The notes beneath the pieces were generated by a model. The model had not been told where the DNA came from. It saw only the letters and a program-made list of their open reading frames with translations, and searched no databases. Positions 1 to 64,000 of a stretch of 64,000 nucleotides of DNA are shown here, piece by piece. Positions within the stretch are counted from its first letter, which is position 1, and each line of letters starts with the position of its first letter. The position numbers and the translations under genes are program-made. Source of the stretch: Dehalococcoidia bacterium (GTDB lineage Bacteria > Chloroflexota > Dehalococcoidia > Lucifugimonadales > JAGWBF01); the NCBI GenBank assembly GCA_965224415.1, contig CBDCZB010000004.1, positions 801,660 to 865,659 of the forward strand. Reading direction: 5' to 3'.

Positions 1-25
1 TTGGACCAGAGACCCGGCGGCCCAA

Positions 26-895
26 ATGCTTGAACCCTTCCAGTACGACTTCTTCGTTCGCGGTCTGATTTCCGCGACCCTTGTCGGGGGGTTGTGCGGC
101 TTGATGGGCGTCTACATAGTGTTGCGCCGGATGTCCTATATCGGGCACGGACTCTCCCACGCCGTGTTCGGAGGCGCCGTAGTCAGCTACGTCTTGTCCT
201 TCAGCTTTCTTGCGGGCGCGATTATCTGGGGGTTCCTGTCGGCTCTGCTCATCACTCTGGCCACGAGAAAGAGGCAGATAGGCGCCGACGCAGCCATAGG
301 CATCATCACCACCGCCAGTTTCGCTCTTGGCATAGCTCTAATCAGCAGATATAAGACCTTCACACGAGACTTCGAAGCCGCCCTGTTCGGCGACATTGTC
401 GGAGTGTCCCAGGGGGACCTGATGGCAATCGCCGTCGTCACAGCCGCCACGCTGGTCATTGTGTTTTTAGGATACAAACTCTTTCTGTTCTCGACCTTCG
501 ACCAGGACGTGGCGTCCTACTACGGCGTGCCCACAGCCTGGGTGGACACCATGTTCTCCCTGGTGCTCGCCGCCACGATAGTGGTTTCCATGCAGGTGCT
601 GGGCGTAACGCTCATAGCGGCCGCAATAGTCATACCTCCGGTGGTGGCCCGCCTGTTGACGAACAGCTTCAGGAGCATGATCTTGCTTTCGACGGGAATA
701 GGGGCGGCATGCGGACTGGCGGGAATATATATCAGCTGGTTCATAGACGTGTCTTCCGGGGCGAGCATCGTGCTGCTGTCGGCGCTCTTGTTCGTCGTCG
801 TTTTGACCGTCACCAGCTTGAAAGAGCGCCTGTCTGGATATCGCGGCAAGGTCAAACGCCCAACCGCCCCAGCGCCGTCGATCTCAGCGGACTGA
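26..895 (+). CDS. Metal (Mn/Zn/Fe-type) ABC transporter permease, ABC-3 (ZnuB/MntB-like) family
   Basis: 289-aa multi-pass hydrophobic ORF starting MLEPFQYDFFVRGL, the usual N-terminus of ABC-3 metal-uptake permeases. Assignment by recognition, not search. Confidence 0.75.
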   Translation: MLEPFQYDFFVRGLISATLVGGLCGLMGVYIVLRRMSYIGHGLSHAVFGGAVVSYVLSFSFLAGAIIWGFLSALLITLATRKRQIGADAAIGIITTASFALGIALISRYKTFTRDFEAALFGDIVGVSQGDLMAIAVVTAATLVIVFLGYKLFLFSTFDQDVASYYGVPTAWVDTMFSLVLAATIVVSMQVLGVTLIAAAIVIPPVVARLLTNSFRSMILLSTGIGAACGLAGIYISWFIDVSSGASIVLLSALLFVVVLTVTSLKERLSGYRGKVKRPTAPAPSISAD

Positions 896-982
896 CCCAG
901 CCCCGGCTGTAGGGCGTCGCCATTTGACCCGTACGTCCGCCGTCCGTAGAATTGCCACAAACCCCTTGCTTGGAGGCTCACG

Positions 983-2809
983 ATGGTCAGCCAAAGTTCC
1001 AACAAAAGCAACCCCATCGACGTTATGGAGGCCGACCACGCGGGCCGGAAACCGGCCCAGTCCAGCCGTCCCGTAGTATTGGGTTCTCAGGGAGTCGTCT
1101 CTTCCGGACATTGCCTTACGTCCATGTCCGCCGCCCGAATGCTCCTGAGCGGCGGCAACGCATTCGACGCCGCCGTGGCCGCCGGGTTTGCGGCTGCCGT
1201 CGTGGAACCCGCGGCGTCTTATACGCTGTGCTCCGAGGGAACTTTCATGGTCTACCATGCGGCCACGGGACGAGTGAGGGCGCTAAGCGGCCAAGGCGTC
1301 GCACCCGGGAAGGCCAATATAGACCTATTCGAAAGCAAGGGGCTGGACAAGATTCCCACCGGCCCCGGCCCCAACGCAGAACTGTCTTTCACCATCCCTG
1401 GAATCGTAGATGCCTTGCTGCTGATGCTTGAAACCTACGGCACGAAAACGCTGTCAGAGACCCTGGAGCCCGCCCTCGAGTACGCCCAGCGGGGCATGCC
1501 AATGTACGAACGACTCCGCGAAAGTCTCATGTCAACCGCGACCCTGGACCAGTTCCGCCTCTATCCGCCAGGCGGGCTGGACGTTTTCTACCAGGACGGA
1601 GATGCGCCCGCTGTGGGACAACCATTACGTCAGCCTCAGCTTGCGGCCACTCTCCAGGCGCTCATAGAGGCGGAACGAGCGGCGTCAGGCTCCAGGACCG
1701 ACGGAATCGCAGCGGCCAGGGAAGCCTTCTACAAGGGCCCGATATCAGAGACCATCGTCCAGTGCGCCCAGCGCGTCGGGGGACTCTTCAGCGCCGAGGA
1801 CATGGCGTCATACCAAGCCGGCTTTGATGAACCCCTCAAGACCGACTTTATGGGATTCGAGGTGTTTGGCCAGCCCACGTGGACGCAGGGAGCCGTGCTG
1901 CTCCAGGCCCTGAACATCCTGGAGGGCTTCGACCTGAAGTCCATGGGCCACAACTCCGCCGACTACATCCACACAGTCACCGAGGCGTTAAAGCTTGCTT
2001 TCGCCGATAGGGAAAAATTCTACGGCGATCCGAAGTTCTCAACCGTTCCCATAGACGGGCTGCTGTCCAAAGAATACGCCAAGGCCCGCGCCGCTCTAAT
2101 AGACGGCGCCATCGCAATGCCGGAGATGCCCGAGCCGGGAGACCCGTGGAGGTTCTCCGCCCTTTCCAGCAACGGGGCAAGCCGCCCCGTCGCGATTCCT
2201 GCCGGTGGAACGGCGTCCAAAGACGACGAACAAGGAACAACCCACTTTGCCGTCATCGATAGGGACGGCAACATGGTGGCGGCGACACCCAGCGGCGGAG
2301 TCTGGGGCAAGTCGGTGTACTTCCCGGAAATCGGCTGCGCCCTTAGCACAAGAAGCGAGATGTTCGTCCTGGAACGAGGCCATCCCAACGGCCTGGAAGG
2401 CAGGAAACGGCCCCGCACGACCCTGGTCAACTACCTCGTGGCCAAGAACGGAGTCCCTTTTCTAACCGCGGGATGCCCTGGAGGCGACGCCCAGGCCCAG
2501 GCAAACCTGCAACTTATTCTGAACTCCCTGGTGTTCGGCATGGACCCACAGGAGGCCGTGGAAGCGCCGCGTTTTGCGACTCAGACGCTGATTAACTCCT
2601 TCTACCCCAGAGTGTACCTGCCCGGACAACTCAACGTGGAGAAGGGCACGCCTGCCGACGTGCGGACCGAACTAGAGAAGCGGGGACATAAAGTCACCGA
2701 GGTGAACGCGTCGGGCACCGGGGCCATCGTGACTCGTAGGGACCCCGAATCCGGCGGGATGGCCGCCGGCGCCGACCCCCGACGGGACACCTATGCCATA
2801 GGATGGTAA
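983..2809 (+). CDS. ggt: Gamma-glutamyltransferase family protein
   Basis: 608-aa ORF containing the autoprocessing/nucleophile region EQGTTHFAVIDRDGNMVAATPSGG and a C-terminal GADPRRD motif typical of GGT. Confidence 0.85.
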   Translation: MVSQSSNKSNPIDVMEADHAGRKPAQSSRPVVLGSQGVVSSGHCLTSMSAARMLLSGGNAFDAAVAAGFAAAVVEPAASYTLCSEGTFMVYHAATGRVRALSGQGVAPGKANIDLFESKGLDKIPTGPGPNAELSFTIPGIVDALLLMLETYGTKTLSETLEPALEYAQRGMPMYERLRESLMSTATLDQFRLYPPGGLDVFYQDGDAPAVGQPLRQPQLAATLQALIEAERAASGSRTDGIAAAREAFYKGPISETIVQCAQRVGGLFSAEDMASYQAGFDEPLKTDFMGFEVFGQPTWTQGAVLLQALNILEGFDLKSMGHNSADYIHTVTEALKLAFADREKFYGDPKFSTVPIDGLLSKEYAKARAALIDGAIAMPEMPEPGDPWRFSALSSNGASRPVAIPAGGTASKDDEQGTTHFAVIDRDGNMVAATPSGGVWGKSVYFPEIGCALSTRSEMFVLERGHPNGLEGRKRPRTTLVNYLVAKNGVPFLTAGCPGGDAQAQANLQLILNSLVFGMDPQEAVEAPRFATQTLINSFYPRVYLPGQLNVEKGTPADVRTELEKRGHKVTEVNASGTGAIVTRRDPESGGMAAGADPRRDTYAIGW

Positions 2810-2819
2810 GGCGGGCAGC

Positions 2820-3467
2820 CTAGACGCTGAGGTTCTTTAGGAAGAATTCCGCCGCCAGCCGAGACGCTTCCCTTTCCCGGCCTGCCCAGAAGTGGTCTAC
2901 GCCGGGGACTATTTCGCAGCTGACGTCAGGCCCCAAATCGCCAGCTTTGCTCCTTAGCTCCTCTTCGGGAGCGGCGTGGTCCTGGGAGCCGGATATAAAT
3001 ATCTTGGGGCGTTGGTCCGACGCGACCGTGGGAGAGTCCAGATGTCTTATGCCAGGCGACACCAACGCAAAGGCTTTCGCTCCCTCATATAGACTGAAGT
3101 TCCCCAGCAGCACACCCGACCCAAAGGAGTATCCGGCCATTCCCAGCCGGTCCGGGTCGACCTTGTCGGCGCTTCCAAGTTCGTTCAGAGCGGCTAGGGC
3201 GTCCTGCGGTTCCATCTCTCCCGCAGTATGGCTTCCTCCGCTTCTACCCACACCGCGAAAGTTGAACCGCAAAGCGGCTACGCCCCTTTCCATGAGGCCG
3301 TAGTAGACGGCCCGCACCACGTTGTTGTTCATGTCGCCGCCATGAAGAGGATGAGGGTGACACACCACGACCCCCGGAAACGGACCAACCCCGTGGTCCG
3401 GCAGCCCCAACACTCCCTCCAGAACGGTCCCGTCGGCGCCTGATTGCATCTCCAATGAAATTTCCAT
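2820..3467 (-). CDS. Alpha/beta hydrolase (COG2945-like)
   Basis: Motifs CHPHPLHGGDMNNNVV, RFNFRGVGRSGG and nucleophile elbow GYSFG. I place the start at ATG 3467 (MEISLEMQ) because of an upstream AAAGGAA. The longer ORF to 3575 adds a non-conserved-looking leader. Confidence 0.7.
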   Translation of the reverse strand: MEISLEMQSGADGTVLEGVLGLPDHGVGPFPGVVVCHPHPLHGGDMNNNVVRAVYYGLMERGVAALRFNFRGVGRSGGSHTAGEMEPQDALAALNELGSADKVDPDRLGMAGYSFGSGVLLGNFSLYEGAKAFALVSPGIRHLDSPTVASDQRPKIFISGSQDHAAPEEELRSKAGDLGPDVSCEIVPGVDHFWAGREREASRLAAEFFLKNLSV

Positions 3468-3664
3468 GCTCTCAGTTCCTTTCTCAAAGCTGGCCGTCCC
3501 TTTGTCCGGACTTCGGGGGGACTGACAGTCATAGAGATTGTCAGCCTTGAACGAAAAATCCCTGAAACTCGTCAAGACTGTTATTGAATGGGGATTGTAA
3601 CATTGTTAGCTTTGGAAAATGGGGCATATGACGGCCCGTTGGATGGCGGCGAGACTGGGAGGAA

Positions 3665-4489
3665 GTGAGGAACGGGACGATCGGATATGGGGCGCGTGAT
3701 GGGGCTGTGATAGACCCGATCTTAGTGAGGGTGAACGGGAGAGGCTGGAACATCGACTTCACCTTGGACGACAAGGTCGATTGCCATGTTCTAGTCGATT
3801 CCCTGCGCCAGCATCTGTCCGGCAGTTCTGGATGGTTCAAGGGCTTCCCTGTTGCAGTGAACGTGGGAGCCAGGGCGACAAACCTCGACGACCTGAGAAT
3901 GATACGGGACGTCATCGAGGGCGAGCATCACATTCCCATATCCAGGTTCGAGTTAGGCGACGCTGCGTCGCTTGAGTCGGCCCTTTCGGAGGGAGTGGGC
4001 GTTACCGTAAACCTGGGACTGAACGGACACAGCCAGGACTCGCGAGACGCTTTCCTGTTCGCTCCTCAAGAACCCAGCTCGAAAGTCCACTCTGACACGG
4101 AAGATTCGAAACCAGCTAAACCGGAACCGCTGGTCATCAAGTCAACTTGCCGGTCCGGGCTGGCCGTGAGCCACGACGGAGACCTCATAGTCCTGGGAGA
4201 CGTGAACCCGGGCGCCGAGCTTACGGCGGCCGGGGACATCGTGGTGGCGGGCGCTCTGCGAGGAGCGGCCCACGCAGGATTCAACGATGTCGGCGCGTCC
4301 TCCTCTGTAATAGTCGCGGCGACCCTGGAACCGCTGTTGCTCAGGATAGGAAACCACGTCAGGACGGAAGAACCCAAAAAGGGAAAGTCCAAGTCTCGTA
4401 CGAAGACCGCCGAGATAGCTTATGTCAAAGGCCGGGCTTCCATCGCGGTCGAACCATTTACAAGCTGGCGTCGAAAGAACTCAGGGTAG
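3665..4489 (+). CDS. minC: Septum site-determining protein MinC
   Basis: C-terminal beta-helix motif RSGLAVSHDGDLIVLGDVNPGAELTAAGDIVVAGALRGAAHAG. Sits directly upstream of minD-minE. GTG start. Confidence 0.8.
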   Translation: MRNGTIGYGARDGAVIDPILVRVNGRGWNIDFTLDDKVDCHVLVDSLRQHLSGSSGWFKGFPVAVNVGARATNLDDLRMIRDVIEGEHHIPISRFELGDAASLESALSEGVGVTVNLGLNGHSQDSRDAFLFAPQEPSSKVHSDTEDSKPAKPEPLVIKSTCRSGLAVSHDGDLIVLGDVNPGAELTAAGDIVVAGALRGAAHAGFNDVGASSSVIVAATLEPLLLRIGNHVRTEEPKKGKSKSRTKTAEIAYVKGRASIAVEPFTSWRRKNSG

Positions 4490-4498
4490 GGAGGGGAT

Positions 4499-5341
4499 AT
4501 GAGCGGCACGACCATTGTGGTGACTTCAGGCAAAGGTGGAGTTGGCAAGACCACGGCCACCGCCAACCTTGGCGCGGCGCTGGCCCTCAGAGGCCGGAGC
4601 GTTGCAGTGGTGGACACGGACATCGGACTGCGGAACCTGGACGTAGTGCTGGGGCTGGAGAACCGCATCGTGTACGACCTGGTCGACGTGGTGGAAGGCC
4701 GATGCAGGCTGAACCAGGCGTTGGTCAGGGACAAGCACACCAATGAGCTCTATCTAATTCCCGCCGCCCAGACCAGGGACAAGTCCGCCCTGAAGCCTGA
4801 ACATATGAAGGAATTGGTGAACGACCTGAAGGAGAGGTTCGAATACATCCTCATCGACTGCCCCGCCGGCATCGAACAGGGATTCCAAAACGCAATAATC
4901 GCGGCGGACCGAGCCATCGTGGTCACCACTCCGGAAGTGTCGGCGATTAGGGACGCCGACCGGGTCATCGGCCTGCTGGAAGCCGCCGAACTGCCCACAC
5001 CCGACCTGGTGATCAATCGTATTCGTCCCGGCATGGTCAAGGAAGGGGACATGATGGACCACGAAGACATCCTTGACCTGCTCTCCGTGAAGCTCATCGG
5101 AATGGTCCCCGATGACGACGGAATCATCGTGTCTACCAACAAGGGGCTGCCCGTGGTGCACAACAAGAAGTCCCTCTCGGGAGAGGCCTACAGACGCGTC
5201 GCCGCCCGGATTGAGGGAGAGGAGCCTCCCTTCCTGGAGCTTGAAGCCGCCCCCGGGCTCTTCGGAAAGGTCATGAAGATATTCTCCAAAAACGGCAACG
5301 GCAGCAACGGACGAAACGGATACCACGGAGACCTGTCATGA
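4499..5341 (+). CDS. minD: Septum site-determining ATPase MinD
   Basis: Deviant Walker A SGKGGVGKTT, a DCPAGIE motif and an amphipathic C-terminal tail. 4-nt overlap with minE. Confidence 0.95.
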   Translation: MSGTTIVVTSGKGGVGKTTATANLGAALALRGRSVAVVDTDIGLRNLDVVLGLENRIVYDLVDVVEGRCRLNQALVRDKHTNELYLIPAAQTRDKSALKPEHMKELVNDLKERFEYILIDCPAGIEQGFQNAIIAADRAIVVTTPEVSAIRDADRVIGLLEAAELPTPDLVINRIRPGMVKEGDMMDHEDILDLLSVKLIGMVPDDDGIIVSTNKGLPVVHNKKSLSGEAYRRVAARIEGEEPPFLELEAAPGLFGKVMKIFSKNGNGSNGRNGYHGDLS

Positions 5342-5643
5342 TGGACCTTCTCCGTTGGGCGTTGCAGCGCCACGAGAAGTCGAAGGACTCGGCCCGGCAG
5401 CGGCTGCGCATGATCCTGGTCCTGGACCGTGTAGGAATCTCATCGGGCTACCTCGAGTCGATGAAACGAGACTTCCTGGAGGTCGTCTCCCGTTACCTGG
5501 AAGTGGACGAGGAGTCCGTAAGCATGGACATGCGTAGAGAGGGCGAGTCTATGGTCCTCGTCTCCAACATCAACGTGAGCGGAATCAACTCTGCTCCGCC
5601 GCGTCTGGAGAACCGCGCCCGCTCAGAAGTCCCTGCCGTCTAG
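5338..5643 (+). CDS. minE: Cell division topological specificity factor MinE
   Basis: 101-aa ORF with KSKDSARQRLRMILVLDR, the anti-MinCD N-terminal region. Third gene of minCDE. Confidence 0.9.
   Translation: MMDLLRWALQRHEKSKDSARQRLRMILVLDRVGISSGYLESMKRDFLEVVSRYLEVDEESVSMDMRREGESMVLVSNINVSGINSAPPRLENRARSEVPAV
5536..5643 (+). repeat. Direct repeat copy 1 (last 35 codons plus stop of minE)
   Basis: 108 bp, matching 7023..7130 at 104/108 positions by manual alignment. Confidence 0.9.
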
Positions 5644-5847
5644 CGCGTCTCGTCAATATGGTTTAGGCCAAAGCACCCAGGCCCTGATCTGGCAGGCGGC
5701 CAGGTAAGAAGCCGGCTCTTTGGCATAACGCGTTGTCACGCGCCGCTACGGTGCGCAAAACCCAGAATACTGCATTCTAGTAGTATAATCGGCGCAACCG
5801 ACAACGAACGGTGCTACGCTTTTTCTTTGTCTAGGAGGCGCCAACGC

Positions 5848-6990
5848 ATGGCCGAGACGATAGCCCAAGCGGTTGAGCAAATCAAAAACACTGTATCCCT
5901 GCTCAGCCTGGACGAATCCGCCACCAAACAGGGCGTCGTGCTCAGAATTCTCAGTCTTGCCGGGTGGAACCCCTTCGACCTTTCGCAGGTTGTACCTGAA
6001 TATACGGTTGGGAACCGCCGTGTCGATTACGCACTAATGCCGGGTTCACCCAACGCCGTATTCATAGAGGTGAAACGGCCTAACGAAAGTCTGGAAGGAC
6101 ACCAGCAGCAGTTGCTGGAGTACTGCTTTCAGGAAGGGGTAAAGCTGGCCGCATTGACCAATGGGCGGACCTGGTGGCTCTATCTGCCCTTGCAGCCGGG
6201 AAGTTGGGAACAAAGACGGTTCTTGACCATCGACCTTGAATCCCAAGAACCCGACATCGTTGAACGACGGTTCATGGCGCACCTTTCCCAGGAAAAGGTA
6301 ACTAGCGGCCGGGCGGTCAGCGACGCCGAGGACTTAGTGCAGTCGCAGCAGCGAGCCGAGATTGCCGGCAAAGCCATCATCGAAGCCTGGAATCAAATCG
6401 TCGAAACGCCCGATGAAATCTTGGTTGACTTAGTCTCGGAGACTACTGAGCGCATTTGCGGGTTTATGCCTGAAAGAGAGTTGGTCGAACAATTTCTGTC
6501 ACGGCGCGTCGGCGCGTTGCCTGACCTTCAGCTTTCGTCGGAACAACCTTCCCGGAAGCCTCCGGCCATTCCACACAGACATTCCCCGCCAACTACCGCG
6601 CGTGGTGGTCCATCAACCGTCACAACCATTAGGCAACCGCAACCTATAGACGGCAAGAGCACCCGTCCAATATCTTTCACTTTTCTGGAAAGCCACCGGC
6701 GGACCAACTCTTGGAATGACGTTCTCATCCAATTCTCAGGCCTGATTAACGAACTTCACCCACGAGACTTTGACAAGGTGCTGACGATCCCTCGCAGTCA
6801 AAGGCACGGAGCAAAATGGCCTTACCATTTCTCCCAAACGCCATCCGATTTGCGGATTCCCAAGGGAATCCGAAATTCCGGCATCTACGCAGAAGTCGAC
6901 CTTACCGCCGCAACAATGGTCAAGCTATGTTACGACTTGGTGCAGCTATTCGGCTACCAGCAGGGGTCGCTGACTATCGAGTGCCGATAA
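5848..6990 (+). CDS. Hypothetical protein with N-terminal HsdR_N / PD-(D/E)xK restriction-endonuclease-like domain
   Basis: AGGAGG 8 nt upstream of ATG 5848. N-terminal pattern TKQGVVLRILSLAGW..RRVDYAL..VFIEVKRP..QQLLEY..LTNGRTWWLY matches the type I restriction R-subunit N-terminal (HsdR_N) nuclease-fold signature. The C-terminal ~200 aa are unrecognised. Confidence 0.6.
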   Translation: MAETIAQAVEQIKNTVSLLSLDESATKQGVVLRILSLAGWNPFDLSQVVPEYTVGNRRVDYALMPGSPNAVFIEVKRPNESLEGHQQQLLEYCFQEGVKLAALTNGRTWWLYLPLQPGSWEQRRFLTIDLESQEPDIVERRFMAHLSQEKVTSGRAVSDAEDLVQSQQRAEIAGKAIIEAWNQIVETPDEILVDLVSETTERICGFMPERELVEQFLSRRVGALPDLQLSSEQPSRKPPAIPHRHSPPTTARGGPSTVTTIRQPQPIDGKSTRPISFTFLESHRRTNSWNDVLIQFSGLINELHPRDFDKVLTIPRSQRHGAKWPYHFSQTPSDLRIPKGIRNSGIYAEVDLTAATMVKLCYDLVQLFGYQQGSLTIECR

Positions 6991-7022
6991 GCTTCGAAAG
7001 AGCACACCGAAGAGAAAGTGGA

Positions 7023-7130
7023 AGAGAGGGCGAGTCTATGGTCCTTGTCTCCAACATCAACGTGAGCGGAATCAACTCTGCTCCGCCGCGTCTGGAGAAC
7101 CGCGCCCGCTCAGAAGTCCCAGCTGTATAG
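7023..7130 (+). repeat. Direct repeat copy 2 (orphan copy of the minE 3' end)
   Basis: Same 108 bp as 5536..5643. The 4 differences are all third-codon-position synonymous changes in the minE frame. Confidence 0.9.
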
Positions 7131-7191
7131 GCCTCCGGCGCCCAGCAAAGAAAAAGCCCGCTGTCGGCTGCCCAGCCTAAGGCAGGTTTCT

Positions 7192-7277
7192 TGGTGCCGA
7201 GGGAGGGACTCGAACCCACACGCCCTCGCGGGCAGCGGATTTTAAGTCCGCCGCGTCTGCCGTTCCGCCACCTCGGC
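7192..7277 (-). tRNA. tRNA-Leu (anticodon TAA)
   Basis: Reverse complement gives GCCGAGG acceptor, anticodon loop CTTAAAA, long variable arm, GGTTCGAGTCC T-arm and encoded CCA. Confidence 0.9.
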
Positions 7278-7339
7278 ATCCCTGCTCAGAGAAAAAACAA
7301 GCGCAGGAATGAGTTCCTACGCTTTTGTCTGCGAAAAAT

Positions 7340-7415
7340 TGGAGGCGACGGGCGGATTCGAACCGCCGAATAGAGGTTTTGCAGACCTCCGCCTTAACCA
7401 CTTGGCTACGTCGCC
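7340..7415 (-). tRNA. tRNA-Cys (anticodon GCA)
   Basis: Reverse complement folds by hand: acceptor GGCGACG/CGTCGCC, anticodon stem GAGGT/ACCTC with loop CTGCAAA, T-arm GGCGG-TTCGAAT-CCGCC, and CCA. Confidence 0.9.
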
Positions 7416-7431
7416 CTGTCCTTAACCGAAA

Positions 7432-7518
7432 TGGTGCCGAGGGCGGGATTTGAACCCACACAGGCTTACGCCTACCACCCCCTCAAGATGGCGTGTCTAC
7501 CAATTCCACCACCTCGGC
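7432..7518 (-). tRNA. tRNA-Leu (anticodon GAG)
   Basis: Reverse complement GCCGAGGTGGTGGAATTGGTAGACAC..., anticodon loop TTGAGGG, long variable arm, GGTTCAAATCC T-arm and CCA. Confidence 0.9.
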
Positions 7519-7592
7519 AGGAATCCATATTTTACCACATTCTCCCGGAGTTTCCAGTATTCGGGCATCGAGAGCGAAGAACGGCCGCAGCC

Positions 7593-8765
7593 TCACTGGG
7601 CCCGCCCCACGCCGGGGAAGGCGGGCATAACCTCTTTGGAGATGCGGGCCGCCTGCTCGTGGAACTGCTCCATCGTGGTCCCCATGGGACAGGCTATCAT
7701 TATCTGGTCCAGCCCCGGGTACTTGTCCTCCACTTCCTTGAGATAGGCGATAGTGTCCTCGGGGCTGCCACAGAACCAGGCCCGGGTCTTCAGAACATCT
7801 TCAAAGTCGCTGCTTGCGGCAATATGGCGGGCGGCCCCAGAGGGACCCACGGCTTCCATCTGTTCGTCGCTGTACCGGAGCATTCCCAGGGGCGCCGCGA
7901 ACTTCACGTGTTCCTCGAACAGAGGCCTCAGCCGGTCCTTTGCTCTCTCGTAGCTGTCGTCCACCTGGCACCATATTCCCAGCGCCAGGCCCTCACCCAG
8001 ATCGGTCTCCCGCCCATACTTGGCGTTGGCCTTCTGGTACTCGTGAATCCATCCGTCCACGTGGTCTATGGCAGTGCCGGCAATTATCCCCTTGATGCCG
8101 TGCTTGGCCATGAAATCCAAACCTCTGGGAGACCCGCTGACCACCGGCTGCCACATTTCCACTGGAGTGTTGATGGGCCTGGGCACCAGGGTAAGCTCCT
8201 TTAGCTGGTAGCCCCTGTAAGGAACCTCCGGAGGCAGCGTGTAGTTCTTTCCCTGGTGGGAAAAGGAGTCGTTGTTGAAAGCGGTCAATATCACTTCCAG
8301 CTGCTCTTCGAACAGGTCCCGGTTGGCGTCGGCGTCCAGCATGGGTGCGCCGAAGGTCTCCACCTCCCGGGTGTGGTAGCCGCGGCCCACGCCGAATATT
8401 ACCCTGCCATCGGTAAGCACGTCGGCCATGGCGAAGTCCTCGGCCAGGCGGATGGGGTGCCACATGGGAAGGATGTTGAACGCGCAACCCAACTTTATCT
8501 TAGTGGTGTGTTGAGCCAGCCAGACGTTGAGCATCAGCAGGTTGGGAATGCACTCGTACCCCTCCCGCTGGAAGTGGTGCTCGGCCATCCACAGAACGTC
8601 GTAGCCCAGCTCCTCAGTGACCTGGGCCGTCCTCTTCGCCATGTCGAAGACCTGAATAAGCCGCTCGTTGGAATAGCGGCGGTCGTTGGCCGGAGTGCCG
8701 TCTAAGCCGACGTTGTCCCCTTCCAGCACATGGCCTGCATATAGAGTAGAGAATGACTTAATCAT
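7593..8765 (-). CDS. LLM-class (luciferase-like) flavin-dependent oxidoreductase
   Basis: 390-aa ORF with a GGGAGG RBS. Motifs LWMAEHHFQREGYECIPN and GRVIFGVGRGYH are typical of the luciferase-like monooxygenase family. Confidence 0.85.
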   Translation of the reverse strand: MIKSFSTLYAGHVLEGDNVGLDGTPANDRRYSNERLIQVFDMAKRTAQVTEELGYDVLWMAEHHFQREGYECIPNLLMLNVWLAQHTTKIKLGCAFNILPMWHPIRLAEDFAMADVLTDGRVIFGVGRGYHTREVETFGAPMLDADANRDLFEEQLEVILTAFNNDSFSHQGKNYTLPPEVPYRGYQLKELTLVPRPINTPVEMWQPVVSGSPRGLDFMAKHGIKGIIAGTAIDHVDGWIHEYQKANAKYGRETDLGEGLALGIWCQVDDSYERAKDRLRPLFEEHVKFAAPLGMLRYSDEQMEAVGPSGAARHIAASSDFEDVLKTRAWFCGSPEDTIAYLKEVEDKYPGLDQIMIACPMGTTMEQFHEQAARISKEVMPAFPGVGRAQ

Positions 8766-8795
8766 GTTTGCCTCCCTTAGCGGCGGCTCCTGCGC

Positions 8796-9590
8796 TTATT
8801 GGTCTTTGTACGCCGTAACTCTGAGACGGCGGTAGTCGGCGGTCCAAAGGCCGTCATGGAACATCACCGGCCTGAGCCGAGATTCGACCTCTGAAACCAC
8901 CCGCTCCCGTAACTCGTCAGGCAGATGCACCAGAAGCTCGGCCCCAAACATGGACATCCAGTGGCGCATCCCATTGGGCCCGTCTTCCAACGGAGTGGGG
9001 CGGTCGAAAAGGGCCGCATAGCCCGTGACTATGCATCTCTCCTCCAGCCGCGACGTGAAGTCGGCAACGCTGGGGAAGTACCAGGGCAGGCCCTGTCCGG
9101 GGCGGGCATGCCCCACCGCGTCCAGGGCCTGGTCCACCGCTCTGATGATGGCAGCGATGTTCCCCTTGCCGCCCAACTCCACCACCAGGCGTCCCCCAGG
9201 CTTCAGGACGTCGCCCAGGGTGGCCATGACTCCGTGCGTGTCCTTCACCCAGTGGATGGCGGCGTTGGAGAAGACGGCGTCGAAGGGCTCACTGCACGTG
9301 AAACGGGCGGCGTCGGCCACCACAAACTCCACGTCTGGATAGGCGACTCTTGCCCGCTCTATCATGGAAGGGTCGATGTCCACGCCGACCGCCTGGGCGC
9401 CTGCCTTGGAGATCTCGTTGGCCAACCGCCCAGTGCCGCATCCCAGGTCCAGGATGCGCTCGCCGGGCTGCGGGGCCAACATCTCCACCAACTCCAGCCC
9501 ATACTCCGAAACGAAAGCGTGCTTGGAGTCGTAGAGGTCGGCGTCCCATGCGCCGACAGTGGTCTGGGTTGGGTTGGACTGGTCGTTCAT
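8796..9590 (-). CDS. Class I SAM-dependent methyltransferase
   Basis: Motif I ILDLGCGTGRL and a post-I acidic residue (GVDIDPSM). Resembles the trans-aconitate/UbiE-like small-molecule MTase layout. Confidence 0.8.
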   Translation of the reverse strand: MNDQSNPTQTTVGAWDADLYDSKHAFVSEYGLELVEMLAPQPGERILDLGCGTGRLANEISKAGAQAVGVDIDPSMIERARVAYPDVEFVVADAARFTCSEPFDAVFSNAAIHWVKDTHGVMATLGDVLKPGGRLVVELGGKGNIAAIIRAVDQALDAVGHARPGQGLPWYFPSVADFTSRLEERCIVTGYAALFDRPTPLEDGPNGMRHWMSMFGAELLVHLPDELRERVVSEVESRLRPVMFHDGLWTADYRRLRVTAYKDQ

Positions 9591-9603
9591 TGCGTGAGAC
9601 GGG

Positions 9604-10365
9604 CTATATCAGCTCTTCCGGGGTGGATATACCCTCGAAGTCCGCAGCAGACGCGGGCTTTTCCGGCTTGATCTTCAGGTCCGTCTCCATGATGTGGTAA
9701 ACCTGCTTAAGGTGATGGGTGGAGTGCCGGAGGATTATGTGAAGCAGTTCCAGCACAGTCACCTCGCCCCCGTAGTGGGCGGGGACCACCCACTCGAATC
9801 CTGCCGTGTTCCCGCTCTTCAGGAACCCCGTCACGTTTTCGCTCACCTCGCAGCCGTATTCAGAGATTTGCTTTGGGGATTTGATTTGCGAGGTCTTTTC
9901 GTGGGAAGCCTCCATGTCTTCTTTGCTCATGCTACCATGCTCGTGGGCCCGCCACGCCAGCTCCGGGAAGGAGATGATATGCAACAGGAGCTCCCGGAGT
10001 GTCCTGGGCCGCCACGCGGGAGCTTCGTCCAACTCGACGGGCATGAGCTGCCCCGCGGTCCTGGAGGCGGCGCCCAGAATGGCTTCGTACTTCTCGGCCA
10101 GCCACTGGGCGGACGAAGACAGGTCCACAACGGTTTCAAGCTCCAAGACCTCTACGAGCTTCTTGGGGTAGTAGCCGATGACCACCTTTTCGTCGTCGAC
10201 GATGGTGACCGGAAGGGCCTTTATGCCGCGGCCCTTGAGGAATTCCCTGGACGCCTCGTCGTTGAGCACGTCATGGTTCTGGAATTCCACGCCGTTGGAA
10301 GTGAGGAACGCTTCCAGCGTCCGGCAGCTGAATCAGCCAGGTTGGGTGAACACTTGAACGTTCAT
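9604..10365 (-). CDS. Candidate selenoprotein: glutaredoxin-like (UxxC) domain fused to a DinB/YfiT-like domain. In-frame TGA at 10335..10333 read as Sec
   Basis: The frame is open from ATG 10365 (AAGGGGG SD-like 7-8 nt upstream) to the stop at 9604 except for one TGA. Translation is MNVQVFTQPG-U-FSCRTLEAFLTSNGVEFQNHDVL...ALPVTIVDDEKVVIGY, a complete Grx/NrdH-like fold with U at CxxC position 1. The C-terminal half is His-rich and DinB-like (HIISFPELAWRAHEHG, LRHSTHHLKQVYH). The ORF track starts only at GTG 10290. Confidence 0.65.
10305..10322 (-). promoter_or_regulatory. Candidate bacterial SECIS-like hairpin downstream of the in-frame UGA
   Basis: mRNA GGACGC-UGGAA-GCG(U)UCC: a 6-bp stem with one bulged U and a G-containing 5-nt loop, beginning 10 nt after the UGA. 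It is short, so only suggestive. Confidence 0.4.
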
Positions 10366-10450
10366 AGCGACCCCCTTGAGGCCATATATTTCGGATTATG
10401 TACGCACGGAATCAGGGTGTCAACGGGCCGTTCCAACCAACCCTGCGGAC

Positions 10451-11269
10451 TAGGGTCTGTTCACACTAACGCAACGCATCGACTATAAGAGTGAGTAGGA
10501 TGAAGCCTAGGAAGAGCACATCCAGCTTCTCGAAGCGAGAGAAGATACGGCGAAAGCCCTTCAATCGCCGGAACAAGCGCTCAACTTCGTTGCGTCTCTT
10601 GTACATCTCCATGTCGTACGTCCATGGGGAGACCCGTGTCGAGGACGGCGGAACGACGGGAGTGAATCCCAGCGCCAATGCGAGTTGGCGTGTCTCGTTG
10701 CCCTCGTATGCACGATCCATCACTATAGACAAGTTCTCTCGCTGTGGCCCAAGACGGTTGAGCAGCTTGCGTCCTTCAGGCGCGTCGTGGGCTTGTCCGG
10801 CGGAGAGGGAGAACATCAGAGCCGTTCGAGCATCTGCGGCAACCATATGAATCTTGGTGGTCCATCCTCCCCGGGACTTGCCGATGGACTGCGGTCCGTT
10901 TTTTTTAACGCGCCCGTGCCATCGGGATGCACCTTGACAATCGTGCTGTCCACCGAAACCGCCTCGATATTGATGCGCACTATCTGCTCTCGTTGAAGGT
11001 GTTCGAACACCCGATTGAGGACTCCGTTTTTGGACCAGCGGTTCATGCGGGTATAGACTGTGTGCCAGGAGCCAAACCTCGGAGGCAAGCCCCGCCACTT
11101 GCAACCATGCTCGGCGACGTACAGAATTGCGTTGAGGACTTGGAGGTTCGACATGCTCACGTTGCCGCGTTGCACCGGCAGACAAGGAGCTATTCGTTCG
11201 TATTGAGCTTCTGTAAGTTCCATCCTCCAATGATATCATATTCAACCCAATAGTGTGAACAGGCCCTAG
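10451..11269 (-). mobile_element. IS5-family insertion sequence (IS427/IS1031-like group)
   Basis: Terminal inverted repeats GGGTCTGTTCACACTA (10453..) and TAGTGTGAACAGGCCC (..11266), embedded in CTAG at both ends. About 0.82 kb with a two-ORF transposase. Confidence 0.85.
10466..11223 (-). CDS. IS5-family transposase OrfAB (programmed -1 frameshift)
   Basis: OrfA (10816..11223, MELTEAQYERI...HGCKWRGLP) and OrfB (DDE part, GGWTTKIHMVAAD...MDRAYEGNE...YKRRNEVERLF) join by a -1 shift on the A8 run (T-run 10899..10906 on the plus strand): ...GALKK|NGPQSIGKSRGGW. Confidence 0.85.
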
Positions 11270-11296
11270 CTCATCACTAACGGAGGAAGGGCTCCT

Positions 11297-11367
11297 CTGG
11301 ATTCCGGCCTGCGCCGGAAAGACGGGGGATACCCCCCTCTCCCCTGGGAGAGGGCTGGGGTGAGGGC
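11297..11367. repeat. GC-rich palindromic intergenic element (REP-like), copy A
   Basis: Two hairpins, TTCCGGC-ctgc-GCCGGAA and CCCTCTCCC-ctg-GGAGAGGG, followed by CTGGGGTGAGGG. Related sequence occurs at 24402..24438 and 26965..27100. Confidence 0.6.
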
Positions 11368-12470
11368 TACGTTATCTCGAAACTCGTCCCTAATTCATCT
11401 ATATGAAGAACGTCGGTGTTAAATGGATATCGATTCTGTATTTGGATCTCGCCATGTTTCGGCATCATATTAGGTGCCTGGATTCTCCAGAAACAACGTC
11501 CAAATAATTTATTCCTGTGTGGGTACGGTCCATTCGTGGCCTCATCAACAACCAAGCCATTCCTTCCCAAGCCAAAATCGAACTTGGCGACGAGAAACGG
11601 CTCTGTAGTTTTGTAAATTGGCTCGTATGTTCCACCTAATTCAGGATTCCACGGGTTCCAGGAAAGTTGAGAGTTTGCAACCAACGTTTTGCCTTCCTGT
11701 CGCCATTCTTTGTCGTACCACCTAACTTGACGGTTCCCCTTGAGACCGAATGGGCTTGAAGGTTCCTGATCCTTGGGAAACCAGAACAATTCAATTAACG
11801 CTGATTCCTCCACCGAATTCGAAGTATTCTGGATTCCCATATAAATGGGTGCAACTAGAGATCCAATGTCTAGACCCGAATAGGTCGTTTCCCACCGGTC
11901 ATTGAGCCCGACCACCAACTTCAAATCTGGTCCTACGTTGCGGTTCCTGGCTAGATTGATTTCGTAATGTTCCATCGGCTCAGCCTTATAGTTGAACCGT
12001 TTATAGTACCTCTTGTCTCTCCCTTGCCAGACATCTCCAATCCCAACTGCTACCTCAACAACAAATACAACCCGGCCATCGTAGGGAACTTCCGAAACTC
12101 GAAACAGGTCGGGGCCAGGCCTTGGTTGGATGTTGCTTGTAATCAGGTTTTCTACGGTTTCTTTGTCGATTTCTCCTCGCTGAAACCCAACATCAGGACC
12201 GCCTGGAATCGGGGCGCCACCGGTCATGTTTGGATCGGTGGTTTCAGGCACACCATACACCAACACCCCCCCGTCAGAGTTCAGGAACGATGACACGTCC
12301 TTGCTTATGTCCTCCGCCCTTTTCTGTTTGTCAACGCCACCGCCGCTCCTGCGGTTAGGCAGTAGGCTCGCCTTATCTTTATAATCGAGATAGAGGTCTT
12401 CGGGCCTCTGCTCCTCAAGCATGCGCTTGAGTTCAGCATTCCACCAATCAGCGTTATGAAACTCCGCCAT
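11367..12470 (-). CDS. Schlafen/AlbA_2-like domain protein with unrecognised C-terminal domain
   Basis: GGAGGTG RBS before ATG 12470. N-terminus LYLDYKDKASL...AEDISKDVSSFLNSDGGVLVYGVPE matches the AlbA_2 (Schlafen-type) signature (E/D-x-L-E/D-F/Y-K ... A-F-x-N-x-x-GG-x-l-x-x-GV). The C-terminal ~230 aa are unknown. Confidence 0.55.
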   Translation of the reverse strand: MAEFHNADWWNAELKRMLEEQRPEDLYLDYKDKASLLPNRRSGGGVDKQKRAEDISKDVSSFLNSDGGVLVYGVPETTDPNMTGGAPIPGGPDVGFQRGEIDKETVENLITSNIQPRPGPDLFRVSEVPYDGRVVFVVEVAVGIGDVWQGRDKRYYKRFNYKAEPMEHYEINLARNRNVGPDLKLVVGLNDRWETTYSGLDIGSLVAPIYMGIQNTSNSVEESALIELFWFPKDQEPSSPFGLKGNRQVRWYDKEWRQEGKTLVANSQLSWNPWNPELGGTYEPIYKTTEPFLVAKFDFGLGRNGLVVDEATNGPYPHRNKLFGRCFWRIQAPNMMPKHGEIQIQNRYPFNTDVLHIDELGTSFEIT

Positions 12471-12770
12471 CCCATCACCTCCAATCCACCATACACGCGG
12501 TTGCAAACAACGTTACCCTTAGCGCTAACACAAATTGGGGTTCTTTGTCCATCTGATGTTGTCACAACCCCAATATCGATAACCCGGAGAGCAGCTTTGC
12601 ATCCAAGGATAGCTTGACACACATATTTTCCGGACTGGCGAACAGGTTCCGGAGCATGAATTGACAAGTGGAGTCCGGACGTTTACGGTTACATCAATGC
12701 TCCCCGTCGTCCACTTGTCGTAATGGCAGGTTGATTGGCGGGGTTGTTATTTTGTCACTGATTACGAACT

Positions 12771-13388
12771 GTGCCTATGGACACTTCTCTGAGACTCGTA
12801 TTGTTCATAGACGCACAAAACACCTACAGAGGCGCCAGGGGTAGGTTCTTCCGTAACCAGGGGCCTGCAACCGACGGACAATTCGATCCAGTTAAACTCG
12901 GCAAGTTCATAGAGTCGCGAGGCGGCCCGAACCAGAGTGTATGTCATCTGACAGGCGTAAGAGCGTACACAGGACGCCCGGATCCGGAAAAAGACCCTAC
13001 AACATACGCCGCCCACATGAAGCAATGCGCCAAATGGGAAACGGACGGAGCGATTGTAGTGCACAGGCAACTCAGGTATCCACCGGGCTGGCCTGACGAA
13101 AGAGCACAAGAAAAGGGGATAGACGTTGCCTTGGCTATTGACTTCGTATCTATGGCAGTGGATGGCGGCTACGACATAGGCGTAATAATGTCAACGGACA
13201 CTGATTTGTTGCCTGCGCTCGAGTTCACGCTTAATCGATATGCGGAAGTTCGCCATGTGGCAGTCGCGGCGTGGAGCGGTTCTCATATGCCCCGGCGACT
13301 GTCTATACCCGGTTCGAACATCTGGTGCCACTGGCTCGATCAGGACGACTACGACGCCGTTGCCGACCCAACCAACTACAATCGTTAA
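12771..13388 (+). CDS. NYN (LabA-like PIN-fold) nuclease domain protein
   Basis: LVLFIDAQNTYRGA at the N-terminus and GIDVALAIDFVSMAVDGGYDIGVIMSTDTDLLPALEF are the conserved acidic motifs of NYN/LabA domains. The start may be GTG 12771 or ATG 12777. Confidence 0.7.
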   Translation: MPMDTSLRLVLFIDAQNTYRGARGRFFRNQGPATDGQFDPVKLGKFIESRGGPNQSVCHLTGVRAYTGRPDPEKDPTTYAAHMKQCAKWETDGAIVVHRQLRYPPGWPDERAQEKGIDVALAIDFVSMAVDGGYDIGVIMSTDTDLLPALEFTLNRYAEVRHVAVAAWSGSHMPRRLSIPGSNIWCHWLDQDDYDAVADPTNYNR

Positions 13389-13414
13389 GGTCGGACGGAG
13401 GCTGACACCCCCGG

Positions 13415-14176
13415 CTACCAGGCGACGGCGCCGCCGTCGACTACCAGGTCTGCCCCGGTGACGTAGGCGGACTCCTCGGAGGCCAGGAAGACTACGCAGG
13501 CGGCTATCTCGTCCATGCCGCCCAGCCGCTCCATCGGGATTTTCCCGAGCCTGAACCTCAAGGCTTCTTCATCGCCAGCCACCGACGCAAGCCACCTCTC
13601 GTTGTGCAGGGAGCCTGCGTGGATGATGTTGCTGCGTATGGACTCCCTGGCGTGGTTCACAGCGATCTGCTTACTGAAACTGGCCAGACCGGCGTTGGCG
13701 GCGCTGTAGGCCGCGGAGGCGTAGGCGCGCGCGATTAGCCCGGTTATCGAGCCTATGTTTATGACCGAGCCGCGCCCCGCTCTTCTCATGGCCGGCAGGC
13801 AGTTTTTGAGGCCCAGGAAGGCGCCCTTCACCTTGGTGTTCATGATGGTGTCCCACAGCTCTTCCGGCATGTTGTCTATTTCGGACCTGCCGCCCACACC
13901 CGCATTGTTCACCAGCACGTCCACCCGCCCGAACGCCGCTTCAGCCGCTTCCACGGCAGCTTTCCAGTCGTGGGCTTGAGCAACGTCAAGCCGGACGTTG
14001 AGCGCGCGGCTGCCCTGCTCTTTAAGCTCCGCTTCCAGTCCCTGGGAGACTTCATCGAGCCTGCGGCCTCCGAAGGCCACCGCTGCGCCTTCCAACGCCA
14101 AGACGCGGGTGATTATCTCGCCTAGTCCCCTGGCGCCGCCGGAGACTATGGCCGCTTTCCCGTCTAATCTGCCCAT
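13415..14176 (-). CDS. SDR-family oxidoreductase
   Basis: GKAAIVSGGARGLG cofactor motif, NNAG, and catalytic S...Y..AK (YSAANAG). Start taken at ATG 14176 (MGRLDGK). Confidence 0.85.
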   Translation of the reverse strand: MGRLDGKAAIVSGGARGLGEIITRVLALEGAAVAFGGRRLDEVSQGLEAELKEQGSRALNVRLDVAQAHDWKAAVEAAEAAFGRVDVLVNNAGVGGRSEIDNMPEELWDTIMNTKVKGAFLGLKNCLPAMRRAGRGSVINIGSITGLIARAYASAAYSAANAGLASFSKQIAVNHARESIRSNIIHAGSLHNERWLASVAGDEEALRFRLGKIPMERLGGMDEIAACVVFLASEESAYVTGADLVVDGGAVAW

Positions 14177-14355
14177 ACTGCCCGTCCAAGTCCTTAGATA
14201 TAGGGTTCGGAGGAGATTATACGACAAGTGTGTGCGGGTCAACGGAAGTTATGTCCATTCCGGCGCTGATATTTCCCGTTCCTTTTGTTATACTTCCACC
14301 AAAATGCCGGTCTCAGGACTCACGGCAACAAAATACTGAACCAGGGGGGAATCCG

Positions 14356-15549
14356 ATGGTAGACCAACTAAAGCGCCCCACCGACCAGGTGGAGGTCTTC
14401 TTCTTCACCGAGCAGCCGAACGGGTACGTCAAAAACGAGGACCTGGAGAAATTCACGGCCACCCGCATGGAGTTCCCCAACACCTATTTCGATCCAGAGA
14501 AGGCCCACCAACTCTACAACCAATACCACGAGATTTACGCCCTGGTGGACGAGGTGGGGTTCGACGGCATCATGACCAACGAACACCACATGGCCTACTG
14601 GTGCATGAAGCCGTCCATCAACCTGGACGGGGCCGTCATCGCCAAGGTCACCAAGAACGTGAAAATAGCCCTGCTGGGCAACGTCATCGGGCTGAACGAC
14701 CCTGTGAGGTTGGCCGAGGAGATAGCAATGCTGGACTGCTACTCCGGCGGCCGCATCATATCGGGGTTCGTCCGGGGAAGCGCGACGGAGACCCTCCAGT
14801 CGGGCCTCACCCCCGCCGAGAACCGGGACAGGTTCGAAGAGGCCCACGACTTGATCCTGAAGTGTTGGACCGAGCCCGGCCCCTTCCGCTTCGAAGGCAA
14901 GCACTATGACCGGAGGATGATAAACCCCTGGGTGCTCCCCATGCAGAAGCCCCACCCGGACATCTGGTTCCCCGGCACGGCAAGTCCTGAGAGCGTTGTA
15001 TGGGCCGCTGAGCACGGTTACCCCTACATGAACCTCCAGATAATCCGGGGACAGACCGAGTGGCTGAAGGAGCTTTACATCCAAACGGCCAAGGAAGCAG
15101 GCTACACACCCGGCCCCGGCAACTTCGGCGGCAACGTGAAGGTCTTCTGCGCCGACACCGACGAGAAGGCCCACGAGATAGGCCGGGCGTACATGTGGAA
15201 CGACGTGCACATGTTCAAGGGACCCCAGGAGCACAACGACCCGCCGGGATACCGGTCGCGGGCGGGCATAGAGGTGCTGAGGGCTCAACCCGGTGGAGCA
15301 GGCTTGAGGTACGGCGGGCAGCGCAAGACCTATGAAAGCCTCCAGGAATGGGGCAGCATAGTGGTCGGCAACCCCGACACCTGTATCGCCAAGCTGGCCG
15401 ACCTGATAGACGGCGTGAACCCCGGGTACGTTTCCATCTATGGACTGGAAGGAGACATGCCCCACGAGGACGTCGTGCGCTCCGTCCAGCTTATAGGCAC
15501 GGAAGTCATCCCCGCCCTCAAGGAGATCAAGCTCCAACCCTACGAATAG
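14356..15549 (+). CDS. LLM-class flavin-dependent oxidoreductase (paralogue 1 of a pair)
   Basis: GGGGGGA RBS and ATG 14356 (MVDQLKRP...). TNEHH motif. Close paralogue of 20463..21656, collinear and with most residues identical by eye. Confidence 0.85.
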   Translation: MVDQLKRPTDQVEVFFFTEQPNGYVKNEDLEKFTATRMEFPNTYFDPEKAHQLYNQYHEIYALVDEVGFDGIMTNEHHMAYWCMKPSINLDGAVIAKVTKNVKIALLGNVIGLNDPVRLAEEIAMLDCYSGGRIISGFVRGSATETLQSGLTPAENRDRFEEAHDLILKCWTEPGPFRFEGKHYDRRMINPWVLPMQKPHPDIWFPGTASPESVVWAAEHGYPYMNLQIIRGQTEWLKELYIQTAKEAGYTPGPGNFGGNVKVFCADTDEKAHEIGRAYMWNDVHMFKGPQEHNDPPGYRSRAGIEVLRAQPGGAGLRYGGQRKTYESLQEWGSIVVGNPDTCIAKLADLIDGVNPGYVSIYGLEGDMPHEDVVRSVQLIGTEVIPALKEIKLQPYE

Positions 15550-15550
15550 C
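15508..15550 (+). repeat. Direct repeat copy 1 (3' end of the LLM gene)
   Basis: ATCCCCGCCCTCAAGGAGATCAAGCTCCAACCCTACGAATAGC. The last 25 bp are identical to 15921..15945 and the upstream 18 bp are diverged. Confidence 0.75.
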
Positions 15551-15645
15551 TGGGGCCCGCATCCGAACCGCCGCCTCGTCTCCAAGCCCGCCGGAGGGGA
15601 GCGGCTATGGGGCACCTGGCGCCTTACATAGAGGAGAATGCAACG

Positions 15646-15870
15646 ATGACCGCCAAGAGTTCGGAAGTCATCTTCGAGGTCATCGAAGACGAAAACGACG
15701 GCGGATACTCGGCCAGTGCGCTTGGGTACGGCATCCACACTGGCGGCGAAACAATCGAGGAACTTCGTCAAAACGTCAGGGAAGCCGTCGATTGCTACTT
15801 CGACGCGACGATGGAACGACCCGCGTTGATTCGCCTTCACTTCGTACGAGACGAAGTCTTTGCACTGTGA
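15646..15870 (+). CDS. HicB-like antitoxin family protein (HicB_lk type)
   Basis: GAGGAG RBS before ATG 15646. IFEVIEDENDGGYSASALGYGIHTGGETIEELRQNVREAVDCYF...LIRLHFVRDEV is the pattern I recognise from HicB-like antitoxins that precede hicA. Confidence 0.6.
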   Translation: MTAKSSEVIFEVIEDENDGGYSASALGYGIHTGGETIEELRQNVREAVDCYFDATMERPALIRLHFVRDEVFAL

Positions 15871-15944
15871 GGCTTCCGCGCAATCTGCACAGTGCTAAAG
15901 CTATCCCCGTCTTTACGGAAATCAAGCTCCAACCCTACGAATAG
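15867..15944 (+). pseudogene. hicA toxin remnant (first ~13 codons) fused to a duplicated LLM 3' end
   Basis: GTGA start/stop overlap with the hicB-like gene. VRLPRNLHSAKAI resembles the HicA N-terminus (M-K-LPR-x-LSG-K-E-L), and the frame then runs into IPVFTEIKLQPYE*, i.e. the repeat. Confidence 0.45.
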
Positions 15945-15945
15945 C
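15903..15945 (+). repeat. Direct repeat copy 2 (orphan LLM 3' end)
   Basis: ATCCCCGTCTTTACGGAAATCAAGCTCCAACCCTACGAATAGC. Further loose similarity continues downstream (GGGCGCATCCCGAA vs GGCCCGCATCCGAA). Confidence 0.75.
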
Positions 15946-16078
15946 GGGCGCCGGGCGCATCCCGAAATTGACGCTGGCGAGTGACACCTGCCTTTTGGCA
16001 GGGCGGGTGGCGTGGGATATAATCCCCCCATGCCCCGCCACACAGAACCTAGTATTCGGCCAATCTGGCATTGTCAGT

Positions 16079-17275
16079 TAGTACGTGAGCCCAGACAGGA
16101 TGCTACCTTGGGGATAGACGAAGGGTTGTGGGATGTGAGGTGGTCATGGTGCAGGAGAAGTACGGAGTCCGGCTGGCAACACAGGAAAAGGGACGGCTCA
16201 GGAAGATGATCAGGGCTGGGAGGAGTTCCGCACAGGCGATTACCCGGGCCCGCATCCTGATCAAGATAGATGAGGGCTGGACCGCCCCCCAGGTGGCCAC
16301 CGCACTGGACGTGTCGGAGCGGACCGTGTTCCGCACCAAGCGGCGGTATGCCGAGGAAGGACTGGACGAGGTGCTGAGGCACCATAACCAGGTCAACCGG
16401 CCCAGAAAGGTGGATGAAAGGGTGGAGGCCCACCTGATAGCCTTGGCCTGCAGCCCGGTGCCCGACGGTCATGACCACTGGACCATGCGGGCCCTGGCGG
16501 GCAAGGTGGTGGAGTTGGGATTGGTGGAGTCTTTATCTCCCGAGACGGTCCGCCTGCGGCTAAAAAAAACACGCTCAAGCCGTGGCTCAAGAAACAATGG
16601 TGCATCCCCAAGGTAGGTGGAGAGTTCGTGGCGGCCATGGAGGACGTGCTGGATCTCTACGCCGAGCCCTACGATCCGCAGAGGCCGGTGGTCTGCTTTG
16701 ACGAGACCTCCACCCAGTTGCTGGCCGACGTGAGGGAACCGCTGCCGGCAAAGCCTGGGAGGCCGAGGCGTGAGGACTACAAATACCAGCGGGGAGGGAC
16801 GCGCAACCTGTTCCTCACCTGTGAGCCTCGCCGGGGCTGGCGCCACGTGGCGATAACCCGGCAACGCACCATGCAGGACTTCGCTCAGCAGATGCGGTGG
16901 CTGGTGGATGAGGCCTACCCCGATGTCCCGGTGATTCGGCTGGTTCTCGACAATCTGAACACGCATCGGATGGCCTCGCTTTACGAGACTTTCCCGGCGG
17001 CCGAGGCCCGGCGCATCGCCAAGCGGCTGGAGTTGCACCACACTCCCAAGCACGGAAGCTGGCTGAATATGGCGGAGATCGAGTTCAGCGTGCTGGCCCG
17101 GGCCTGCCTGCGCGGACGCAACGGAGATGAGGACAGCCTGGAAAGAGCCGTCAGCGCCTGCGTGTCAGAGCGGAACGCGATAGGAGCTACCATTAACTGG
17201 CGGTTCACTGCCCAAGACGCCAGACGCAAACTCCATCGCCTCTATCCCTGCCAATCCTGATTTGGTTCAGTACTA
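16079..17275 (+). mobile_element. IS630-family insertion sequence, copy 1
   Basis: Imperfect terminal IRs TAGTACGTGAGCCCAGACAGG / CCTGATTTGGTTCAGTACTA with TA at both junctions (IS630 targets TA). Two-ORF transposase. Confidence 0.85.
16128..17260 (+). CDS. IS630-family transposase (HTH + DDE_3, -1 frameshift on an A8 run)
   Basis: ORF1 carries the HTH/winged-helix part. A shift on A8 (16562..16569) gives LKKNTLKPWLKKQWCIPK...MEDVLDLYAEPYD, continuing into the DDE part (VVCFDETS, LDNLNTH, WLNMAEIEF). Confidence 0.85.
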
Positions 17276-17301
17276 GCGCCAACAACGACCTCGCCGACTT
17301 G

Positions 17302-20136
17302 ATGCGGCCCATCCTCCCGGCCTGGGACGTGAGGTCGGAGAACACCCAGGTCATCAGCGGACGGCCCGGTCTCCAACCCGACATCCTGATTACGGCTCAG
17401 GGCCGTTCACCAGTTGTGATAGAAGCGGAATACATGCCTGCCCATACAGCGGAGGCGGAAGCCAAGTCCCGCCTAGGCCTGTCCGTCACGGTCCATCCCC
17501 GTTCCATAGAGGGAACCATCGCCCTACGCTACCCAGAGGAAGTCAGCGACGCCGACGACCTCCAGGCCGCCCTCAACAGCGCCCGTCTCTCCTACTGCGT
17601 TTTTACGGTAGACAAGTACAGTCGGACCCCGACGCCGGAAATCCAAAGCATTGCACGGTTTCCCGAGTCGGGGTGGCTCGAAGGTACTGTAGTTGACCTG
17701 GCCGACATCATCCGCCTGGTGTCTATCCCCCAACTGGCTGTGGACAGGGCGGCTGACGCCTTGGAGGGCGGCATTGAACGGGCGGCGGTGGAGCTGGACG
17801 AGTTGGCCAAGTCGCGGCCCGGCGTCACCGCCGCGATCGCTCGACTGTTGGGTATGGGCAACGTGCCCCAGACCCGCCGCATGGCCGGCGCCATCATTGC
17901 CAACGCCCTTGTGTTTCACGAGCGCATCGCCGGAATGCACGAGGGAATAAAACCGCCGCGGATGGTGTGTGGGCCTGACGTCGCCAATCCCCAGAACGAG
18001 ACACTGGTTGCATGGACCGAAATCCTGGAAGTCAACTACTGGCCCATTTTCGCCATCGGCAAGGACATTCTCCAACAGCTTCCGGCGGCCAGCGCCGCCA
18101 ACATCCTTAGGACAGTTCAGTACACGGTTGGTGAAGTGAACGCGGCAGGCATCAACAACGCCCACGACCTGACCGGACGCATCTTCCAGCGGCTCATCGC
18201 TGACCGCAAGTATTTGGCCACCTTCTACACCCTGCCCGCCTCGGCTGCGCTGCTGGCCCGGCTGGCGGTGTCCAAAATCAAGGGTGTGGACTGGAGCGAC
18301 GCAGAGGCCATAGGCAAGCTGCGGATTGCCGACTTCGCGTGCGGCACAGGCGCCCTTCTTGCCGCAGTCTACGAGCAGATAGCCACCCTCTACGAACGCG
18401 CCGGAGGCGACCCGGCGAAACTGCATCAGGTGATGATGGAAGAGGCGCTCTTCGGCTGCGATGTGATGCCCTCGGCAATCCACATCACAGGCTCAACCCT
18501 GTCGGGGGGCCAGCCGGCAGTACAATTCTTTCGATCCCGGCTCTACACCCTTCCCTACGGACGACAGCGGGACCTCAGCGTCTCCGTCGGCTCTCTGGAG
18601 CTGTTGCAGTCCTCGGCGACGGGGGTCTTGTTCAACAGCAGCGACCCTGCCTTACGCACCAGCAGCATCGGTGAGGAGACCGCCGCCTACGTCATCGCAG
18701 ACGTTCCCGACGAGGGCTTCGACCTGGTGATAATGAACCCTCCGTTCACCAGCAACACCAAACACAGGGATGCCGACGAGGGGATTCTAAATGCCGCTTT
18801 TGCCGCCTTTGATACCACTGAAGAAGACCAGTCCAGAATGGCGAATCGTCTTAAGCAGCTTGCCGCGGACACTTGTTACCACGGCCATGCCGGGGAGAGT
18901 TCTGTATTCGCGGCCCTCGCCGACAAGAAACTACGCCCCAACGGCGTTATCGCGTTGGTGCTGCCCTTCACGGCAATCAACGGAGCTTCGTGGTCGAGGT
19001 TCAGGGAACTTATTGCCACACAATATAACGACGTTACGATTGTAAGCATCGCGGCCAATGGACACGACATGTCCTTTTCATCGGACACCGGTATGGCAGA
19101 GTGTCTTATCATAGGCCGCAAAATAGGCCCGACTGAAAAGCCTGTCTACCGCGGGAACTTCGTTTCTTTACAAGACAGGCCGTCAAATTTTGCCGATGCT
19201 CAAGAACTTTCAAAGGCCTTTCTGTCTGCCGTGGAAACACGTCGCTTGGAAGACGGGCCTTATGGAGGCATACCCATCTATAGCGGAGACGCCTTGGCAG
19301 GAGAGTTGCTGGACGCTCCCATCGACAGGTACGACGCCGGATGGAGCGCCGCCCGAATTCGGGACGCCTCAGTAGCCCAGACCGCGTATTCGCTGTATTC
19401 CGGAAAGCTTTGGCTGCCTGCGGAACCGGTAGCCCATGCCATGCCTGTAGCGCAGTTGAGCCAGGTCGGGCAGCGGGGACTGGATTCTCAGTTATTCATT
19501 AGCTCTGCCCACAAAGGTCCCTTCACCAAGGCGCCGCCCAGCCCCACCGCCACCTATCCCGCACTGTGGAACCACGACGCCAAGAATGAAACGCGAATGG
19601 TCTGTGCCCCTGACTCTCAATTGTTGGTCAGGCCCGGAATGGAGGCCAAGTCCGCCGAGGTCTGGACTACCGCCAGCCGCATCCATATCAACCGTGATTT
19701 CACTTTCGGTTCACAGACTCTCGCTATTGCATTTACTGAACTAAGGTCTATAGGTGGCCGAGTATGGCCCAACGTGATTTTCAGCGACGACAGATTCGAG
19801 TACGCCTTTATGATATGGGGAAACAGCACGTTAGGGCTCCTGAGCTACTGGTGGCACGCCAGCCGGCAGCAATCGAGTAAGGCTGGAATGACCATCCGCT
19901 CAGCCGAATCCCTGCCCGTGTTGGACCTTCGCGCCTTGAGCGACGAACAGTTAGCGACGGCCAGGGAGATATTCGAGGAGTTCCGGGACAAGGAACTGAT
20001 GCCCGCCTACCTGACCGATGCCGACCCCAACCGTGCTCTGCTCGACCGCCGGGTGGTCTGCGACCTGCTGGGTTTCGATGAAAGCGTCTATGAAGGCGTC
20101 AGGCGGCTGGCCGCCAAGTGGTGCGCCGAACCGTGA
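17302..20136 (+). CDS. Large N6-adenine DNA methyltransferase-domain fusion protein (possible type IIG/IIL-like RM enzyme)
   Basis: Motif I RIADFACGTGALL and motif IV DLVIMNPPFTSN in gamma-class order. ~330-aa N-terminal region with a nuclease-like PDILI...VVIEAEY segment (catalytic Lys not evident). ~400-aa C-terminal region that could be a target-recognition domain. No separate REase or S gene alongside. Confidence 0.6.
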   Translation: MRPILPAWDVRSENTQVISGRPGLQPDILITAQGRSPVVIEAEYMPAHTAEAEAKSRLGLSVTVHPRSIEGTIALRYPEEVSDADDLQAALNSARLSYCVFTVDKYSRTPTPEIQSIARFPESGWLEGTVVDLADIIRLVSIPQLAVDRAADALEGGIERAAVELDELAKSRPGVTAAIARLLGMGNVPQTRRMAGAIIANALVFHERIAGMHEGIKPPRMVCGPDVANPQNETLVAWTEILEVNYWPIFAIGKDILQQLPAASAANILRTVQYTVGEVNAAGINNAHDLTGRIFQRLIADRKYLATFYTLPASAALLARLAVSKIKGVDWSDAEAIGKLRIADFACGTGALLAAVYEQIATLYERAGGDPAKLHQVMMEEALFGCDVMPSAIHITGSTLSGGQPAVQFFRSRLYTLPYGRQRDLSVSVGSLELLQSSATGVLFNSSDPALRTSSIGEETAAYVIADVPDEGFDLVIMNPPFTSNTKHRDADEGILNAAFAAFDTTEEDQSRMANRLKQLAADTCYHGHAGESSVFAALADKKLRPNGVIALVLPFTAINGASWSRFRELIATQYNDVTIVSIAANGHDMSFSSDTGMAECLIIGRKIGPTEKPVYRGNFVSLQDRPSNFADAQELSKAFLSAVETRRLEDGPYGGIPIYSGDALAGELLDAPIDRYDAGWSAARIRDASVAQTAYSLYSGKLWLPAEPVAHAMPVAQLSQVGQRGLDSQLFISSAHKGPFTKAPPSPTATYPALWNHDAKNETRMVCAPDSQLLVRPGMEAKSAEVWTTASRIHINRDFTFGSQTLAIAFTELRSIGGRVWPNVIFSDDRFEYAFMIWGNSTLGLLSYWWHASRQQSSKAGMTIRSAESLPVLDLRALSDEQLATAREIFEEFRDKELMPAYLTDADPNRALLDRRVVCDLLGFDESVYEGVRRLAAKWCAEP

Positions 20137-20462
20137 GTCCACGGCGGCAAGGCCCGGCCGAGCGACGCTAAACTGATTGTTTAATCTCGGCAAAATCTTC
20201 CATAGGCATAAGGGCATTGTTCAACAAGTCTCTGTGGATTCGTGATGACGTAATTCGGTTCGAGACCAACTGCGAACCATGTGGCCATCCGATTTTTGTC
20301 TCCAGGCCCGATATCGTATCCATGAGTGTGACTCTGGGCGCGTAAAATCGCTTCGCGTCCAGCGAAAATATCCCTGACCGTCGGGGATTCCCCACCTCTT
20401 GTTCATTCTGGTATACTGTGCCCGACTCGTTCCCCCAATCGAGGTTTAACAAGGAGAAAAGC

Positions 20463-21656
20463 ATGGTTGATCAGCTACAACGGCCTGTTGACAAGGTTGA
20501 AGTCTACTTCTTCACCGAGCAGCCCAACGGATATGTTAGGGAAGAGGACCTGGAGAAGTTTCAGGGAACGCGGATGATGTTCCCCAACACCTACTTCGAC
20601 CCGGAGAAGGCCCACGTCCTCTACAACCAGTACCACGAACAGTACGCCCTCGTGGATGAGGTGGGATTCGACGGCATCATGTCCAACGAGCACCACACCG
20701 CCTACTGGTGCATGAAGCCGGCGATAAACCTGGACGGCGCCGTCCTCACCAAGGTGACCAAGAACGTAAAGATTGCCCTGCTCGGCAACGTCATAGGCCT
20801 GAACGACCCTGTGAAGCTGGCGGAAGAGATCGCCATGTTGGACTGCTACTCCGGCGGCCGCATCATTTCCGGCTTCGTCCGGGGCAGCGCCATCGAGACA
20901 ATCCAGTCGGGCAACTCTCCCACCGAGAACCGCGGGCGGTTTGAAGAGGCCCACGACCTGATTCTCAAGTGCTGGACTCAGCCCGGCCCCTTCCGCTTTG
21001 AAGGCGAATACTACCACCGCCGGATGGTCAACCCCTGGGTGCTTCCCATGCAAAAGCCCCACCCGGACATCTGGTTCCCCGGCACCGGCAGCCCCTCCAG
21101 CGTCATCTGGGCCGCCGAGCACGGCTACCCCTACCTGAACCTACAGGTCATCAAGGGTCAGACCGAGTGGTTGAAGGAGATATACATCGACACGGCCAAG
21201 GAAGCTGGCTACGTTCCCGGCCCCGGGAACTTTGGCGGCAACGTCATGGTCGTCTGCGCCGACACGGACGAAGAAGCCTACGAAATCGGAAAGACCTTCA
21301 TGTGGAACGCTGACCACCGCTTCAAGGGTCCCCAGGAGCACAACGACCCTCCAGGATACCGTTCTAGGGCCGACACAGCAGTGGTCCGGCAGATTCCAGC
21401 AGGGGTCGGCACCCGGTTTGGACAGCAGTACCGCACCTACGACGACCTCCAGGAAGCCAACAGCATAGTGGTCGGAAACCCGGACACAGTGACTAAGAAG
21501 CTGACGGAGATTCTGGAAGGGCTGGCTCCGGGCTACCTGATATGCTACGGCAACGAAGGGGACATGCCCCACGACAAGGTGATGCGATCACTCCAGCTTA
21601 TCGGGACCGAGGTCATACCCGCCCTCAAAGAAATCAAGTTAAAGCCCTACGAATAG
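20463..21656 (+). CDS. LLM-class flavin-dependent oxidoreductase (paralogue 2)
   Basis: AAGGAG RBS and ATG 20463 (MVDQLQRP...). Collinear with 14356..15549 to the last residues (EIKLKPYE*). Confidence 0.85.
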   Translation: MVDQLQRPVDKVEVYFFTEQPNGYVREEDLEKFQGTRMMFPNTYFDPEKAHVLYNQYHEQYALVDEVGFDGIMSNEHHTAYWCMKPAINLDGAVLTKVTKNVKIALLGNVIGLNDPVKLAEEIAMLDCYSGGRIISGFVRGSAIETIQSGNSPTENRGRFEEAHDLILKCWTQPGPFRFEGEYYHRRMVNPWVLPMQKPHPDIWFPGTGSPSSVIWAAEHGYPYLNLQVIKGQTEWLKEIYIDTAKEAGYVPGPGNFGGNVMVVCADTDEEAYEIGKTFMWNADHRFKGPQEHNDPPGYRSRADTAVVRQIPAGVGTRFGQQYRTYDDLQEANSIVVGNPDTVTKKLTEILEGLAPGYLICYGNEGDMPHDKVMRSLQLIGTEVIPALKEIKLKPYE

Positions 21657-21753
21657 CCCAGGGCAGCTTAGGTTGACGCTTGGAAGGGGCCGCTATATAA
21701 TGCCAATTCGCAGAGCGGCCCCTTACCTTTTTCAATCATTGCCAGGTTGTGCC

Positions 21754-22281
21754 ATGCCGAAAACCCCAGAGGGGTTCCTGGAAGAAGCCCAGGAACTCAT
21801 AGGCGCCGAAACGGAACTCTCGCATTACCCCTACCCCGTGGAATACGACTCCATGCGGCGCTACTGCCACATGACCGAAGACCCCAACCCGCTCTTCATG
21901 GACCCGGAATACGCCCGCGCCGCAGGATACCGCGACGCCGTATGCCCTCCGACCATGGTGGAGTATTTCGTCAAGGACAACCTGTGGCCCCCGTCCTCCA
22001 AGCCTGCGTCGGCCCTCCCCAGGGTGGTCACTCCGGGCGAACGGAACATCAATCTCACCCGCGAGTTGGAGTTCTATAAGCCCATCGTGGCAGGAGACAG
22101 AATATCCTACAAGCGGCGCATCGCCGAAATTTACATCAAGCCCATCCGGTTGGACGCCAAGGCTTTCTGGACCAAGATAGAGACCCTCATATACAACCAG
22201 GACGGAGACCTCGTGGCAAAGATGACCAACCTGGGCCTCCGCCACCGGACGCCGGAGCAGATAGCCGAGGCGGGAGAATAG
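21754..22281 (+). CDS. MaoC-like dehydratase, N-terminal-type subunit (FAS1-like hot-dog)
   Basis: YPVEYDSMRRYCHMTEDPNPLFMDPEYARAAGYRD is typical of the MaoC_dehydrat_N type hot-dog. Adjacent to a second hot-dog gene. Confidence 0.7.
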   Translation: MPKTPEGFLEEAQELIGAETELSHYPYPVEYDSMRRYCHMTEDPNPLFMDPEYARAAGYRDAVCPPTMVEYFVKDNLWPPSSKPASALPRVVTPGERNINLTRELEFYKPIVAGDRISYKRRIAEIYIKPIRLDAKAFWTKIETLIYNQDGDLVAKMTNLGLRHRTPEQIAEAGE

Positions 22282-22283
22282 AC

Positions 22284-22718
22284 ATGACCAACGAACAAGT
22301 CTACTGGGACGACGTGAACGAGGGAGACGAAATCCCAGGCTATGCCCTGGAGATCGACCCTAACCGCATCGTCAAGCAGGTCAGCGGCTCCCAGGACTTC
22401 TATGAGGTCCACTACGACGTGCCCTTTGCCCAAAACGGAGGTCACCCCGACGTGTTCGTCAACACCGGGTTCATGCAGGGCTGCTTCAACCGGCTGATTT
22501 GCACCTGGATCGGAGATCAGGGGATGCTGCGCAAGTTCCGGATGGAAATGCGCAGGATGAACCGTCCGGGCGACGTCATGGCCCTAAAGGGAAAGGTGAC
22601 CAGGAAATACGAAGAGAACGGTGAGCATTTTTTGGAATGCGAACTCTGGGCCGAGAACCAGCGGGAAGGAATCACCACTCCCACTTACGCGCTGGTGACC
22701 CTGCCCGTAAAATCCTAG
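22284..22718 (+). CDS. MaoC-like (R)-hydratase hot-dog subunit
   Basis: 144-aa ORF with QDFYEVHYDVPFAQNGGHPDVFVNT (hydratase 2-like motif region). The gene starts 3 nt after the previous stop. Confidence 0.7.
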   Translation: MTNEQVYWDDVNEGDEIPGYALEIDPNRIVKQVSGSQDFYEVHYDVPFAQNGGHPDVFVNTGFMQGCFNRLICTWIGDQGMLRKFRMEMRRMNRPGDVMALKGKVTRKYEENGEHFLECELWAENQREGITTPTYALVTLPVKS

Positions 22719-22752
22719 AAGCCATCGGTCTTATTTCAGGAGGTCAAGCTAT

Positions 22753-23928
22753 ATGGCGGAGAATACCATCAACGGCAAGGTCGCCATCGTCGGGATCGGC
22801 GAAAGTGACTACTACAAGAGGGGCCAAAGCCCCTACGGCGAGTTCCACCTGTGTCTTCAGGCCATCATGGCCGCCGCAGAGGACGCCGGAATCGATCCTC
22901 GTGAGATAGACGGCTTCGCCTCTTACGCGAACGACCGCAACGACCCAATCCGCATATCCACCGCGCTGGGGTCGCCCAAGGTGGGCTTCAACACCATGTT
23001 CTGGGGCGGCGGCGGCGGCGGCGGTTCGGGAGCCGTAGGCAACGCAGCGGCTGCCCTCGTCGCAGGGTACGCCAAGTACGTAGTGGCCTACAGAGGACTG
23101 GCCCAGGGTCAGTTCGGACGTTTCGGTCAGGCCCTTGCGGCCCGCCAGTCCAGGGTGATGGACCTCGCCGCCTACCAGGCGCCCTTCGGATGCATGTCCG
23201 CCGGGCAAACGCTGGCGGCGATGCAGGCCCAACGCCACATGCACGATTATGGAACAACCCAAGACCAGCTTGGTGCAATAGCGCTGGCATCCTACAAGCA
23301 CGCACAGACGAACCCCCGCGCCGTCATGTACGGCAGGCCGTTGACGATGGAGGCGTACCACGCCTCCCGCTGGATCGCCCAACCTCTCCATCTGTTCGAC
23401 TGCTGCCAGGAGACTGACGGCGCCGCCGCCGTGATTCTGACAACGGCCGAGCGGGCCAAGGACGTGAAACAGACGCCAGCTTACCTCATGGCCGCCGCCC
23501 AGGGCAGCGGCTTTCGATACGGCGCCGGCGCTATGAACCGCAGCATGGTCCACTCCAACCACGACGCTCTCTCTGACGCCCTCTGGGGAATGGCCGGAGT
23601 CGAGCCAAAGGACGTGGACGTGGCCCAGTTCTACGAGAACTTCACGCCCTTGGTGCTAATGTCCATAGAGGACTACGGGTTCTGCGAAAAGGGCGAAGGC
23701 GGGCCTTTCGTCGAGGGAGGCCGCGTTGAATGGCCCGACGGAGAGCTCCCCATAAACACCAGCGGCGGTAATCTTGCCGAAGCCTACACCCATGGATTCG
23801 AAATCATCACTGAAGCGGTGAGACAGGTGCGCGGAACTTCCACGGCCCAGGTGGAAGGCGCGGAGATATCCTTCGTAGCCAGCGGCCCGGGAGTCTCACC
23901 CCTCAGCTCTTTGATAGTGCGGAGGTAA
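22753..23928 (+). CDS. Thiolase-like / lipid-transfer (SCP-x, Ltp-type) protein
   Basis: VAIVGIGESDYYKRG N-terminus, DCCQETDGAAAVIL, NTSGGNLAEAYTHG. The thiolase fold lacks the classic biosynthetic-thiolase N-terminal Cys context, as in Ltp-type proteins. Confidence 0.75.
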   Translation: MAENTINGKVAIVGIGESDYYKRGQSPYGEFHLCLQAIMAAAEDAGIDPREIDGFASYANDRNDPIRISTALGSPKVGFNTMFWGGGGGGGSGAVGNAAAALVAGYAKYVVAYRGLAQGQFGRFGQALAARQSRVMDLAAYQAPFGCMSAGQTLAAMQAQRHMHDYGTTQDQLGAIALASYKHAQTNPRAVMYGRPLTMEAYHASRWIAQPLHLFDCCQETDGAAAVILTTAERAKDVKQTPAYLMAAAQGSGFRYGAGAMNRSMVHSNHDALSDALWGMAGVEPKDVDVAQFYENFTPLVLMSIEDYGFCEKGEGGPFVEGGRVEWPDGELPINTSGGNLAEAYTHGFEIITEAVRQVRGTSTAQVEGAEISFVASGPGVSPLSSLIVRR

Positions 23929-24372
23929 ATGATGGCCGACTACTACCTTCCGGAAGGAATGCCTCTTCCCGGTTGGATTCCCGACAGCGCCGACGCCGGC
24001 TTCTGGGAAGCCTGCAGGCGCCACGAGCTAGTGGTCCAGCAATGCTCGGACTGCAAGAACTTCCAACACACTCCGGAGATAATTTGCTATGCATGCCACT
24101 CCTTCAATTACGAATGGGTGAAAACCAGCGGCAAGGGAGTGGTGTACAGTTACATGAACAGCGAGTACCCGGTGCACCCCGCCCTCCGGGAGCGGGTGCC
24201 CTACAACGTGGCTCTGGTGGAAATCCCCGACGCGGGGAACGTCCGGATGGTTGGCAACATCGTGGACGCCGACTACGATGACATATACATCGGGATGCCC
24301 GTGGAGGTCTACTTCGAGGACCACACTGAGGAGGAAGTTACCCTTCCCCTCTGGAAACGGGCCGACAAATAG
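23929..24372 (+). CDS. DUF35 Zn-ribbon/OB-fold protein
   Basis: Zn-ribbon CSDCKNFQHTPEIICYAC followed by an OB-fold segment (GKGVVYSY...VALVEI). Start abuts the thiolase-like stop (TAAATG). Confidence 0.8.
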   Translation: MMADYYLPEGMPLPGWIPDSADAGFWEACRRHELVVQQCSDCKNFQHTPEIICYACHSFNYEWVKTSGKGVVYSYMNSEYPVHPALRERVPYNVALVEIPDAGNVRMVGNIVDADYDDIYIGMPVEVYFEDHTEEEVTLPLWKRADK

Positions 24373-24401
24373 CCCGTTCAACGTGAAATCCAGCATAACA
24401 G

Positions 24402-24438
24402 CCCCCTCTCCCAAAGGGAGAGGGTTGTGGTGAGGGTG
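24402..24438. repeat. GC-rich palindromic intergenic element, copy B
   Basis: CCCCCTCTCCC-aaa-GGGAGAGGG then TTGTGGTGAGGG. Same family as 11297..11367. Confidence 0.6.
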
Positions 24439-24458
24439 GAAAAGAAGGAGGCTGCCGA

Positions 24459-25646
24459 ATGGAGTTGCAATTCACCAAGGAACAGAACGCTTTCCGCCAG
24501 GAAATCCTTGATTTCCTGAAGCAGGAGTTGCCCACCAACTGGGAACCCATGGAGCAGGGCGAACACCACCACAAGGACAAGTTCGACTTCAGCCGGAACA
24601 TGGCCACCAAGCTGGCCAACAAGGGTTGGCTGACCATGCACTGGCCGTTGGAGTACGGCGGCCAGGGACGCTCCCACGTTGAGCAGATGATTTACCGGGA
24701 AGAAATCGCCTACAACGGCGTGCCCGGCACCGACCTGGGAGCCGGAGCCGTGGCGTGGGTGGGACCCACCCTTATTCTCTACGGCACTGACGAACAGAAG
24801 GAGGAGCACCTGCCCCCCATCACTAGGGCCGAGAGGTACTGGTGCACCTTCTACAGCGAGCCTGAGACGGGTTCGGACTTGGCGGGCTTGCAAACCAGCG
24901 CCGTGGAGGACGGCGACGATTTCGTGGTCAACGGTTCCAAGATATGGACCTCCGGAGCCCACATCGCCGACTGGGGCTGGCTGGCCGCCCGCACCGACCC
25001 TGACGCCCCCAAGCACCGGGGCATCAGCCTGATGCTGGTGGACATGAAGAGTCCAGGCATCACCGTCCGCCCGGTCATAAAAATGACCGGAGACCATGAG
25101 TTCAACCAGGTCTACTTCGACAACGTCCGCATCCCCAAGAAGAACCTGGTGGGTGAGCTGAACCGGGGCTGGTACACCCTGGCCGTGGCGCTGGACTTCG
25201 AGCGGTCGGGGATTTCCTACTCCGCAGTGGGAAAGAGGAACCTGGAGAACTTGGTGCAGTACACGCGGGAGACCACCCATAAGGGCGAACCGCTGGCCAA
25301 AGACCCCATCGTGCGCAACAAGCTGGTGGACACCGCCATCGAGATTCAGGTGTCCCGGTGGCTGTCCTACAGGGTGGGCTGGATGCAAGGCCAGGGCCTT
25401 GTCCCCAACTACGAGGCCTCCATGTCCAAGGTGTACGGCTCGGAGCTCCAGCAGCGCCTCGCCAACCGCGGCCTCGAGATACTGGGCCAGTACGGCCCCC
25501 TGTGGAAGGACTCAAAGTGGGCGCGGCTCAACGGAACCTTCTCCAGAGCCGCGTTGGACCAGTACTCCGCCACCATCGGCGCCGGCACGTCGGAAATCCA
25601 GCGCAACATCATCGCCCGCAGGGGTCTGGGCCTGCCCAGAGACTAA
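24459..25646 (+). CDS. Acyl-CoA dehydrogenase family protein (tandem paralogue 1 of 3)
   Basis: 395 aa with YSEPETGSDLAGL, GSKIWTSGAH and a C-terminal GAGTSEIQRNIIA. AAGGAGG RBS. Confidence 0.85.
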   Translation: MELQFTKEQNAFRQEILDFLKQELPTNWEPMEQGEHHHKDKFDFSRNMATKLANKGWLTMHWPLEYGGQGRSHVEQMIYREEIAYNGVPGTDLGAGAVAWVGPTLILYGTDEQKEEHLPPITRAERYWCTFYSEPETGSDLAGLQTSAVEDGDDFVVNGSKIWTSGAHIADWGWLAARTDPDAPKHRGISLMLVDMKSPGITVRPVIKMTGDHEFNQVYFDNVRIPKKNLVGELNRGWYTLAVALDFERSGISYSAVGKRNLENLVQYTRETTHKGEPLAKDPIVRNKLVDTAIEIQVSRWLSYRVGWMQGQGLVPNYEASMSKVYGSELQQRLANRGLEILGQYGPLWKDSKWARLNGTFSRAALDQYSATIGAGTSEIQRNIIARRGLGLPRD

Positions 25647-25780
25647 CCTCCAGCCGTAATACTGGCATACAGAGAGGGAGCGGAATGTCCGCTCCCCTCT
25701 TCAATATTCCCCTCATTGACCGCCACGGCTTCGCTGAATAGACTTAGCGCCATGCCCAGCGACGCCCAGGAGCGTGTCTC

Positions 25781-26968
25781 ATGCAAATGAAGTTCACGGA
25801 TGAGCAGGAAGCCTTCCGCCAGGAAATACTTGACTTCTTCAATGAGGTTTTGCCCAGCGCCTGGGAGCCTATGGAGCTGGGCGGCATGTACCACCCCGAC
25901 CATCGCGAGTTCACCGCCCTCATGGCAAAGAAGCTGGCGGAAAATGGCTGGCTCACCATGCACTGGCCTGTGGAGTATGGCGGCCAGGGCAGATCCCACG
26001 TAGAGCAGGCCATATACAGCGACGAGGTCTCCTACATGGGCGTTCCAGGAACGGACCTGGGAGCGGGAGCCGTGGGTTGGATAGGCCCAACCCTCATACG
26101 CTACGGCACTGAAGAGCAGAAGAAGGAGCACCTGCCGCCCATAACCAGGGCCGAACGGTACTGGTGCACCTTGTACAGCGAACCCGAGGCCGGCTCCGAC
26201 CTGGCCAGCCTTCAGACCAGCGCCATCCAGGACGGGGACGACTTCGTGGTGAACGGCTCCAAGATTTGGAACTCCGGCGCACACATCGCCGACTGGGGCT
26301 GGCTTGCGGCCCGGACCGACCCCGACGCGCCCAAGCACCGGGGCATCAGCCTAATGATGGTGGACATGAAGACTCCCGGCGTCACCGTCCGGCCCGTCAT
26401 CAAGATGACAGGCGACCACGAGTTCAACCAGGTCTTCTTTGACAACGTCCGTGTCCCCAAGAGCAACCTCGTGGGCGAGCTGGACCAGGGCTGGTACACC
26501 ATGGCCGTGGCGCTGGACTTCGAACGGTCAGGCGTATACTTCCCCGCAGTGGCCAGAAGGAACCTGGAGACGCTGGTGCAATACGCCCAAGAAACCACCC
26601 ACGGCGGCCAACCACTGTCCCAGAACAAGGTCGTGCGGAACAAGCTGGCGGACGCGGCCATCGACGTGGAGGTCTCCCGCTGGCTCTCTTACAGGGTGGC
26701 CTGGATGCAGGGTGAAGGCATGGTCCCCAACTACGAAGCCTCGATGGCCAAGGTCTACGGTTCGGAGCTCCAGATTAGGCTGGCCAACACAGGCATGGAG
26801 ATTCTGGGCCAGTACGGACAGCTGTGGAAGGGTTCCAAGTGGGCCAGACTCTCCGGTTCCTTCGCCCATACCTACCTAAACGCCTTTTCCTTCAACATAG
26901 CCGGAGGCACCGGAGAAATCCAGCGGAACATTATGGCCACCAGGGGCCTGGGGCTGCCCCGGCGTTAG
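25781..26968 (+). CDS. Acyl-CoA dehydrogenase family protein (tandem paralogue 2 of 3)
   Basis: 395 aa, collinear with the other two paralogues, with most positions identical by eye. Confidence 0.85.
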   Translation: MQMKFTDEQEAFRQEILDFFNEVLPSAWEPMELGGMYHPDHREFTALMAKKLAENGWLTMHWPVEYGGQGRSHVEQAIYSDEVSYMGVPGTDLGAGAVGWIGPTLIRYGTEEQKKEHLPPITRAERYWCTLYSEPEAGSDLASLQTSAIQDGDDFVVNGSKIWNSGAHIADWGWLAARTDPDAPKHRGISLMMVDMKTPGVTVRPVIKMTGDHEFNQVFFDNVRVPKSNLVGELDQGWYTMAVALDFERSGVYFPAVARRNLETLVQYAQETTHGGQPLSQNKVVRNKLADAAIDVEVSRWLSYRVAWMQGEGMVPNYEASMAKVYGSELQIRLANTGMEILGQYGQLWKGSKWARLSGSFAHTYLNAFSFNIAGGTGEIQRNIMATRGLGLPRR

Positions 26969-27100
26969 CCCCTTCTCCCCCTCATCCTAACCTTCTCCCG
27001 CCTGTGGGGATGAGGCAAGCCCACTTTACACCCAACTCCGTCTTTCCGGCGCAGGCCTGAATCCAGTCCCGCCGCGGCGGAGAGAGGGCTCTTGTGGGGA
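26965..27100. repeat. GC-rich palindromic intergenic element, composite copy C
   Basis: Contains CCGTCTTTCCGGCGCAGGCCTGAATCCAG, which is the reverse complement of copy A's CTGGATTCCGGCCTGCGCCGGAAAGACGG with 1 mismatch. Also has a CCTCATCC...GGGATGAGG hairpin and a forward GGAGAGAGGGCTCTTGTGGGG arm. Confidence 0.55.
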
Positions 27101-27173
27101 AAGTTGACCGCCTGCGTTCCAGGCCATAGACTTGTCGCTAGCCTATTAGCCAAGTGTCCCGCCGGAGGAGCCT

Positions 27174-28361
27174 ATGCACATGGAGTTCACCCCGGAGCAA
27201 GAAGCCTTTCGCCAGGAGATAAAGGACTTCTTCAAAGAAACGCTGCCTGCCGACTTCGAGCCTATGGATTCCGGGGCCATGTACCATGCCGACACCCGGG
27301 AGTTTGCCCACAACATGGCCAAGAAGCTGTCCGCAAAGGGATGGCTCACTATGCACTGGCCCATCGAGTACGGAGGCCAGAGCAGGTCCTACATCGAACA
27401 GGCCATATACAGTGACGAGGTGGCCTATCACGGTTCTCCCGGCACCGATGTTGGCGGAGGGGCCGTGGCCTGGATTGGGCCGACCATCATACGATTCGGC
27501 ACCGAGGAGCAAAAGAAGGAACACCTGCCCCCGATCACCAGAGCAGAGAAGTATTGGACCACGCTGTACAGCGAACCGGAGACCGGCTCCGACCTGGCCG
27601 GACTGATAACCTCGGCCACCGAAGATGGCGACGAATACGTAATCAACGGGTCCAAGATATGGAACTCAGGCGCCCACATCGCCGACTGGGGCTGGATAGC
27701 CGTCAGGACCAACCCCGACGCTCCCAAGCACCGGGGTATAAGCCTGATGATGGTGGACATGACGACCCCCGGAATCACCGTCCGGCCCGTCATAAAGATG
27801 ACCGGCGAACATGAGTTCAACCAAGTCTACTTTGACAACGTCCGGGTGCCCAAGAAGAACCTCATCGGAGAGCAGGACCGGGGCTGGTACACAATGGCGG
27901 TGGCTCTGGACTTCGAGCGGGCCGGAGTCCACTACTCTTCGAACGGCAGAAGGAACCTGGAGCGCCTGGTGGAGTACGCCAGGGAGACCAACTACAACGG
28001 CAAGCCTCTTTCGCAGAATAAAGTCGTCCGAAACAAGCTCGTGAACCTGGCCGTCGAGATACAGGCCTCCCGATGGATTGCCTACAGAGTCGCCTGGATG
28101 CAGGGCCAGGGCCAGGTGCCCAACTACGAGGCGTCGATGTCCAAGGTATTCGGCTCAGAGTTGCAGCAGAAGGTGGCCAACACAGGCATGGAAATCCTGG
28201 GCCAGTACGGGCAGCTATGGAAGAACTCCAAGTGGGTTAAGCTCCGGGGCAGCCTCTCCAGGGCGTATCTCAACCAATTCGGTGCGAACATCGCCGGCGG
28301 AACGGGCGAGATACAGCGGAACATCATAGCCACCAGGGGCTTGGGACTGCCCCGCCAGTAG
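27174..28361 (+). CDS. Acyl-CoA dehydrogenase family protein (tandem paralogue 3 of 3)
   Basis: 395 aa with the same motifs as paralogues 1 and 2. Confidence 0.85.
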   Translation: MHMEFTPEQEAFRQEIKDFFKETLPADFEPMDSGAMYHADTREFAHNMAKKLSAKGWLTMHWPIEYGGQSRSYIEQAIYSDEVAYHGSPGTDVGGGAVAWIGPTIIRFGTEEQKKEHLPPITRAEKYWTTLYSEPETGSDLAGLITSATEDGDEYVINGSKIWNSGAHIADWGWIAVRTNPDAPKHRGISLMMVDMTTPGITVRPVIKMTGEHEFNQVYFDNVRVPKKNLIGEQDRGWYTMAVALDFERAGVHYSSNGRRNLERLVEYARETNYNGKPLSQNKVVRNKLVNLAVEIQASRWIAYRVAWMQGQGQVPNYEASMSKVFGSELQQKVANTGMEILGQYGQLWKNSKWVKLRGSLSRAYLNQFGANIAGGTGEIQRNIIATRGLGLPRQ

Positions 28362-28395
28362 GGTCAACGCGGGATTAGATTTATAGGGGGCGGCA

Positions 28396-29553
28396 ATGTC
28401 ATATAAGGAACTTCGGGGCAAAGTAGCCATCGTCGGCGCTGATGAAGCCGACGAAAACGGCGTCCAGCCCAACAAGTCGGTCTTGCAACTCCACGCCGAA
28501 GGCGCGGTGAACGCCATGCACGACGCCGGCCTGAAAAAGAGCGACATTGACGGCCTCTTCACGGCCGGCACCAACGCCGCTGTCCTGGCCGAATACCTGG
28601 GCATGAGGCCCCGGTATGTCGACGGCACGACTGTGGGAGGCTGCTCCTTCGTGATTATGATGGAGCACGCCATGTTGGCCCTTGAACATGGAATGTGCGA
28701 CTACGCCCTCATCAGCCACGGCCAGAGCGGACGCAGCCGCATCGGAGAACCCCGCGCCCCCGTGGACCCATCCACGCCCGCAGGCCAGTTCGAGCAGCCC
28801 TTCGGAGCCCTTGGCCCTCCTACTCTGTTCTCGATGCCCATCCTCAGGTACATGAAGGAGACGGGAACCACTCTGGAGAACCTGGCCGAGGTGGCAGTGG
28901 CCACCCGAAAATGGGCCAGCCTCAATCCCAGGGCCATAATGCGGGAACCCCAGACCGTCGACGACGTGCTCAGCGCCCGGATGATATGCTACCCCCTCAC
29001 CTTGCCCATGTGCTGCCTGGTCACCGACGCTGCAGGATCAGTCATACTCACCACCGCCGACCGGGCCAAGGACTTGAAGCAGAAGCCAGTCTATCTGCTG
29101 GGGACGGGAGAGGCCCTAAGCCACTGGAGCATAGGACAGATGCCCGACTTCACCTGGTCCCACGCCTTCGAGACATCGGGCCAACGGGCTTTCGACATGG
29201 CAGGCGTAAAGCACGAGGACATTGATGTCGTGGAGTTTTACGACGCCTTCGTCCACACCCCCATCTTTGCCATCGAGGCGCTGGGGTTCTGCCCCAGAGG
29301 TGAGGGCGGTAGATTCGTTTCGGGCCAGAGGACCGCTCCCGGCGGAGAGTTCCCGATGAACACCAACGGCGGCGGCCTCTCCTACACCCACCCGGGGATG
29401 TACGGGATGTTCATCATACTGGAGGCCGTACGCCAGCTCCGGAGCCAGGGCGGAGACCGCCAGGTGGAGGGCGCCAAGACAGCCGTAGTGCATGGGCCGG
29501 GCGGAATGTTCGCCGCCTCTGGGACTGCCATTCTTGGCGTTGAGGTGCCGTAA
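28396..29553 (+). CDS. Thiolase-like / lipid-transfer (Ltp-type) protein
   Basis: VAIVGADEADE N-terminus, CCLVTDAAGSVILT, NTNGGGLSYTHPG. Followed by a DUF35 gene. Confidence 0.75.
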   Translation: MSYKELRGKVAIVGADEADENGVQPNKSVLQLHAEGAVNAMHDAGLKKSDIDGLFTAGTNAAVLAEYLGMRPRYVDGTTVGGCSFVIMMEHAMLALEHGMCDYALISHGQSGRSRIGEPRAPVDPSTPAGQFEQPFGALGPPTLFSMPILRYMKETGTTLENLAEVAVATRKWASLNPRAIMREPQTVDDVLSARMICYPLTLPMCCLVTDAAGSVILTTADRAKDLKQKPVYLLGTGEALSHWSIGQMPDFTWSHAFETSGQRAFDMAGVKHEDIDVVEFYDAFVHTPIFAIEALGFCPRGEGGRFVSGQRTAPGGEFPMNTNGGGLSYTHPGMYGMFIILEAVRQLRSQGGDRQVEGAKTAVVHGPGGMFAASGTAILGVEVP

Positions 29554-29615
29554 CTTGCGCCGGAATCCTTTAGTCACCAACTTCCCATGCCGTCAACCTC
29601 GATAGGAGAAACCCA

Positions 29616-30029
29616 ATGACGACACCGCAAAAGCCGCTTCCCAAAGCCACACCTGAAACAGAAGCCTTCTGGCAAGGCTGCAAAGAGGGAAAGCTGACGC
29701 TGCCGCGCTGCGGCGACTGCAACCAGCTCCACTACTACCCCAGGGCCATATGCCCCCACTGCTGGGGCCGAACATTGACCTGGGAGGAGTTGAGCGGCAA
29801 GGGCAAGCTCTACAGCTACGTCATAAGCCACCGCCCGGCGCCCGGCTTCCAGGAAGAAACGCCTTACGCCATTGCCGTTGTGGAACTGGACGAGGGGCCT
29901 CGCATGATGACCAACCTCACCGGCGTCGACCAGACGCCTGAAGCCCTCGTGCTGGACATGCCCCTGGAAATCACCTTCGAGGAGGTCACCGAAGAGGTGA
30001 CCATGTTCAAGTTCAAGCCCACGGGGTAG
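29616..30029 (+). CDS. DUF35 Zn-ribbon/OB-fold protein
   Basis: CGDCNQLHYYPRAICPHC Zn-ribbon plus an OB segment (GKGKLYSYV...IAVVEL). Confidence 0.8.
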   Translation: MTTPQKPLPKATPETEAFWQGCKEGKLTLPRCGDCNQLHYYPRAICPHCWGRTLTWEELSGKGKLYSYVISHRPAPGFQEETPYAIAVVELDEGPRMMTNLTGVDQTPEALVLDMPLEITFEEVTEEVTMFKFKPTG

Positions 30030-30108
30030 TGTGTAAGGGGCTTTCAATCAGGCCTCGGTCTGCTAGATCCATAGGCCGTCCGTTGGTACCGGAAGAATGC
30101 AGTGTGGC

Positions 30109-30315
30109 CTAGACATCCACCAGGATGGTTTGGGATTGGGGTTCAGGGATAGGGTCGCCGCTTTCCCGTAGCATCTCAAGGTGATAGATGACAGCCTGTC
30201 GGATCAACTCTTCCGTTTCTTCCCGGGTCTCCGCCACTGCTACGCACCCTGGAAGGTCGGGGACATACGCACCGTAACTCGTCAGTCCCTTTTCTACTAT
30301 TACTGCGTACTTCAT
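30109..30315 (-). CDS. HicB-family antitoxin-like protein (UPF0150 type), orphan
   Basis: MKYAVIVEKGLTSYGAYVPDLPGCVAVAETREETEELIRQAV is the classic HicB N-terminal domain. Only 53 bp separate it from the next gene, so there is no room for hicA. Confidence 0.7.
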   Translation of the reverse strand: MKYAVIVEKGLTSYGAYVPDLPGCVAVAETREETEELIRQAVIYHLEMLRESGDPIPEPQSQTILVDV

Positions 30316-30368
30316 GGAGCCTCCTTACCGGAGTCCCGCTTGCGTCATTGGGCACGCCCAGAACGATG

Positions 30369-31547
30369 CTAACCGCGGCGGCGGAGGGGGGCGCTGGCCT
30401 CGTGCAGGAACCCCAGTATCTCCCGGTAGGAGCGGACCACGCCCGTTTCGTAGAACTCGACGGATCGGCTGTTGCAGAAGTCCCGAATCACTCCCTGGGC
30501 TTCCTTGAACTTGTTGCGGGGCATGTTGGGGAAGAGGTGGTGCTCAATCTGGTAGTTGAGGCCGCCGTACACAAAGTCGTTGACCACGCTGCCGGTCACG
30601 TTACGGGTGGTGAGCACCTGTCTGCGGAAAAAGTCCAGCTTGGTGTTCTTGTCCACCATCAACATGCCCTTGTGGTTGGTGGCGAAAATGGACCCCAGGT
30701 ACACGCCAAGAAGCCCCTGGTGCAGCAGGAAGAAGTAGAGGCTGTCCATTCCTCCGATGTGCCAGAAGACTAGGTAGCAGTACACGGGCAGGTGGCCGAA
30801 GACCAGCAGGGCTTCCAGAAACAGGTACTTGACGTTCTTGCCCCGCAAGATGTACTGGCCGCTGTCGGCCCGTATGCTGTATGCCTCTACCAGAAGCAGC
30901 GGGAAGAACAGGAAAGCCTGGTATCGCACTATCCACCTGGCGATCCCCGTCTTGCTCAGGGACTGCTCCTCGGTGAAGGCTATGATGGGCAGGTTCACGT
31001 CGAAGTCGGTGTCTACGTTGTTGGGACTGGCGTGGTGGCGGTTGTGCTTGTCCATCCACCAGCTGCGGTCCAGCCCGATGAGAATCCCGACCATCAGCGA
31101 GACGGCGTCGTTTTTTACTGGAGACTTGAACATCTGACGATGGCCGGAGTCGTGGGCCAGCAACCCCAGCTGGCCGAAGGCAAAGGCCATGAAAACGGCG
31201 TTGAGGAGATGAATCCAGAGAGCGTCGGCAATGATGAGGATGACCACGCTTGCGCCGAGGATGGCCAGGGTTAGGGGAATCTTGAAGGCGTAGTACCCGT
31301 ACTGCCGGTCCAGCAGCCCTCGTTCCGTTACGATACGCTTGAGGGCAATGTAGTCGTCTTCGCCCGTATAGCGGCCCCCTGCGCCGTTGGATTCAATTGC
31401 CGGGGTGGACATGGGCGGCGCCTGGCCGTCTGAAGGTACGGCCCGCCCAACATCCGGCGCTATGTCTATACGTACTGTGTCTGTGGAATCTGTCATGCGT
31501 GACCTTAAGGGCTTGTGGGGAACAATTGTATCCGAGGGTGAAGCCAA
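30369..31547 (-). CDS. Membrane fatty-acid desaturase
   Basis: Three His boxes: HDSGHRQ, HNRHHASPN, QIEHHLFP. The start is uncertain (TTG 31547 in the ORF track, or ATG 31496 MTDSTD). Confidence 0.85.
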   Translation of the reverse strand: MASPSDTIVPHKPLRSRMTDSTDTVRIDIAPDVGRAVPSDGQAPPMSTPAIESNGAGGRYTGEDDYIALKRIVTERGLLDRQYGYYAFKIPLTLAILGASVVILIIADALWIHLLNAVFMAFAFGQLGLLAHDSGHRQMFKSPVKNDAVSLMVGILIGLDRSWWMDKHNRHHASPNNVDTDFDVNLPIIAFTEEQSLSKTGIARWIVRYQAFLFFPLLLVEAYSIRADSGQYILRGKNVKYLFLEALLVFGHLPVYCYLVFWHIGGMDSLYFFLLHQGLLGVYLGSIFATNHKGMLMVDKNTKLDFFRRQVLTTRNVTGSVVNDFVYGGLNYQIEHHLFPNMPRNKFKEAQGVIRDFCNSRSVEFYETGVVRSYREILGFLHEASAPLRRRG

Positions 31548-31803
31548 GTGTCCAGAGCATGGGGATCTCTAACCGAAACAGTCGTGGGGCTTTTTAAGGA
31601 AATCTTGGGGTGGACACGTCCGCTTATTGGATTGAACCTGCTCCGGTCTTGGCATAGACTAACCTCGTAGCATGGAGTGTTTTCAATTGAGGTCTGCTGG
31701 AAAATAGTAAATAGAGAATCACCAGTGGCGCCTCCGCTTGGTAAACCGGTCCGCTGCCCAATGAGAACATGATGCGGGATGCGAATCGTAAGGGAGTGTA
31801 AAA

Positions 31804-32097
31804 ATGCCGATAGAAGACCAGGCCTTTAAGTTCTCGACAAGGTGTGACCAGCCGCTAACCGCGGACTATTTGGAGCAGCTGGCTAAACACATCAGGAGCG
31901 GCCATTTACAGCTTTCAGCGGGGTCGGAAAGCATAGGGCTGACCGTCGTAGGGGAAATCAAGCTGGAGATTGCCGCTGAATCAAGGCTTGGGGAAGGGAA
32001 AAACAGCCTCCGCCTCGAACTCTCGTGGGAAGTCCCCATACCTCCCAAGCAAGAGCCACAGATCCGCATTGAGGGCAGCTCACCTGCTGCTGACTGA
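31804..32097 (+). CDS. Hypothetical protein (possibly amphi-Trp domain type)
   Basis: 97-aa ORF whose second half, GEIKLEIAAESRLGEGKNSLRLELSWE, resembles the beta-rich ...ELELKW pattern of amphi-Trp domain proteins. Weak. Confidence 0.35.
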   Translation: MPIEDQAFKFSTRCDQPLTADYLEQLAKHIRSGHLQLSAGSESIGLTVVGEIKLEIAAESRLGEGKNSLRLELSWEVPIPPKQEPQIRIEGSSPAAD

Positions 32098-32327
32098 ACC
32101 GACAAAGACCGCTCCAGAGAGAGCGATTCCACAGATTAGTCGCCTCTGACTCGGAAGCCCCGACCCGACCTCCGGCGCCAAGACGTCATCCGAATGAGTG
32201 CGGTGACAGCTCAATAGATGGAACCCGCCCGTAACGCCTATGGCAAGCGCCATAAAGAACCAGGGCGACTTGATCGACAACCCAGATTCAGCATCGATGT
32301 TGGCGCCTTCGATGCCGACCCGAATTA

Positions 32328-32423
32328 TGGCGGGAGTGGGAGGGAGTCGAACCCACCTACCCCGTGCTAACGAGGCACAACGGATTTGAAGTCCGCAAGA
32401 GCCACCGGGCCCCATCCACTCCC
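32328..32423 (-). tRNA. selC: tRNA-Sec (selenocysteine tRNA, anticodon TCA)
   Basis: 96 nt, folded by hand. 8-bp acceptor GGGAGUGG/CCACUCCC plus G plus CCA. 6-bp D-stem (GGGGCC/GGCUCU) with a 4-nt loop. Anticodon loop CUUCAAA. Long variable arm (GUGC...GCAC). T-loop UUCGACU. The 8-bp acceptor and 6-bp D-stem are the bacterial tRNA-Sec hallmarks. Confidence 0.9.
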
Positions 32424-32455
32424 ATTGCCGAGAGCGAGGCCGACGTTGGGACAGC

Positions 32456-32782
32456 CTATCCCAGCGCCGAATCTATCTTCTTCTGCAGGGTCCCCTTGGG
32501 CACGGCGCCTACGATTTGATCCACCGGCTGTCCGTCTTTGAACAACAGCAAAGTCGGTATGCTGCGTATACCGTATGCCATAGCGGTCCGGGGGTTGGAG
32601 TCCACGTCCACTTTGGCGAATTCCACTTTGCCGTCGTATTCGTTGGACAATTCGTCGACTATGGGCGCGACCATCTTGCAGGGCATGCACCAGTCAGCCC
32701 AGAAGTCCACCAGAACGGGCAACTCGGACTTCACGACCTTTTCATCAAAGTCCGCATCGGTCACTGCAACAGGTCCAGCCAT
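32456..32782 (-). CDS. trxA: Thioredoxin
   Basis: 108 aa with WADWCMPCKM active site and the cis-Pro region SIPTLLLF. Confidence 0.9.
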   Translation of the reverse strand: MAGPVAVTDADFDEKVVKSELPVLVDFWADWCMPCKMVAPIVDELSNEYDGKVEFAKVDVDSNPRTAMAYGIRSIPTLLLFKDGQPVDQIVGAVPKGTLQKKIDSALG

Positions 32783-32958
32783 CTATGTCTCCTTCGTAGG
32801 TGGACGTTCCTTTGGAACGCTGACGCCGTACTCACCTCAAGGTGGATTGGGTACAAGGTCAAGTGTATACGCCCCCCTTGTTTGGGTCAACCTACCGGGG
32901 TCCCGCTGCCTTGGCGCTTTCGCACGGTTGGGTTTATAGTGAGCGCCGGAGCAAGCCC

Positions 32959-34788
32959 ATGACCAAGACCAACCGCATAGGCCAACGGCTCACCGTAGAC
33001 CTGATACGCTGGGGCGATTCGGGAGATACGATAGCCCACTTAGACGGCGAGGATCTCCACGTCCTAGGAGGAATCCCAGGAGAGGAAGCTGTCGTCGAAA
33101 TTATCCGAGACCGGAAAGGGAGGGTTGCAGCCCAGGTGATGCAGACCCTAACTGAGTCCCCTGACCGGAGACTTCCGCCTTGTCCCTACTTCGGCCCTTG
33201 CACCGGGTGCCAGTGGCAGCACGTCGAGTACCGTCGCCAGCTAGAGATTAAGCGAGAAGCGGTGATAGCGGCCCTCGCCCAGGTCGGTCTGCCGGAAGCT
33301 CCGGTCGCGCCCACATTGGCCTCGCCGGAGGAGTTCGACTACCGGAACCACGCCCGTTTCACCGTCGGGCGAAAGTGGGGAGAGCTTGGTTTTGTCAACC
33401 GTGAGAGCAGGCGATTTATTCCGGTAACAAGCTGCATGTTGATGCAGCCTTGGATCAACCAAACGCTGGCCCACCTGCAGCGCAAGGCTGCCGAGACCTC
33501 TCAACTGTCCATCAGGTACGGGATGGAGTCGGGCGACTACCTGATACAGCCCCGGCTGAAGAACCCGGACATCGAGGTTGAATCGGGCCAGCCGCACTAC
33601 ACCGACATCATAGAGGGCCGCAGATTCCGGGTCGCAGCCTCTTCATTCTTCCAGGTGAACCCCAAGCAGGCGGAAGCTCTTGCCCGTCTTGTGAGAGACG
33701 GCCTGCGGCTCACCGGACAAGAGACGGTGGTGGACGCCTACGCTGGCGTCGCCGCCTTTGCCGTACTTGTGGCTGACCGCTGCCGCAGAGTCATCGCCAT
33801 CGAGGAATCGGCGTCGGCCATTAAAGACGCCGAGAGCAATATCGGAGGAGTGGACAACATAGAGTTGGTCCAAGCCAAGACGGAGGATGTCCTCGGCGGG
33901 ATGTCTCACCCGCCGGACGGCGTGGTCCTGGACCCGCCAAGGGCCGGCTGCCATCCCAGGGTACTGGATGCCCTCACTGACCTCAAACCCCGCCGTATTG
34001 TCTACGTTTCTTGCGAACCCGCCACGTTGAGCAGAGACTTGGCGGCTCTGTGCCAAGGGCCTTTCCAGCTGGAGTCAGTCCAGCCCGTGGATATGTTCCC
34101 CCAGACCCACCACGTGGAATGTGTGGCCGTGCTGGCCCTCCGAGACTCGGCGCCACAACCCAACGAGCCGGCCGTGAACCTTGTCCCCGTCCTCGCATCC
34201 ACGTCCCCACGCCGCAGGGAGCTTATGAGGCGAATGGGGAAAGCTTTTGACGTTGCGTGTCCCTCCGTCAACGAGGACGCTCTGCCCGGGGAGTCACCGT
34301 CTCACTTAGTGGAGCGGCTGGCTCTGGCAAAGGCCCGAAGCGTTCACGGCGACCAGTGCGACAGAGTCGTAATCGGGGCCGACAGTGTGGTGGTTCTGGA
34401 CGACCGGATTCTTGGCAAACCCGGAAGTTCGGACGACGCCCGCTCCATGCTGACGGCGTTGAGGGGCCGGGATCACGAGGTTTACACCGGAGTGGCCGTC
34501 GTAGGGCCAAATGGTGAAGCGGTTTCCAGCAAACGCAGCCGAGTCGTGATGCGGGAATACTCCGATGCGGAGATGGAGGCCTACGTCCTCTCAGGAGAGC
34601 CGATGGACAAGGCGGGCGGCTATGCCATACAAGACCAACACTTCCGCCCAGCTTCTCTTTTGGAAGGCTGTTACAATAACGTCATGGGGCTGCCCACCTG
34701 CCTGCTGGCGGACATGCTGGTCAAAGCGGGGTTGCCGCCTCACACGGTGGAGCGTCCGCCGGAATGCGCAAATTGCCCGGTAGAGTGA
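32959..34788 (+). CDS. Fusion protein: RlmD/RumA-family (uracil-5-)-RNA methyltransferase + Maf nucleoside-triphosphate pyrophosphatase
   Basis: The N-terminal ~430 aa carry a TRAM-like start, the Fe-S Cys cluster CPYFGPCTGCQWQH, SAM motif VVDAYAGVAAF and the catalytic region YVSCEP. There is no stop before the Maf module LASTSPRRRELM...GADSVVVLDDRILGKP...DKAGGYAIQD...NVMGLP. I checked codon by codon across the junction (34141..34260). Confidence 0.7.
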   Translation: MTKTNRIGQRLTVDLIRWGDSGDTIAHLDGEDLHVLGGIPGEEAVVEIIRDRKGRVAAQVMQTLTESPDRRLPPCPYFGPCTGCQWQHVEYRRQLEIKREAVIAALAQVGLPEAPVAPTLASPEEFDYRNHARFTVGRKWGELGFVNRESRRFIPVTSCMLMQPWINQTLAHLQRKAAETSQLSIRYGMESGDYLIQPRLKNPDIEVESGQPHYTDIIEGRRFRVAASSFFQVNPKQAEALARLVRDGLRLTGQETVVDAYAGVAAFAVLVADRCRRVIAIEESASAIKDAESNIGGVDNIELVQAKTEDVLGGMSHPPDGVVLDPPRAGCHPRVLDALTDLKPRRIVYVSCEPATLSRDLAALCQGPFQLESVQPVDMFPQTHHVECVAVLALRDSAPQPNEPAVNLVPVLASTSPRRRELMRRMGKAFDVACPSVNEDALPGESPSHLVERLALAKARSVHGDQCDRVVIGADSVVVLDDRILGKPGSSDDARSMLTALRGRDHEVYTGVAVVGPNGEAVSSKRSRVVMREYSDAEMEAYVLSGEPMDKAGGYAIQDQHFRPASLLEGCYNNVMGLPTCLLADMLVKAGLPPHTVERPPECANCPVE

Positions 34789-34792
34789 TGCA

Positions 34793-35065
34793 TTGAACTT
34801 TTTCGGAATGGGGCCCTTCGAGCTTCTGGTGGTCATGGCCGTTGCCCTGGTGGTGCTGGGGCCAGGGAAGACCATCGGAATGGCCCGAACCGTAGGCAAA
34901 GTGTTCGGGGAGGTGCGTCGCGCATTCACCGACCTTTCCAGAATGGCCGAGGAAGAGGAACGGAACATAAACCAAGAGCCCCCTTCTAACCGTCAGACCG
35001 GCGCCGAAGACGGCGCACCCGCCAGACAAGCCGCCAAGGACTCGGAGGCTGAGGAGGAGCGTTGA
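34793..35065 (+). CDS. Twin-arginine translocase TatA/TatB-family protein
   Basis: FGMGPFELLVVMAVALVVLGPGK TM-hinge motif followed by an amphipathic helix and an acidic tail. 4-nt overlap with tatC. TTG start (or ATG 34808). Confidence 0.8.
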   Translation: MNFFGMGPFELLVVMAVALVVLGPGKTIGMARTVGKVFGEVRRAFTDLSRMAEEEERNINQEPPSNRQTGAEDGAPARQAAKDSEAEEER

Positions 35066-35817
35066 GGGACCAAGAACAGTCCCTGACTGCGCACTTTCGA
35101 GACCTCCGCAAAAGGGTCCTCATATCCGGTGCAACGGTGGTGATTACTACCATCGTGGCCTTCAGTTTTCACCAGCAGATAATCGAGGCGCTGCTGGAGC
35201 CGGTGGGGTTGGAAGCTGCCACGGGAGGCGAGGCCGGCCTGATCTCTACGGAGTTGACCGAGACGTTGGGCGTCACTCTCAAGGTGTCCTTCGTGGCGGG
35301 CCTGGTGGGCGCCTTCCCGATGGTGCTGTACCAGATAATCCTGTTCGTCGCCCCTGGTTTGACGCCCAGGGAACGCCGGTACCTGTTCTCCTTCATTCCT
35401 GGGGCCGCGCTTGCCTTTGCGGGAGGCGCAGTCTTCGCGTACTACGTGCTGATTCCCCGGGCTATCGATTTTCTCATCGGATGGGGAACAGACCTGGCCA
35501 CACCGCAGATCCGCATATCCAACTCGGTGAGCATCGTAGTGAGGCTGCTGTTCTGGATGGGCGTAGTGTTCGAGACGCCCTTCGTGATGTTCCTGCTGGC
35601 AAAGCTTGGAATAGTCTCGGCCAAAGGTTTCGCCAGATGGCGGCGCCATTGGATTGTCGTGGCGTTCATCATAGGCGCCTTCATCACGCCCACCATCGAT
35701 CCCATCAGCCAGTCTCTGGTGGCGGCGCCCTTAATTCTCCTCTACGAGGGGGGCATCCTTCTGGCCAAGTTTGCAGCCAGGGGCCGCGAGCCTGCCCCGG
35801 AACCCGCGGGATCATAA
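35062..35817 (+). CDS. tatC: Twin-arginine translocase subunit TatC
   Basis: 251 aa and six predicted TM segments. LTAHFRDLRKRV N-terminus and a PGL..RE motif (VAPGLTPRERRY) are typical of TatC. Confidence 0.9.
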   Translation: MRDQEQSLTAHFRDLRKRVLISGATVVITTIVAFSFHQQIIEALLEPVGLEAATGGEAGLISTELTETLGVTLKVSFVAGLVGAFPMVLYQIILFVAPGLTPRERRYLFSFIPGAALAFAGGAVFAYYVLIPRAIDFLIGWGTDLATPQIRISNSVSIVVRLLFWMGVVFETPFVMFLLAKLGIVSAKGFARWRRHWIVVAFIIGAFITPTIDPISQSLVAAPLILLYEGGILLAKFAARGREPAPEPAGS

Positions 35818-35856
35818 GGGCCGGGACATCTCTGCCCTTGCTCGAACGTTGCTCTG

Positions 35857-36741
35857 TCACCAGTTTCTTAGGATGTGGTCCGCTATGTCTATAGCGATAG
35901 GAGCCCCTCGTTGATTACTGGCGGCAAAAAACAGCTCGAACATTGGGGAGTTTTTGGAGTTTGTAAACGCCCGACTGGTAGGAGCGATTTCAACGAACAC
36001 GGATTTCAGTCGGTCTCGATATAGACCGGCTATCTGCTCGACGCCAGACCGTCTTTCTTGCCTAGGTTCCTCGTCGAAGAAAGACAGCTGTGGAGAAGGG
36101 CTATACATGGTTTCCCAGTATTGACGGCCTCCGAAGATCCTGTCTAATCGGCTTGCTAATTGTGGAGATGGCTCACTACCTCTGGGCATCATCCGGGAAA
36201 TAGCCATTAACGGGAACAATATCCAGCAATCAACCCTTTCAGTCCAAGCCAGCGTTTCCATGGTTTCCCAGGAAACCTCAGTCGCAAACGGGTCCAAGAA
36301 CACAACTGCACAATCTAGAGCATGTAACTCGCCACAGAACTCAACCAACGCCGGATTGGCGTCTTCGTTTCTCACGGAGATGTCTCGCTTCGGATATTCC
36401 GTCCTCAACTGCTCCAGTGAATCTGAGCGACCTCGGTCCTTTTCGACGAATACGAGTTGGTCGAAGGGTTTGTCGTGTATTCCTAAAGCGATTCTTGGCG
36501 ACCCGTTATGCAACTCTCGGAAGTCATCATAGTCGTCGTATCCGTACCCTGAAGGCAGATGGAATGACCCTTCTCCAGCAAATGCATCAACGTAAATCAA
36601 ACGAAACTGAGTGTTCTTCAACGCAGTGGTGTAGGCGTCCAGATATCGCCTGAGTATTTCCAATTTTTCCAGCGTCCATTGTCCGCCGAAAGACATTTGG
36701 GCCACGGAACTTATTAAACTCCGACCGGCATTTGGCGCCAT
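35857..36741 (-). CDS. Three-Cys-motif partner protein TcmP-like (RsmD-like methyltransferase fold suspected)
   Basis: GGQWTLEKLEILRRYLDAYTTAL...LIYVDAFAGEGSF...FVEKD...VVFLDPFA. Matches my recollection of the TcmP family that pairs with Gp37/Gp68 proteins. 28-nt overlap with the upstream DUF5131 gene. Confidence 0.65.
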   Translation of the reverse strand: MAPNAGRSLISSVAQMSFGGQWTLEKLEILRRYLDAYTTALKNTQFRLIYVDAFAGEGSFHLPSGYGYDDYDDFRELHNGSPRIALGIHDKPFDQLVFVEKDRGRSDSLEQLRTEYPKRDISVRNEDANPALVEFCGELHALDCAVVFLDPFATEVSWETMETLAWTERVDCWILFPLMAISRMMPRGSEPSPQLASRLDRIFGGRQYWETMYSPSPQLSFFDEEPRQERRSGVEQIAGLYRDRLKSVFVEIAPTSRAFTNSKNSPMFELFFAASNQRGAPIAIDIADHILRNW

Positions 36742-37466
36742 CGAACGCCGTCTATGATGGCGGCATCACCGCCACGTTTTTTTCTCACCCCGCCAAGCTG
36801 TTTCAGGAAAAACGGCACACCCGCGTGGGTCGATTGGCTAAGCAGATCGCGCGCCCAGTCCAGATCCATGCCCCTTGCGCCCGGCCCGCTTTCCCCACCG
36901 ACTATTACCCACTGCAATGACCCAGCTGAAAGCCACGGACTCAAGTCGATCCGTTCCAGCAACGGCTCAGCGGACACGAACCGTATCGACGCGGGAAGAC
37001 GAGCCAGCACAGTTAGTCTGGGAGCGTATTTCTGGCTTTCGACTGAAGTCCCAATCCACACGTTGGGCGGCCAACCATTCAGAACGCTCTGTCCGCTCCT
37101 TTGCCACCAAGCCACAGCACGGCCAGGTCTCTTAGTCAAGACTTGGAACACGTGGCCATGCGTGGATGCGGCCTCATTCATCACTGAGAACATGTCATCT
37201 ATGAAGCTGAAAGGGACGTCCGGGTGGAACACATCGGCCATGCTATTCACGAAGACATGACGCGGTTTTTTCCAAGACAACGGCGCCATCAATCGCTCAG
37301 GCAAAAGTCGGACATCATCAGGAGCCGTTTCATAACCATGTACTCCCATTGCCCTCAGACGAGGGTATAGAGCAAACATGTAGCAGTGGTCGCAACCAGG
37401 AGACACTCTGCTGCACCCGGTCACCGGGTTCCAGGTTTCATCCGTCCATTCGATCGTGGATGGCAT
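36714..37466 (-). CDS. DUF5131 (phage Gp37/Gp68 family) three-Cys-motif protein
   Basis: IEWTDETWNPVTGCSRVSPGCDHCYM N-terminus (C-x5-C-x2-C), with ...VFVNSMADVFH, WIGTSVE and VSAEPLL...IVGGESGPGARGMD matching the Gp37/Gp68 family layout. Confidence 0.8.
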   Translation of the reverse strand: MPSTIEWTDETWNPVTGCSRVSPGCDHCYMFALYPRLRAMGVHGYETAPDDVRLLPERLMAPLSWKKPRHVFVNSMADVFHPDVPFSFIDDMFSVMNEAASTHGHVFQVLTKRPGRAVAWWQRSGQSVLNGWPPNVWIGTSVESQKYAPRLTVLARLPASIRFVSAEPLLERIDLSPWLSAGSLQWVIVGGESGPGARGMDLDWARDLLSQSTHAGVPFFLKQLGGVRKKRGGDAAIIDGVRWRQMPVGV

Positions 37467-37571
37467 AGGACCCTCACTTTACGGAGGCTACAACCACAGG
37501 CATCTGACAGTTGGTCATTATACCAACGTCGTTTGAATTAGCTCATTAGGTGTTTGTCACCGGCTCTGGGC

Positions 37572-37608
37572 AAAAGAAAACCGCCCGCGCCTGTGGAGGC
37601 CGGGCGGC
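37572..37608 (-). terminator. Rho-independent terminator of tatA (minus strand)
   Basis: On the minus strand: CCGCCCGG-cctccacaggcg-CGGGCGG followed by TTTTCTTTT, ~25 nt after the tatA stop. Confidence 0.7.
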
Positions 37609-37630
37609 TGTGTCTGTGGATTGTTTCGGG

Positions 37631-37843
37631 TTAGTCGGGGTCGTTGGGAGCCGACTTGACCTTGGTTTTTGCTTCGTCGGGATCGGGCTCCGGCTGGTCG
37701 TGGCCCGTGATGGCGTCCTTGAAGGCTCTCATGCTGTGGCCCAGAGAAGAGCCTATCTTGGGCAGTCGAGTCGCCCCGAATATCAGGAGCAACACGACCA
37801 CGATGATGCCAATCTCAGGCAACCCGAGCCCGCCGATCCTCAT
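37631..37843 (-). CDS. tatA: Twin-arginine translocase subunit TatA
   Basis: AAGGAGGAAG RBS before ATG 37843. MRIGGLGLPEIGIIVVVLLLIFGATRLPKIG is a canonical TatA. Confidence 0.9.
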   Translation of the reverse strand: MRIGGLGLPEIGIIVVVLLLIFGATRLPKIGSSLGHSMRAFKDAITGHDQPEPDPDEAKTKVKSAPNDPD

Positions 37844-38110
37844 GACTTCCTCCTTTGACACGGCTACAGGGCGGCCGGCCCTTCAAGACGGCGCCCCAAG
37901 CCTGCATCAATAATAGCAGGGTTTAGACACGACGGGCAACAAGAAGCGGTTCCGATAGCTATGAGAAACGCCCGCCGACAGCCAGAACTCAGGGAAATCA
38001 CATGGCAACAAATATAGCCGCCTTGTGGGGCGCATAGCCGCTTCTGTATAATCTTGACCCAAGCGGCTGCTATGGACAGCCGAGGCTTATACACCGGGCA
38101 AAGGGCGCCG

Positions 38111-39499
38111 ATGGATGAAGAATATTATGACGTAGTCGTAATCGGGGCGGGTCCCGGAGGCTACGTCGCCGCAATCAGGGCCGCCCAACTGGGTCTCAAG
38201 ACCGCAGTGGTCGAGAGAGATGAGTTGGGAGGCGTATGCCTCAACTGGGGCTGCATTCCCAGCAAAGCCCTCCTGAAAAACGCTGAAGTCCTCTCCCTTC
38301 TACATAAGGCAGAGGACTTTGGATTTTATTTCGACAACCTGAAGGTGGACTACTCGAAAGCCTTCGACAGAAGCCGCCTCGTCGTACAGCGAATGACCCG
38401 CGGCATAGGCTTCCTCTTGCGCAAGAACAAAGTCGAGCACGTAAAGGGAGAGGCCGTCCTCCGCGACGCCAACACCGTCGACGTGTCCCCGGATGGGCAA
38501 ACTCTAAAGACCAGGAACGTCATCGTGGCGTCAGGCGCCCGGCCGCGCACCATCCCATCGCTTCCCGTGGACGGAGAATTGGTGCTGGACAGTCGCCACG
38601 CCTTGGAAGCTCGCCAGCTTCCCGAATCGGTCGCCATTGTGGGAGCGGGTGCCGTGGGAATGGAGTTCGCCTACCTCTACAACGCATACGGGGTAAAAGT
38701 CACCGTCGTCGAGGCGCTTCCGAGGGCGTTGCCCAACGAGGACGCCGAAATCAGCGCGGCACTGGAAGACGCCTTGGGAAACTCCGGCGTGAGTTTCATG
38801 TTGGGGTCCCTGGTGTCCGGCATGACCCCAGTGGACGGACGAGCCAAGCTGTCGGTAGACACTCCCGACGGCGCCAAAGAGTTGATGAGCGAAAAGGTGC
38901 TGGTCGCCATCGGAATCCAAGCCAACGTAGAGGGGTTGGGGCTGGACTCGCTGGGCGTCGCTGTGGACAATGGCTTCATTCAGGTGGATGGAAGCATGGC
39001 CACCAACGTGCCCGGGATATACGCCATCGGAGACGTGACCGGAAAACTGGCCCTGGCCCACGTCGCCTCGGCCCAGGGAGCGCTGGCCGCCGAGACCATC
39101 GCCGGAGAAGAGTCCCCACCCTTGGACTACACCTATATGCCTAGAGCGACCTACTGCAATCCCCAAGTCGCCAGCTTCGGACTGACGGAGGAGCAAGCCA
39201 CAGCCGAAGGGTTCGACGTCAAAGTGGGCAAGTTCCCCTTCCAGGCCAGCGGCAAGGCCGTGTCGGCTGGAGAATACACGGGGTTCGTCAAGCTGGTTGT
39301 GGACAAGAAATACGGCGAGCTGTTAGGCGGGCACATGATAGGCCCTGAGGTTACGGAGCTTCTAGCCGAGTTGTCGATGACCAAGATGCTCGAGGGGACA
39401 ACCCAGGAAATGGGCTGGATGGTCCACTCCCACCCAACCCTGTCGGAGACGCTCAAAGAGGCCGCCCTGGCCGCAGATGGTAAGGCCGTCCACATCTAG
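38111..39499 (+). CDS. lpdA: Dihydrolipoyl dehydrogenase (E3)
   Basis: VIGAGPGGY FAD motif, redox disulfide GGVCLNWGCIPSK, C-terminal HAHPTLSE-like (HSHPTLSE). Start taken at ATG 38111. Confidence 0.9.
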   Translation: MDEEYYDVVVIGAGPGGYVAAIRAAQLGLKTAVVERDELGGVCLNWGCIPSKALLKNAEVLSLLHKAEDFGFYFDNLKVDYSKAFDRSRLVVQRMTRGIGFLLRKNKVEHVKGEAVLRDANTVDVSPDGQTLKTRNVIVASGARPRTIPSLPVDGELVLDSRHALEARQLPESVAIVGAGAVGMEFAYLYNAYGVKVTVVEALPRALPNEDAEISAALEDALGNSGVSFMLGSLVSGMTPVDGRAKLSVDTPDGAKELMSEKVLVAIGIQANVEGLGLDSLGVAVDNGFIQVDGSMATNVPGIYAIGDVTGKLALAHVASAQGALAAETIAGEESPPLDYTYMPRATYCNPQVASFGLTEEQATAEGFDVKVGKFPFQASGKAVSAGEYTGFVKLVVDKKYGELLGGHMIGPEVTELLAELSMTKMLEGTTQEMGWMVHSHPTLSETLKEAALAADGKAVHI

Positions 39500-39525
39500 G
39501 CGCCGATCCAGAAAAGAGGTCGCAG

Positions 39526-40503
39526 ATGCAGGTAGAGGAGAAACTTAGCAAGGCCCAGCTGACGGACCTTTACCGCCAGATGGGGCTCATCCGCATCTTC
39601 GAGGAAGAGTGCCAACGACAGTACATGCAGGGCAACATAGCGGGCTTCCTTCACCTCTACATAGGCGAGGAGGCCATAGCCGTGGGAGCTTTGTCCGCTC
39701 TGAGACCCCAGGACTGGGTCCTGACCCACTACCGGGACCACGGCCACGCCCTGGCCAGGGGCATGGAACCAGGAGTCGCTATGGCGGAGCTTTTCGGAAA
39801 GGCCACCGGGTGCAGCAAGGGCAAGGGAGGCTCCATGCACCTCTTTGACGTCTCCAAGAACTTCATGGGCGGCTACGCCATAGTGGGGGGCCAGATGCCC
39901 GTGGCCGCCGGGCTTGGGCTGGCCGCGAAGCTCAAAGGTGAGGACAGGCTGGCTTTGTGCTTCCTGGGAGACGGCGCCTTGAACGAAGGCGAGTTCCATG
40001 AGTCCATGAACCTCGTCGCCATCAGGAAGCTGCCCGTCATATACTTCTGCGAGAACAACCAATACGGCATGGGCGCCTCGGTCTGGGAGACGTTCGCCCT
40101 GGCCGCCGACATCTACAAGCTCGCCGACGCCTACAAGATGCCCGGACGACGGATCAACGGCATGGACGTTCTAGAGGTCAGAGAATCCATGAAGGACGCC
40201 GTGGAGTACGTGTCAGGCGGCGGCGGACCCATATTCATTGAGGCCCAGACCTACAGGTTCCGGGGGCACTCCATCGCCGACCCCGCCGCCTACCGCCTCA
40301 GCTCCGAGGTGGAGGAATGGCTGGCTCGCGACCCTCTCTATTCCTATAGGCAGAAGCTGATGGACCAGGGGATTGCAGACGATGCGGAGCTGGCGGAGAT
40401 TGACGCCGCCAACCTGAAAGCCATCGAGGACGCCGTAGACTTCGCAGCCGCCAGCCCTTTCCCGGACCCATCGGAATTGTTCAAGGACATATACGGAAGC
40501 TAG
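39526..40503 (+). CDS. 2-oxoacid (pyruvate/branched-chain) dehydrogenase E1 alpha subunit
   Basis: ThDP motif GDGALNEGEFHESMNLVAIRKLPVIYFCENNQYGMG. Substrate not assignable from sequence alone. Confidence 0.85.
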   Translation: MQVEEKLSKAQLTDLYRQMGLIRIFEEECQRQYMQGNIAGFLHLYIGEEAIAVGALSALRPQDWVLTHYRDHGHALARGMEPGVAMAELFGKATGCSKGKGGSMHLFDVSKNFMGGYAIVGGQMPVAAGLGLAAKLKGEDRLALCFLGDGALNEGEFHESMNLVAIRKLPVIYFCENNQYGMGASVWETFALAADIYKLADAYKMPGRRINGMDVLEVRESMKDAVEYVSGGGGPIFIEAQTYRFRGHSIADPAAYRLSSEVEEWLARDPLYSYRQKLMDQGIADDAELAEIDAANLKAIEDAVDFAAASPFPDPSELFKDIYGS

Positions 40504-40522
40504 ACCCTCTGAGGAGACAGGG

Positions 40523-41500
40523 ATGCCTGAAATCACCTACAGAGAAGCCGTAAGCACAGCCCTGAGGGAAGCCCTCAACGAGGACCCCCTCACCTTCATC
40601 GCCGGCGAGGACATCGGCCCCTACGGCGGGGCCTACGCCGTCACCAAGGGGTTCACGGAAGAGTTCGGCCCCGAACGCGTCCGTGACGCACCGCTGTCGG
40701 AGTCGGTGATAGTGGGAGCGGGAGTCGGCGCCGCCATGGGGGGCATGAAGCCCATCATGGAAATCATGACCATCAACTTCACCCTCCTGGCCATGGACCA
40801 GATAGTCAACCACGCGGCCAAGATGCGATACATGTCCGGGGGCCAGCTTTCGGTGCCCCTCATCGTGCGCACGGTCACCGGAGGAGGCGCCCAGGTCGCA
40901 GCCACCCACTCCCAATGCTTCGAGGGGTGGTACGCGGCGGTGCCAGGTCTGAAAGTGGTCGTACCCTCCACTCCCCACGACATTCTAGGGCTGTTCCGTT
41001 CGTGCCGGGATGAGGTGGACCCGGTGCTCTTCGTGGAGCACATCCTCCTGTACAGCACGAGGGGCCCCGTCCCGGGCGAACATTACAAGATACCCCTGGG
41101 CAAGGCCGATGTGAAAAGGCCAGGCAGCGACGTGACTATCGTATCCTACTCGCGCATGGTGCACATGGCATTGGAAGCGGCCGAGAAGTTGGCCCAAGAG
41201 GGAATCGACGCCGAGGTGATTGATCTGCGCTGCTTGAGGCCGCTGGACATGGAAACGGTCGTGGAGTCTGTGAAGAAGACACACAGAGCGGTCGTGGTGG
41301 AAGAAACGTGGAAGACCGGAGGTTTTGCGGCGGAGGTGGCTGCTTCCATACAAGAGCAAGCTTTCGATTACCTGGACGCTCCCATCGGCAGGGTGGCCGG
41401 TGAAGAAGCGCCCATGCCATACTCACGGCCTTTGGAGCAGGCCGCCATTCCCAACGGGGACAAAGTGGCAGCCGCCGTCAGATCGATAGTGGCGGGCTAG
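40523..41500 (+). CDS. 2-oxoacid dehydrogenase E1 beta subunit
   Basis: 325 aa with ITYREA...GEDIG..GGAY.VTKG and PLSE..IVG motifs. Follows E1 alpha. Confidence 0.85.
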   Translation: MPEITYREAVSTALREALNEDPLTFIAGEDIGPYGGAYAVTKGFTEEFGPERVRDAPLSESVIVGAGVGAAMGGMKPIMEIMTINFTLLAMDQIVNHAAKMRYMSGGQLSVPLIVRTVTGGGAQVAATHSQCFEGWYAAVPGLKVVVPSTPHDILGLFRSCRDEVDPVLFVEHILLYSTRGPVPGEHYKIPLGKADVKRPGSDVTIVSYSRMVHMALEAAEKLAQEGIDAEVIDLRCLRPLDMETVVESVKKTHRAVVVEETWKTGGFAAEVAASIQEQAFDYLDAPIGRVAGEEAPMPYSRPLEQAAIPNGDKVAAAVRSIVAG

Positions 41501-41553
41501 CGTGTTGTCCGTCTGGGACTGCAACTCCAAAGAGCGCGGCCAAGGAGGTTAGT

Positions 41554-42783
41554 TTGGCCACGGTAGTTGCCATGCCGTCCATGGGCTACGACATGAAAGA
41601 GGGCATTGTCGTCCGTTGGCGCAAGAAAGAGGGCGAACAGGTAGCCCGAGGCGAGGTCATCGCCGAAATCGAGACCGACAAGGCCACCGTTGAAATGGAG
41701 GCCTACGCTTCCGGCGTACTCGGTAAGATCCTAGCCGAAGAAGGCGCCTCCATACCCGTCGGCGACCTCATCGCAGTCATCACCGCTCCAGGCGAAGAAG
41801 TCCCTCCCCTTGAGAGTCTGACCATAGAAACTCCACAGGAGGGCACTGCGGAAGCCGCTGAACCGGCCCCTCCCGTCGCTCAGGCCACCGTAGCCGCCCC
41901 CGATGCCCAGATGTCTGCTGCCCAGACCGGAAGAGTGGCGGCCACTCCCATTGCGCGCCGCCTCGCGATGGAACTGGGCGTAGACCTCGCCTTAGTGACG
42001 GGCACAGGACCGAACGGTCGCATCCAAGAGGAGGATGTACGCAACTTCACTCCTACGTCTCCAGTCGCTATTCCTGCGGCTGTCCCGCACCAGCCCAGGC
42101 CGGGAGAGCGAGTGGAGCTTTCCCGCATGAGGAAGGCCATTGCCGGGGTTACCGTGCAGAGCATGACCCAGGCACCCCACTTTTATGTAACCTCCGAAAT
42201 AGACATGACCAGGGCCATGTCGCTGCGCCGGGAGTTGAACGAAGCCCTAGGAGAAGGCGTTCGCGTCAGCGTCAACGACCTGATAGTAAAGGCATCGACG
42301 CTGGCCCTGGCAAAACACCCAAAGTTCAACTCGTCCTTCGAAGGAGACTCTCTCCAGGTGCATGGGGACATTAACGTGGGCATCGCCGTCGCTTTGGAGC
42401 AGGGCCTGATTGTGCCCGCGGTCAGCCAGTGCCAGGACAAGTCGCTGGCGGAAATAGCCGTCGCAAGCCGTGACCTGATTGACCGGGCCCACGGAGGCGC
42501 CCTCAGGGCTGAGGAGTACACGGGAGGCACCTTCGCGGTGAGCAACCTGGGCATGTTCGACGTGGACAGCTTCACGGCCATCATCTTCCCGCCCAACTCC
42601 GCAGTGCTGGCCGTGGGCGCCGTCAAGGAACAGCCCGTGGTGAGAGAAGGGGAGATAAAGGCGGCGCAAATCATGAAAGCCACCCTCTCCACCGACCACC
42701 GGGTGGCCGACGGAGCCGAGGCCGCCCAGTTCCTGATGGAAGTCAAGCGCTGCCTTGAGAACCCCGTGTCGCTTCTCCTCTAA
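41554..42783 (+). CDS. Dihydrolipoamide acyltransferase (E2)
   Basis: AAGGAGG RBS and TTG start. Lipoyl domain [12 protein letters not shown], peripheral-subunit-binding ATPIARRLA, catalytic DHRVADGA. Confidence 0.9.
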
Positions 42784-42836
42784 ACTTCATCTAGGCCGAT
42801 AGACGGCCGGACACTACACTCGCCCGGAGGTTAGTT

Positions 42837-44474
42837 ATGGCCAAAATGACCGGAGGAAAAGCCGTTCTGGAGTCCCTGAAGGCCCACGGCGTCGACACCC
42901 TGTTCGGCATTATATCGGTGCACAACCTGGACCTGTACGACGCCTTGTTCGACCAAGAGGACTCCTTCCGCTATATCGGAGGCCGCATGGAGCTGGGCTG
43001 TGGCTTTATGGCCGACGGCTACTCCCGTGTCAGCGGCAAACCGGGCGTGCTGATAACCAGCACGGGGCCAGGGGCCGCCGACTCCATGGGCGCTATGGGC
43101 GAGGCCTACCACTCCGCCTGCCCCATCCTCCAAATCACTACCAACGTCGAGAGGGAGTTCATAAACTCCCGCCGGGGCGCCACCCACGAACCCAAGGACC
43201 AGGTTGAGATGTTCCAGTCCGTCACCGACTGGACCTCTCTGATAACGGAAGTGGATGGTATACCATACGCAGTCCACGAGGCTTTCCGGCGCTTCCGTGA
43301 ACGACGGCCCCGGCCCATAGAGTTGGAGCTGGCGACAGACGTCCTGGGAATGGAATCCGACGTGGAAATCGTGCCTCCCCTGGCCGCGAAACCGCCCCAC
43401 GGATACGAAGCGGAGATAGCCCAGGCCGCGGACATGCTCAAGGCGGCGAAACGGCCCGTCATTGTCGTGGGCGAGGAGGTGCAACACCACGGCGGGACTC
43501 AGGAGGTCATACGCCTGGCCGAAGCTATGGGCGCTCCGGTTGTAACCGCCGACGGGGGCAAGGGCGCGTTTCCGGAAGAGCATCCTCTCTCTTTAGGGCC
43601 TGCCTTGGGAGGACGCATCTGGGGCGTCAACCCGGTCCAGGAGTTCATCGCTGGATGTGACGCGGCGCTGGTTGTGGGGTCCGTTCTTCCTTACAGGTCC
43701 ACGGTGGGAGTGGGCCTCAAGATGCCCGCCAATCTCGTCCACGTACTGATGGACGACGAGGCTATAGGACGAAACTATCCGGCCGCCGTAGCCATTGCCG
43801 CCAACCCTCAACAAACCGTGGTCCAGATATTGGAGGCCGTCGGCTCAGGCGGATTCCACGTCGCCGACGGTTATCGAAAGGAATGCCAGGAACTCAAGGG
43901 CAGGATCGACTCCGGACTTGCCGAGCAGTGGCCCAACGAGGTGCGAACGTTGGAGGCCATTCGAGAGGCGCTGCCCAGGGACGCCATAACCGTCTGGGAC
44001 CCCACAGTGCCCACCAGCCGGGCAACAAGGGCTTTCGCCGCCTACCAGCCCCGCACCTTCATTTACCCTCACGGATGGGTCGGGCTGGGCTATGCCTTCC
44101 CCGCCGCCTTAGGAGCCAAGGCCGCCAGACCCGACGCGCCGGTGATATGTGTCACGGGAGACGGAGGCTTCCAGTACAACCTCCAGGAACTGGCAACCGC
44201 GTCTCAATACGGACTCAACCCCATCGTTCTGATGTTCAACGACAACGCCTGGGGCGTGTTGAAGCAGTACCAGCAGAACAACTTCAGTGGGAGGTACATC
44301 GGGACCGATCTGGTCAACCCTGACTTCGTCAAGCTGTTCGAGTCCTACGGGTTCGAAGGTGTAAAGGTGGAGTCGCTGGACCGGCTGACGAATGAGTTGG
44401 ACTCGGCAGTCAAGGCTGACAAGCTTAAACTGATAGAGGTCCAAATCCCCGACGGGTTCGCCGCTTTCCGTTAA
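42837..44474 (+). CDS. Thiamine-diphosphate-dependent enzyme (acetolactate synthase large-subunit-like)
   Basis: N-terminal Pyr domain (GVDTLFGI...), C-terminal ThDP motif GDGGFQYNLQELATA...NDNAWG. Confidence 0.8.
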   Translation: MAKMTGGKAVLESLKAHGVDTLFGIISVHNLDLYDALFDQEDSFRYIGGRMELGCGFMADGYSRVSGKPGVLITSTGPGAADSMGAMGEAYHSACPILQITTNVEREFINSRRGATHEPKDQVEMFQSVTDWTSLITEVDGIPYAVHEAFRRFRERRPRPIELELATDVLGMESDVEIVPPLAAKPPHGYEAEIAQAADMLKAAKRPVIVVGEEVQHHGGTQEVIRLAEAMGAPVVTADGGKGAFPEEHPLSLGPALGGRIWGVNPVQEFIAGCDAALVVGSVLPYRSTVGVGLKMPANLVHVLMDDEAIGRNYPAAVAIAANPQQTVVQILEAVGSGGFHVADGYRKECQELKGRIDSGLAEQWPNEVRTLEAIREALPRDAITVWDPTVPTSRATRAFAAYQPRTFIYPHGWVGLGYAFPAALGAKAARPDAPVICVTGDGGFQYNLQELATASQYGLNPIVLMFNDNAWGVLKQYQQNNFSGRYIGTDLVNPDFVKLFESYGFEGVKVESLDRLTNELDSAVKADKLKLIEVQIPDGFAAFR

Positions 44475-44506
44475 GGTCCGGTAAAGCCATGCTGAACCAC
44501 TGCTCT

Positions 44507-45442
44507 TCAGGCCGGTTTCGGTGAAGGCACAGGGACGCCGGGTATGTTTACCCTGATGCTTCCCAACACGTCGAAGGTGGTATAGAAGAGCGTGCGCCAG
44601 TCGTCGCCTCCGAAGGCGCAGTTGGTGGTCTGCTGCTCGTTGGTCAGAACCGTGCCCAGATGCTTTCCCGACGGGTCGATAATCCAGACTCCCCCTGACC
44701 CCGTGCAGTAGACGTTGCCTTCAACGTCCACCTTCATGCCGTCGGGCATCCCCGGTCTTTCGCCTCTCATGTCGCAAAAGACCCTATCAGAGTGCAGGTT
44801 CAACATGCCGTTGGCCTGGACGTCGAAAGCTCTGATGTGATGCCGCAGAGTGTCGTCCACGTAGAGAATCTTCTCATCCGGCGAAAAGGTCAGCCCGTTG
44901 GGGGTGACGAAATCCTTGACCAGCAGAGTCACTTCCCCGAGGTCAGGCGAGACTCGATAGACGCCGGCAAAGTCAAGGTCGCATCCTGGACGGGGAGCTC
45001 CGGGGTCGGTGAAGTAGATGCTTCCGTCGGACTTGACCACCACGTCGTTGGGCCGGTTGAAGCGGACGCCCCGATATCGGCTGGCGATGACGGTCTTGGG
45101 GCCTTCCGGCTCAAGCCGCGCCACCCTCCTGAGATATTGCTCGCAGGCCACGATGCGCCCCTGCTGGTCCCGGGTCAGCCCGTTGGCGTATTCGCTTGGC
45201 TCGTCGTGGAGGGTCACTCCCTCTCCCGGTGACCACTTCATACGCCGGTTGTTGGTGATGTCGGTGAACACAAGGCAACCCTGCTCGTGCATCCAAACGG
45301 GGCCTTCCGCACATGGGTGGATGTCGAACTTTCGCGAGTCCACGGTGGGGTCGTGGGGACCGTATCCCCGGCCCAACACCTCGATGTCCTCGTCGTGGGA
45401 TATGATGCGGTCAAGTTCCGGTGACAGCTTCTCAATGGGCAC
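44507..45442 (-). CDS. SMP-30/gluconolactonase/LRE-family protein
   Basis: 311 aa. EGPVW, RFNRPNDVVV..DGSIYFTDP, PNGLTFSPD and PDGMKVD repeats are typical of the six-bladed SMP-30 propeller. Confidence 0.85.
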   Translation of the reverse strand: MPIEKLSPELDRIISHDEDIEVLGRGYGPHDPTVDSRKFDIHPCAEGPVWMHEQGCLVFTDITNNRRMKWSPGEGVTLHDEPSEYANGLTRDQQGRIVACEQYLRRVARLEPEGPKTVIASRYRGVRFNRPNDVVVKSDGSIYFTDPGAPRPGCDLDFAGVYRVSPDLGEVTLLVKDFVTPNGLTFSPDEKILYVDDTLRHHIRAFDVQANGMLNLHSDRVFCDMRGERPGMPDGMKVDVEGNVYCTGSGGVWIIDPSGKHLGTVLTNEQQTTNCAFGGDDWRTLFYTTFDVLGSIRVNIPGVPVPSPKPA

Positions 45443-45508
45443 AATCGCCTCCCTATGTCGGTCGTTAGGAGCCAGGATTGCGGCACATGTCCGCCCAGCT
45501 CCGTCACC

Positions 45509-46474
45509 CTAAATGCTCATGACCACTTTGATTATGTTGTCCGCCCTCTGTTCGTACATATCGTAGGCCTGCTGCACGTCGTCAAAGCCCATCCTGTGGG
45601 TCACGAACTGCCCAGGGTCAATCCATCCCCTCTCCCTGAGCCGGACCATTTCTTTGATGTGAGTGAGGGGGTCTCCACTGGCTCCCCCAACGGTGGGTAT
45701 GATGGTGGGCTGCTTGGTAAGCAACTGCATATGGTCTTCCAGCAGCACATGGTTGTCGTCCTGCGAGGCAAAGATAATGACTTTGCCGAACTTCTTCACC
45801 AACCGGAAGCAGTCGTTGAAGGCCTCGTGGGTGCCAGCCGCATCCACGACTATGTCGGCGCCTTCCCCTTCCGTGAGTTCCTGGACAGCTTCGACGATGT
45901 TCTCCCTGTCCGGGTTGACCGTATAGGCGCCGGACAGTTTTTGCGACATTTCCAAGCGGAAGTCTACGGGGTCCGACGCTATCACGTCCTTGGCGCCTTG
46001 CCTTGCCGTTATCATGGCAAAGCTCAGCCCGATGCCGCCCTGACCCAGGACCACAACTCTCTTGCCTAGAACGTTGCCCATCTGCTGCACGGAGTAGAGG
46101 ACGGTCCCGGAGTGTTGGCACATCACCCATTCGTCCAAGGGCCCGTGGTCGGGCACGGGTATCATCCTGCCCGGCTTGGAGGTCATATACTCCACCAGAC
46201 CGCCCCGCCCTGACGGGAGTACGATAACGCGCTGCCCTTCTTTGATTTCGTCAGTTCGGCTTTCCACCACGACGCCCGCACACTCGTGGTTGGGCGCGCC
46301 GATGGTCTGAGGGTACTCCTCTTCCGGGCGTTCGCGGACGTAGACGTTGTGGATGTCACTGCCGCAGATGGAAACCTTCTCCATTTTGATGAGACACTCG
46401 CCTTCCTCTGGGGTGGGCGCCGGCGTCTCTACGAATTCGAACCGTTTGAATCCAGCCAATCTTGCCGCTTTCAA
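45509..46474 (-). CDS. Zinc-dependent medium-chain alcohol/polyol dehydrogenase
   Basis: SICGSDIH catalytic Zn motif region and Rossmann VVVLGQGGIGL. Confidence 0.8.
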   Translation of the reverse strand: MKAARLAGFKRFEFVETPAPTPEEGECLIKMEKVSICGSDIHNVYVRERPEEEYPQTIGAPNHECAGVVVESRTDEIKEGQRVIVLPSGRGGLVEYMTSKPGRMIPVPDHGPLDEWVMCQHSGTVLYSVQQMGNVLGKRVVVLGQGGIGLSFAMITARQGAKDVIASDPVDFRLEMSQKLSGAYTVNPDRENIVEAVQELTEGEGADIVVDAAGTHEAFNDCFRLVKKFGKVIIFASQDDNHVLLEDHMQLLTKQPTIIPTVGGASGDPLTHIKEMVRLRERGWIDPGQFVTHRMGFDDVQQAYDMYEQRADNIIKVVMSI

Positions 46475-46588
46475 CGCTGCACCTCGCTCAAATCAATATC
46501 GGGAGTCCGGGGTGGGGAAGAGCTAAAACTATAGTCCAGCATCGATAAGTTGTCCAGAAGCTTACCCAAGGAGGCCAGGCGGACGGCG

Positions 46589-47014
46589 TTACGCGGGACG
46601 CTGCAGAAACGCGAACGGGTTAATGACCCGGAGACCGTCGTAGTCCTGCTCGACGCTCAGGTCTTCCGAGTACACGGCGTCGCAGCCAGTGGAGCGCGCA
46701 GCGGCAAGAATAGCGCCGTCCCAATAGGACAACCCGAAGCGTTGGCTGATTGACACAGCATCTCGGAACAACTCTACGGTAACGGGCAGGACTGGGAATC
46801 TGGTTATAGACTCGATAAAGCGCAAGGCTTGTTCGTGGGTTATCGACCCTGGACGGCTAGAGCGAGTTGACTGATGGTAGAACTCTTGGAGAACCTGCGT
46901 TGATATGGTTAGGTCTGGCTCTTGTAACAGACTTTGCGCCGTGCGGCGTTTTTCCGCATCTTCAGGGATGGGGCTAACAGCGTATATTAGGACGTTGGTG
47001 TCAACAAAGCGCAT
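46589..47014 (-). CDS. vapC: PIN-domain toxin VapC
   Basis: MRFVDTNVLIYAV N-terminus (first acidic residue) and a later acidic motif ...YWDGAILAAA. 141 aa. Confidence 0.8.
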   Translation of the reverse strand: MRFVDTNVLIYAVSPIPEDAEKRRTAQSLLQEPDLTISTQVLQEFYHQSTRSSRPGSITHEQALRFIESITRFPVLPVTVELFRDAVSISQRFGLSYWDGAILAAARSTGCDAVYSEDLSVEQDYDGLRVINPFAFLQRPA

Positions 47015-47142
47015 TGCAGTTGTACAGACCCTCCGAGGGGACGTTGTCGCCCATTCCCTGTCGGTGGCCTTTCCCGGTGATTTCCTTGATGCTCTCGTTC
47101 AGCAGTTGAATCCGGCATTAACGAGCCGTCTCCACCTGCAGA

Positions 47143-47475
47143 TTATTGGTCTGGGCTTTCTCGACGTCCATGGCCCAACATTTCCCTTCGGGCCGCTTCT
47201 CGATCGTACAGGGCTTCCCGAGGCAAATTGTCAGACGCCTTGAATCCGCTGTTGTTTTTTCGGATATCTTCAAAGACCTCGTTCATCAGCCTGACTTGAC
47301 GTTCAAGCGCCGTCTCCGACTCCTCCTCTTCAGCTGATGCTCCGTTGGCGCCATCGGTGATCAGGCTTCTCAGATAGTCGCGCACCAACGCCGACACCGA
47401 TGTGCCGAGCTCCGCCGCTCGGATGCGAGCCCGGCGGTGCGTTTCCTCATCAACGGATACGGTGATATTCTTCAT
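47143..47475 (-). CDS. Ribbon-helix-helix (CopG/VapB-like) antitoxin
   Basis: MKNITVSVDEETHRRARIRAAELGTSVSALVRDYL is an RHH fold signature. Upstream of vapC on the same strand, but separated from it by 128 bp. Confidence 0.65.
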   Translation of the reverse strand: MKNITVSVDEETHRRARIRAAELGTSVSALVRDYLRSLITDGANGASAEEEESETALERQVRLMNEVFEDIRKNNSGFKASDNLPREALYDREAARREMLGHGRRESPDQ

Positions 47476-47647
47476 GCCAGTGTCCTCACAGTTTCTGTGA
47501 TTCACAGTATATGTGTAGCACAGTAAAGGTGCAACTCTGGCTCGCGACTTTTCGAAGTTGTACGCAATTCACGGACGGACAAGGTGGAACCTACGCCGCG
47601 ATTGCCCGGAGTACGGCTATAGCGTATATTTTAGGGACTTATATACC

Positions 47648-48873
47648 TAGTACTCAGTCAACTTGGTTTTAGCATTTGTTTAAGAAAACGGACAATTAGG
47701 CTATCCTGCCTTGTGGGAAGTGTTGTTGGCGGGGGTGGCGGTGATGGTCAGGGACAAGCATTCGGTGCGGCTGGCGCTGGAACAACGAGAAGAACTCCAG
47801 CGTCTGATTCGGGTTGGGAAACACCCGGCCCGAATCACCGCCAGGGCCCGGATTCTCCTCAAGAGCGACGACGGTTGGCCTGCTCCCCAAGTGGCTGAAG
47901 CCCTGGATGTGGCCCTGGGCACAGTGTACCGGGTCAAGCGGCGCTTTACCGAAGAAGGGTTGTCCGGGGTTCTGAAGGACCGTCCCCAGGCCAACCGGCG
48001 CCGGAAGCTGGACGACCGGGGCGAGGCCCACTTGATCGCCCTGGCCTGCAGCCCGCCGCCGGCAGGGCATGACCACTGGACCCTGCGCCTGCTGGCTGGC
48101 AAGGTGGTGGAGTTGAAGTTGGCCTCCTCCATGTCTCACGAAGGGGTGCGCAAGCGTCTCAAAAAAACGCTCTCAAGCCCTGGCAGAAGAGGGAATCGCG
48201 CATTACCAAGGTGAGCGCGGAGTTCGTGGCCAACATGGAGGACCTGCTGGACCTCTATGCCGAACCCTATGACCACCGACGGCCGGTGGTCTGCTTTTAC
48301 GAGACATCGACCCAGTTGTTGGCCGAGACGCGGCCATCTCTGCCGACCCGGCCCGGAATTCCGCTTCGGCAGGACTACGAGCACCGGAGGGAGGGCGTCC
48401 GCAACCTGTTCCTGGCCTGTGAGCCGCTGGCGGGCTGGCGTCACGTGGCGGTGACCCGGCGGCGCACCATGGAGGACTTCGCCCATCAGATGCGTTGGCT
48501 GGTGGACGAAGCTTACCCGGAGACGCCGGTGGTGAGGGTGGTCATGGACAACCTGAACACGCACCGTCCGGCGTCCCTGTACGAGACGTTCCCGGCGGCA
48601 GAGGCCCGGCGGATTGCCAAGCGGCTGGAGTTCCACTACACCCCCAAGCACGGGAGTTGGTTGAACATGGCGGAAATCGAGTTCAGCGTACTATCCCGAT
48701 CCTGCTTGAAGCAGCGACTCCCCGACGAGGAGACGCTCCGGCGGGAAGTCCAGGCCCTGGTTAAGGAACGCAACGCCGCCCAAGCCACCATCCACTGGAG
48801 GTTCAACACCCAGGACGCCCGGACCAAACTTCACCGGCTTTACCCTTTTGATTCCAAAGTTGACTGACTACTA
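47648..48873 (+). mobile_element. IS630-family insertion sequence, copy 2 (diverged from copy 1)
   Basis: IRs TAGTACTCAGTCAACTTGG / CCAAAGTTGACTGACTACTA with TA at both junctions. Confidence 0.85.
47711..48867 (+). CDS. IS630-family transposase, probably inactive (frameshifted; first catalytic Asp replaced)
   Basis: Two ORFs join by a -1 shift on A7 (48161..48167). VVCFYETS where copy 1 has VVCFDETS, and ESRIT where copy 1 has QWCIP. Confidence 0.75.
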
Positions 48874-49135
48874 GTGGGCGGTAAGTTGGGCCAACCTCGC
48901 GGGATGCTGACAATTCCCCAGCGACGGCGACGAGTCGGCCTCACTGATAACCCACTTTCCCACGAACATCTGCTTTTTCAAGAGACCCCTACCCCGCCTT
49001 TTACATGTCACCTATGTTCATAGATAACCTGTTACTCCTCTACCCGGTTCATACCTGCCCCAACCATTTCTCTACCTTCTCTCTGCGATGGTAGAAGAGC
49101 AGGGGGGCGATAGATTATGGACTAGAGACCCAGTC

Positions 49136-50398
49136 CTACGGAGCCGACGCACCCTCCGAGTACGAGGGAAGGTCGTCAGCCGGCTCACTCTCATAGGGCG
49201 CGTACCCCGCGTTGCGCAGCCGTTCCCATACCTCCACGGTGTGAGCATAGTTCCTAGTCTCCAGAGTAAGCTGGATCTCTACTTGGCCCATGTGCACCGA
49301 TGGGGCATGCCTGAGATGGCCTATGTCCAGCACATTCGCTTCGGAGCTGGATACGATGTTTAGCAGACGGTTCAGCTGACCGGGACGGTCCTCCAACGTG
49401 ACGCGCAGCACGACGTAGCGGCCAGCGTGGGCGAGGCCGTGCTCCACCACCCGCGCAATCAGGTGAGCGTCCACGTTCCCACCGCTAAGCACTACTGCCA
49501 CCCTCTCGCCAGCGACCTGGATCCTGCCTCCCAACACGGCGGCAAGTCCAACCGCACCGGCCCCTTCCACCAGCAGCTTGCCTCTCTCCAGGAGCAGCAT
49601 CATGGCCTGCGTGATCTCGTCCTCCTCGACTACGACCATATCGTCGATGTAGCGTGAAACCAGCGGAAGGGTGATCCTGCCCGGCGTTCCCACGGCAATG
49701 CCATCGGCCACAGTGGCCTGTCCCTTGACGGTGATGCGCCGGTTGGCCTTGTACGAGTCGACAACGGCGGTGGCTGCCTTGGCCTGCACTCCTATCACCC
49801 TGACTCCGGGTGCGGTCTCCTTTATGGCCAGGCCGATGCCCGATATCAAGCCTCCCCCTCCCACGGGTACTACAACCGTGTCCAGGTTCTCCGCCTGCTC
49901 AAGCATCTCCAGGCCAATGGTCCCCTGCCCTGCTACAATCGCCGGGTCGTCGAAGGCGGGGATGAAGGTCATGCCGTTTTCCCGCATGATGCGCCGGGCG
50001 TGTCTCTGGGCCTGGTCGAAGTCATCGCCTTGGAGGATCACCGTTGCGCCGTAGCCCCGGGTCGCCTCCACCTTGGGGAGGGAAGCGCCCGTGGGCATTA
50101 CGATGGTGCAGGGTATGCCAAGATTGGCGGCCGCCAAGGCAACTCCTTGGGCGTGGTTGCCGGCGCTTGCGGCAATTACGCCCCTGGCCCTTTGGTCTGG
50201 ACTCAAGACAGCGATCTTGTTGGCGGCGCCCCGGACCTTGAAGGAGCCCGCTCTCTGTAGGTTCTCTGCCTTTAGGAGGAGCTCACACCCCGCCAAACGG
50301 CCCAGAGAGTGCGCGGGCAACATGGGCGTTCTGAGCGCCAAATGAGCGATGGCGTTCCGGGCCTGCTGAATGTCCTGGAGGGTTACAGAAGGCCTCAT
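49136..50398 (-). CDS. ilvA: Threonine ammonia-lyase (threonine dehydratase)
   Basis: AAGGAGG RBS before ATG 50398. PLP-lysine motif GSFKVRGA, GGGGLISG loop, single C-terminal ACT-like domain. Confidence 0.85.
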   Translation of the reverse strand: MRPSVTLQDIQQARNAIAHLALRTPMLPAHSLGRLAGCELLLKAENLQRAGSFKVRGAANKIAVLSPDQRARGVIAASAGNHAQGVALAAANLGIPCTIVMPTGASLPKVEATRGYGATVILQGDDFDQAQRHARRIMRENGMTFIPAFDDPAIVAGQGTIGLEMLEQAENLDTVVVPVGGGGLISGIGLAIKETAPGVRVIGVQAKAATAVVDSYKANRRITVKGQATVADGIAVGTPGRITLPLVSRYIDDMVVVEEDEITQAMMLLLERGKLLVEGAGAVGLAAVLGGRIQVAGERVAVVLSGGNVDAHLIARVVEHGLAHAGRYVVLRVTLEDRPGQLNRLLNIVSSSEANVLDIGHLRHAPSVHMGQVEIQLTLETRNYAHTVEVWERLRNAGYAPYESEPADDLPSYSEGASAP

Positions 50399-50665
50399 CT
50401 TCGACCTCCTTTGCCGTGAGGCACTCTCGGAAAAGGGAACTGGGAAGATGCGAGAACGGACAAGGCTTCCCACGGATGCAGATGTCGAAGAATAGTATAA
50501 CCGACGGAACATCCGGCAGGGGCCACAGCTTCGTCAGGCATGCGCTTTTTCAAACTACCGTGACTTTAGATTGAGACAGCCGTGAGACGTTGCTCATATC
50601 CCCAAACAGCGACGTGGTGTACACACACGGGCATTTTGACCTGGCGTTGACACCCCTTGACGGGT

Positions 50666-52648
50666 CTAGCCGGCCTTCAGGGCCGTCAGCTTGCTGTCGA
50701 CGTTCTCCGCCTCCAACGCCAACCTCTCCCACTCATCCCAGAGGGACTGCACCTCCTCTTTGAGCACACGGTACTGCTCTCCTGAAGAGACAATCTGAGT
50801 GGGCTCGTCAAACAGGTCGGGGCTGGAGAACATGGCCTCCAATTCCGCAATGCGGGTCTCGTGGTCAACCAGGGAGACATTGATATTCTCTATCTGCATC
50901 GCGAGTCTGCGGGCCTCTATTGTAAGCGACCGGCGCTGCCGCTCCTCGGCGCCGGTCGGCTGACCGGAGCGGCTCATAGCCTGGCCTCGTTTTGCACCAT
51001 CTCGGGCGGTCCCATTGGCCCTTGCGTTGGCGCTCCTCTTATCGGTCTCAGTCTGCTTTCGGTAGAGATAACTGTCGTAGTCTCCGGGGAAAACCGTGGG
51101 CCGGCCGCCGTCTATCTCTACAATCTTGTTTGCAACCTGACGTATTAGAGTGCGGTCGTGGGTAATGAAACAGATAGTGCCGTGATAATCGCCAAGGGCG
51201 TCTGCGAGAATTTCCCTGGAAACGATGTCAAGGTGATTGGTCGGCTCATCCATGAGGAGCAGGTTGGTTGGCTGAAGGAGCAGCTTAGCCAGGGCCACCC
51301 GGGCCTTTTCACCGCCGGACAGCACGGAAATAGGCTTGCGCACATCGTCGCCGCTGAACAGAAAGCCGCCGAGGGTCGTGCGCAGGTTCTGCTCCGACTC
51401 CGTTGGCGCGGACTGCTGCAATTCCTCAATGAGTGTATTGTTCGGGTTGAGGAGTTCAAGCACGTGCTGGGCGTAATACGTAGTAACGACGTTGTGGCCG
51501 GTCTTTCTTTCCCCCTCATCAACCGAGACGACGCCTGCAAGTATCTTCAACATGGTGGTCTTCCCGGCCCCGTTCGGTCCGACCAGTGCAACACGGTCGC
51601 CGCGCGAAAGCGTCAGGTTCATGCCTCGGTAGACCACGATATCGCCGTAGGACTTGCTTACATTGGTCAGTTTTATGACCTCGGAACCGCTACGCGGGGG
51701 CTCCGGGAAGGAGTAGCGTACCTTCCTAGTGGCCCTTGGCAACTTGATGATCTGTATTTTCTCGAGTTGCTTCAAACGGCTTTGCACCTGGCTGGCCTTC
51801 GTTGCCTTGGAGCGAAACTGTTCCACAAAGCGCATTTGCTTATCTATCTCGCGCTGCTGCCTGGCGGAGGCTGCCCGCTTGTTCTGAAGTGTGCTCTCGC
51901 GTGCAACGAGGTAATCGTGATAGTTGCCCGTGTGAAGCGCCACCTCATCCGGCTCTATGGCAAGAACCTTGGTTGCGGTCTGATTCAGAAAAGCGCGATC
52001 GTGAGATGTGACGAGCGCGCCGCCTTGAAAATTGGCCAGGTATTTCTCAAACCACAAGTTTGCATCAAGGTCCAGGTGGTTGGTTGGCTCGTCAAGGAGC
52101 AAGAGATTGGGCTTCTTGAACAGAATTCTGGCCAGGCCTGCCCGCATGACCCAACCACCGCTGAACTCACTCATTGGCCGGAGAAAGTCACCCTGCTTAA
52201 AGCCAAGGCCTGAGAGGATCGCCTTGGCCTCGTGCTCACTGTCGTCTCCACCAGCGGCCTCCAAAGCCAAGTCAAGCTTGCTGAGGCGGTCCAGCAGATA
52301 GCCTTGGCGCAAGGGGTCGGTCTCCGATGACAGCGCTTCCTGTGCGTCGGAAATCTTGACGACGAGGGCGTTCACCTCGGAGCGGGCGTCCAACACCTCT
52401 TCAAGCAGAGGATTGTCGGTAAACGACGCTGGTTCCTGCTTGAGATAGCCCATAGTAACGTTGCGCCGCTTGGATATGCTCCCAGTTTCCGGGGCGGTCT
52501 CGCCTGCCAGGATATCCATGAGCGTGGTCTTCCCGGAGCCGTTTGGGCCTACCAGTGCAATACGGTCCCCGGCGGCTATGCTCAGTGTGAGCCCACTGAA
52601 CAGGGTCCTGTTTGAGTAGACTTTGCTGATGTCGGATACAAATAGCAT
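50666..52648 (-). CDS. ABC-F family ATPase (Uup/YheS-like)
   Basis: Two ABC cassettes (GPNGSGKTT / GPNGAGKTT; LSGGW / LSGGEKARV) with no TM domain, plus a C-terminal coiled coil. Confidence 0.9.
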
Positions 52649-52919
52649 ATCGTTTTACCCAAACTATCATACTATCCGCAGGAAGTACGTGCAGGAACAG
52701 GCGCGTGGTTATTGAGATTGCCCGGAAGTGGTGGGCCGTAGTGGACTGTACTACGAACTTTGACGCTGCTGGAAGACGTGGTACTGCGGACATGGGCGGC
52801 AAGGCCACCCATGCCGCTCTCGTTGTGATCTTGCAGTGCCGGAGTTTGGTTCGCCTGCCAGAACGAGCCACATCTCGAAGGTGGTTCTATCTATCATCAA
52901 GTTTGGTGGGGAGGTGGGG

Positions 52920-53050
52920 ATGATGAGGTTGCGAGAAGCTCTGGATCGCGTGCCCGATCACCGTAGAAGTCAGGTCCTACGTCGCCCTTTGGGGGCAATT
53001 CTGAGGTTGGCGGCGTACGCCTTCTGTGCCGGTGTCGTAAGTTACCGCAG
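52920..53050 (+). pseudogene. Remnant of an ISAs1-family transposase N-terminus (DDE_Tnp_1-associated domain)
   Basis: LREALDRVPDHRRSQVLRRPLGAILRLAAYAFCAGVVSY resembles the ...DPR...H.L..IL.LA..A.L.GA.S signature. Only ~44 codons survive, and they run into the convergent lactonase gene. Confidence 0.35.
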
Positions 53051-54067
53051 CAACTCCACAATCGATATCCATCCTGGATTGTTTCCCAATGGAGTTGTCC
53101 CCACCCGGGTCAACTCCCCCGAATCCGGGTTGACGCTAAAGGTGGCCATTTGGCCAGATTCATGGCCAGCGGAGTAGATGAACCGGTCCCCTGGTCCCAG
53201 GCATAGGGCGTTGGGTATGGCTTCGGAGGGAACGATGCCGTTGGCAGTCAACTCTCCAGTGGCAGTGTCCACCAAGAAACAAGCGATGCTGTTATGTCCC
53301 CTGTTTGGCGCATACAGGAACCTCCCCGACCTCGTGACCTGGATCTGCGAGCAGGTGTTCCGCTCCGTGAAGCCCTCTGGCGGCAAAGTGGTTATGGTCT
53401 GGAAGAGCGACAGCGTTCCCGCGGCGGTGTCCAGCCGGTATCCGCTCACGCTGCACCCCTGCTCGTTGGAGAAGTAGAGGACGTCCAGGGAAGGATGAAA
53501 GCAAAAGTGGCGAGGCCCCAAGAATTCTTCCGGTTCCACTGTGGCGGGCGAGTTGGGGGTAATGTGGCCCGTGTTCTCGTCGAACTTGAATTGCCAGATG
53601 GCATTGGGGCCGTTTCCGGCTATGTGGGGGACGAAAGCGTAGCTGTTGGTCGGGTCGGTCTCCATCGCGTGGGCCCCTCTCGCCGTTTCCAGCCATTCGA
53701 CGGGCGGCCCTTCCACCGACCCGTCATCCCCTATGGGGTGCACCCCCACACGCGCGTCATGGTAATAGGCCGACAGCACGAACCTGTCCCTGCGGTCCGT
53801 GGATACGTAGGCCGGACTTGCCTCCAACGGCACCGCCCCCGTCTGCGTGAGGCCTCCGCTGGACTGGTCAATCCGGAAACTGATTAACTGAGCGGGTTCC
53901 CGGCAGCCGGCATACAGATAATTGCGGTCGTGACTGATCGCTAGGGTAAAGGGTCCGCCGGGCACGGGCACGTCGTCTTGATGCGTAAGACCTCCGGTTT
54001 GGGGGTCCACGGTAAAGACCGATACTTTGTTGTCCTCTTGCACAGCAACATACATGTAGTAGGACAT
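53042..54067 (-). CDS. Beta-propeller lactonase (6-phosphogluconolactonase/YbhE-like)
   Basis: AAGGAGGGA RBS before ATG 54067. MSYYMYVAVQEDNKVSVFTVDPQTGGLT and repeated ...P..l..sPdgrflY blades. Confidence 0.8.
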   Translation of the reverse strand: MSYYMYVAVQEDNKVSVFTVDPQTGGLTHQDDVPVPGGPFTLAISHDRNYLYAGCREPAQLISFRIDQSSGGLTQTGAVPLEASPAYVSTDRRDRFVLSAYYHDARVGVHPIGDDGSVEGPPVEWLETARGAHAMETDPTNSYAFVPHIAGNGPNAIWQFKFDENTGHITPNSPATVEPEEFLGPRHFCFHPSLDVLYFSNEQGCSVSGYRLDTAAGTLSLFQTITTLPPEGFTERNTCSQIQVTRSGRFLYAPNRGHNSIACFLVDTATGELTANGIVPSEAIPNALCLGPGDRFIYSAGHESGQMATFSVNPDSGELTRVGTTPLGNNPGWISIVELLR

Positions 54068-54077
54068 AATTCCCTCC

Positions 54078-54323
54078 TTAAAGGGCCCGCGAAGCGACAA
54101 ACTCTCGTACCTGTTGGGTGCACCGCTCCGGGTGGATTACGTTGATGCTGTAATCCAGCCCAGGATAGACCACCAACGGGGAGTCCGGCAACTGCCTGGT
54201 AATCAACCGCTGTTGCTCCAGGGTCGAGGTGGGCGATTCCTCTCTCACGAAAAGCAGCGTCAGGGTTTCGACCTCCTTCAAGGTGAGGTGCCGGTCGACG
54301 TGAGGAAGCAACATTAGAACCAC
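54078..54323 (-). CDS. Hypothetical protein (looks like the C-terminal part of an alpha/beta hydrolase)
   Basis: 81-aa ORF overlapping the lactonase start by 23 nt. TLLFVREESPTST...SPLVVYPGLDYSINVIHPERCTQQVREFV resembles the final strand-helix region of alpha/beta hydrolases, but the His position is unclear. Confidence 0.3.
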   Translation of the reverse strand: MVLMLLPHVDRHLTLKEVETLTLLFVREESPTSTLEQQRLITRQLPDSPLVVYPGLDYSINVIHPERCTQQVREFVASRAL

Positions 54324-54365
54324 AAAAAGCCAAAGTAGTGTCGGGTACTAATTTGGCTTTATTTC
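54324..54365. terminator. Bidirectional terminator-like hairpin at the island boundary
   Basis: AAAAAGCCAAA-(17 nt)-TTTGGCTTTATTT: a 7-bp stem flanked by an A-run and a T-rich run. Confidence 0.45.
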
Positions 54366-54498
54366 ATAGGTAAGAAGTGGCTCCCCAACGCGCCCAACAC
54401 TACGTACTTTCGTCTGGGCCTGGTTCGAGTACCAAGACCCAACGTATCAGCACACCCAACCCAAAACAACCTTTTATCTTAGGCGCAATCCAGTAGCG

Positions 54499-54705
54499 TT
54501 GGCGTTAGACTGGCAGTGCCGCCTAGAGTCCGGTGGAGCTGCCTCGAGAGCGGAACTCGCCCGCCAGATGGGAGTCACAAGGGCCCACGTCACCCAGGTA
54601 CTGAGCCTGCTTCAACTTGCGCCTGAAGCCAAAAAGATGATCCTGAACCTAGGTGACCCCATCACAAAGAGGAAGTTAGGCATTCGTACCTTGCGGTCTT
54701 TATAG
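54499..54705 (+). CDS. Small HTH protein / fragment (ParB-like DNA-binding helix-turn-helix)
   Basis: SRAELARQMGVTRAHVTQVLSLLQLAPEAKKMIL is an HTH of the kind seen in ParB-like/MerR-like accessory proteins of mobile elements. Non-ATG start, possibly truncated. Confidence 0.4.
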   Translation: MALDWQCRLESGGAASRAELARQMGVTRAHVTQVLSLLQLAPEAKKMILNLGDPITKRKLGIRTLRSL

Positions 54706-56293
54706 AGCCTTCTGAAGGAAGAACAATTAGTATGGATACAAGCGTACAAAGCAGAAGCGGTTTAAATGATCGGGTCGAATCCTCCACGGTGGACATTTTC
54801 GCTGTACAACAACACAGGTCACTAGCAGCCCGTCCGAGGATTATCTGACGGCGCTTGCGGGTCAGCGACAATGGATCGCGACAACTAATTTTGCCGGTTG
54901 CCCCGGCCGGCCCCCAGATAGGTTTGCGAATAGCGCCGTGCTCAACTACCTCGGCAAAGTTCCTGATGCGTTGGGCTGGCCCATCGACCCGTGCTTTCCT
55001 GTGCAGATTGACCCCAGAGCGGAACAGTTTGAGCAGGTTGTGGCCGGTGCAGATCAGCGACCATTCGCCGTTCACCTTCTCCAGTCCCCGCAGCAGGAAC
55101 TGCCGGAATCCCCGGCCCTGCTTGATCTGGCCGAATGCCGGCTCCACAGTTTGCATCCGCAAAGCGTAGCGCTGCCGCCCCCGCTTGGTCTGTAACTTCC
55201 GTCGCATCCGGTCCCTGGGAGACAGATGGCTGGGTATGCGACCTCGGGGCTCGGGCGGCACAACCCGGCCGTGGCGGGTCTGCTCCGGCGCGACGAACGG
55301 GTCCACACCCAGAGCATAGAGCTCGGCGACTGCCTTTGCCGAGTAGTAGCCAGCATCGGCGGATACTTCCCTGGGGACTGCACCGACGTTGTCGATGGTC
55401 TCCTCCATCATCGCCGCAGCCTGTTGCTTATCCGAAGTCTGGTTGGTGGCCCGCGCCGCCACGATCACCTGGTGAGCGCTGTCCACCACCGCCTGACAGT
55501 TGTACGCTTGCAGGAAGTCCTTTCCTCCAGGTGCGGGGATGATGCGCGACTCGGCATCGGTGAAGTTGCGCTGGGCCTTGTCGTCGGGCGCCCCCGGGCG
55601 CTTACCGCCTTCGGCCTCGGCCTGTTCGCCAGCCGCCTGCGCCTCGGCTTCCAGCGCCGCCATGGCTTCCCGTATATTCTCCAACCGACCCTCTCGAAAG
55701 GCCAACTCCTGAGGCAACTCATCTCCACGCTTGTCTTTGCCGTACCGCCGGTCTTCCTCATCATCCGCTGCCTGGGCCTGTCGCAACAACTGCGCTGCCT
55801 TCTCCTTCATCCGTTGGCAACTCATCGCCTTATGCTTCGATGCGTTGGCCTTGACCTTCGTGCCGTCCAGCGCCACGTGCCCCAGCTTCACCAGTCCCGA
55901 CTGCTGGCACAACGCCAGTACCTGTACGAACAGGCCCGACAGCGCATCCAGATTATCCTTGCGAAAGTCGGAGATGGTCCGGAAGTCCGGTGTGTTGTTC
56001 GCCGCCAACACCCTGAAGGCGATGTCCTCGTGGAGACGCTGGGCGATGCGGCGTGAGGACGCCACCCCCACGCAGTAGCCGTAGAGCAACACCTTGACCA
56101 TCATCCGTGGATGATACGGCGGCCCGCCACGCCGTTCCCGCTCGTAGCGAGCGGTGACCTTCGACATGTCCAACTGGTCCACCACGTCGGATATGAAGTA
56201 GGCCAGATGGTCGTCAGGCAGCCACTCCTGCAACGCCGCTCGCAACAGCAACTGCTGGTCGGGTTCGTAGGGAAGGTAGGTTTTGCTCATCAA
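54662..56293 (-). CDS. IS1182-family transposase
   Basis: MSKTYLPYEPDQQLLL...WLPDDHLAYFISDVVDQLD N-terminus, a coiled-coil middle and a C-terminal DDE part ending ...CTGHNLLKL. The ORF has no stop inside the IS and reads ~160 nt past the left IR. Confidence 0.8.
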   Translation of the reverse strand: MMSKTYLPYEPDQQLLLRAALQEWLPDDHLAYFISDVVDQLDMSKVTARYERERRGGPPYHPRMMVKVLLYGYCVGVASSRRIAQRLHEDIAFRVLAANNTPDFRTISDFRKDNLDALSGLFVQVLALCQQSGLVKLGHVALDGTKVKANASKHKAMSCQRMKEKAAQLLRQAQAADDEEDRRYGKDKRGDELPQELAFREGRLENIREAMAALEAEAQAAGEQAEAEGGKRPGAPDDKAQRNFTDAESRIIPAPGGKDFLQAYNCQAVVDSAHQVIVAARATNQTSDKQQAAAMMEETIDNVGAVPREVSADAGYYSAKAVAELYALGVDPFVAPEQTRHGRVVPPEPRGRIPSHLSPRDRMRRKLQTKRGRQRYALRMQTVEPAFGQIKQGRGFRQFLLRGLEKVNGEWSLICTGHNLLKLFRSGVNLHRKARVDGPAQRIRNFAEVVEHGAIRKPIWGPAGATGKISCRDPLSLTRKRRQIILGRAASDLCCCTAKMSTVEDSTRSFKPLLLCTLVSILIVLPSEGSIKTARYECLTSSL

Positions 56294-56368
56294 CGACTCC
56301 CCGCTACTGGGCTGGGCCCATCATACCCCCAAGCACTCGCCAACCGTGTTTCTCGGACGGGCTGCTAG
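54822..56368 (-). mobile_element. IS1182-family (IS5-like) insertion sequence
   Basis: Perfect 17-bp terminal inverted repeats: CTAGCAGCCCGTCCGAG (54822..54838) and CTCGGACGGGCTGCTAG (56352..56368). Confidence 0.8.
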
Positions 56369-57311
56369 GGCTTGCCGCCGACTGGGAACCGGCCCACGGT
56401 CCTTCCGGGGCAATGAATAACCACCAACGGACGGGAGCGTCGGAACTGGCTCACGCTCCCTTCCCTGTAAGGAGACCAAAAAGCCATGAGTTCGCGCTAC
56501 ACCGATGAACCGAAAGGCCCCCGGAGGCGTCTTCGACGCCTCGTTGTCCGGGTCAAAACGCCTACCCCGTCGAGGAGGCTGGTCCTGCTGCGCCTCTCCC
56601 GGCACTGGCCAGGCAGGAAGGTCCGGGTCGGCCCCGACTACATCTCCATCTCCATTCTGGTCAACGAGGGGCGCACGACCTTGAGACGCGTCCGCCGGCG
56701 GGTGCGAAAGGCCCTCGAAGTGAATGGCTTCAAGCGGCTTCGCCCGGACCCTCTGGGTTGGCTGTTTCCGCTTCTCGTTCCGGGCGCCCGGTGGCGTGGA
56801 CGTCCTCAAAAGAAGTCCGTGGTGGACGCCCCGGAAGCCTCGCTGGCCGATCTGATGTCGTCCTACACCCCCAAGCAGTGGGAGACGGTCCGGCATGGGC
56901 TGCGCATGCTTGCCGGAATGGTCGTCCGTGCTCACCTACGGCGTCAGACGTCCCGGTCCGGGGCTGTGCCGGAGCGGCCTGCTGAGGGCGAGGACGCAGA
57001 CTGAGCGGCTCACGGGAACCGGCGTCGCGGCTTCAGGCCCGTTCCCATCACGTCCGCAAACCCCACCGGCGTTTTGTCCACTCTCGCAGCTGAGGCTGTC
57101 CTTGTATTTGATTATCTTGACCTGCCCTCTAGAAGTGGTCCGAATAATATGACGTAGTGGGCCAGAAAGGGGCAGTGGGTGTCACGTAGAGGGCTTGCCT
57201 GCACCGGCGGCGCTGGGCAGCCAGATTCAGAGATGTGCTGGTTCCAGCGCAAGGCGTTCACTCTTGACGGCCTGTTCTCTAACTGAGAAACTGGGGAGTG
57301 TGAATGAGGGA

Positions 57312-57569
57312 ATGCACATCGAATGGGGGACACGGGCGATTAGGGATATGCGCCGCCTCGCCGCACGGGACAGCGAGCGGATCATCGCGAAGATTGAGCA
57401 GTATGCTGAGAACCCCGCATCGCTTGCCAGACAAGTGACCGCACTGACTGGCAGCGACTACCAGCGGTTGAGAGTCGGCCACCACCGCGTCATCTTCACC
57501 ACTCAACTCGGCGAGCCGTCGACCCTAGTTGTCCTAAGAGTACGACACAGGAGGGAGGCCTATGACTAG
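57312..57569 (+). CDS. RelE/ParE-family toxin (HigB-like arrangement)
   Basis: 85 aa: IEWGTRAIRDMRRL...YQRLRVGHHRVIFT...VVLRVRHRREAY, the typical RelE/ParE C-terminal signature. 8-nt overlap with the downstream HTH gene. Confidence 0.75.
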   Translation: MHIEWGTRAIRDMRRLAARDSERIIAKIEQYAENPASLARQVTALTGSDYQRLRVGHHRVIFTTQLGEPSTLVVLRVRHRREAYD

Positions 57570-57897
57570 CGAAGAGACCATCACCATGACCCGGAAGGAG
57601 TACGACGCTCTCATCGAGCGCAACAGCCAACTTGAGGACATGCTGGCCGCCCAGAACGCGGACGACGGCGTGCGTGTTCCCCACGAGGTCGCTCTCGACA
57701 TTATGCGGGGGAAGGGTCCCATCTTAGCGTTTCGGAACCACCAAGGCATCACCCTGAGGGAATTGTCCGAGAAAACAGGCATTGCTGTGGGCTACCTCTC
57801 CGAGATTGAGCGTGGGCGAAAACCGGGATCGACCTCGGCCTTGGCCCGCATCGCCCGTGCGCTTGGCGCCACGATCGACGTCCTGGTGAATGAATAG
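57562..57897 (+). CDS. XRE-family HTH antitoxin (HigA-like)
   Basis: GITLRELSEKTGIAVGYLSEIERGRKPGS HTH_3 motif. Lies downstream of the toxin. Confidence 0.75.
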   Translation: MTSEETITMTRKEYDALIERNSQLEDMLAAQNADDGVRVPHEVALDIMRGKGPILAFRNHQGITLRELSEKTGIAVGYLSEIERGRKPGSTSALARIARALGATIDVLVNE

Positions 57898-57951
57898 AGG
57901 CAGAGGGGATGTTGGACGCTATGGAAGTCCACAAATATACAGGAGGTCCTG

Positions 57952-58263
57952 ATGCACACTGATATTCTCACTCCTAAAGACCTCTTCCAGAAAGACGTGC
58001 GCTACACCATTCCGCCCTTTCAGCGTCCCTACGTTTGGTCCCAGGACGATCAATGGGAGCCGCTCTGGCAAGATGTCCGCAACCTAGCAGAAAACTACCT
58101 CGAGGAACTCGAACGTTCGGGCAATAACGGAGTCGAAGCGGAGCAGAAGACAAGCCCGCACTTCCTGGGCGCTGTCGTTCTCAAGCAAGTCCCTACGGCC
58201 GCAAAGGAGATAGACCAGCGTGAAGTGATTGACGGCCGACCGAACTGGGCTCGAACTAGGTAA
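57952..58263 (+). pseudogene. Truncated DUF262 (GmrSD-type, ParB-like nuclease N-terminal domain) gene
   Basis: RYTIPPFQRPYVWSQDDQWEPLWQDV is the DUF262 start. The ORF breaks off at EVIDG|RPNWARTR*, exactly where the conserved DGQQR motif should continue. Confidence 0.7.
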
Positions 58264-58456
58264 CGTCTATCATATTGGTTCTCCGTAGTGTGCGACCTGC
58301 TTCCATCAGGAAGCGCTGTACCCCACTGCCAAACACCCGCATAGACCCAAGCTCGCCGGGACATCTGACACCAGCCCGTTGACATTCACACGAGCCGGAC
58401 CAGACCATCGCTCCATACGCCCTTTGACAGGACACAGACAGAAGGAGCAATTCTAC

Positions 58457-58612
58457 ATGACCGAACGACAAAGCCCAACCGCCGCAGCTCTCTACGCGAG
58501 AGTCTCCAGCGACAGGCAGGACGTCCACCTCTCCGTCGCAGTCGAGGTGACTTCGAGTGACTGCATGACGACCAACGTGTCGCAGCCGGATAGAAAAGGA
58601 AGAGCAGCATGA
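58457..58612 (+). pseudogene. Serine recombinase N-terminal fragment
   Basis: GAAGGAG RBS. MTERQSPTAAALYARVSSDRQDV carries the catalytic-Ser motif (YARVSSxxQ), and then the sequence degenerates. ATGA overlap with the next recombinase ORF. Confidence 0.45.
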
Positions 58613-60248
58613 AGAAGAAGGATGACAGCCCGATGAGAGTTGCAATCTACGCCCGCGTTTCTTCTGAACGGCAAGCGGATAAGGATCTGTCGATCCTCGC
58701 TCAGCTCAAGGTCCTCAAAAAGTACGCACTGGGCTGCGGATGGGACGTAGTAGCTGAGTATGTCGACGAGGCTGAGAGCGCGAGATCAGCCAATCGCCCT
58801 GCTTTCAAGGACATGATCGCATCTGCCAAGAATAGAGTGAAGCCCTTCGACTCCGTCTTGGTCTGGAAGCTATCGAGATTCGCACGGAACAGGTAGGATT
58901 CAGTCATCTACAAGTCTCTGCTAAAGAGCAGAAACATTTCGGTCGTTTCCATGAACGAGCAGGTTGATGAAAGCCCAGTGGGGTTGTTGCTGGAGGGCAT
59001 CATCGAGGTGCTTGACGAGTTCTACTCAGCCAATCTGTCCCAGGACACTATTCGAGGGATGAAGGAGAATGCGTCTCGGGGATTCCGTAACGGCGGCATG
59101 ACGCCCTTCGGCTACAAACGCTCACCCACCTCAAATGGTGCGACCACGAAGTCGAAATTGACTTTGGATGACAGGGAAGCACCGATCGTGACTAGGGTGT
59201 TTGACTTAGCAGCCCACGGGCAGGGAGCGCGGGAGATAGCGAAAACGCTGAAGGATTGCGGACGCGCACGGGTAAGCACTTCGCCGCCACCGGCATCGAC
59301 CATATGCTGAGGAATGAAGCCTATGTCGGGACCATCATCTGGAACAGGTACATTAAGAGCTTTGGCAAAAGACAGAAGAGGGAGGCTTCGGAGGTGATTC
59401 GTGTCCCTAACTGTCACACCCCTCTCGTGGACAAGCAGGTGTTCGCCCAGGTGCAAGGGATGCTGACAGCACGGCGTCCATCGGTGAAACACCCCATGAC
59501 GGTTTCAAGCCAGTACCTCTTGAGCGGTCTCACCCACTGCGCACAGTGCGGCTCGACTGCTATCGGTGCCAATGGTAAGTCAGGCAAATATCTCTATTAC
59601 AGGTGCAACAGCCGACTCATGAAGGGTGTGTCAGCGTGCGATGCCCCCGCGATAAACGCCAAGAAACTAGAGGCGTTCGTGCTCGACCGGATCAAGCAAA
59701 ACATACTGACCGAGGAGAATCTAAGAGAGTTGGTGGACATGACCAATGAAGAGATGCGGGTGAACAAGCGCCGTGCGGTAGAGCAGCTTGATCGCCTGGA
59801 TCGGGAAGCGAGGTCGGTGGATCAGAAGCTGGCCCGCCTGTATACGGCCTTGGAGAGTGAGAAGGTGAATATCGATGACTTGGCGCCTCGGCTGAGAGAA
59901 CTGAGAGCCCAGCAGCGGGATCTGAATGAAAAGAGGGATGAGGCCTTGGACAAAATGACCCAGGCAGCCGATACTCCCTTGGACAGCTTAGCGATTGAGC
60001 ATTACGTGGAGGACCTAAGAAATCTACTCCAGAGCGCCTCGTTCCTTCAGTGCAAGGCCTTCCTCGGCGCCTTCATCAGGAGGATCGAATTCAACGGGCA
60101 GCAGGTCGGGATCGAGCATACGGCACCAATCCCGGCTGGCAATGGGTTAACCGCAACGGCCGAAGTACTTAGTGTTAGGAGGATTGGCTCCCCAGGTAGG
60201 ATTCGAACCTACGACCTAGCGGTTAACAGCCGCCCGCTCTACCACTGA
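58609..60248 (+). pseudogene. Large serine recombinase, disrupted (one in-frame TAG, one frameshift)
   Basis: Resolvase domain MRVAIYARVSSERQ...LVWKLSRFARNR-TAG(58894..58896)-DSVIYKSLL.... The frame then changes near 59262 (..AKTLKDCG | RTRTGKHFAATGIDHMLRNEAYVG), followed by recombinase, Zn-ribbon (CAQCGS...YYRCNS) and coiled-coil regions. The 3' end overlaps tRNA-Asn. Confidence 0.8.
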
Positions 60249-60259
60249 GCTACTGGGGA
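60185..60259 (-). tRNA. tRNA-Asn (anticodon GTT)
   Basis: Reverse complement TCCCCAGTAGCTCAGTGGTAGAGC..., anticodon loop CTGTTAA, T-arm GTAGG-TTCGAAT-CCTAC, acceptor TCCCCAG/CTGGGGA plus G plus CCA. Confidence 0.9.
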
Positions 60260-60382
60260 AGGTGAGCGCAGCAAGGGGACGAAAAATGCTGCAAAAGGGA
60301 TTCTATCATTGGGACGCTGTAGGCTCAATAAGAGCCCCGGTTCCCCCATGCAGATAGTAACGTTTTAGGAGAGATGAAGGAC

Positions 60383-60748
60383 TTACGATGCCCCGGCGTT
60401 GACGTCTGACACGAACCAGGGCATCTCAGCGGCTTCGTTCGGCCAGAGGAACTCGAAGCCCGCCTCTAGTGCATACTTCTTGTCCAAGTCTTCCCTGTCG
60501 CCGATATGGTAGTAGACGTCGGCCTCGAACTTAGCCTTAACGTCGGGAAGCATGTGCTTTGTCACGGCAAAGTCCACCGGGATGTTGTGGCTCTCCCAAA
60601 TGGCTCTCTGAATGCTGACCGGCCGGTCCGAACAACTACCTATCAAGAACCCTTTGTCTCGGACCATCCTCACCATGTCCATAGTCAGTATTCCGGGAGG
60701 GTCGCCCACCTCCAGGGTGCCGTCTATGTCGAAACTTATCAATATCAC
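60383..60748 (-). CDS. Small HAD-superfamily hydrolase-like protein
   Basis: MILISFDIDGTL (HAD motif I DxDxT), GSCSDRP (motif II-like), later IGDRE.D. Confidence 0.6.
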   Translation of the reverse strand: MILISFDIDGTLEVGDPPGILTMDMVRMVRDKGFLIGSCSDRPVSIQRAIWESHNIPVDFAVTKHMLPDVKAKFEADVYYHIGDREDLDKKYALEAGFEFLWPNEAAEMPWFVSDVNAGAS

Positions 60749-60884
60749 CAGGCAGGTTCCTCTCTTTAGGGTATCGGCCAGCCCCGCCGAGCCTGCTCAT
60801 CAGTCCAAGGACTGACGGACCTATCGGCGGGACAACGCCTTCTATTCATGCGAGAAAGTTAGAGCTAACGAAGCGCCGCGTCGG

Positions 60885-62216
60885 CTAGCCAGGATTGGCG
60901 CTCCACACTGTGAAGTTGCCACCCAACGGCATCGGGCCACCGGATATTCCCACCTCCGGCTTCACCCCCGTGAGCTGTCTGGCCCCCGCTCGTCCCTGTA
61001 TCTGTTGCATACTGTCGGTGTGCATCCAGAACCGGCTCCGGCCTCCGCCAATGTTGCCGCCGCTCGGCAGAATAGGGTTGGGCCCTTCGATGCTGATGTC
61101 AGTCTGGTAGAAGTCCAGCGCGTCGCCAAACTTCATGCCCCGGTATCCCAAGCCTTCCACGTGGAACTGGTGGAACAGAGTAAATCCGTCGTACATGTTC
61201 TCGAAAGACAGGTCGCTGGCGGTGATTCCGGCGCCCTCGTAGAGTCTCCGTCCCGTTTTGGCGGTTTCCGCCTCCACTTCATCGAGACTGGGAAGAATGC
61301 TCCTGGGCTTAGCCTTGCTGGACACGTGGTTGAGGATGTACACGGGCTTCTGCTTCATGTCCTTGGCCCGCTCGGCCGTTGTAAACAAGTAGGCCGCAGA
61401 AGCCATGATGGGTATGTCGTTGTCGAAAAGGTTCGCTGGTTTGGCAATCCACCGGGCGCTCAGGTAGTCTTCCACTGTCAGTTCCTCGGGCCGGTGTTGG
61501 GCCCAGTATCCCTCTGGGAACAGCAGACCGTTCCGCCTGGAGTTCCGCATGAACGGGGCCATCATCTCATGGCTCTTCCCATATTTGCGGCAGTACTCGG
61601 CGAACTGGAGGGCGGTGGCGTAGCAGCCCGGCGCTCCCCAGAGCGTCCGGCCCGTCGCCGTAGCGAATGTCCCAGTAACCGAGTCCTGGGCGCTGACGCC
61701 TCCGTGGTTGTACCGGCCCTCCAAATTATGCCAACCCTTCAACACCAGGCAGGTGTTGGCCATGCCGCTGCCCACTGCTTGAGCTGCTACTACCAGGGCG
61801 TGAGACATGCACGCTGATGCGTGCATCGTGAAATTGACGTTGGTCAGCTCCGGCATGTTCTTCAATAACCACTCGGCGCTGAGCTTGGCAATTCCGTCCA
61901 AGGGGTCATTGGTCTGATTGAAGGCATTGAGCGTCTTTTCTGGTATGGGCTTGCCCTGTTCCCAGTGCGCCCCCGTGGTAGTCTCCGGGACCACCACCAT
62001 GCCGTCAACTTGGTCTGGTGTGACGCCGGCGTCCTCCATTGCTCTCCTGAGGGCCAGGATGCTCCAGGCACCCACGCTGGTCTCCGGTTCCTCGTCCCAG
62101 CGACGTGCGGTGGGAGAGTGGCCTATGCCTACCGCCGCCACCTTGCCTTTGTGTGCCCATACCCCTAATCCCTCGTCAACCCTGTACATCGATGCGTGAG
62201 GAGTCTGGGTAGTCAT
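60885..62216 (-). CDS. Thiolase-like / lipid-transfer protein (long form)
   Basis: 443 aa with VAAVGIGHSP N-terminus, a thiolase-fold middle and PSGGNIGGGRSRFWMH near the C-terminus. Preceded by a DUF35 gene on the same strand. Confidence 0.7.
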   Translation of the reverse strand: MTTQTPHASMYRVDEGLGVWAHKGKVAAVGIGHSPTARRWDEEPETSVGAWSILALRRAMEDAGVTPDQVDGMVVVPETTTGAHWEQGKPIPEKTLNAFNQTNDPLDGIAKLSAEWLLKNMPELTNVNFTMHASACMSHALVVAAQAVGSGMANTCLVLKGWHNLEGRYNHGGVSAQDSVTGTFATATGRTLWGAPGCYATALQFAEYCRKYGKSHEMMAPFMRNSRRNGLLFPEGYWAQHRPEELTVEDYLSARWIAKPANLFDNDIPIMASAAYLFTTAERAKDMKQKPVYILNHVSSKAKPRSILPSLDEVEAETAKTGRRLYEGAGITASDLSFENMYDGFTLFHQFHVEGLGYRGMKFGDALDFYQTDISIEGPNPILPSGGNIGGGRSRFWMHTDSMQQIQGRAGARQLTGVKPEVGISGGPMPLGGNFTVWSANPG

Positions 62217-62277
62217 TGTTCTCTCCTTTCTGAATCAGCCAACTTTTGTACTTACCTGTCTTAAACGTCGGGCGGCT

Positions 62278-62688
62278 CTAGCCCGCGACCTTCCACTCAG
62301 GGACCATCTGGCCGTTTGCAGTGGCCTCGAAGATGACCTCAACGGCAGCCCCCACCGGGACCTGGTCGACTGGGATCCCCGGGAGATGGGAATACATCAG
62401 GATCTCGGAATCGTCATCCAACATGATCACCGCCAGGTTGAACGGCAAGTCCTCTTTGAGCAGAGCGATGGGGCAATCGTGGACTACCCCGTAGTTGTAT
62501 ATCTTGCCCTGGCCGCTCACCTGTTTCCACTCCAGGGAGTCTCCTGACCCGCACTCGTCGCAGGCCGCCTGAGCCGGGAATTGGAGCCTGTTGCATGTAG
62601 TACAGTTCTGGATGGCCAGCCGCCCTTCGTTGGCGGCGTCCCAGAAACCCTGGGTCAACTGGTCGGGGACCACTCCTTGCTTTGTCAT
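62278..62688 (-). CDS. DUF35 Zn-ribbon/OB-fold protein
   Basis: CTTCNRLQFPAQAACDEC Zn-ribbon plus an OB segment (GQGKIYNYGV...LAVIML). Confidence 0.8.
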   Translation of the reverse strand: MTKQGVVPDQLTQGFWDAANEGRLAIQNCTTCNRLQFPAQAACDECGSGDSLEWKQVSGQGKIYNYGVVHDCPIALLKEDLPFNLAVIMLDDDSEILMYSHLPGIPVDQVPVGAAVEVIFEATANGQMVPEWKVAG

Positions 62689-62877
62689 GTCTCTCCTCTG
62701 TTTCTCGGTGTCTCTAGGGAACTGCGCCTCTTACCGCCTACAGACGTGTTTGTACACAAAGGCGACAATAGGCGAACTATGCTTCGCAACGGATTCTATC
62801 ATCGGGAAGCCGTCTGCTCAACCGTAAGCGGGTCTGGTCTGCAATATAGGCCACCCGTGCTGCCGATCCGAGAACCT

Positions 62878-63684
62878 CTACCGTCCTTTATACTCCGGGG
62901 GCCGCTTCTCAAGGAAGGACGTTGCGGCTTCCAGTCTGTCCTCGGTGTGGCGCAGCGGCAGGTTCGCGTTCATCTCACGTTCGATCACGCCCTGCAGGTC
63001 AACGTCTAGCTTGTACATAAGCTCTTTGGCGGCCCGCACTGCCAGAGGAGGATTAGAGGCGATCTCCGACGCCAGAGACATTGCCTCTTCCATCAACCCG
63101 TCTTCCGGCACAACGTCATTGACCAGCCCTTTGTCCTTGGCCCAAGCCGCTCCATACATCCGGCCCGTGAGAGTCATCTCGGCAGCCACTCCGAAACCCA
63201 CCAACTGAGGAAGAGTGTACGAGGCGGCGGTGTCGGGCATCAGTGAGCGCTTGATGAATATGGAAGAAAACCGGGCAGTCTCTGAGGCGACACGTATGTC
63301 GCAGGCCAGGGCCAGCGCCAGGCCTGCTCCCGCAGCCACTCCGTTGACTGCGGCTATGGTCGCCTGAGGCAGACTGCGAAGCCGGGGCGCAAGCGCCGTT
63401 ATGCTCACGGTTCTTGGAGCATGAATCCGGCCCGGAGGAGGCTGCTCTCCGCCTCCGTCCAATGACGCCCGCTGTTCCACCACGTCGGCCCCGGAGCAGA
63501 AGCCCCTTCCCGTGCCAGTGATGATGATCGAGCGCACGTCGGGGAACTGGGCCTCGATGCCGTCCAGGACGACGTGGAACTCTGTGGTCATGGCATGGCT
63601 GAGAGCGTTCAGCCTATCCGGCCTGTTCAAGGTCACGGTGGAAACGTGGTCGGACGTCTCCACGATAAAGAACTCATAGCTCAT
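62878..63684 (-). CDS. Enoyl-CoA hydratase/isomerase (crotonase) family protein
   Basis: VSTVTLNRPDRLNAL, ITGTGRGFCSGADV oxyanion-hole motif, AAVNGVAAGAGLALALACD. Confidence 0.85.
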   Translation of the reverse strand: MSYEFFIVETSDHVSTVTLNRPDRLNALSHAMTTEFHVVLDGIEAQFPDVRSIIITGTGRGFCSGADVVEQRASLDGGGEQPPPGRIHAPRTVSITALAPRLRSLPQATIAAVNGVAAGAGLALALACDIRVASETARFSSIFIKRSLMPDTAASYTLPQLVGFGVAAEMTLTGRMYGAAWAKDKGLVNDVVPEDGLMEEAMSLASEIASNPPLAVRAAKELMYKLDVDLQGVIEREMNANLPLRHTEDRLEAATSFLEKRPPEYKGR

Positions 63685-63924
63685 TGCGGCGTCCTCTGTG
63701 CTGCTGCCCGTCAGCCATATTCTCCCGATTCTCAGGAATGATAGCCCCGCAGGAAGAGCGGGTCAACGCCATCTATTCGTCAACCGTCCCCAAACAATTT
63801 ACAATGAAAACCAAAGCGGTGAGCCCAACGAGAAATGGGAACGGGATTGCCGGAGCCGTTCCCCGAGGGCTGGCGGGGTATCGAATGACCCCGTTGAGAT
63901 GCCCGGTGCGATGAAGGAGGGACC

Positions 63925-64000
63925 ATGCCCCAGGAGTTTGTGAAGGCGGCAGAGGTCGGGGACCTAAAACCCGGTCAAATGAAACTGGTGAGAATCGCTG
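63925..64000 (+). CDS. 5' end of an ORF running off the window (N-terminus reminiscent of Rieske-type ferredoxin domains)
   Basis: GAAGGAGGG RBS, ATG 63925, MPQEFVKAAEVGDLKPGQMKLVRIA.... Only 25 codons are visible, so the product is a guess. Confidence 0.3.
   Translation, partial: MPQEFVKAAEVGDLKPGQMKLVRIA

Follow-up and report, generated by a model that had tools for sequence, protein, structure and literature searches.

The window, meaning the whole stretch of 64,000 nt that was analysed, carries on its minus strand a reading frame of 253 codons followed by a TAG stop (9604..10365), the full predicted selenoprotein CDS, whose product would run MNVQVFTQPG-U-FSCRT...TPEELI. Between the ATG at 10365-10363 and the TAG at 9606-9604, the sole internal stop is a TGA at 10335-10333, codon 11 of the frame. 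The first-pass annotation had described the frame as open up to this ATG with one TGA interruption. The 253-codon minus-strand reading confirms this, as well as the U-containing translation MNVQVFTQPG-U-FSC, in which the TGA takes the first position of a UxxC motif.

The start called by the mechanical ORF finder is a GTG further inside the gene (10288..10290, minus strand). It had been noted earlier that the redox motif is lost with this start. The false start yields a truncated product of 228 aa, and P0001 and P0002 (228 aa), the nearest entries in the databases, begin at the same GTG 10290. The upstream ATG (10363..10365), 10 codons 5' of the TGA, is kept in 76/78 distinct homologous sequences, and at almost every one of the 80 genome loci, tblastn aligned the query over residues 1-253. 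A Shine-Dalgarno-like AAGGGGG is visible by direct reading of the sequence (10371..10377, minus strand); the element itself had been pointed out before, with a spacing of 7-8 nt to the ATG that has to be corrected to 5 nt. On the same strand, 5' of the ATG, TTGACA-17-CATAAT (10395..10423) agrees with a sigma-70 promoter at 11/12 positions. As a consensus match only, it is a putative promoter from which transcription may start upstream of the ATG.

Glutaredoxin-like head, DinB-like bundle and C-terminal tail

The first 75 residues (10141..10365, minus strand) are predicted to form a glutaredoxin/NrdH-like domain of the thioredoxin fold. In the domain searches, for which the TGA was read as Cys, the Pfam Glutaredoxin profile (PF00462) matched residues 3-59 with its positions 1-58 of 60, at 38 bits for a cut-off of 22.9. 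Such a domain should carry its CxxC-type site behind strand beta-1 and a cis-proline ahead of strand beta-3; the window protein has U11-F-S-C14 and the cis-proline P52 (10210-10212, minus strand). The resolving cysteine of U-F-S-C, Cys14 (TGC, 10324..10326, minus strand), is kept in every homologue for which the redox motif was read, and P52 occurs without exception in the 45 Sec and Cys forms compared. It aligns with the A-V-P-V of the clostridial selenoprotein cGrx1.

Classical glutaredoxins are recognized by a glutathione-binding signature, composed of CPYC, TVP and GG-x-dD. At the corresponding sites, the window protein has the UFSC motif, and I-G-Y-Y-P-K-K in place of GGxDD; the NCBIfam Grx3 models give only about 20 bits on the N-terminal domain. 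The segment after the last strand, I-G-Y-Y-P-K-K-L, presumably resembles the W-S-G-F-R-P motif of NrdH. The NrdH/YruB redoxins (TIGR02194, TIGR02196) are also the best NCBIfam matches of this domain, and folds of this type (4hs1, 1h75 and BC3987, 3zit) were matched by Foldseek. Unlike these redoxins, the window domain lacks CVQC, is fused instead of stand-alone and has Sec instead of Cys. None of three NCBIfam equivalog models reached its cut-off: YruB scored 54.1 vs. 88.55 bits, NrdH 44.4 vs. 85.75 and Uxx_star 32.9 vs. 66.

A structure was modelled for P0003, a full-length homologue of 58% identity with a W at the Sec position (AlphaFold2, pLDDT 83, pTM 0.75); TM-scores normalized to the target are given below as TMt. 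Among solved structures, cGrx1 of Clostridium oremlandii (7c10/7c12) comes closest to residues 1-75, with a profile E-value of 1.3e-9 and, by Foldseek, 40% identity and a TMt of 0.90 to the P0003 model. This glutaredoxin is a native selenoprotein of the same fold with a U/C-P-x-C site, solved as its Sec-to-Cys form (PMC7642778). Unlike the window protein, whose motif is U-F-S-C and in which a 170-residue DinB domain and a tail are added, cGrx1 stands alone (84 residues in the solved chain), has a U-P-x-C motif and is proposed to reduce MsrA.

The C-terminal half had been described as a DinB/YfiT-like bundle, and this is borne out by both profile and fold matches. The helical bundle covers residues about 83-228 (9682..10119, minus strand). 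Pfam DinB_2 (PF12867) recognizes residues 106-222 with 30.9 bits (cut-off 24.8), while Pfam DinB (PF05163) stays just below its cut-off (22.7 vs. 23). The sequence match of this domain to solved proteins is weak. Foldseek, run with the P0003 model, retrieved for the DinB part 6iz2 (DR0053, TMt 0.81), 2p1a, 3dka, 1rxq (YfiT) and 8f5v (Mtb MST); identity to the DinB/YfiT structures is only 12-18%, so that the likeness is one of fold.

Three histidines in the bundle follow an H...HxxxH pattern: H129 (9979-9981), H214 (9724-9726) and H218 (9712-9714), all on the minus strand. No exception to H129 or H218 occurs among the 45 Sec and Cys forms, and at least 90% of them have H214. This conservation argues for a putative metal site. 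Judged by motif pattern, the triad would be equivalent to the metal ligands of YfiT. Both the bundle fold and H...HxxxH are common to the window protein and to DR0053 and the DinB/YfiT S-transferases (YfiT, S. aureus BstA and mycobacterial Mst). YfiT/BstA and Mst are DinB-family thiol S-transferases, which activate a thiol nucleophile for conjugation (PMC4360819). Those enzymes are single-domain proteins working with free bacillithiol, mycothiol or glutathione; here, on the contrary, a predicted Sec redoxin is covalently attached.

The protein ends in a conserved tail (residues 229-253; 9607..9681, minus strand) with the motif D-x-E-G-I-x-T-P. Within the Sec clade, its residues D242, G245, I246, T248 and P249 never vary, and P249 is conserved in at least 90% of the superfamily. 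In the P0003 model, the tail region is of low confidence.

Many GSTs also appear in the Foldseek list, over 230-265 aligned columns. Their fold arrangement is not the same, since the TM-scores are 0.23-0.37 and the rmsd about 11-16.5 Å. Membership in the GST superfamily was rejected on these low scores, on the lack of a Pfam GST match and on the C-terminal domain, which is of the DinB and not the GST type. With GSTs and proteins of the E. coli Grx2 type, the window protein shares an analogous logic only, a thioredoxin-fold head joined to a helical substrate domain.

The fusion had been thought unusual, but it is not rare: it belongs to a large family, some members of which have Sec and others Cys. 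Relatives number 203 in species-representative genomes, 947 protein clusters in a first search and at least 800 representatives in a profile search. The Cys-form Grx-DinB fusions (for example, P0194, P0184 and P0187) are uncharacterised proteins of 250-276 aa from marine and soil metagenomes, with at least 542 loci in the metagenome scan. They share the architecture, a CxxC aligned to UxxC, the cis-proline, the histidine triad and a C-terminal G-L-P-x-P tail. They differ from the window protein in having only 20-28% identity to it and Cys in place of Sec, with rare exceptions such as locus L161. NCBIfam contains no family for the Cys forms and no model that spans the fusion. A DinB domain is absent from a 2026 inventory of 119 selenoprotein families, and full-text searches of the literature for selenoprotein with DinB, or SAR202 with selenocysteine, returned nothing relevant.

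The in-frame TGA and its probable decoding

The TGA at codon 11 (10333..10335, minus strand) was compared in 81 sequences: the window and 80 species-level relatives, fetched from ocean and sponge Dehalococcoidia/SAR202-type genomes. All 81 have TGA at this codon, and the coding sequence is conserved on either side in 80/80 of the related genomes. Over the nine codons 5' of the TGA, the minority bases at positions 1/2/3 number 76/11/288. This mostly third-position pattern, together with the retention of the ATG, indicates that the upstream codons behave as coding sequence. The first-pass annotation had named homologues consistently starting at GTG 10290 as evidence against its reading; instead, in 80/80 genomes, conservation extends over residues 1-10 and across the TGA. 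It had also suggested a search for Cys at the aligned column. This was found in distant full-length homologues of the same two-domain architecture, which read PGC(S/T)SC, and in about 70/80 metagenome loci. Within the window's own clade, no Cys variant at codon 11 occurs among the 80 species examined. Three members of more remote family branches have TGA here too.

The database entries seen are either truncated or carry a Trp at codon 11, and the few that are named are called 'DinB family protein' or similar. Their truncation at this point is what would be expected if the TGA were an ordinary stop, the real product being a 228-residue DinB protein from GTG 10290 (codon 17 in homologues), preceded by a leader or by non-coding sequence. 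TGA is indeed a terminator in the window, closing 6 of 25 other family-supported genes; hence, it is a normal stop there under the standard code. No Rfam SECIS element is found, which would also fit. The short product, however, lacks strand beta-1 and the redox motif, yet the Pfam match begins at profile position 1. Nor does a true stop agree with the conservation of the ATG, the frame and the upstream 10 codons with their third-position pattern in all 80 genomes, with the Cys that replaces it in distant homologues, or with a stable hairpin that follows the codon in the TGA forms only. An ordinary stop is therefore very improbable. Least credible of all is that the UGA specifies an amino acid other than Sec (Trp or Gly, as under codes 4 and 25) or that the gene is a decaying pseudogene. 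Some gene callers do give W (P0003, P0005 and P0051), and in one metagenomic variant the codon is CGA (Arg). But the 6/25 genes ending at TGA speak for the standard code, the DNA underlying those full-length W entries is TGA with no table 11 translation leading to the query, the CGA contig is labelled 2x and has luciferase-like genes called in pieces, and over 80 species a pseudogene would not have kept its frame intact with a TGA at exactly one place.

A SECIS-like hairpin region lies at 10297..10322 (minus strand), nt 14-39 counted from the U of the UGA, and begins 10 nt past the codon. A hairpin at this distance had been predicted in a bulged-U form. The position holds, but ViennaRNA favours over the bulged form a 7-bp version without the bulge, GGACGCU-GGA-AGCGUUC (10306-10322), at -7.8 kcal/mol and z = -1.5, a single-sequence result that is not significant. 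In the window sequence, three small hairpins compete, the bulged one being among them (z from -0.1 to -1.5), and the fold is weak and ambiguous.

The picture is clearer at the level of the family. There, nt 14-18 pair with 35-39 and nt 21-24 with 28-31, and 93.7% of cells are paired in this form vs. 28-62% in slid controls. The pair 18:35 covaries (GC 33, UA 32), and the apical loops are GAG, GGA or GAGU across the family. In the window's lineage, this best-conserved hairpin contains a C.U mismatch. The median fold energy 3' of the codon is -10.65 kcal/mol in Sec forms vs. -3.8 kcal/mol in Cys forms, at equal G+C. RNAalifold returned no consensus structure from the codon-anchored alignment, since the upper stem changes register between lineages; explicit hairpin structures were tested in its place. 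Using the published definition of bacterial SECIS features (PMC1088965), the family shows a stem-loop directly 3' of the UGA with a small G-containing apical loop. The Rfam SECIS families gave no match, neither over the whole window at gathering thresholds nor in a permissive E-value scan of 10200-10420. This negative carries little weight, because Rfam evidently has no model for this element.

A tRNA-Sec with anticodon TCA is located 22 kb away (32328..32423, minus strand). It had been called from the sequence and is real, since both ARAGORN and the Rfam model RF01852 (71.2 bits for a cut-off of 47) detect it. The ORFs adjoining it encode a fatty-acid desaturase and an RlmD/Maf reading frame. 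A profile scan of about 35 suitably sized ORFs of the window detected no selA, selB or selD. Dehalococcoidia are among the bacteria richest in selenoproteins in BSepDB (PMC13326102). A scan of the window for further in-frame TGA genes of the UxxC/CxxU type gave no other convincing candidate; the TGA at 12759-12761, 5' of the ORF 12771-13388, was rejected, as that ORF has no family match.

The proposal of a mis-annotated selenoprotein fusion has so far come through every check suggested with it that could be run. Sequence comparison strongly supports the gene as a UxxC selenoprotein, in which a Grx/NrdH-like domain is joined to a DinB-like domain and whose annotation is wrong. Very probably, its product is a 253-residue selenoprotein, with the UGA at codon 11 decoded by the window's tRNA-Sec with the help of the hairpin 10 nt downstream.

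Possible activity and gene neighbourhood

For this selenoprotein, a mechanism can be tentatively proposed in which a tethered selenol works as a reductase or transferase together with the DinB metal site; it is a possibility, though not one to be relied on. The DinB metal site would bind and polarise a thiol-reactive substrate. Oxidative catabolism, which is typical of these Dehalococcoidia, could supply such a compound: an S-conjugate, a mixed disulfide or some electrophile. This would be attacked by the tethered selenolate of Sec11, after which Cys14 would resolve the adduct, leaving a selenenylsulfide. Either thioredoxin reductase/thioredoxin or a low-molecular-weight thiol might then return the UxxC pair to its reduced state. 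The built-in selenol would do what bacillithiol and mycothiol do for the DinB-family S-transferases, and by these steps, the enzyme would be a self-contained reductase or transferase. A function as self-contained selenol/thiol transferase, as suggested at the outset, is plausible by analogy with those enzymes.

The neighbouring genes could in principle indicate a substrate. In at least 39/80 loci, the next gene downstream, in the same orientation, encodes a GMC oxidoreductase of about 515 aa, which scores above the cut-off of the model for the mycofactocin dehydrogenase MftG. In the window's lineage, a methyltransferase follows and there is no GMC oxidoreductase; the Cys forms have no conserved neighbours. 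Some of the GMC adjacency may be incidental, because GMC paralogues recur in these loci, with two or three copies in several. Deriving a substrate from the neighbourhood was rejected, the adjacency being present in about half of the species and absent in the window.

Two other roles for the selenoprotein would each be improbable. In one, it is a chaperone or reductase for metals or metalloids (Hg, As, Cu or Se), which the selenolate, Cys14 and the histidine triad bind jointly, and it does not catalyse thiol transfer on organic compounds. The triad is the most conserved feature of the protein, metal-binding or organometallic proteins are numerous among the selenoproteins described of late (PMC13188914, Table 1), and residues 33-76 give weak Pfam and NCBIfam matches to the arsenic metallochaperone ArsD. 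Those matches, however, do not reach their cut-offs, and a thioredoxin fold common to both proteins can account for them. Moreover, no ars, mer or cop genes adjoin the gene in the window or occur among the annotated neighbour families of related loci, and the known DinB-fold enzymes use their metal catalytically (PMC4360819).

The second role, to which we would give no better chance, is that of a dedicated redox partner or regulator: the Grx module would serve a neighbouring enzyme such as the GMC flavoprotein, with the DinB part as a docking or sensor domain. The frequent GMC neighbour, with its MftG-level score, is what suggests it, but this adjacency is missing in the window's own lineage and in the Cys-form subfamily, and the recurrence of GMC paralogues weakens it further. 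The invariant histidine triad, in addition, suggests that the DinB domain itself has a metal or catalytic site.

Consequences for annotation and for selenium use

The mis-annotation is systematic: in the database entries seen, the catalytic N-terminus is missing or a spurious Trp is inserted. Correction adds a selenoprotein, and with it a selenium requirement, to the ocean and sponge Dehalococcoidia/SAR202-type bacteria. As an annotation model, the combination PG-U-FSC-RT + VPAHYGGE + HSTHHLKQ can be offered.

The predicted protein brings together a Sec redoxin and a DinB-type metal site, a combination of modules so far not known from any selenoprotein. This suggests the idea that a tethered selenol may replace the low-molecular-weight thiol cofactor of DinB-fold transferases. 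Extended to the Grx-DinB fusions as a group, the idea becomes rather doubtful: they would be cofactor-independent selenol transferases or reductases, in which the Sec-Cys redoxin replaces the diffusible thiol that characterised DinB-fold enzymes need, and Sec would be obligate in the SAR202-type clade, at a significant selenium demand. If true, an abundant lineage of the deep ocean, also associated with sponges, would have a selenium demand that is so far uncounted. The family, with its all-Sec clade, its mostly-Cys subfamilies and its sporadic Sec members, offers a natural experiment on the retention of Sec.

The reading frame and its internal TGA codon

The gene lies on the minus strand, in a frame of 253 codons running from ATG 10365-10363 to TAG 9606-9604. 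As described in the first-pass annotation, its sole internal stop is a TGA at codon 11 (10335-10333); read as U, it gives the N-terminus MNVQVFTQPG-U-FSC-RTLEAFL. The mechanical ORF list agrees with that annotation in starting at GTG 10290, which yields 228 aa. The Shine-Dalgarno-like AAGGGGG is present as well, at a spacing of 5 nt from ATG 10365 and not the 7-8 nt reported earlier. A sigma-70-like promoter match (TTGACA-17-CATAAT, 11/12; minus strand, 10423-10395) lies further upstream; the ATG and the TGA are therefore expected within the transcript, a consensus match alone being no proof of function.

Among 947 relatives from a protein search, the closest two (96% and 90% identical) are also 228 aa long and start at the same GTG, and most others (236-237 aa) start with 'MEEFLSSNG', just past the redox motif. 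Such short entries are expected if gene callers are halted by the TGA. Four entries are full-length, with W at the critical position in three and R in one. A W entry checked at the DNA level reads TGA, hence its tryptophan is a code-4 translation artefact. The R entry corresponds to a metagenomic variant with CGA in place of TGA (L081:3031-3033); as this contig is labelled 2x and its luciferase-like genes are called in fragments, the CGA is probably a sequencing error or belongs to a decaying copy.

Of 203 relatives found among GTDB representative genomes, one per species, the best 80 were examined. These are almost entirely Dehalococcoidia/SAR202/Chloroflexota MAGs, several from sponges, together with two 'Entotheonella' records. 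Residues 1-253 were aligned by tblastn in nearly all of these loci, and the TGA occupies the same codon in 80/80 and in the window, within the motif P-G-TGA-F-S-C-R-T. The codons upstream of the GTG are thus kept along with the TGA, in line with the proposed longer frame. Over the nine codons from ATG to TGA, the first, second and third codon positions carry 76, 11 and 288 minority bases (78 distinct sequences), and the ATG is retained in 76 of the 78: this stretch varies like coding sequence. A reassigned genetic code is ruled out, since TGA terminates 6 of the 25 family-supported genes in the window. The tRNA-Sec noticed earlier (32328-32423, minus strand) is recognized by both ARAGORN and Rfam (RF01852, 71.2 bits against a cut-off of 47).

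Cysteine counterparts are found further away. Searching 1.84 billion representatives with a profile yielded 800 relatives, and the distant full-length homologues (250-276 aa, 20-28% identical) carry Cys at the aligned column, e.g., 'WQPGCSSCLKTKEFL', the alignment that the first-pass annotation had suggested looking for; these supply the classical Sec/Cys pair. A metagenome scan seeded with the Cys forms gave more than 542 loci, and the best 80 have Cys in nearly all cases and TGA in one (L161:1869-1871, HPG-U-TSC), inside a mostly Cys subfamily. Two further, likewise distant representatives that had looked N-terminally truncated also contain the TGA, as 'RVG-TGA-FTC' (L083:1394-1396) and 'QPA-TGA-TSC' (L084:124-126). 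Many other representatives begin right after the redox motif; these may likewise be Sec forms that have gone unrecognised. Sec is thus used in several branches of the family, and no Cys form was found in the clade of the window. Altogether, the observation of an overlooked upstream frame is confirmed and its interpretation supported: decoding of the codon-11 UGA as Sec is considered highly probable.

The same TGA-containing gene, 57-59% identical, occurs in 'Candidatus Entotheonella' (L015, CAZZSM010000001.1; L078, NZ_FKIP01000310.1). In a family otherwise from Dehalococcoidia/Chloroflexota, these copies may have been exchanged horizontally among sponge symbionts or may be artefacts of binning.

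The hairpin downstream of the TGA

According to the literature, what bacterial SECIS elements have in common is a small hairpin that immediately follows the UGA and carries a G in its apical loop (PMC1088965). In an alignment of 55 nt from the TGA onward (72 distinct sequences), the family hairpin starts 10 nt past the TGA: nt 14-18 (GGAC[G/U]) pair with nt 35-39 ([C/A]GUCC), and an upper stem GGA(A/G)/UUCC (nt 21-24 with 28-31) encloses a loop that contains G. Paired cells amount to 93.7%; sliding the partner by 1-3 columns lowers this to 28-62%. Covariation is seen at pair 18:35 (G-C 33, U-A 32), the 3'-side change also switching the amino acid (Ser or Lys). The lower stem contains a C.U mismatch in the window and in loci L001-L004, and the window lineage favours a shorter hairpin, GGACGCU-GGA-AGCGUUC (-7.8 kcal/mol), which is not significant on the single sequence (z = -1.5). 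A hairpin exists where a SECIS had been proposed, its preferred fold being near but not identical to the bulged version drawn earlier.

From +9 to +42 (34 nt), the median folding energy is -10.65 kcal/mol after the Sec codon versus -3.8 after the aligned Cys codon in the Cys-form homologues, with matched G+C (0.53 vs. 0.54); a Mann-Whitney test gives a nominal p of 2e-20, a probability that is not exact for related sequences. No Rfam model matches the hairpin region. Since the upper stem changes register between lineages, RNAalifold run on the codon-anchored alignment gave no consensus structure.

Gene neighbourhood and window

A SAM-dependent methyltransferase gene (8796-9590) lies 13 nt past the selenoprotein stop, followed by a luciferase-like monooxygenase gene (7593-8765) and a tRNA cluster, an order common to the window and the four closest genomes. 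On the upstream side, an IS5-type transposase and a Schlafen/AlbA_2 gene take the place of other sequence in those genomes. Relative to L001-L004, the replaced or inserted segment covers 10430-13413, including the Schlafen/AlbA_2 gene (11367-12506). The IS4/IS5-type transposase, ~100 nt upstream of the promoter region, is read in two overlapping minus-strand frames (10466-11245 and 10816-11223; DUF4096 N-part, DDE_Tnp_1 C-part), a split probably due to programmed frameshifting.

In at least 39 of 80 other species, a GMC flavoprotein oxidoreductase of ~515 aa is encoded directly downstream on the same strand (L005-L080; e.g., L007:6855-8405), with SDR, luciferase-like monooxygenase, dienelactone hydrolase and P450 genes nearby. 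It scores 402.8 on the mycofactocin dehydrogenase MftG model (curated cut-off 387.45) and similarly on choline dehydrogenase models, below their cut-offs. The Cys-form loci have no conserved neighbours. This recurrent pairing would fit a dedicated partner of the GMC enzyme, a role that is considered improbable. The neighbouring genes point to an oxidative-catabolism and detoxification setting, with no substrate named.

Within the window, a gamma-glutamyltranspeptidase (983-2809, plus strand; Pfam E = 4.6e-119), ~7 kb from the selenoprotein gene, hints at glutathione or gamma-glutamyl metabolism in the organism. Between 20418 and 29553, paralogues of the luciferase-like monooxygenase, thiolase-like and acyl-CoA dehydrogenase types follow one another, three of them 395-aa ORFs (at 24459, 25781 and 27174); the run presumably resembles the expanded oxidative catabolic gene sets of SAR202-type Chloroflexota. 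The tRNA-Sec has no sel genes beside it: its neighbours are a fatty-acid desaturase on one side and, on the other, a 648-aa ORF (32842-34788, plus strand). In this ORF, residues ~244-431 correspond to an RlmD-type 23S rRNA U1939 methyltransferase and residues 450-631 to a Maf nucleotide pyrophosphatase; it is a fused gene or a pair of genes merged in the reading. TcmP, the three-Cys-motif partner protein (35857-36741, minus strand; TIGR04474, 177.8 bits), may form a pair with the adjoining minus-strand ORF 34993-35649, which has no family match. An IS1182-family transposase (54662-56293, minus strand) and a serine-recombinase-like ORF (59256-60248, plus strand), whose end overlaps tRNA-Asn (60185-60259, minus strand), suggest a mobile element integrated at a tRNA.

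Domain architecture, putative mechanism and novelty

With U read as C, Pfam Glutaredoxin (residues 3-59, from profile position 1) and DinB_2 (residues 106-222) both score above gathering, which bears out the glutaredoxin-like head and DinB-like body recognized earlier. NCBIfam gave only sub-threshold matches, to YruB-type, NrdH and Uxx-star redoxins, and has no model for the fusion in Sec or Cys form. A structure was modelled from a seven-sequence alignment for P0003, a full-length homologue (58% identical, W at the Sec site; mean pLDDT 83, pTM 0.75). Against the PDB, Foldseek matched its C-terminal part to the DinB/YfiT protein DR0053 (6iz2, TM-score normalised to target 0.81), and also to YjoA, YfiT (1rxq) and the Mycobacterium tuberculosis mycothiol S-transferase (8f5v). 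The N-terminal part matched cGrx1 of Clostridium oremlandii (7c10; 40% identity, TM-score 0.90 under the same normalisation), BC3987 and NrdH; cGrx1 also ranks first by sequence profile (E = 1.3e-9). Like the window protein, cGrx1 has Sec at the first position of its redox motif, as a native selenoprotein (PMC7642778).

Across 45 Sec and Cys forms (to ~20% identity), P52, H129 and H218 are invariant, and conservation is 90% or higher at H214, G47, G200, Q221 and P249. The Sec clade also has a conserved C-terminal tail, D-x-E-G-I-x-T-P. P52 is the thioredoxin-fold cis-Pro. H129 and H214-x3-H218 reproduce the H...HxxxH pattern of DinB/YfiT metal sites when tested for it, and these residues would be equivalent to the YfiT ligands. 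The DinB domain has no conserved Cys in the 45 forms, hence redox chemistry is confined to U11/C14.

The analysis thus shows recoding of the UGA and, across a large family, the covalent union of a UxxC redoxin fold with a DinB fold whose His triad is conserved. A tentative mechanism can be put forward: the DinB metal site would bind and polarise a thiol-reactive substrate, the tethered selenolate would attack it, Cys14 would resolve the adduct as a selenenylsulfide, and the U11/C14 pair would then be re-reduced. As the domain is NrdH/YruB-like, thioredoxin reductase is a candidate for this last step; the similarity to cGrx1 and the gamma-glutamyltranspeptidase make a glutathione-type reductant possible too. 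The DinB-family S-transferases YfiT, BstA and Mst use free bacillithiol or mycothiol (PMC4360819); the fusion would be their intramolecular counterpart, with a tethered selenol. That the His triad and selenol serve instead in a metal- or metalloid-handling unit is considered unlikely.

Sec glutaredoxins as such are established: 'Glutaredoxin (Grx), PF00462, UxxC' appears among the 119 selenoprotein families/subfamilies of a 2026 inventory, which has no DinB-domain entry (PMC13188914). Grx-DinB is not among the several selenoprotein fusions described in the GOS survey (PMC2398784), and no relevant paper came up in full-text searches combining selenoprotein with DinB. The names on the database entries examined ('DinB family protein', 'hypothetical protein', 'uncharacterized damage-inducible protein DinB/glutaredoxin') are all attached to truncated products, and homology pipelines may already count some members as 'Grx' or 'Grx-like'. 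The Sec-redoxin module itself is known. New are its attachment to a DinB-type metal domain and the fixation of Sec across a whole clade of such fusions. Specialists are well aware that gene callers overlook UxxC thioredoxin-fold selenoproteins, and the function proposed here is inferred; the selenoprotein itself is robust, widespread and systematically mis-annotated, with an unusual and testable domain logic.

Follow-up and report, generated by a model that had tools for sequence, protein, structure and literature searches.

A bacterial-type tRNA-Sec gene directly behind trxA in an uncultured lineage of Dehalococcoidia

Does the short element that follows a thioredoxin gene in this Dehalococcoidia bacterium encode a genuine selenocysteine tRNA, and does the organism read UGA as selenocysteine? 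Both had been proposed in a preliminary description of the stretch of DNA analysed here (64 kb, hereafter the window), which saw a 96-nt minus-strand tRNA-Sec (selC) adjoining trxA, with the bacterial 8/5 architecture and not that of a suppressor-like tRNA-Ser. The identification is fully supported: the locus is a bacterial 8/5 tRNA-Sec gene adjoining trxA. Sec decoding, the second part of the question, is likely, and what supports it is indirect.

ARAGORN calls five tRNA genes in the window, one of them a tRNA-SeC with the anticodon tca at position 35, located at 32328..32423 on the minus strand. These are the very coordinates first proposed, and the run with this program, suggested at that stage as a check, calls no other isotype there. 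When the whole window is compared with Rfam, the tRNA-Sec family RF01852 matches 32332..32423 (minus strand) over the full model (1-91 of 91). At 71.2 bits the match exceeds the gathering score of 47 by 24 bits, with E = 1.4e-12. The gene and its parts are the following.

32328..32423, minus strand: selC (tRNA-Sec), 96 nt with discriminator and CCA (ARAGORN, Rfam, identity of 11 sequences, covariation)
32416..32423, minus strand: 5' strand of the acceptor stem, GGGAGUGG (sequence and minimum-free-energy fold)
32398..32413, minus strand: D-arm, 6-bp stem GGGGCC/GGCUCU with the 4-nt loop CGGU (sequence and minimum-free-energy fold)
32380..32396, minus strand: anticodon arm, 5-bp stem GCGGA/UCCGU with the 7-nt loop CUUCAAA (sequence, ARAGORN, Rfam)
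32387..32389, minus strand: anticodon UCA (sequence, ARAGORN)
32357..32379, minus strand: long variable arm, 23 nt, 8-bp stem with the loop UAGC (minimum-free-energy fold)
32340..32356, minus strand: T-arm GUGGG-UUCGACU-CCCUC, 5-bp stem with one U·U at the second pair, 50:64 (sequence)
32332..32339, minus strand: 3' strand of the acceptor stem, CCACUCCC, pairing with GGGAGUGG over 8 bp
32331, minus strand: discriminator G, G73 (sequence)
32330..32328, minus strand: encoded CCA (sequence)

Every feature on which the first proposal leaned can be read from the sequence: the UCA anticodon, the 8-bp acceptor stem, the 6-bp D-stem with its 4-nt loop, the variable arm, the T-loop and a single U-U mismatch in the T-stem. 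All eight pairs of the acceptor stem GGGAGUGG/CCACUCCC are Watson-Crick, and two of the six pairs of the D-stem GGGGCC/GGCUCU are G·U. The acceptor/T branch has the bacterial 8/5 arrangement, 13 bp long; together with the RF01852 match and the tRNA-SeC call, it upholds the distinction from a suppressor-like tRNA-Ser. A role is stated in PMC6267555 for the UCA anticodon, the 8/5 branch, the D-stem and its loop, the variable arm, G73 and CCA. A sixth anticodon-stem pair, as drawn in the Rfam consensus, was considered and rejected, the two positions being U·U here and unpaired in relatives.

The unconstrained minimum-free-energy fold is the cloverleaf, in which only the two outer T-stem pairs flanking the U·U are left unformed. 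Its z-score is -1.3, a folding energy not unusual for the base composition. This value being uninformative, it is the covariance model and the comparative data, covariation included, that carry the case, and not thermodynamics.

E. coli selC, which belongs to the same Rfam family (RF01852), resembles the window's gene in its UCA anticodon, 13-bp 8/5 branch, 6-bp D-stem with 4-nt loop, long variable arm, G73 and CCA, and we take the anticodon stem-loop core GGACUUCAAAUCC to be common to both. The two differ in setting, the E. coli gene standing alone whereas the window's lies directly behind trxA. They differ also in that the window's gene carries U·U at 50:64 and has no sel genes nearby.

Homologues were collected from one genome per species with a pattern made of the anticodon arm and the T-loop. 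The scan returned 120 loci, mostly from Dehalococcoidia, and ARAGORN reads tRNA-Sec in 119 of them. These 119 species loci hold 86 distinct sequences, which we aligned, counting pairs on the cloverleaf. Among the 86 homologues 94.8% of the cells are paired, against 82.3% in shuffles and 44-61% when the partner is slid by 1-3 columns; on none of the five covariation measures does any of 500 shuffles attain the observed value. Two-sided compensatory changes are seen at 20 of the 32 stem pairs. They affect all eight pairs of the variable arm and five of the eight in the acceptor stem, and five of the six D-stem pairs covary, with 99.4% of their cells paired. As the anticodon arm was part of the search pattern, it does not vary among the homologues, and its stem is uninformative for covariation. 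The eighth acceptor pair, G-C in the window, is unpaired in 53 of the 86 relatives.

At closer range, the tRNA is present at the same place in each of ten related contigs, from strains or sister species, and its 96 nt are identical in 11 of 11 sequences, the window counted with those ten. Overall these contigs are 90-98.6% identical to the window. The figure is 96-98.6% for L001, L002 and L006-L010, and 90-94% for three closed genomes. Between trxA and the tRNA, 9 of the 32 columns of the spacer vary among strains, against none in the tRNA itself, and the strain sequences diverge immediately 3' of the CCA. Judged by this pattern of substitutions, the tRNA is under strong purifying selection within the lineage.

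The lineage itself can be followed through the neighbouring gene product, as the identical TrxA protein occurs on at least 19 public contigs. Long-read metagenome assemblies provide three of these as closed circles of 3.12-3.18 Mb, among them OZ240207.1 and OZ244780.1, GenBank chromosomes labelled 'MAG: Dehalococcoidia bacterium'. The genomes of the sister species measure about 3.1 Mb. A MAG labelled SAR202 cluster has a tRNA 93% identical to the window's, in the same trxA-selC arrangement.

The surroundings of selC on its 5' side, with the reading frame that overlaps it, comprise the following features.

32080..32415, minus strand: spurious 111-aa ORF overlapping the tRNA, not a gene (list of open reading frames; Pfam-negative)
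32424..32455, minus strand: 32-nt spacer from the trxA stop codon (TAG) to the 5' end of the tRNA (sequence)
32456..32782, minus strand: trxA, 108-aa thioredoxin with the active site WCMPC (PF00085 at 1.7e-34)
32862..32890, minus strand: sigma-70-like promoter match TTGACC-17-TACACT, upstream of trxA (consensus scan, 9/12)
32842..34788, plus strand: RlmD/TrmA-like tRNA (uracil-5) methyltransferase (residues 262-431) and Maf (450-628) in one ORF

The PF00085 gene is on the strand of the tRNA, with 32 nt between its stop codon and the tRNA's 5' end, so that selC does adjoin trxA as first stated. The 111-aa ORF, dismissed as spurious from the outset, has no Pfam match, and a gene is called at its position in none of the ten public contigs of the same lineage. 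The window's 32-nt spacer holds no terminator-like or promoter-like site between trxA and the tRNA. TTGACC-17-TACACT is the only sigma-70-like match that the consensus scan finds upstream of the tRNA on its strand, and we regard it as a candidate promoter for a trxA-selC transcript.

The arrangement reaches well beyond the close relatives: trxA is followed by tRNA-Sec on the same strand, across a gap of 10-139 nt, in 50 of the 119 species loci, and in these 50 TrxA is between 52% and 100% identical to the window's protein. Where the gap shrinks to 10-11 nt, a separate promoter has no room between the two genes. Given this spacing and the synteny in 50 of 119 loci, co-transcription is the simplest reading, and the comparison suggests that trxA and tRNA-Sec are transcribed together. 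A broader proposal would have a conserved trxA-selC mRNA-tRNA operon throughout a large Dehalococcoidia clade, the MAG labelled SAR202 among its members, with tRNA-Sec made solely as the 3' tail of the thioredoxin transcript; we put this forward tentatively, as a possible but rather doubtful extension.

A physical tie between selC and a protein gene, with joint expression likely, has a parallel in Alphaproteobacteria, where tRNA-Sec is nested inside selB (PMC8124441). There the partner is selB and the tRNA sits within the coding sequence, whereas here the partner is a thioredoxin gene and the tRNA begins 32 nt past its stop codon.

We also considered trxA itself as a selenoprotein gene and rejected the idea: each of the 67 TrxA homologues from the retrieved loci has CxPC and is free of in-frame stops, hence the neighbour of selC is not itself a selenoprotein. 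The residues between the two cysteines of TrxA deserve a separate remark. The window shares its WCMPC active site with 13 other sequences; the canonical WCGPC is found in most relatives, and CAPC, CQPC or CVPC in the remaining ones, the middle residue varying in the clade.

Divergently from trxA, on its upstream side, lie the RlmD-like methyltransferase-Maf fusion, tatA/tatC, a DUF5131 gene and a 2-oxoacid dehydrogenase cluster. The fusion, whose two domains are both related to the modification of nucleic acids, is a single 609-aa gene call in 9 of the 10 related contigs; in the remaining one, L002, it is called at 519 aa with the same two domains. Downstream of selC come a gene for an Amphi-Trp-domain protein and one for a fatty-acid desaturase.

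These two downstream genes are common to most strains, and the window shows neither an integrase nor foreign DNA at the 3' end of selC. A sister strain differs here: in L002 (ERZ25071132:ctg775736_7x_l, 10456..20327) unrelated sequence, at least 9.9 kb of it, takes the place of the DNA that directly follows the CCA of tRNA-Sec. A tyrosine integrase with the domains Arm-DNA-bind_3, Phage_int_M and Phage_integrase starts 149 nt past the CCA. No repeat of the tRNA 3' end occurs within the L002 locus read, and the far end of the island lies beyond it. E. coli selC serves as an integration site for integrase-bearing islands, and the L002 insert is likewise an island integrated at selC.

Mobile DNA is found elsewhere in the window, and the larger features away from selC are listed here.

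10000..20200: lower-GC stretch (0.54-0.56 at 10-14 kb)
10466..11245: IS5-type DDE transposase
16128..17260 and 47711..48867: IS630-like element in two copies, each with an HTH ORF followed by a DDE_3 ORF
22753..30029: tandem array of three 395-aa acyl-CoA dehydrogenase paralogues (24459, 25781, 27174)
54662..56293: large transposase-like ORF (read by eye only)
58609..58896, 58951..59310 and 59256..60248: three consecutive ORFs like pieces of a large serine recombinase (read by eye only; N-terminus ...RVAIYARVSSERQ...)

The genome is rich in IS elements, and the IS content near selC differs between strains, L004 and L006 having extra transposases. The stretch 10000..20200 encodes a Schlafen AlbA_2 protein, an NYN-domain protein, transposases and a 945-aa Eco57I-like restriction-modification methylase, and looks like a mobile or defence island. 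At the other end of the window, the last of the recombinase-like pieces (region 58609..60259) runs into a tRNA-Asn gene (60185..60259, minus strand); the region 58609..60259 is probably a decayed integrative element at tRNA-Asn. The acyl-CoA dehydrogenase array is flanked by pairs of thiolase-like and ChsH2/DUF35 OB-fold genes. Its copy number depends on the strain, and in L004 and L005 an 838-aa PPC-domain protein replaces one copy.

We then turn to the machinery that would put the tRNA to use. By tblastn, selA, selB and selD are absent from the 64-kb window in any frame (E. coli and Dehalococcoidia queries) and from about 20 kb around the locus in the ten related contigs. The preliminary description had warned that ORFs ended or split by TGA would need a second look; within the 64-kb window this warning meets with no case. 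No credible TGA-interrupted gene emerges when ORF pairs linked by one TGA are sought: every two-piece read-through candidate was rejected, each lying opposite or overlapping a better-supported gene, and a TGA extension of the RlmD-Maf fusion was discarded as it overlaps tatA. TGA is the stop of 12 of the 48 supported genes in the window and is thus still an ordinary stop codon here.

Stop usage in these 48 genes, a small sample, is TAG 23, TAA 13 and TGA 12. Such scarcity of TGA and dominance of TAG are unusual for a genome of about 59% GC.

SelB was sought further afield. The search started from the SelB encoded beside selC in L081, whose best 120 homologues are all Dehalococcoidales-like and on small contigs; it continued through representatives at 50% identity and their cluster members, and then with P0124 and P0364 as queries. 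Clusters P0411 (45 members), P0441 (59) and P0415 (27) were covered for the members listed. We compared the finds with contigs of this species (609,292; 1,088,941 and 1,925,938 bp) and of sister species (3,120,875; 3,128,949 and 3,181,806 bp). Among the representatives and members listed, no SelB falls on contigs of this species or of two sister species.

The search did bring out a 622-aa SelB family on Chloroflexota chromosomes of 2-3.6 Mb, from ENA and NCBI assemblies, its members being 65-100% identical to one another. One of them is encoded on a closed contig of 3,136,402 bp, ERZ25072384:ctg341725, from an accession whose number is in the same range as those of the assemblies with the window's relatives. 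Its flanks are AspRS, HemN-like and ADH genes on one side, SecDF and YajC on the other. In the genomes of this family (L134, L135, L144-L147) selB is isolated, neither selA nor selD being found within 10 kb of it. Of the four genomes read, three show the order AspRS, HemN-like radical SAM, zinc ADH, SelB, SecF/SecD, YajC, and L146 has the same genes rearranged. The sel genes of the 622-aa-SelB genomes are dispersed, unlike those of Dehalococcoidales.

In Dehalococcoidales-type loci selC sits beside selB, selA and selD, whereas in the window's clade it sits behind trxA. Where selB is visible in genomes comparable to this clade, it occupies the AspRS-HemN-ADH-SelB-SecDF locus and is not beside selC. 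The tRNAs themselves are much alike: selC of Dehalococcoidales and other Dehalococcoidia (L073, L074, L081, L087) is 74-80% identical to the window's, with the same geometry and consistent stem covariation. Two Dehalococcoidales MAGs carry, beside selC, a selD gene with an in-frame TGA.

L087, 294..1319, minus strand: SelD with in-frame TGA, beside selC
L074, 3395..4417, plus strand: SelD with in-frame TGA, beside selC

In both, the TGA lies in GAG*ASK, which matches GAGCGCK at the start of E. coli SelD; it is hence a genuine Sec codon, and SelD is itself a selenoprotein in those MAGs. On the strength of the strong purifying selection on the tRNA, and of the full machinery in related Dehalococcoidia with its TGA-containing selD, the window's organism likely decodes UGA as Sec, a reasonable inference from selC. 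Its selA, selB and selD genes would then lie elsewhere in the genome.

Among other readings of the locus, the one that survives best is an orphan selC, in a lineage where SelA and SelB were lost or never present and the tRNA is a relic, a target of mobile elements or the bearer of a non-Sec role. A relic would gather substitutions; here, however, the 96 nt are invariant while the flanks vary and the surroundings differ by up to 10%, and the arrangement is kept in 50 species together with full covariation. The DNA read from this species does contain no sel genes, the SelB search did not land on the species' contigs among the representatives and members listed, and the locus has been used as an integration site in a sister strain, all of which would suit an orphan. 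Against this, SelB is abundant in closely comparable Chloroflexota genomes, and published work takes SelB and SelC together as the signatures of Sec decoding (PMC1273633). Altogether, we consider an orphan selC improbable.

The next question is whether a tRNA of this shape could have another identity, and it bears on the mismatch in the T-stem. Pair 50:64 is U·U in 37 of the 86 distinct homologues, the window included, and U-A, G·U or A-U elsewhere; in Dehalococcoidales-type selC it is U-A. The passage of PMC6267555 that cites Rudinger et al. 1996 gives the EF-Tu anti-determinants of tRNA-Sec as the last acceptor pair and the first two T-stem pairs. By that passage, the two weak positions of the molecule, the eighth acceptor pair and 50:64, both belong to these three pairs. 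The U·U at 50:64, shared by 37 of 86 sequences and situated where it makes functional sense, is thus a conserved trait and stable character of the lineage and not a sign of decay, and it probably helps to keep the tRNA off EF-Tu.

The anticodon is UCA, and Sec-like tRNAs of other identity came to light in searches for tRNA-Sec (PMC5389517). Such an identity has to be weighed here: the tRNA could be a selC*-type tRNA-Cys, an allo-tRNA, or an opal-suppressor tRNA-Ser carried by EF-Tu and reading UGA without SelB or SECIS. Allo-tRNAs and selC* tRNA-Cys share the long variable arm with the window's tRNA, and some have UCA and a longer acceptor stem. Their acceptor branch is of 12 bp, 8/4 or 9/3 (PMC5389517, PMC6267555), and their identity elements are other ones, whereas the window's tRNA combines a 13-bp 8/5 branch with G73. 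The 6-bp D-stem with its 4-nt loop is typical of tRNA-Sec, and the mismatch falls within what the cited passage delimits as the EF-Tu anti-determinant region. General suppression of UGA also sits badly with a codon that still ends a quarter of the supported genes (12 of 48). We find such an identity very improbable. Finally, a chance resemblance or a decayed pseudogene, with the U·U as degradation, could appeal to the one non-canonical T-stem pair and to a z-score of only -1.3, but is effectively refuted by the Rfam match (24 bits above threshold, E = 1.4e-12), by the recurrence of U·U in 37 of 86 homologues with U-A, G·U or A-U there in sister lineages, and by the remaining stems, which are intact and covary.

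The best explanation, to which we assign a probability of roughly 0.85, is a functional bacterial tRNA-Sec gene, the pathway proposed below and co-transcription with trxA included. Transcription of selC would most likely start at the trxA promoter and yield a trxA-tRNA transcript with tRNA-Sec as its 3' part, from which the normal tRNA-processing enzymes would cut it. SerRS would charge it with serine, recognizing the long variable arm and G73 as identity elements, and SelA would turn Ser-tRNA into Sec-tRNA with selenophosphate made by SelD, for which it would need the 13-bp 8/5 acceptor/T branch and the 6-bp D-stem (PMC6267555). SelB, and not EF-Tu, would deliver Sec-tRNA to an in-frame UGA followed by a downstream SECIS hairpin; EF-Tu would be kept out by the 13-bp branch and the weak 50:64 region. 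A TGA outside a SECIS context would stay a stop codon.

We now consider what the finding amounts to. This is a canonical tRNA-Sec gene, found in an uncultured lineage, and as such a matter of ordinary annotation; the known picture of selenocysteine decoding is unchanged, and nothing here will surprise a specialist. Three points are mildly new. selC has moved from the sel operon, where Dehalococcoidales have it, to the 3' end of trxA, and at least 50 species keep it there; T-stem pair 50:64 has a conserved U·U; and the 3' end of tRNA-Sec is an integration site in a sister strain. For annotation, the tRNA gene should replace the spurious 111-aa ORF, and selenoproteins of this uncultured Dehalococcoidia lineage may be cut short by gene callers. 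If the trxA-selC operon proposed above is real, the supply of Sec-tRNA would be tied to the thiol-redox response, and thioredoxin might also be the reductant that feeds selenium to SelD.

Follow-up and report, generated by a model that had tools for sequence, protein, structure and literature searches.

The stretch of DNA analysed here (the window, 64 kb) carries a gene in which an RlmD-type m5U methyltransferase is fused to a Maf pyrophosphatase. The genes of the locus, and a promoter-like site among them, are the following.

32456 to 32782, minus strand: thioredoxin gene, the divergent upstream neighbour (Pfam Thioredoxin, E 2e-34)
32911 to 32940, plus strand: promoter-like site TTGGCG-18-TATAGT, just 5' of the ATG (consensus match alone; weak evidence)
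32959 to 34788, plus strand: fusion gene, RlmD-type m5U methyltransferase plus Maf, 609 codons and a TGA stop
34793 to 35065, plus strand: tatA (Pfam TatA_B_E), beginning 5–20 nt past the fusion stop codon, a position conserved among related loci
35062 to 35817, plus strand: tatC (Pfam TatC, E 4e-62), overlapping the tatA stop codon

Reading frame, start codon and junction

The reading frame is uninterrupted from GTG 32842 or ATG 32959 to 34788, and both the list of open reading frames and the raw sequence show zero stops inside it. An earlier note on this DNA described one frame holding a complete RumA-like module and a complete Maf module. This description holds: the frame is open, and both families exceed their curated cut-offs. 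The junction also lacks a stop codon, as that note had read it (...HHVECVAVLALRDSAPQPNEPAVNLVPVLASTSPRRRELM... in the raw sequence), and every motif named there was found again: four Fe-S cysteines, a SAM motif, YVSCEP, SPRR, GADSVV..GKP, DKAGGYAIQ and NVMGLP. No second copy of either module was found within the 64-kb window.

ATG 32959 is the favoured start codon. It corresponds in position to the beginning of 80/120 aligned family sequences, and a GGAG lies 8 nt 5' of it. The promoter-like site falls within the extension that begins at GTG 32842, which again favours the ATG. GTG 32842 was rejected as the true start, since most homologues begin at the ATG position and both the GGAG and the promoter-like site lie between the two codons.

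The same appearance could result if a stop had been missed at the junction, or if the junction were frameshifted or chimeric through misassembly. The window is a single sequence, and a related long-read MAG (L015) is frameshifted inside its Maf part. Comparison with relatives argues strongly against an artefact. The family with the same domain order (forward family) is represented by 120 listed protein clusters from Dehalococcoidia/Chloroflexota MAGs at 50–98% identity; the alignment of 120 sequences used throughout consists of the window protein and 119 relatives. All 120 listed clusters carry both Pfam domains of the fusion gene in the same methyltransferase–Maf architecture, and they derive from well over 100 independent assemblies. 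Eight relatives share 82–98% identity with the window protein; six are exactly 609 aa long, one has 597 aa and one is a 519-aa partial sequence, and their junctions differ by substitutions only. In 17 GTDB species representatives, L015 with its frameshift among them, a single frame runs from one module into the other without a stop. The earlier note had named two grounds for abandoning the fusion: a junction that contains a stop codon or frameshift, and separate genes in all close relatives. The junction contains neither, and 120/120 listed clusters are fused. Judged by this comparison of sequences, the fusion gene is real, and an artefact is effectively refuted. The same unbroken frame in well over 100 independently assembled sequences makes a read check at the junction unnecessary.

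The two modules and their linker

The following features lie within the fusion gene.

32983 to 33156, plus strand: TRAM-like N-terminal beta-barrel (aa 9–66), presumed RNA-binding (RumA alignment, AF2, Foldseek)
33157 to 33573, plus strand: central domain (aa 67–205) with four predicted [4Fe-4S] cysteines, C75, C81, C84 and C159 (phmmer alignment to the RumA cysteines)
33574 to 34143, plus strand: SAM-dependent uracil-C5 methyltransferase catalytic domain (aa 206–395; profiles, alignment, conservation, Foldseek)
34144 to 34185, plus strand: inter-module linker (aa 396–409, RDSAPQPNEPAVNL), predicted to be disordered (AF2, family comparison)
34174 to 34176, plus strand: internal GTG (V406), proposed as an independent Maf start
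34186 to 34728, plus strand: Maf NTP pyrophosphatase module, YhdE subfamily (aa 410–590; profiles, motifs, Foldseek)
34669 to 34776, plus strand: extra cysteine motif C571, C581, C603 and C606 (C-x9-C-x21-C-x2-C), partly inside the Maf module and partly beyond it, a candidate metal site (family conservation)

The methyltransferase half (aa 1–395) is assigned by profiles. Pfam tRNA_U5-meth_tr (PF05958) matches aa 223–392 (E 2e-17; 63.5 bits against a cut-off of 23), and the NCBIfam model TIGR00479 (rumA) scores 294 bits against a cut-off of 183.55. No methyltransferase family other than PF05958 exceeded its Pfam cut-off in the fusion protein. With PRK13168, a more stringent model for RlmD, the score is 220 bits, under the cut-off of 458, and RlmCD (U747 and U1939) and the Pyrococcus abyssi tRNA U54 enzyme (2JJQ) resemble the fusion protein about equally well. 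By Foldseek, the methyltransferase half has a target-normalized TM score of 0.76–0.78 to RlmCD and RumA.

The TRAM-like N terminus proposed earlier is a probable feature, suggested by alignment and fold, not by the profile. Residues 9–70 align near the N terminus of RumA (chain residues 15 to approximately 75; phmmer), five beta-strands are predicted in residues 10–65 of the AF2 model, and the Foldseek match of the N-terminal half covers nearly all of the RumA chain. The Pfam TRAM model gives no score in the window protein, but does score in some homologues. In the central domain, C75, C81, C84 and C159 are invariant in 120/120 aligned forward-family sequences and in 123/123 fusions of the opposite order (see below). 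Aligned to the RumA cysteines, they are predicted [4Fe-4S] ligands; we equate them with Cys81, Cys87, Cys90 and Cys162, which we take to be the RumA ligands. Landmarks of the catalytic domain (FFQVN; D259 and G263 of the SAM motif; E282; DPPR at 325–328) are all invariant or nearly so. The predicted nucleophile C352 (nt 34012–34014; YVSCEP) and the predicted base E387 (HHVECV) align with SCNP and HLES of RumA and are invariant in 120/120 aligned sequences. Their counterparts are presumably Cys389 (SCxP), the RumA nucleophile, and Glu424, its general base. The N-terminal enzyme would thus be [4Fe-4S]-containing and SAM-dependent, flipping a specific uridine out of structured RNA and making m5U by means of Cys352 and Glu387. 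Candidate targets are U1939 and/or U747 of 23S rRNA, or possibly U54 of tRNA.

The Maf half (aa 410–590) matches Maf (PF02545) at aa 411–589 (E 6e-54; 182.9 bits against a cut-off of 27) and TIGR00172 (maf; 152.1 bits against 117.15), with target-normalized TM scores of 0.88–0.90 to Bacillus subtilis Maf and Escherichia coli YhdE. In YhdE the universal motif is Ser10, Arg13, Glu33, Lys52, Asp70 and Lys82, and the subfamily motif is Arg12, Thr71 and Gln153; the latter reads W-Q-E in YceF (PMC3899018). The universal S-R-E-K-D-K motif is complete in the fusion protein as S416, R419, E445, K458, D475 (nt 34381–34383) and K487, which are conserved in 119, 119, 101, 120, 120 and 120 of the 120 aligned sequences, respectively. 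Positions 1 and 3 of its subfamily motif (R418, S476 and Q558) match the R-T-Q of YhdE, and position 2 is Ser; across the aligned family this position is S in 84/120 and T in 36/120, and never the YceF-type Gln. The module is therefore of the YhdE subfamily by motif, and its substrate preference is predicted from assayed homologues (PMC3899018). Hydrolysis of dTTP and UTP, together with m5UTP and pseudo-UTP, had been attributed to such enzymes in the earlier note, and has indeed been demonstrated in vitro for YhdE-type Maf (PMC3899018). The C-terminal enzyme would accordingly convert dTTP, UTP and, preferentially, m5UTP and pseudo-UTP to monophosphate and pyrophosphate, in which Asp475 would be the general base, Glu445 would bind the metal, and Lys458, Lys487 and Arg419 would clamp the triphosphate. 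Across the 120 aligned sequences, the catalytic and ligand residues show little or no variation in either half.

The modules are joined by a linker of about 10–14 residues, in which residues 398–406 have a pLDDT below 50 in the AF2 model. The interval from E387 to S414 ranges from 16 to 42 aa across the family, is unconserved and is rich in A, S, P, G and R. AF2 is confident in both halves (mean pLDDT 89), whereas the pTM of the whole model is only 0.67. Linker disorder and pTM are consistent with tethered modules that have no confidently fixed orientation. A flexible linker and an uncertain domain orientation favour co-expression over channelling. The earlier suggestion that the internal GTG at 34174 might allow independent Maf translation was not sustained. 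The equivalent of V406 is Ile in two close homologues (P0006 and P0007) and is missing in more distant fusions, no Shine–Dalgarno-like sequence was found 5' of the codon, and a functional start there is improbable.

Three cysteines of the extra motif (C571, C581 and C603) are invariant in 120/120 sequences; at the fourth position, C606, 113/120 have Cys and five have His. The positions aligned with C571 and C581 are not Cys in E. coli YhdE or B. subtilis Maf. A further reading of the fusion is physical coupling, in which Maf would act on or beside the RNA substrate. It might read or proofread the flipped base, control the methyltransferase by binding nucleotides, or be brought to the place of ribosome assembly, and the four cysteines, perhaps together with the neighbouring thioredoxin, might add redox or metal control. 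In keeping with such coupling, the covalent link has been retained over deep divergence, the cysteine motif is invariant in the Maf module of this clade, and a thioredoxin gene is the conserved divergent neighbour. Dimerization of Maf via its C-terminal region has also been reported, and could dimerize the methyltransferase (PMC3899018). Several observations nevertheless make this reading improbable. Invariance of the complete set of pyrophosphatase catalytic residues suggests that nucleotides are still hydrolysed. The variable linker holds no conserved element, and the low pTM gives no confident fixed orientation. The cysteine motif also occurs in unfused Dehalococcoidia Maf and thus predates the fusion, the opposite-order fusions have mostly D and K/E/R at the two positions aligned with C571 and C581, and the unfused state is viable.

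Fused and unfused genes across bacteria

Most of the Dehalococcoidia sampled carry rlmD and maf as one fused gene. In six genomes of the class, rlmD and maf are separate yet adjacent, two of them with ATGA or GTGA stop–start overlaps. The most divergent locus (L042) is unfused, and at another (L016) a 1.7-kb insertion separates rlmD from maf. On a rough NJ tree, fused forms are interspersed with unfused ones, which indicates that the fused state is not strictly required. Because adjacent separate genes with stop–start overlaps occur in sister lineages, the fusion probably arose from translationally coupled neighbour genes. In the ancestral arrangement, rlmD and maf would have been translationally coupled members of a stable trx | rlmD maf tatA tatC cluster of the class Dehalococcoidia. 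Loss of the stop codon or a change of frame at the junction would then have merged the genes, and the variable linker may be a remnant of that junction.

The flanking genes are similarly stable. The thioredoxin gene lies upstream on the opposite strand in 13/17 fused loci; in a 14th (L021) a trx homologue is found further upstream on the same strand. No terminator-like site was found between the fusion gene and tatA. Among the 22 Dehalococcoidia loci with fused or adjacent genes that were scored, all but the partial locus L026 have tatC downstream of rlmD/maf; none was detected at L016, where rlmD and maf are separated. The order trx | rlmD maf tatA tatC is thus frozen across Dehalococcoidia, and we know of no link between tatAC and m5U. 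Since the flanking order is itself frozen, the adjacency of rlmD and maf in this class is weak evidence by itself.

Maf proteins were first described as inhibitors of cell division, and their physiological role is debated. The fusion could be a neutral merger of coupled operon neighbours, brought about by a lost stop codon or a frame change of 1 nt and kept as harmless, in which Maf housekeeping or cell division work and the rRNA work of RlmD are unrelated. Much of the evidence from Dehalococcoidia can be read in this way: the frozen gene order includes tatAC, the linker is unconserved and disordered with no confidently predicted relative orientation of the halves, fused and unfused states are interleaved, and the insertion at L016 is tolerated. 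Substrate channelling, moreover, is impossible. The product of the methyltransferase is RNA, not a nucleotide; RNA decay yields monophosphates or nucleosides, and these need re-phosphorylation before m5UTP exists.

Evidence from beyond the class weighs against a neutral merger. No Maf gene lies within 6 kb of rlmD at any of approximately 54 RlmD loci outside Dehalococcoidia, so that proximity of the two is not a common accident of gene order. A second search revealed fusions of opposite order, Maf–TRAM–RlmD, in 120/120 of its listed clusters and in at least five other lineages. Hosts include Saganbacteria/WOR-1, Omnitrophica, Aminicenantes/Acidobacteriota, Ratteibacteria and Clostridiales; examples, about 640 aa in length, are OGC04858.1, P0171 and P0273. 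Their Maf half is YhdE-type (R-T-Q in 123/123), and the methyltransferase residues are intact, with Fe-S cysteines, nucleophile Cys and base Glu all kept. The RlmD half of these proteins is only 25–30% identical to that of the window (34% in one partial alignment), compared with 42–53% for unfused RlmDs, and their gene context is glnA and leuS rather than trx and tatAC. The two kinds of fusion are alike in their two families, length and YhdE-type Maf; they differ in order, context and the residues at the cysteine positions. On this comparison the reverse-order fusion is an independent event. The same families have therefore been fused independently, in reverse order and among different neighbouring genes, in several unrelated phyla, and the Maf was of the YhdE (m5UTP/dTTP) type both times, not of the YceF (m7GTP) type. 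An association of Maf with methyltransferases has also been reported in eukaryotes and archaea (PMC3899018). Neutral fusion is, on balance, a possible but rather doubtful account.

A search of other genomes for this architecture had been advised in the earlier note; it returned the same order in 120/120 listed Dehalococcoidia/Chloroflexota clusters and the reverse order in other phyla. The Rosetta-stone link proposed there, by which fusion of two proteins in some genomes and their separation in others implies a shared function, gains support from this comparison: the genes are fused, are adjacent and separate in sister lineages, and were fused again independently in the opposite order, with the YhdE subtype in both cases. 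A functional link between the m5U writer and YhdE-type Maf is thus supported at the sequence level. Fusion of the same enzymes in both orders in unrelated bacteria argues that the two activities belong together.

Proposed function and comparison with known systems

The reading preferred here, with moderate confidence, is that one polypeptide carries two independent and presumably catalytically competent enzymes on a flexible tether, so that an m5U writer and a remover of free m5UTP are made together. The fusion would couple expression and inheritance and hold the two at 1:1 amounts. When RNA turnover sets m5U nucleotides free and salvage kinases re-phosphorylate them, RNA polymerase would be kept from re-inserting them at random. 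A related hazard is known from Arabidopsis: unless it is removed, the free 5-methyluridine that RNA turnover generates is misincorporated into RNA, and growth is impaired (PMC10415118). Several points count against the preferred reading, among them the interleaving of fused and unfused forms. The flexible linker and the lack of a confident inter-domain arrangement leave no obvious kinetic benefit. YhdE also hydrolyses canonical dTTP and UTP, and only dTMP and UMP changes were detected in E. coli in vivo (PMC3899018), so m5UTP may not be the physiological substrate. The position of maf beside rlmD could be frozen synteny like that of tatAC, given that the whole trx/rlmD/maf/tatA/tatC order is conserved. 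Finally, the second signature position is Ser in the window protein, as in most of the family.

A stronger version is put forward tentatively, and we consider it unlikely to hold in full: YhdE-type Maf would be a dedicated in vivo disposal enzyme for m5U nucleotides that co-evolves with m5U writers, and the four-cysteine site would be a metal or redox switch. If so, writing and sanitising m5U would be obligatorily paired, and the two independent RlmD/Maf fusions would be the mark of this pairing in genomes; the fusion proteins would offer a test system in one polypeptide, and the switch would be new for any Maf.

Recurrent fusion of YhdE-type Maf with an m5U writer, in both orders, provides comparative evidence that m5U nucleotides matter in vivo for bacteria, in parallel with the plant misincorporation described above. 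The preferred reading predicts that a Maf-dead point mutant of the fusion would accumulate stray m5U in RNA in a methyltransferase-dependent manner. Fusion proteins of this kind are already in public databases as 'RlmD', 'dTTP/UTP pyrophosphatase' or 'hypothetical', names that each cover only half of the protein. A literature search for fusions of Maf with RlmD or RumA returned nothing relevant. What is new here is the second, reverse-order RlmD/Maf fusion; the link between Maf and methyltransferases has been known since 2013 for a different methyltransferase.

Each half has well-characterized relatives. E. coli RumA/RlmD (PDB 1UWV, 2BH2) and Streptococcus pneumoniae RlmCD (5XJ1, 5ZQ0), both m5U methyltransferases of 23S rRNA, have the same three-domain layout as the N-terminal half: TRAM (TRAM-like in the fusion protein), central and Rossmann catalytic. 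Both catalytic residues, the Cys nucleophile of SCxP and the Glu that serves as general base, are shared as well. These solved proteins lack a C-terminal Maf, their identity to the fusion protein in structural alignment is only about 25%, and RlmCD lacks the Fe-S cysteines that the fusion protein has. E. coli YhdE and B. subtilis Maf (PDB 4P0E, 1EX2/4HEB) have the same fold, the full S-R-E-K-D-K motif and the subfamily R and Q of the fusion Maf. The latter differs in being joined to an RNA methyltransferase, in having Ser for Thr at position 2 and in its extra four-cysteine motif.

The closest precedent for the fusion itself is of the human ASMTL type (PDB 2P5X). The association of Maf with methyltransferases was noted in eukaryotes and archaea by Tchigvintsev et al. 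(2013, PMC3899018), who inferred a functional relationship. In ASMTL-type fusions Maf is N-terminal and the methyltransferase C-terminal, opposite to the order in the window. The ASMTL partner is a predicted methyltransferase, ASMT-like (N-acetylserotonin O-methyltransferase-like), with no known RNA substrate, whereas that of the window is RumA-type. By domain order and partner, the window fusion resembles ASMTL in concept and lies outside that family; unlike in ASMTL, the base made by the partner, m5U, is also the base of the preferred in vitro substrate of Maf.

Reading frame and reality of the fusion

The methyltransferase and Maf modules are encoded by one uninterrupted gene.

32959-34788, + strand: RlmD/RumA-type RNA m5U methyltransferase with a C-terminal Maf module

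In both the ORF listing and the raw sequence, the frame is open from a GTG at 32842 or an ATG at 32959 to the TGA at 34786-34788. The junction reads ...HHVECVAVLALRDSAPQPNEPAVNLVPVLASTSPRRRELM..., matching the earlier note. The likely start is ATG 32959, which yields 609 residues: of 120 aligned family sequences, 80 have their first residue here, and the codon is preceded by GGAG at a distance of 8 nt and by a promoter-like site at 32911-32940. Independent Maf translation from an internal GTG (V406), put forward in the earlier note, is improbable. The residue is Ile in near relatives and has no counterpart further out, and no Shine-Dalgarno sequence precedes the codon.

Relatives were sought among 5.8 billion proteins. 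Both Pfam domains are found in all 120 clusters listed, at 50-98% identity to the query and with lengths of about 600-700 aa, one partial excepted; those 82-98% identical are mostly of exactly 609 aa. Among GTDB species representatives, 17 genomes, all labelled Dehalococcoidia or Chloroflexota MAGs, have both modules in a single frame without an intervening stop. The domain architecture that the earlier note wanted sought in other genomes thus recurs in both collections, and its claim of a single ORF with no stop between modules is borne out by the frame and by these relatives. As the same ORF recurs in the listed clusters and GTDB representatives, an artefact is rejected. One of the 17, a long-read MAG (locus L015), has a frameshift within the Maf part of the fused ORF at about 7610, probably an assembly error.

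The two enzyme halves

The N-terminal half matches Pfam tRNA_U5-meth_tr (aa 223-392) and NCBIfam TIGR00479 (rumA; 294 bits, cut-off 183.55), and is assigned by sequence to the RumA/RlmD family. Alignment to solved structures locates its key residues, numbered from ATG 32959.

C75, C81, C84, C159: aligned with RumA Cys81/87/90/162, which ligate the [4Fe-4S] cluster of that enzyme
FFQVN, D259/G263, E282, DPPR 325-328: SAM and uracil motifs
C352 in YVSCEP: nucleophile
E387: general base

The score against the strict RlmD model PRK13168 is under its cut-off. RlmCD and a tRNA-U54 enzyme each resemble this half equally well: Foldseek gives target-normalised TM values of 0.76-0.78 to RlmCD and RumA, and an equally good 0.76 to the P. 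abyssi tRNA-U54 methyltransferase.

The C-terminal half matches Pfam Maf (aa 411-589, E 6e-54) and NCBIfam TIGR00172 (maf; 152 bits, cut-off 117.15). The universal Maf motif S-R-E-K-D-K, as defined by Tchigvintsev et al. 2013 (PMC3899018), corresponds to S416, R419, E445, K458, D475 and K487. The subfamily motif R418-S476-Q558 is of YhdE type (R-T-Q), Thr being conservatively replaced by Ser, not of YceF type (W-Q-E); at the second position, 84 of the 120 aligned family sequences have S and 36 have T. Sequence criteria place this half in the Maf family and its YhdE subfamily, and Foldseek gives target-normalised TM values of 0.88-0.90 to B. subtilis Maf and E. coli YhdE. The motifs that the earlier note named in both modules are present, and both family profiles score above cut-off. 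The Maf half carries four further cysteines.

34669-34776, + strand (aa 571-606): C571, C581, C603, C606 (EGCY...PTC...PECANCP)

Three are invariant (120/120). The fourth is Cys in 113 sequences and His in 5, an exchange typical of metal ligands, and the motif may be a site for Zn or Fe-S. To our knowledge, no such 4-Cys site has been described for any Maf. At the positions of C571 and C581, Cys is absent from E. coli YhdE and B. subtilis Maf, and fusions of the same domains in reverse order mostly have D and K/E/R. The motif predates the fusion, since unfused Dehalococcoidia Maf also has it.

All listed catalytic and ligand residues of both halves are invariant or nearly so in the 120 aligned sequences, which indicates purifying selection for catalysis on both; the two predicted active sites are intact and conserved. 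An AlphaFold2 model based on 71 aligned sequences reaches a mean pLDDT of 89.4 and a pTM of 0.67; residues 398-406 have pLDDT below 50. Across the family, the stretch from E387 to S414 spans 16 to 42 residues and is unconserved and A/S/P/G/R-rich. Among the Foldseek matches, no PDB chain covers both halves. Overall, the protein looks like two globular enzymes joined by a flexible tether, with no confident relative orientation. A bifunctional protein with both halves active is very probable.

Gene neighbourhood and recurrence of the fusion

In most sampled Dehalococcoidia species rlmD and maf are fused. They are adjacent yet separate at L017, L018 (SAR202), L019 and L020, where about 26-130 nt lie between the genes and each has its own start codon, and at L026 and L042, with stop/start overlaps (GTGA and ATGA, respectively). 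L042, from Dehalococcoidales, is at 35% identity the most divergent member, and it is one of the unfused ones. A single case, L016 from a Lake Baikal Dehalococcoidia MAG, has a 1.7-kb insertion (7168-8860) parting the genes, which appears to encode a putative membrane protein. In rough NJ trees the two halves broadly agree, and fused and unfused forms interleave. A translationally coupled rlmD-maf pair would have become fused by stop loss or a frame change at the junction.

The order trx(-), rlmD maf tatA tatC (+) (window 32456-35817) is conserved across class Dehalococcoidia, in fused and unfused loci alike (L001-L023, L042). No terminator-like site lies between the fusion gene and tatA, so the two may be co-transcribed. 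Other genes flank this block.

27174-29553, + strand: tandem acyl-CoA dehydrogenase and thiolase-like genes
30369-31547, - strand: fatty-acid desaturase
31804-32097, + strand: 97-aa ORF with an Amphi-Trp domain (PF20068, E 3e-11), between the desaturase and thioredoxin genes
35857-36741 and 36714-37466, both - strand: two ORFs overlapping by 28 nt, one of 294 aa without Pfam match and one for a phage Gp37/Gp68-like protein (DUF5131; Pfam E 3e-80)

The last two converge with tatC and resemble a two-gene cassette; the acyl-CoA dehydrogenase and thiolase-like pair suggests a lipid or beta-oxidation setting, unrelated to the fusion.

Because gene order is generally stable in the clade, rlmD-maf adjacency alone is weak evidence of a functional link. 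Neutral fusion of frozen operon neighbours is the main rival explanation, possible but rather unlikely. Against it stands a second fusion, in the other order and an unrelated context, beyond what the earlier note could see. Exhaustive phmmer of 1.84 billion cluster representatives with the window protein returned about seven full-length clusters with its domain order, and also proteins of ~640 aa whose N-terminus resembles the query's Maf half and whose C-terminus its methyltransferase half (P0171, P0178, P0182, P0207, P0229, P0233, P0254, P0273; loci L081, L082, 5001-6881). Pfam confirmed Maf(2-185)-[TRAM]-tRNA_U5-meth_tr(445-637) in seven representatives, and a follow-up search found both domains in all 120 reverse-order clusters listed. 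By NCBI names, the hosts are Saganbacteria/WOR-1, Omnitrophica, Aminicenantes/Acidobacteriota, Ratteibacteria and Clostridiales. In 123 of these proteins the Maf signature is always R-T-Q, and none departs from the Fe-S cysteines, the nucleophile Cys or the base Glu. The RlmD half is 25-30% identical to that of the window (34% in one partial alignment); unfused RlmDs (~400 aa) reach 42-53%. In a WOR-1 genome the gene is flanked by glnA and leuS, and its surroundings lack trx and tat genes. In ~54 loci from other phyla, no Maf gene lies within 6 kb of RlmD. The reverse-order family is thus an independent event, and the same two families, with the same Maf subfamily, have fused at least twice. 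Nothing else speaks as strongly for a functional link as this recurrence.

Proposed function and known systems

YhdE-type Maf proteins convert dTTP, UTP, m5UTP and pseudo-UTP to monophosphate and pyrophosphate (PMC3899018). In Arabidopsis, free 5-methyluridine derives mainly from RNA turnover and, if undegraded, is misincorporated into RNA and impairs growth (PMC10415118). The fusion would fix 1:1 co-expression and co-inheritance of an m5U writer with the remover of re-phosphorylated m5U nucleotides, and so would shield RNA from random m5U. The earlier note had m5UTP released on RNA decay, which is imprecise: decay yields monophosphates and nucleosides that kinases must re-phosphorylate. Its proposal of a Rosetta-stone link gains comparative support from recurrent fusion with the same Maf subfamily. 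Substrate channelling is impossible, the methyltransferase product being RNA, and a physically coupled or regulatory role is improbable. The m5U-sanitising logic itself has roughly even odds of being right. The fusion offers a clean system for direct tests of what Maf proteins do in vivo, which is still debated.

Public entries exist under one-half names (NCBI "RlmD" or "hypothetical"; UniRef "dTTP/UTP pyrophosphatase"), and a single JGI record is called "RumA/MAF protein". No paper discussing the RlmD-Maf architecture was found in the literature searched. The Maf-methyltransferase link as a concept is already known: Tchigvintsev et al. (PMC3899018) noted that YhdE-like Maf domains of eukaryotes, as in human ASMTL, are joined to a predicted methyltransferase, and that the genes are paired in some archaea, "suggesting a functional relationship". 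The ASMTL partner, however, is C-terminal and of another, ASMT-like kind, whereas the window protein has a RumA/RlmD-type enzyme at the N-terminus and so falls outside that family. What is new is a partner predicted to introduce the same base that Maf preferentially removes, in a fusion that has arisen twice.
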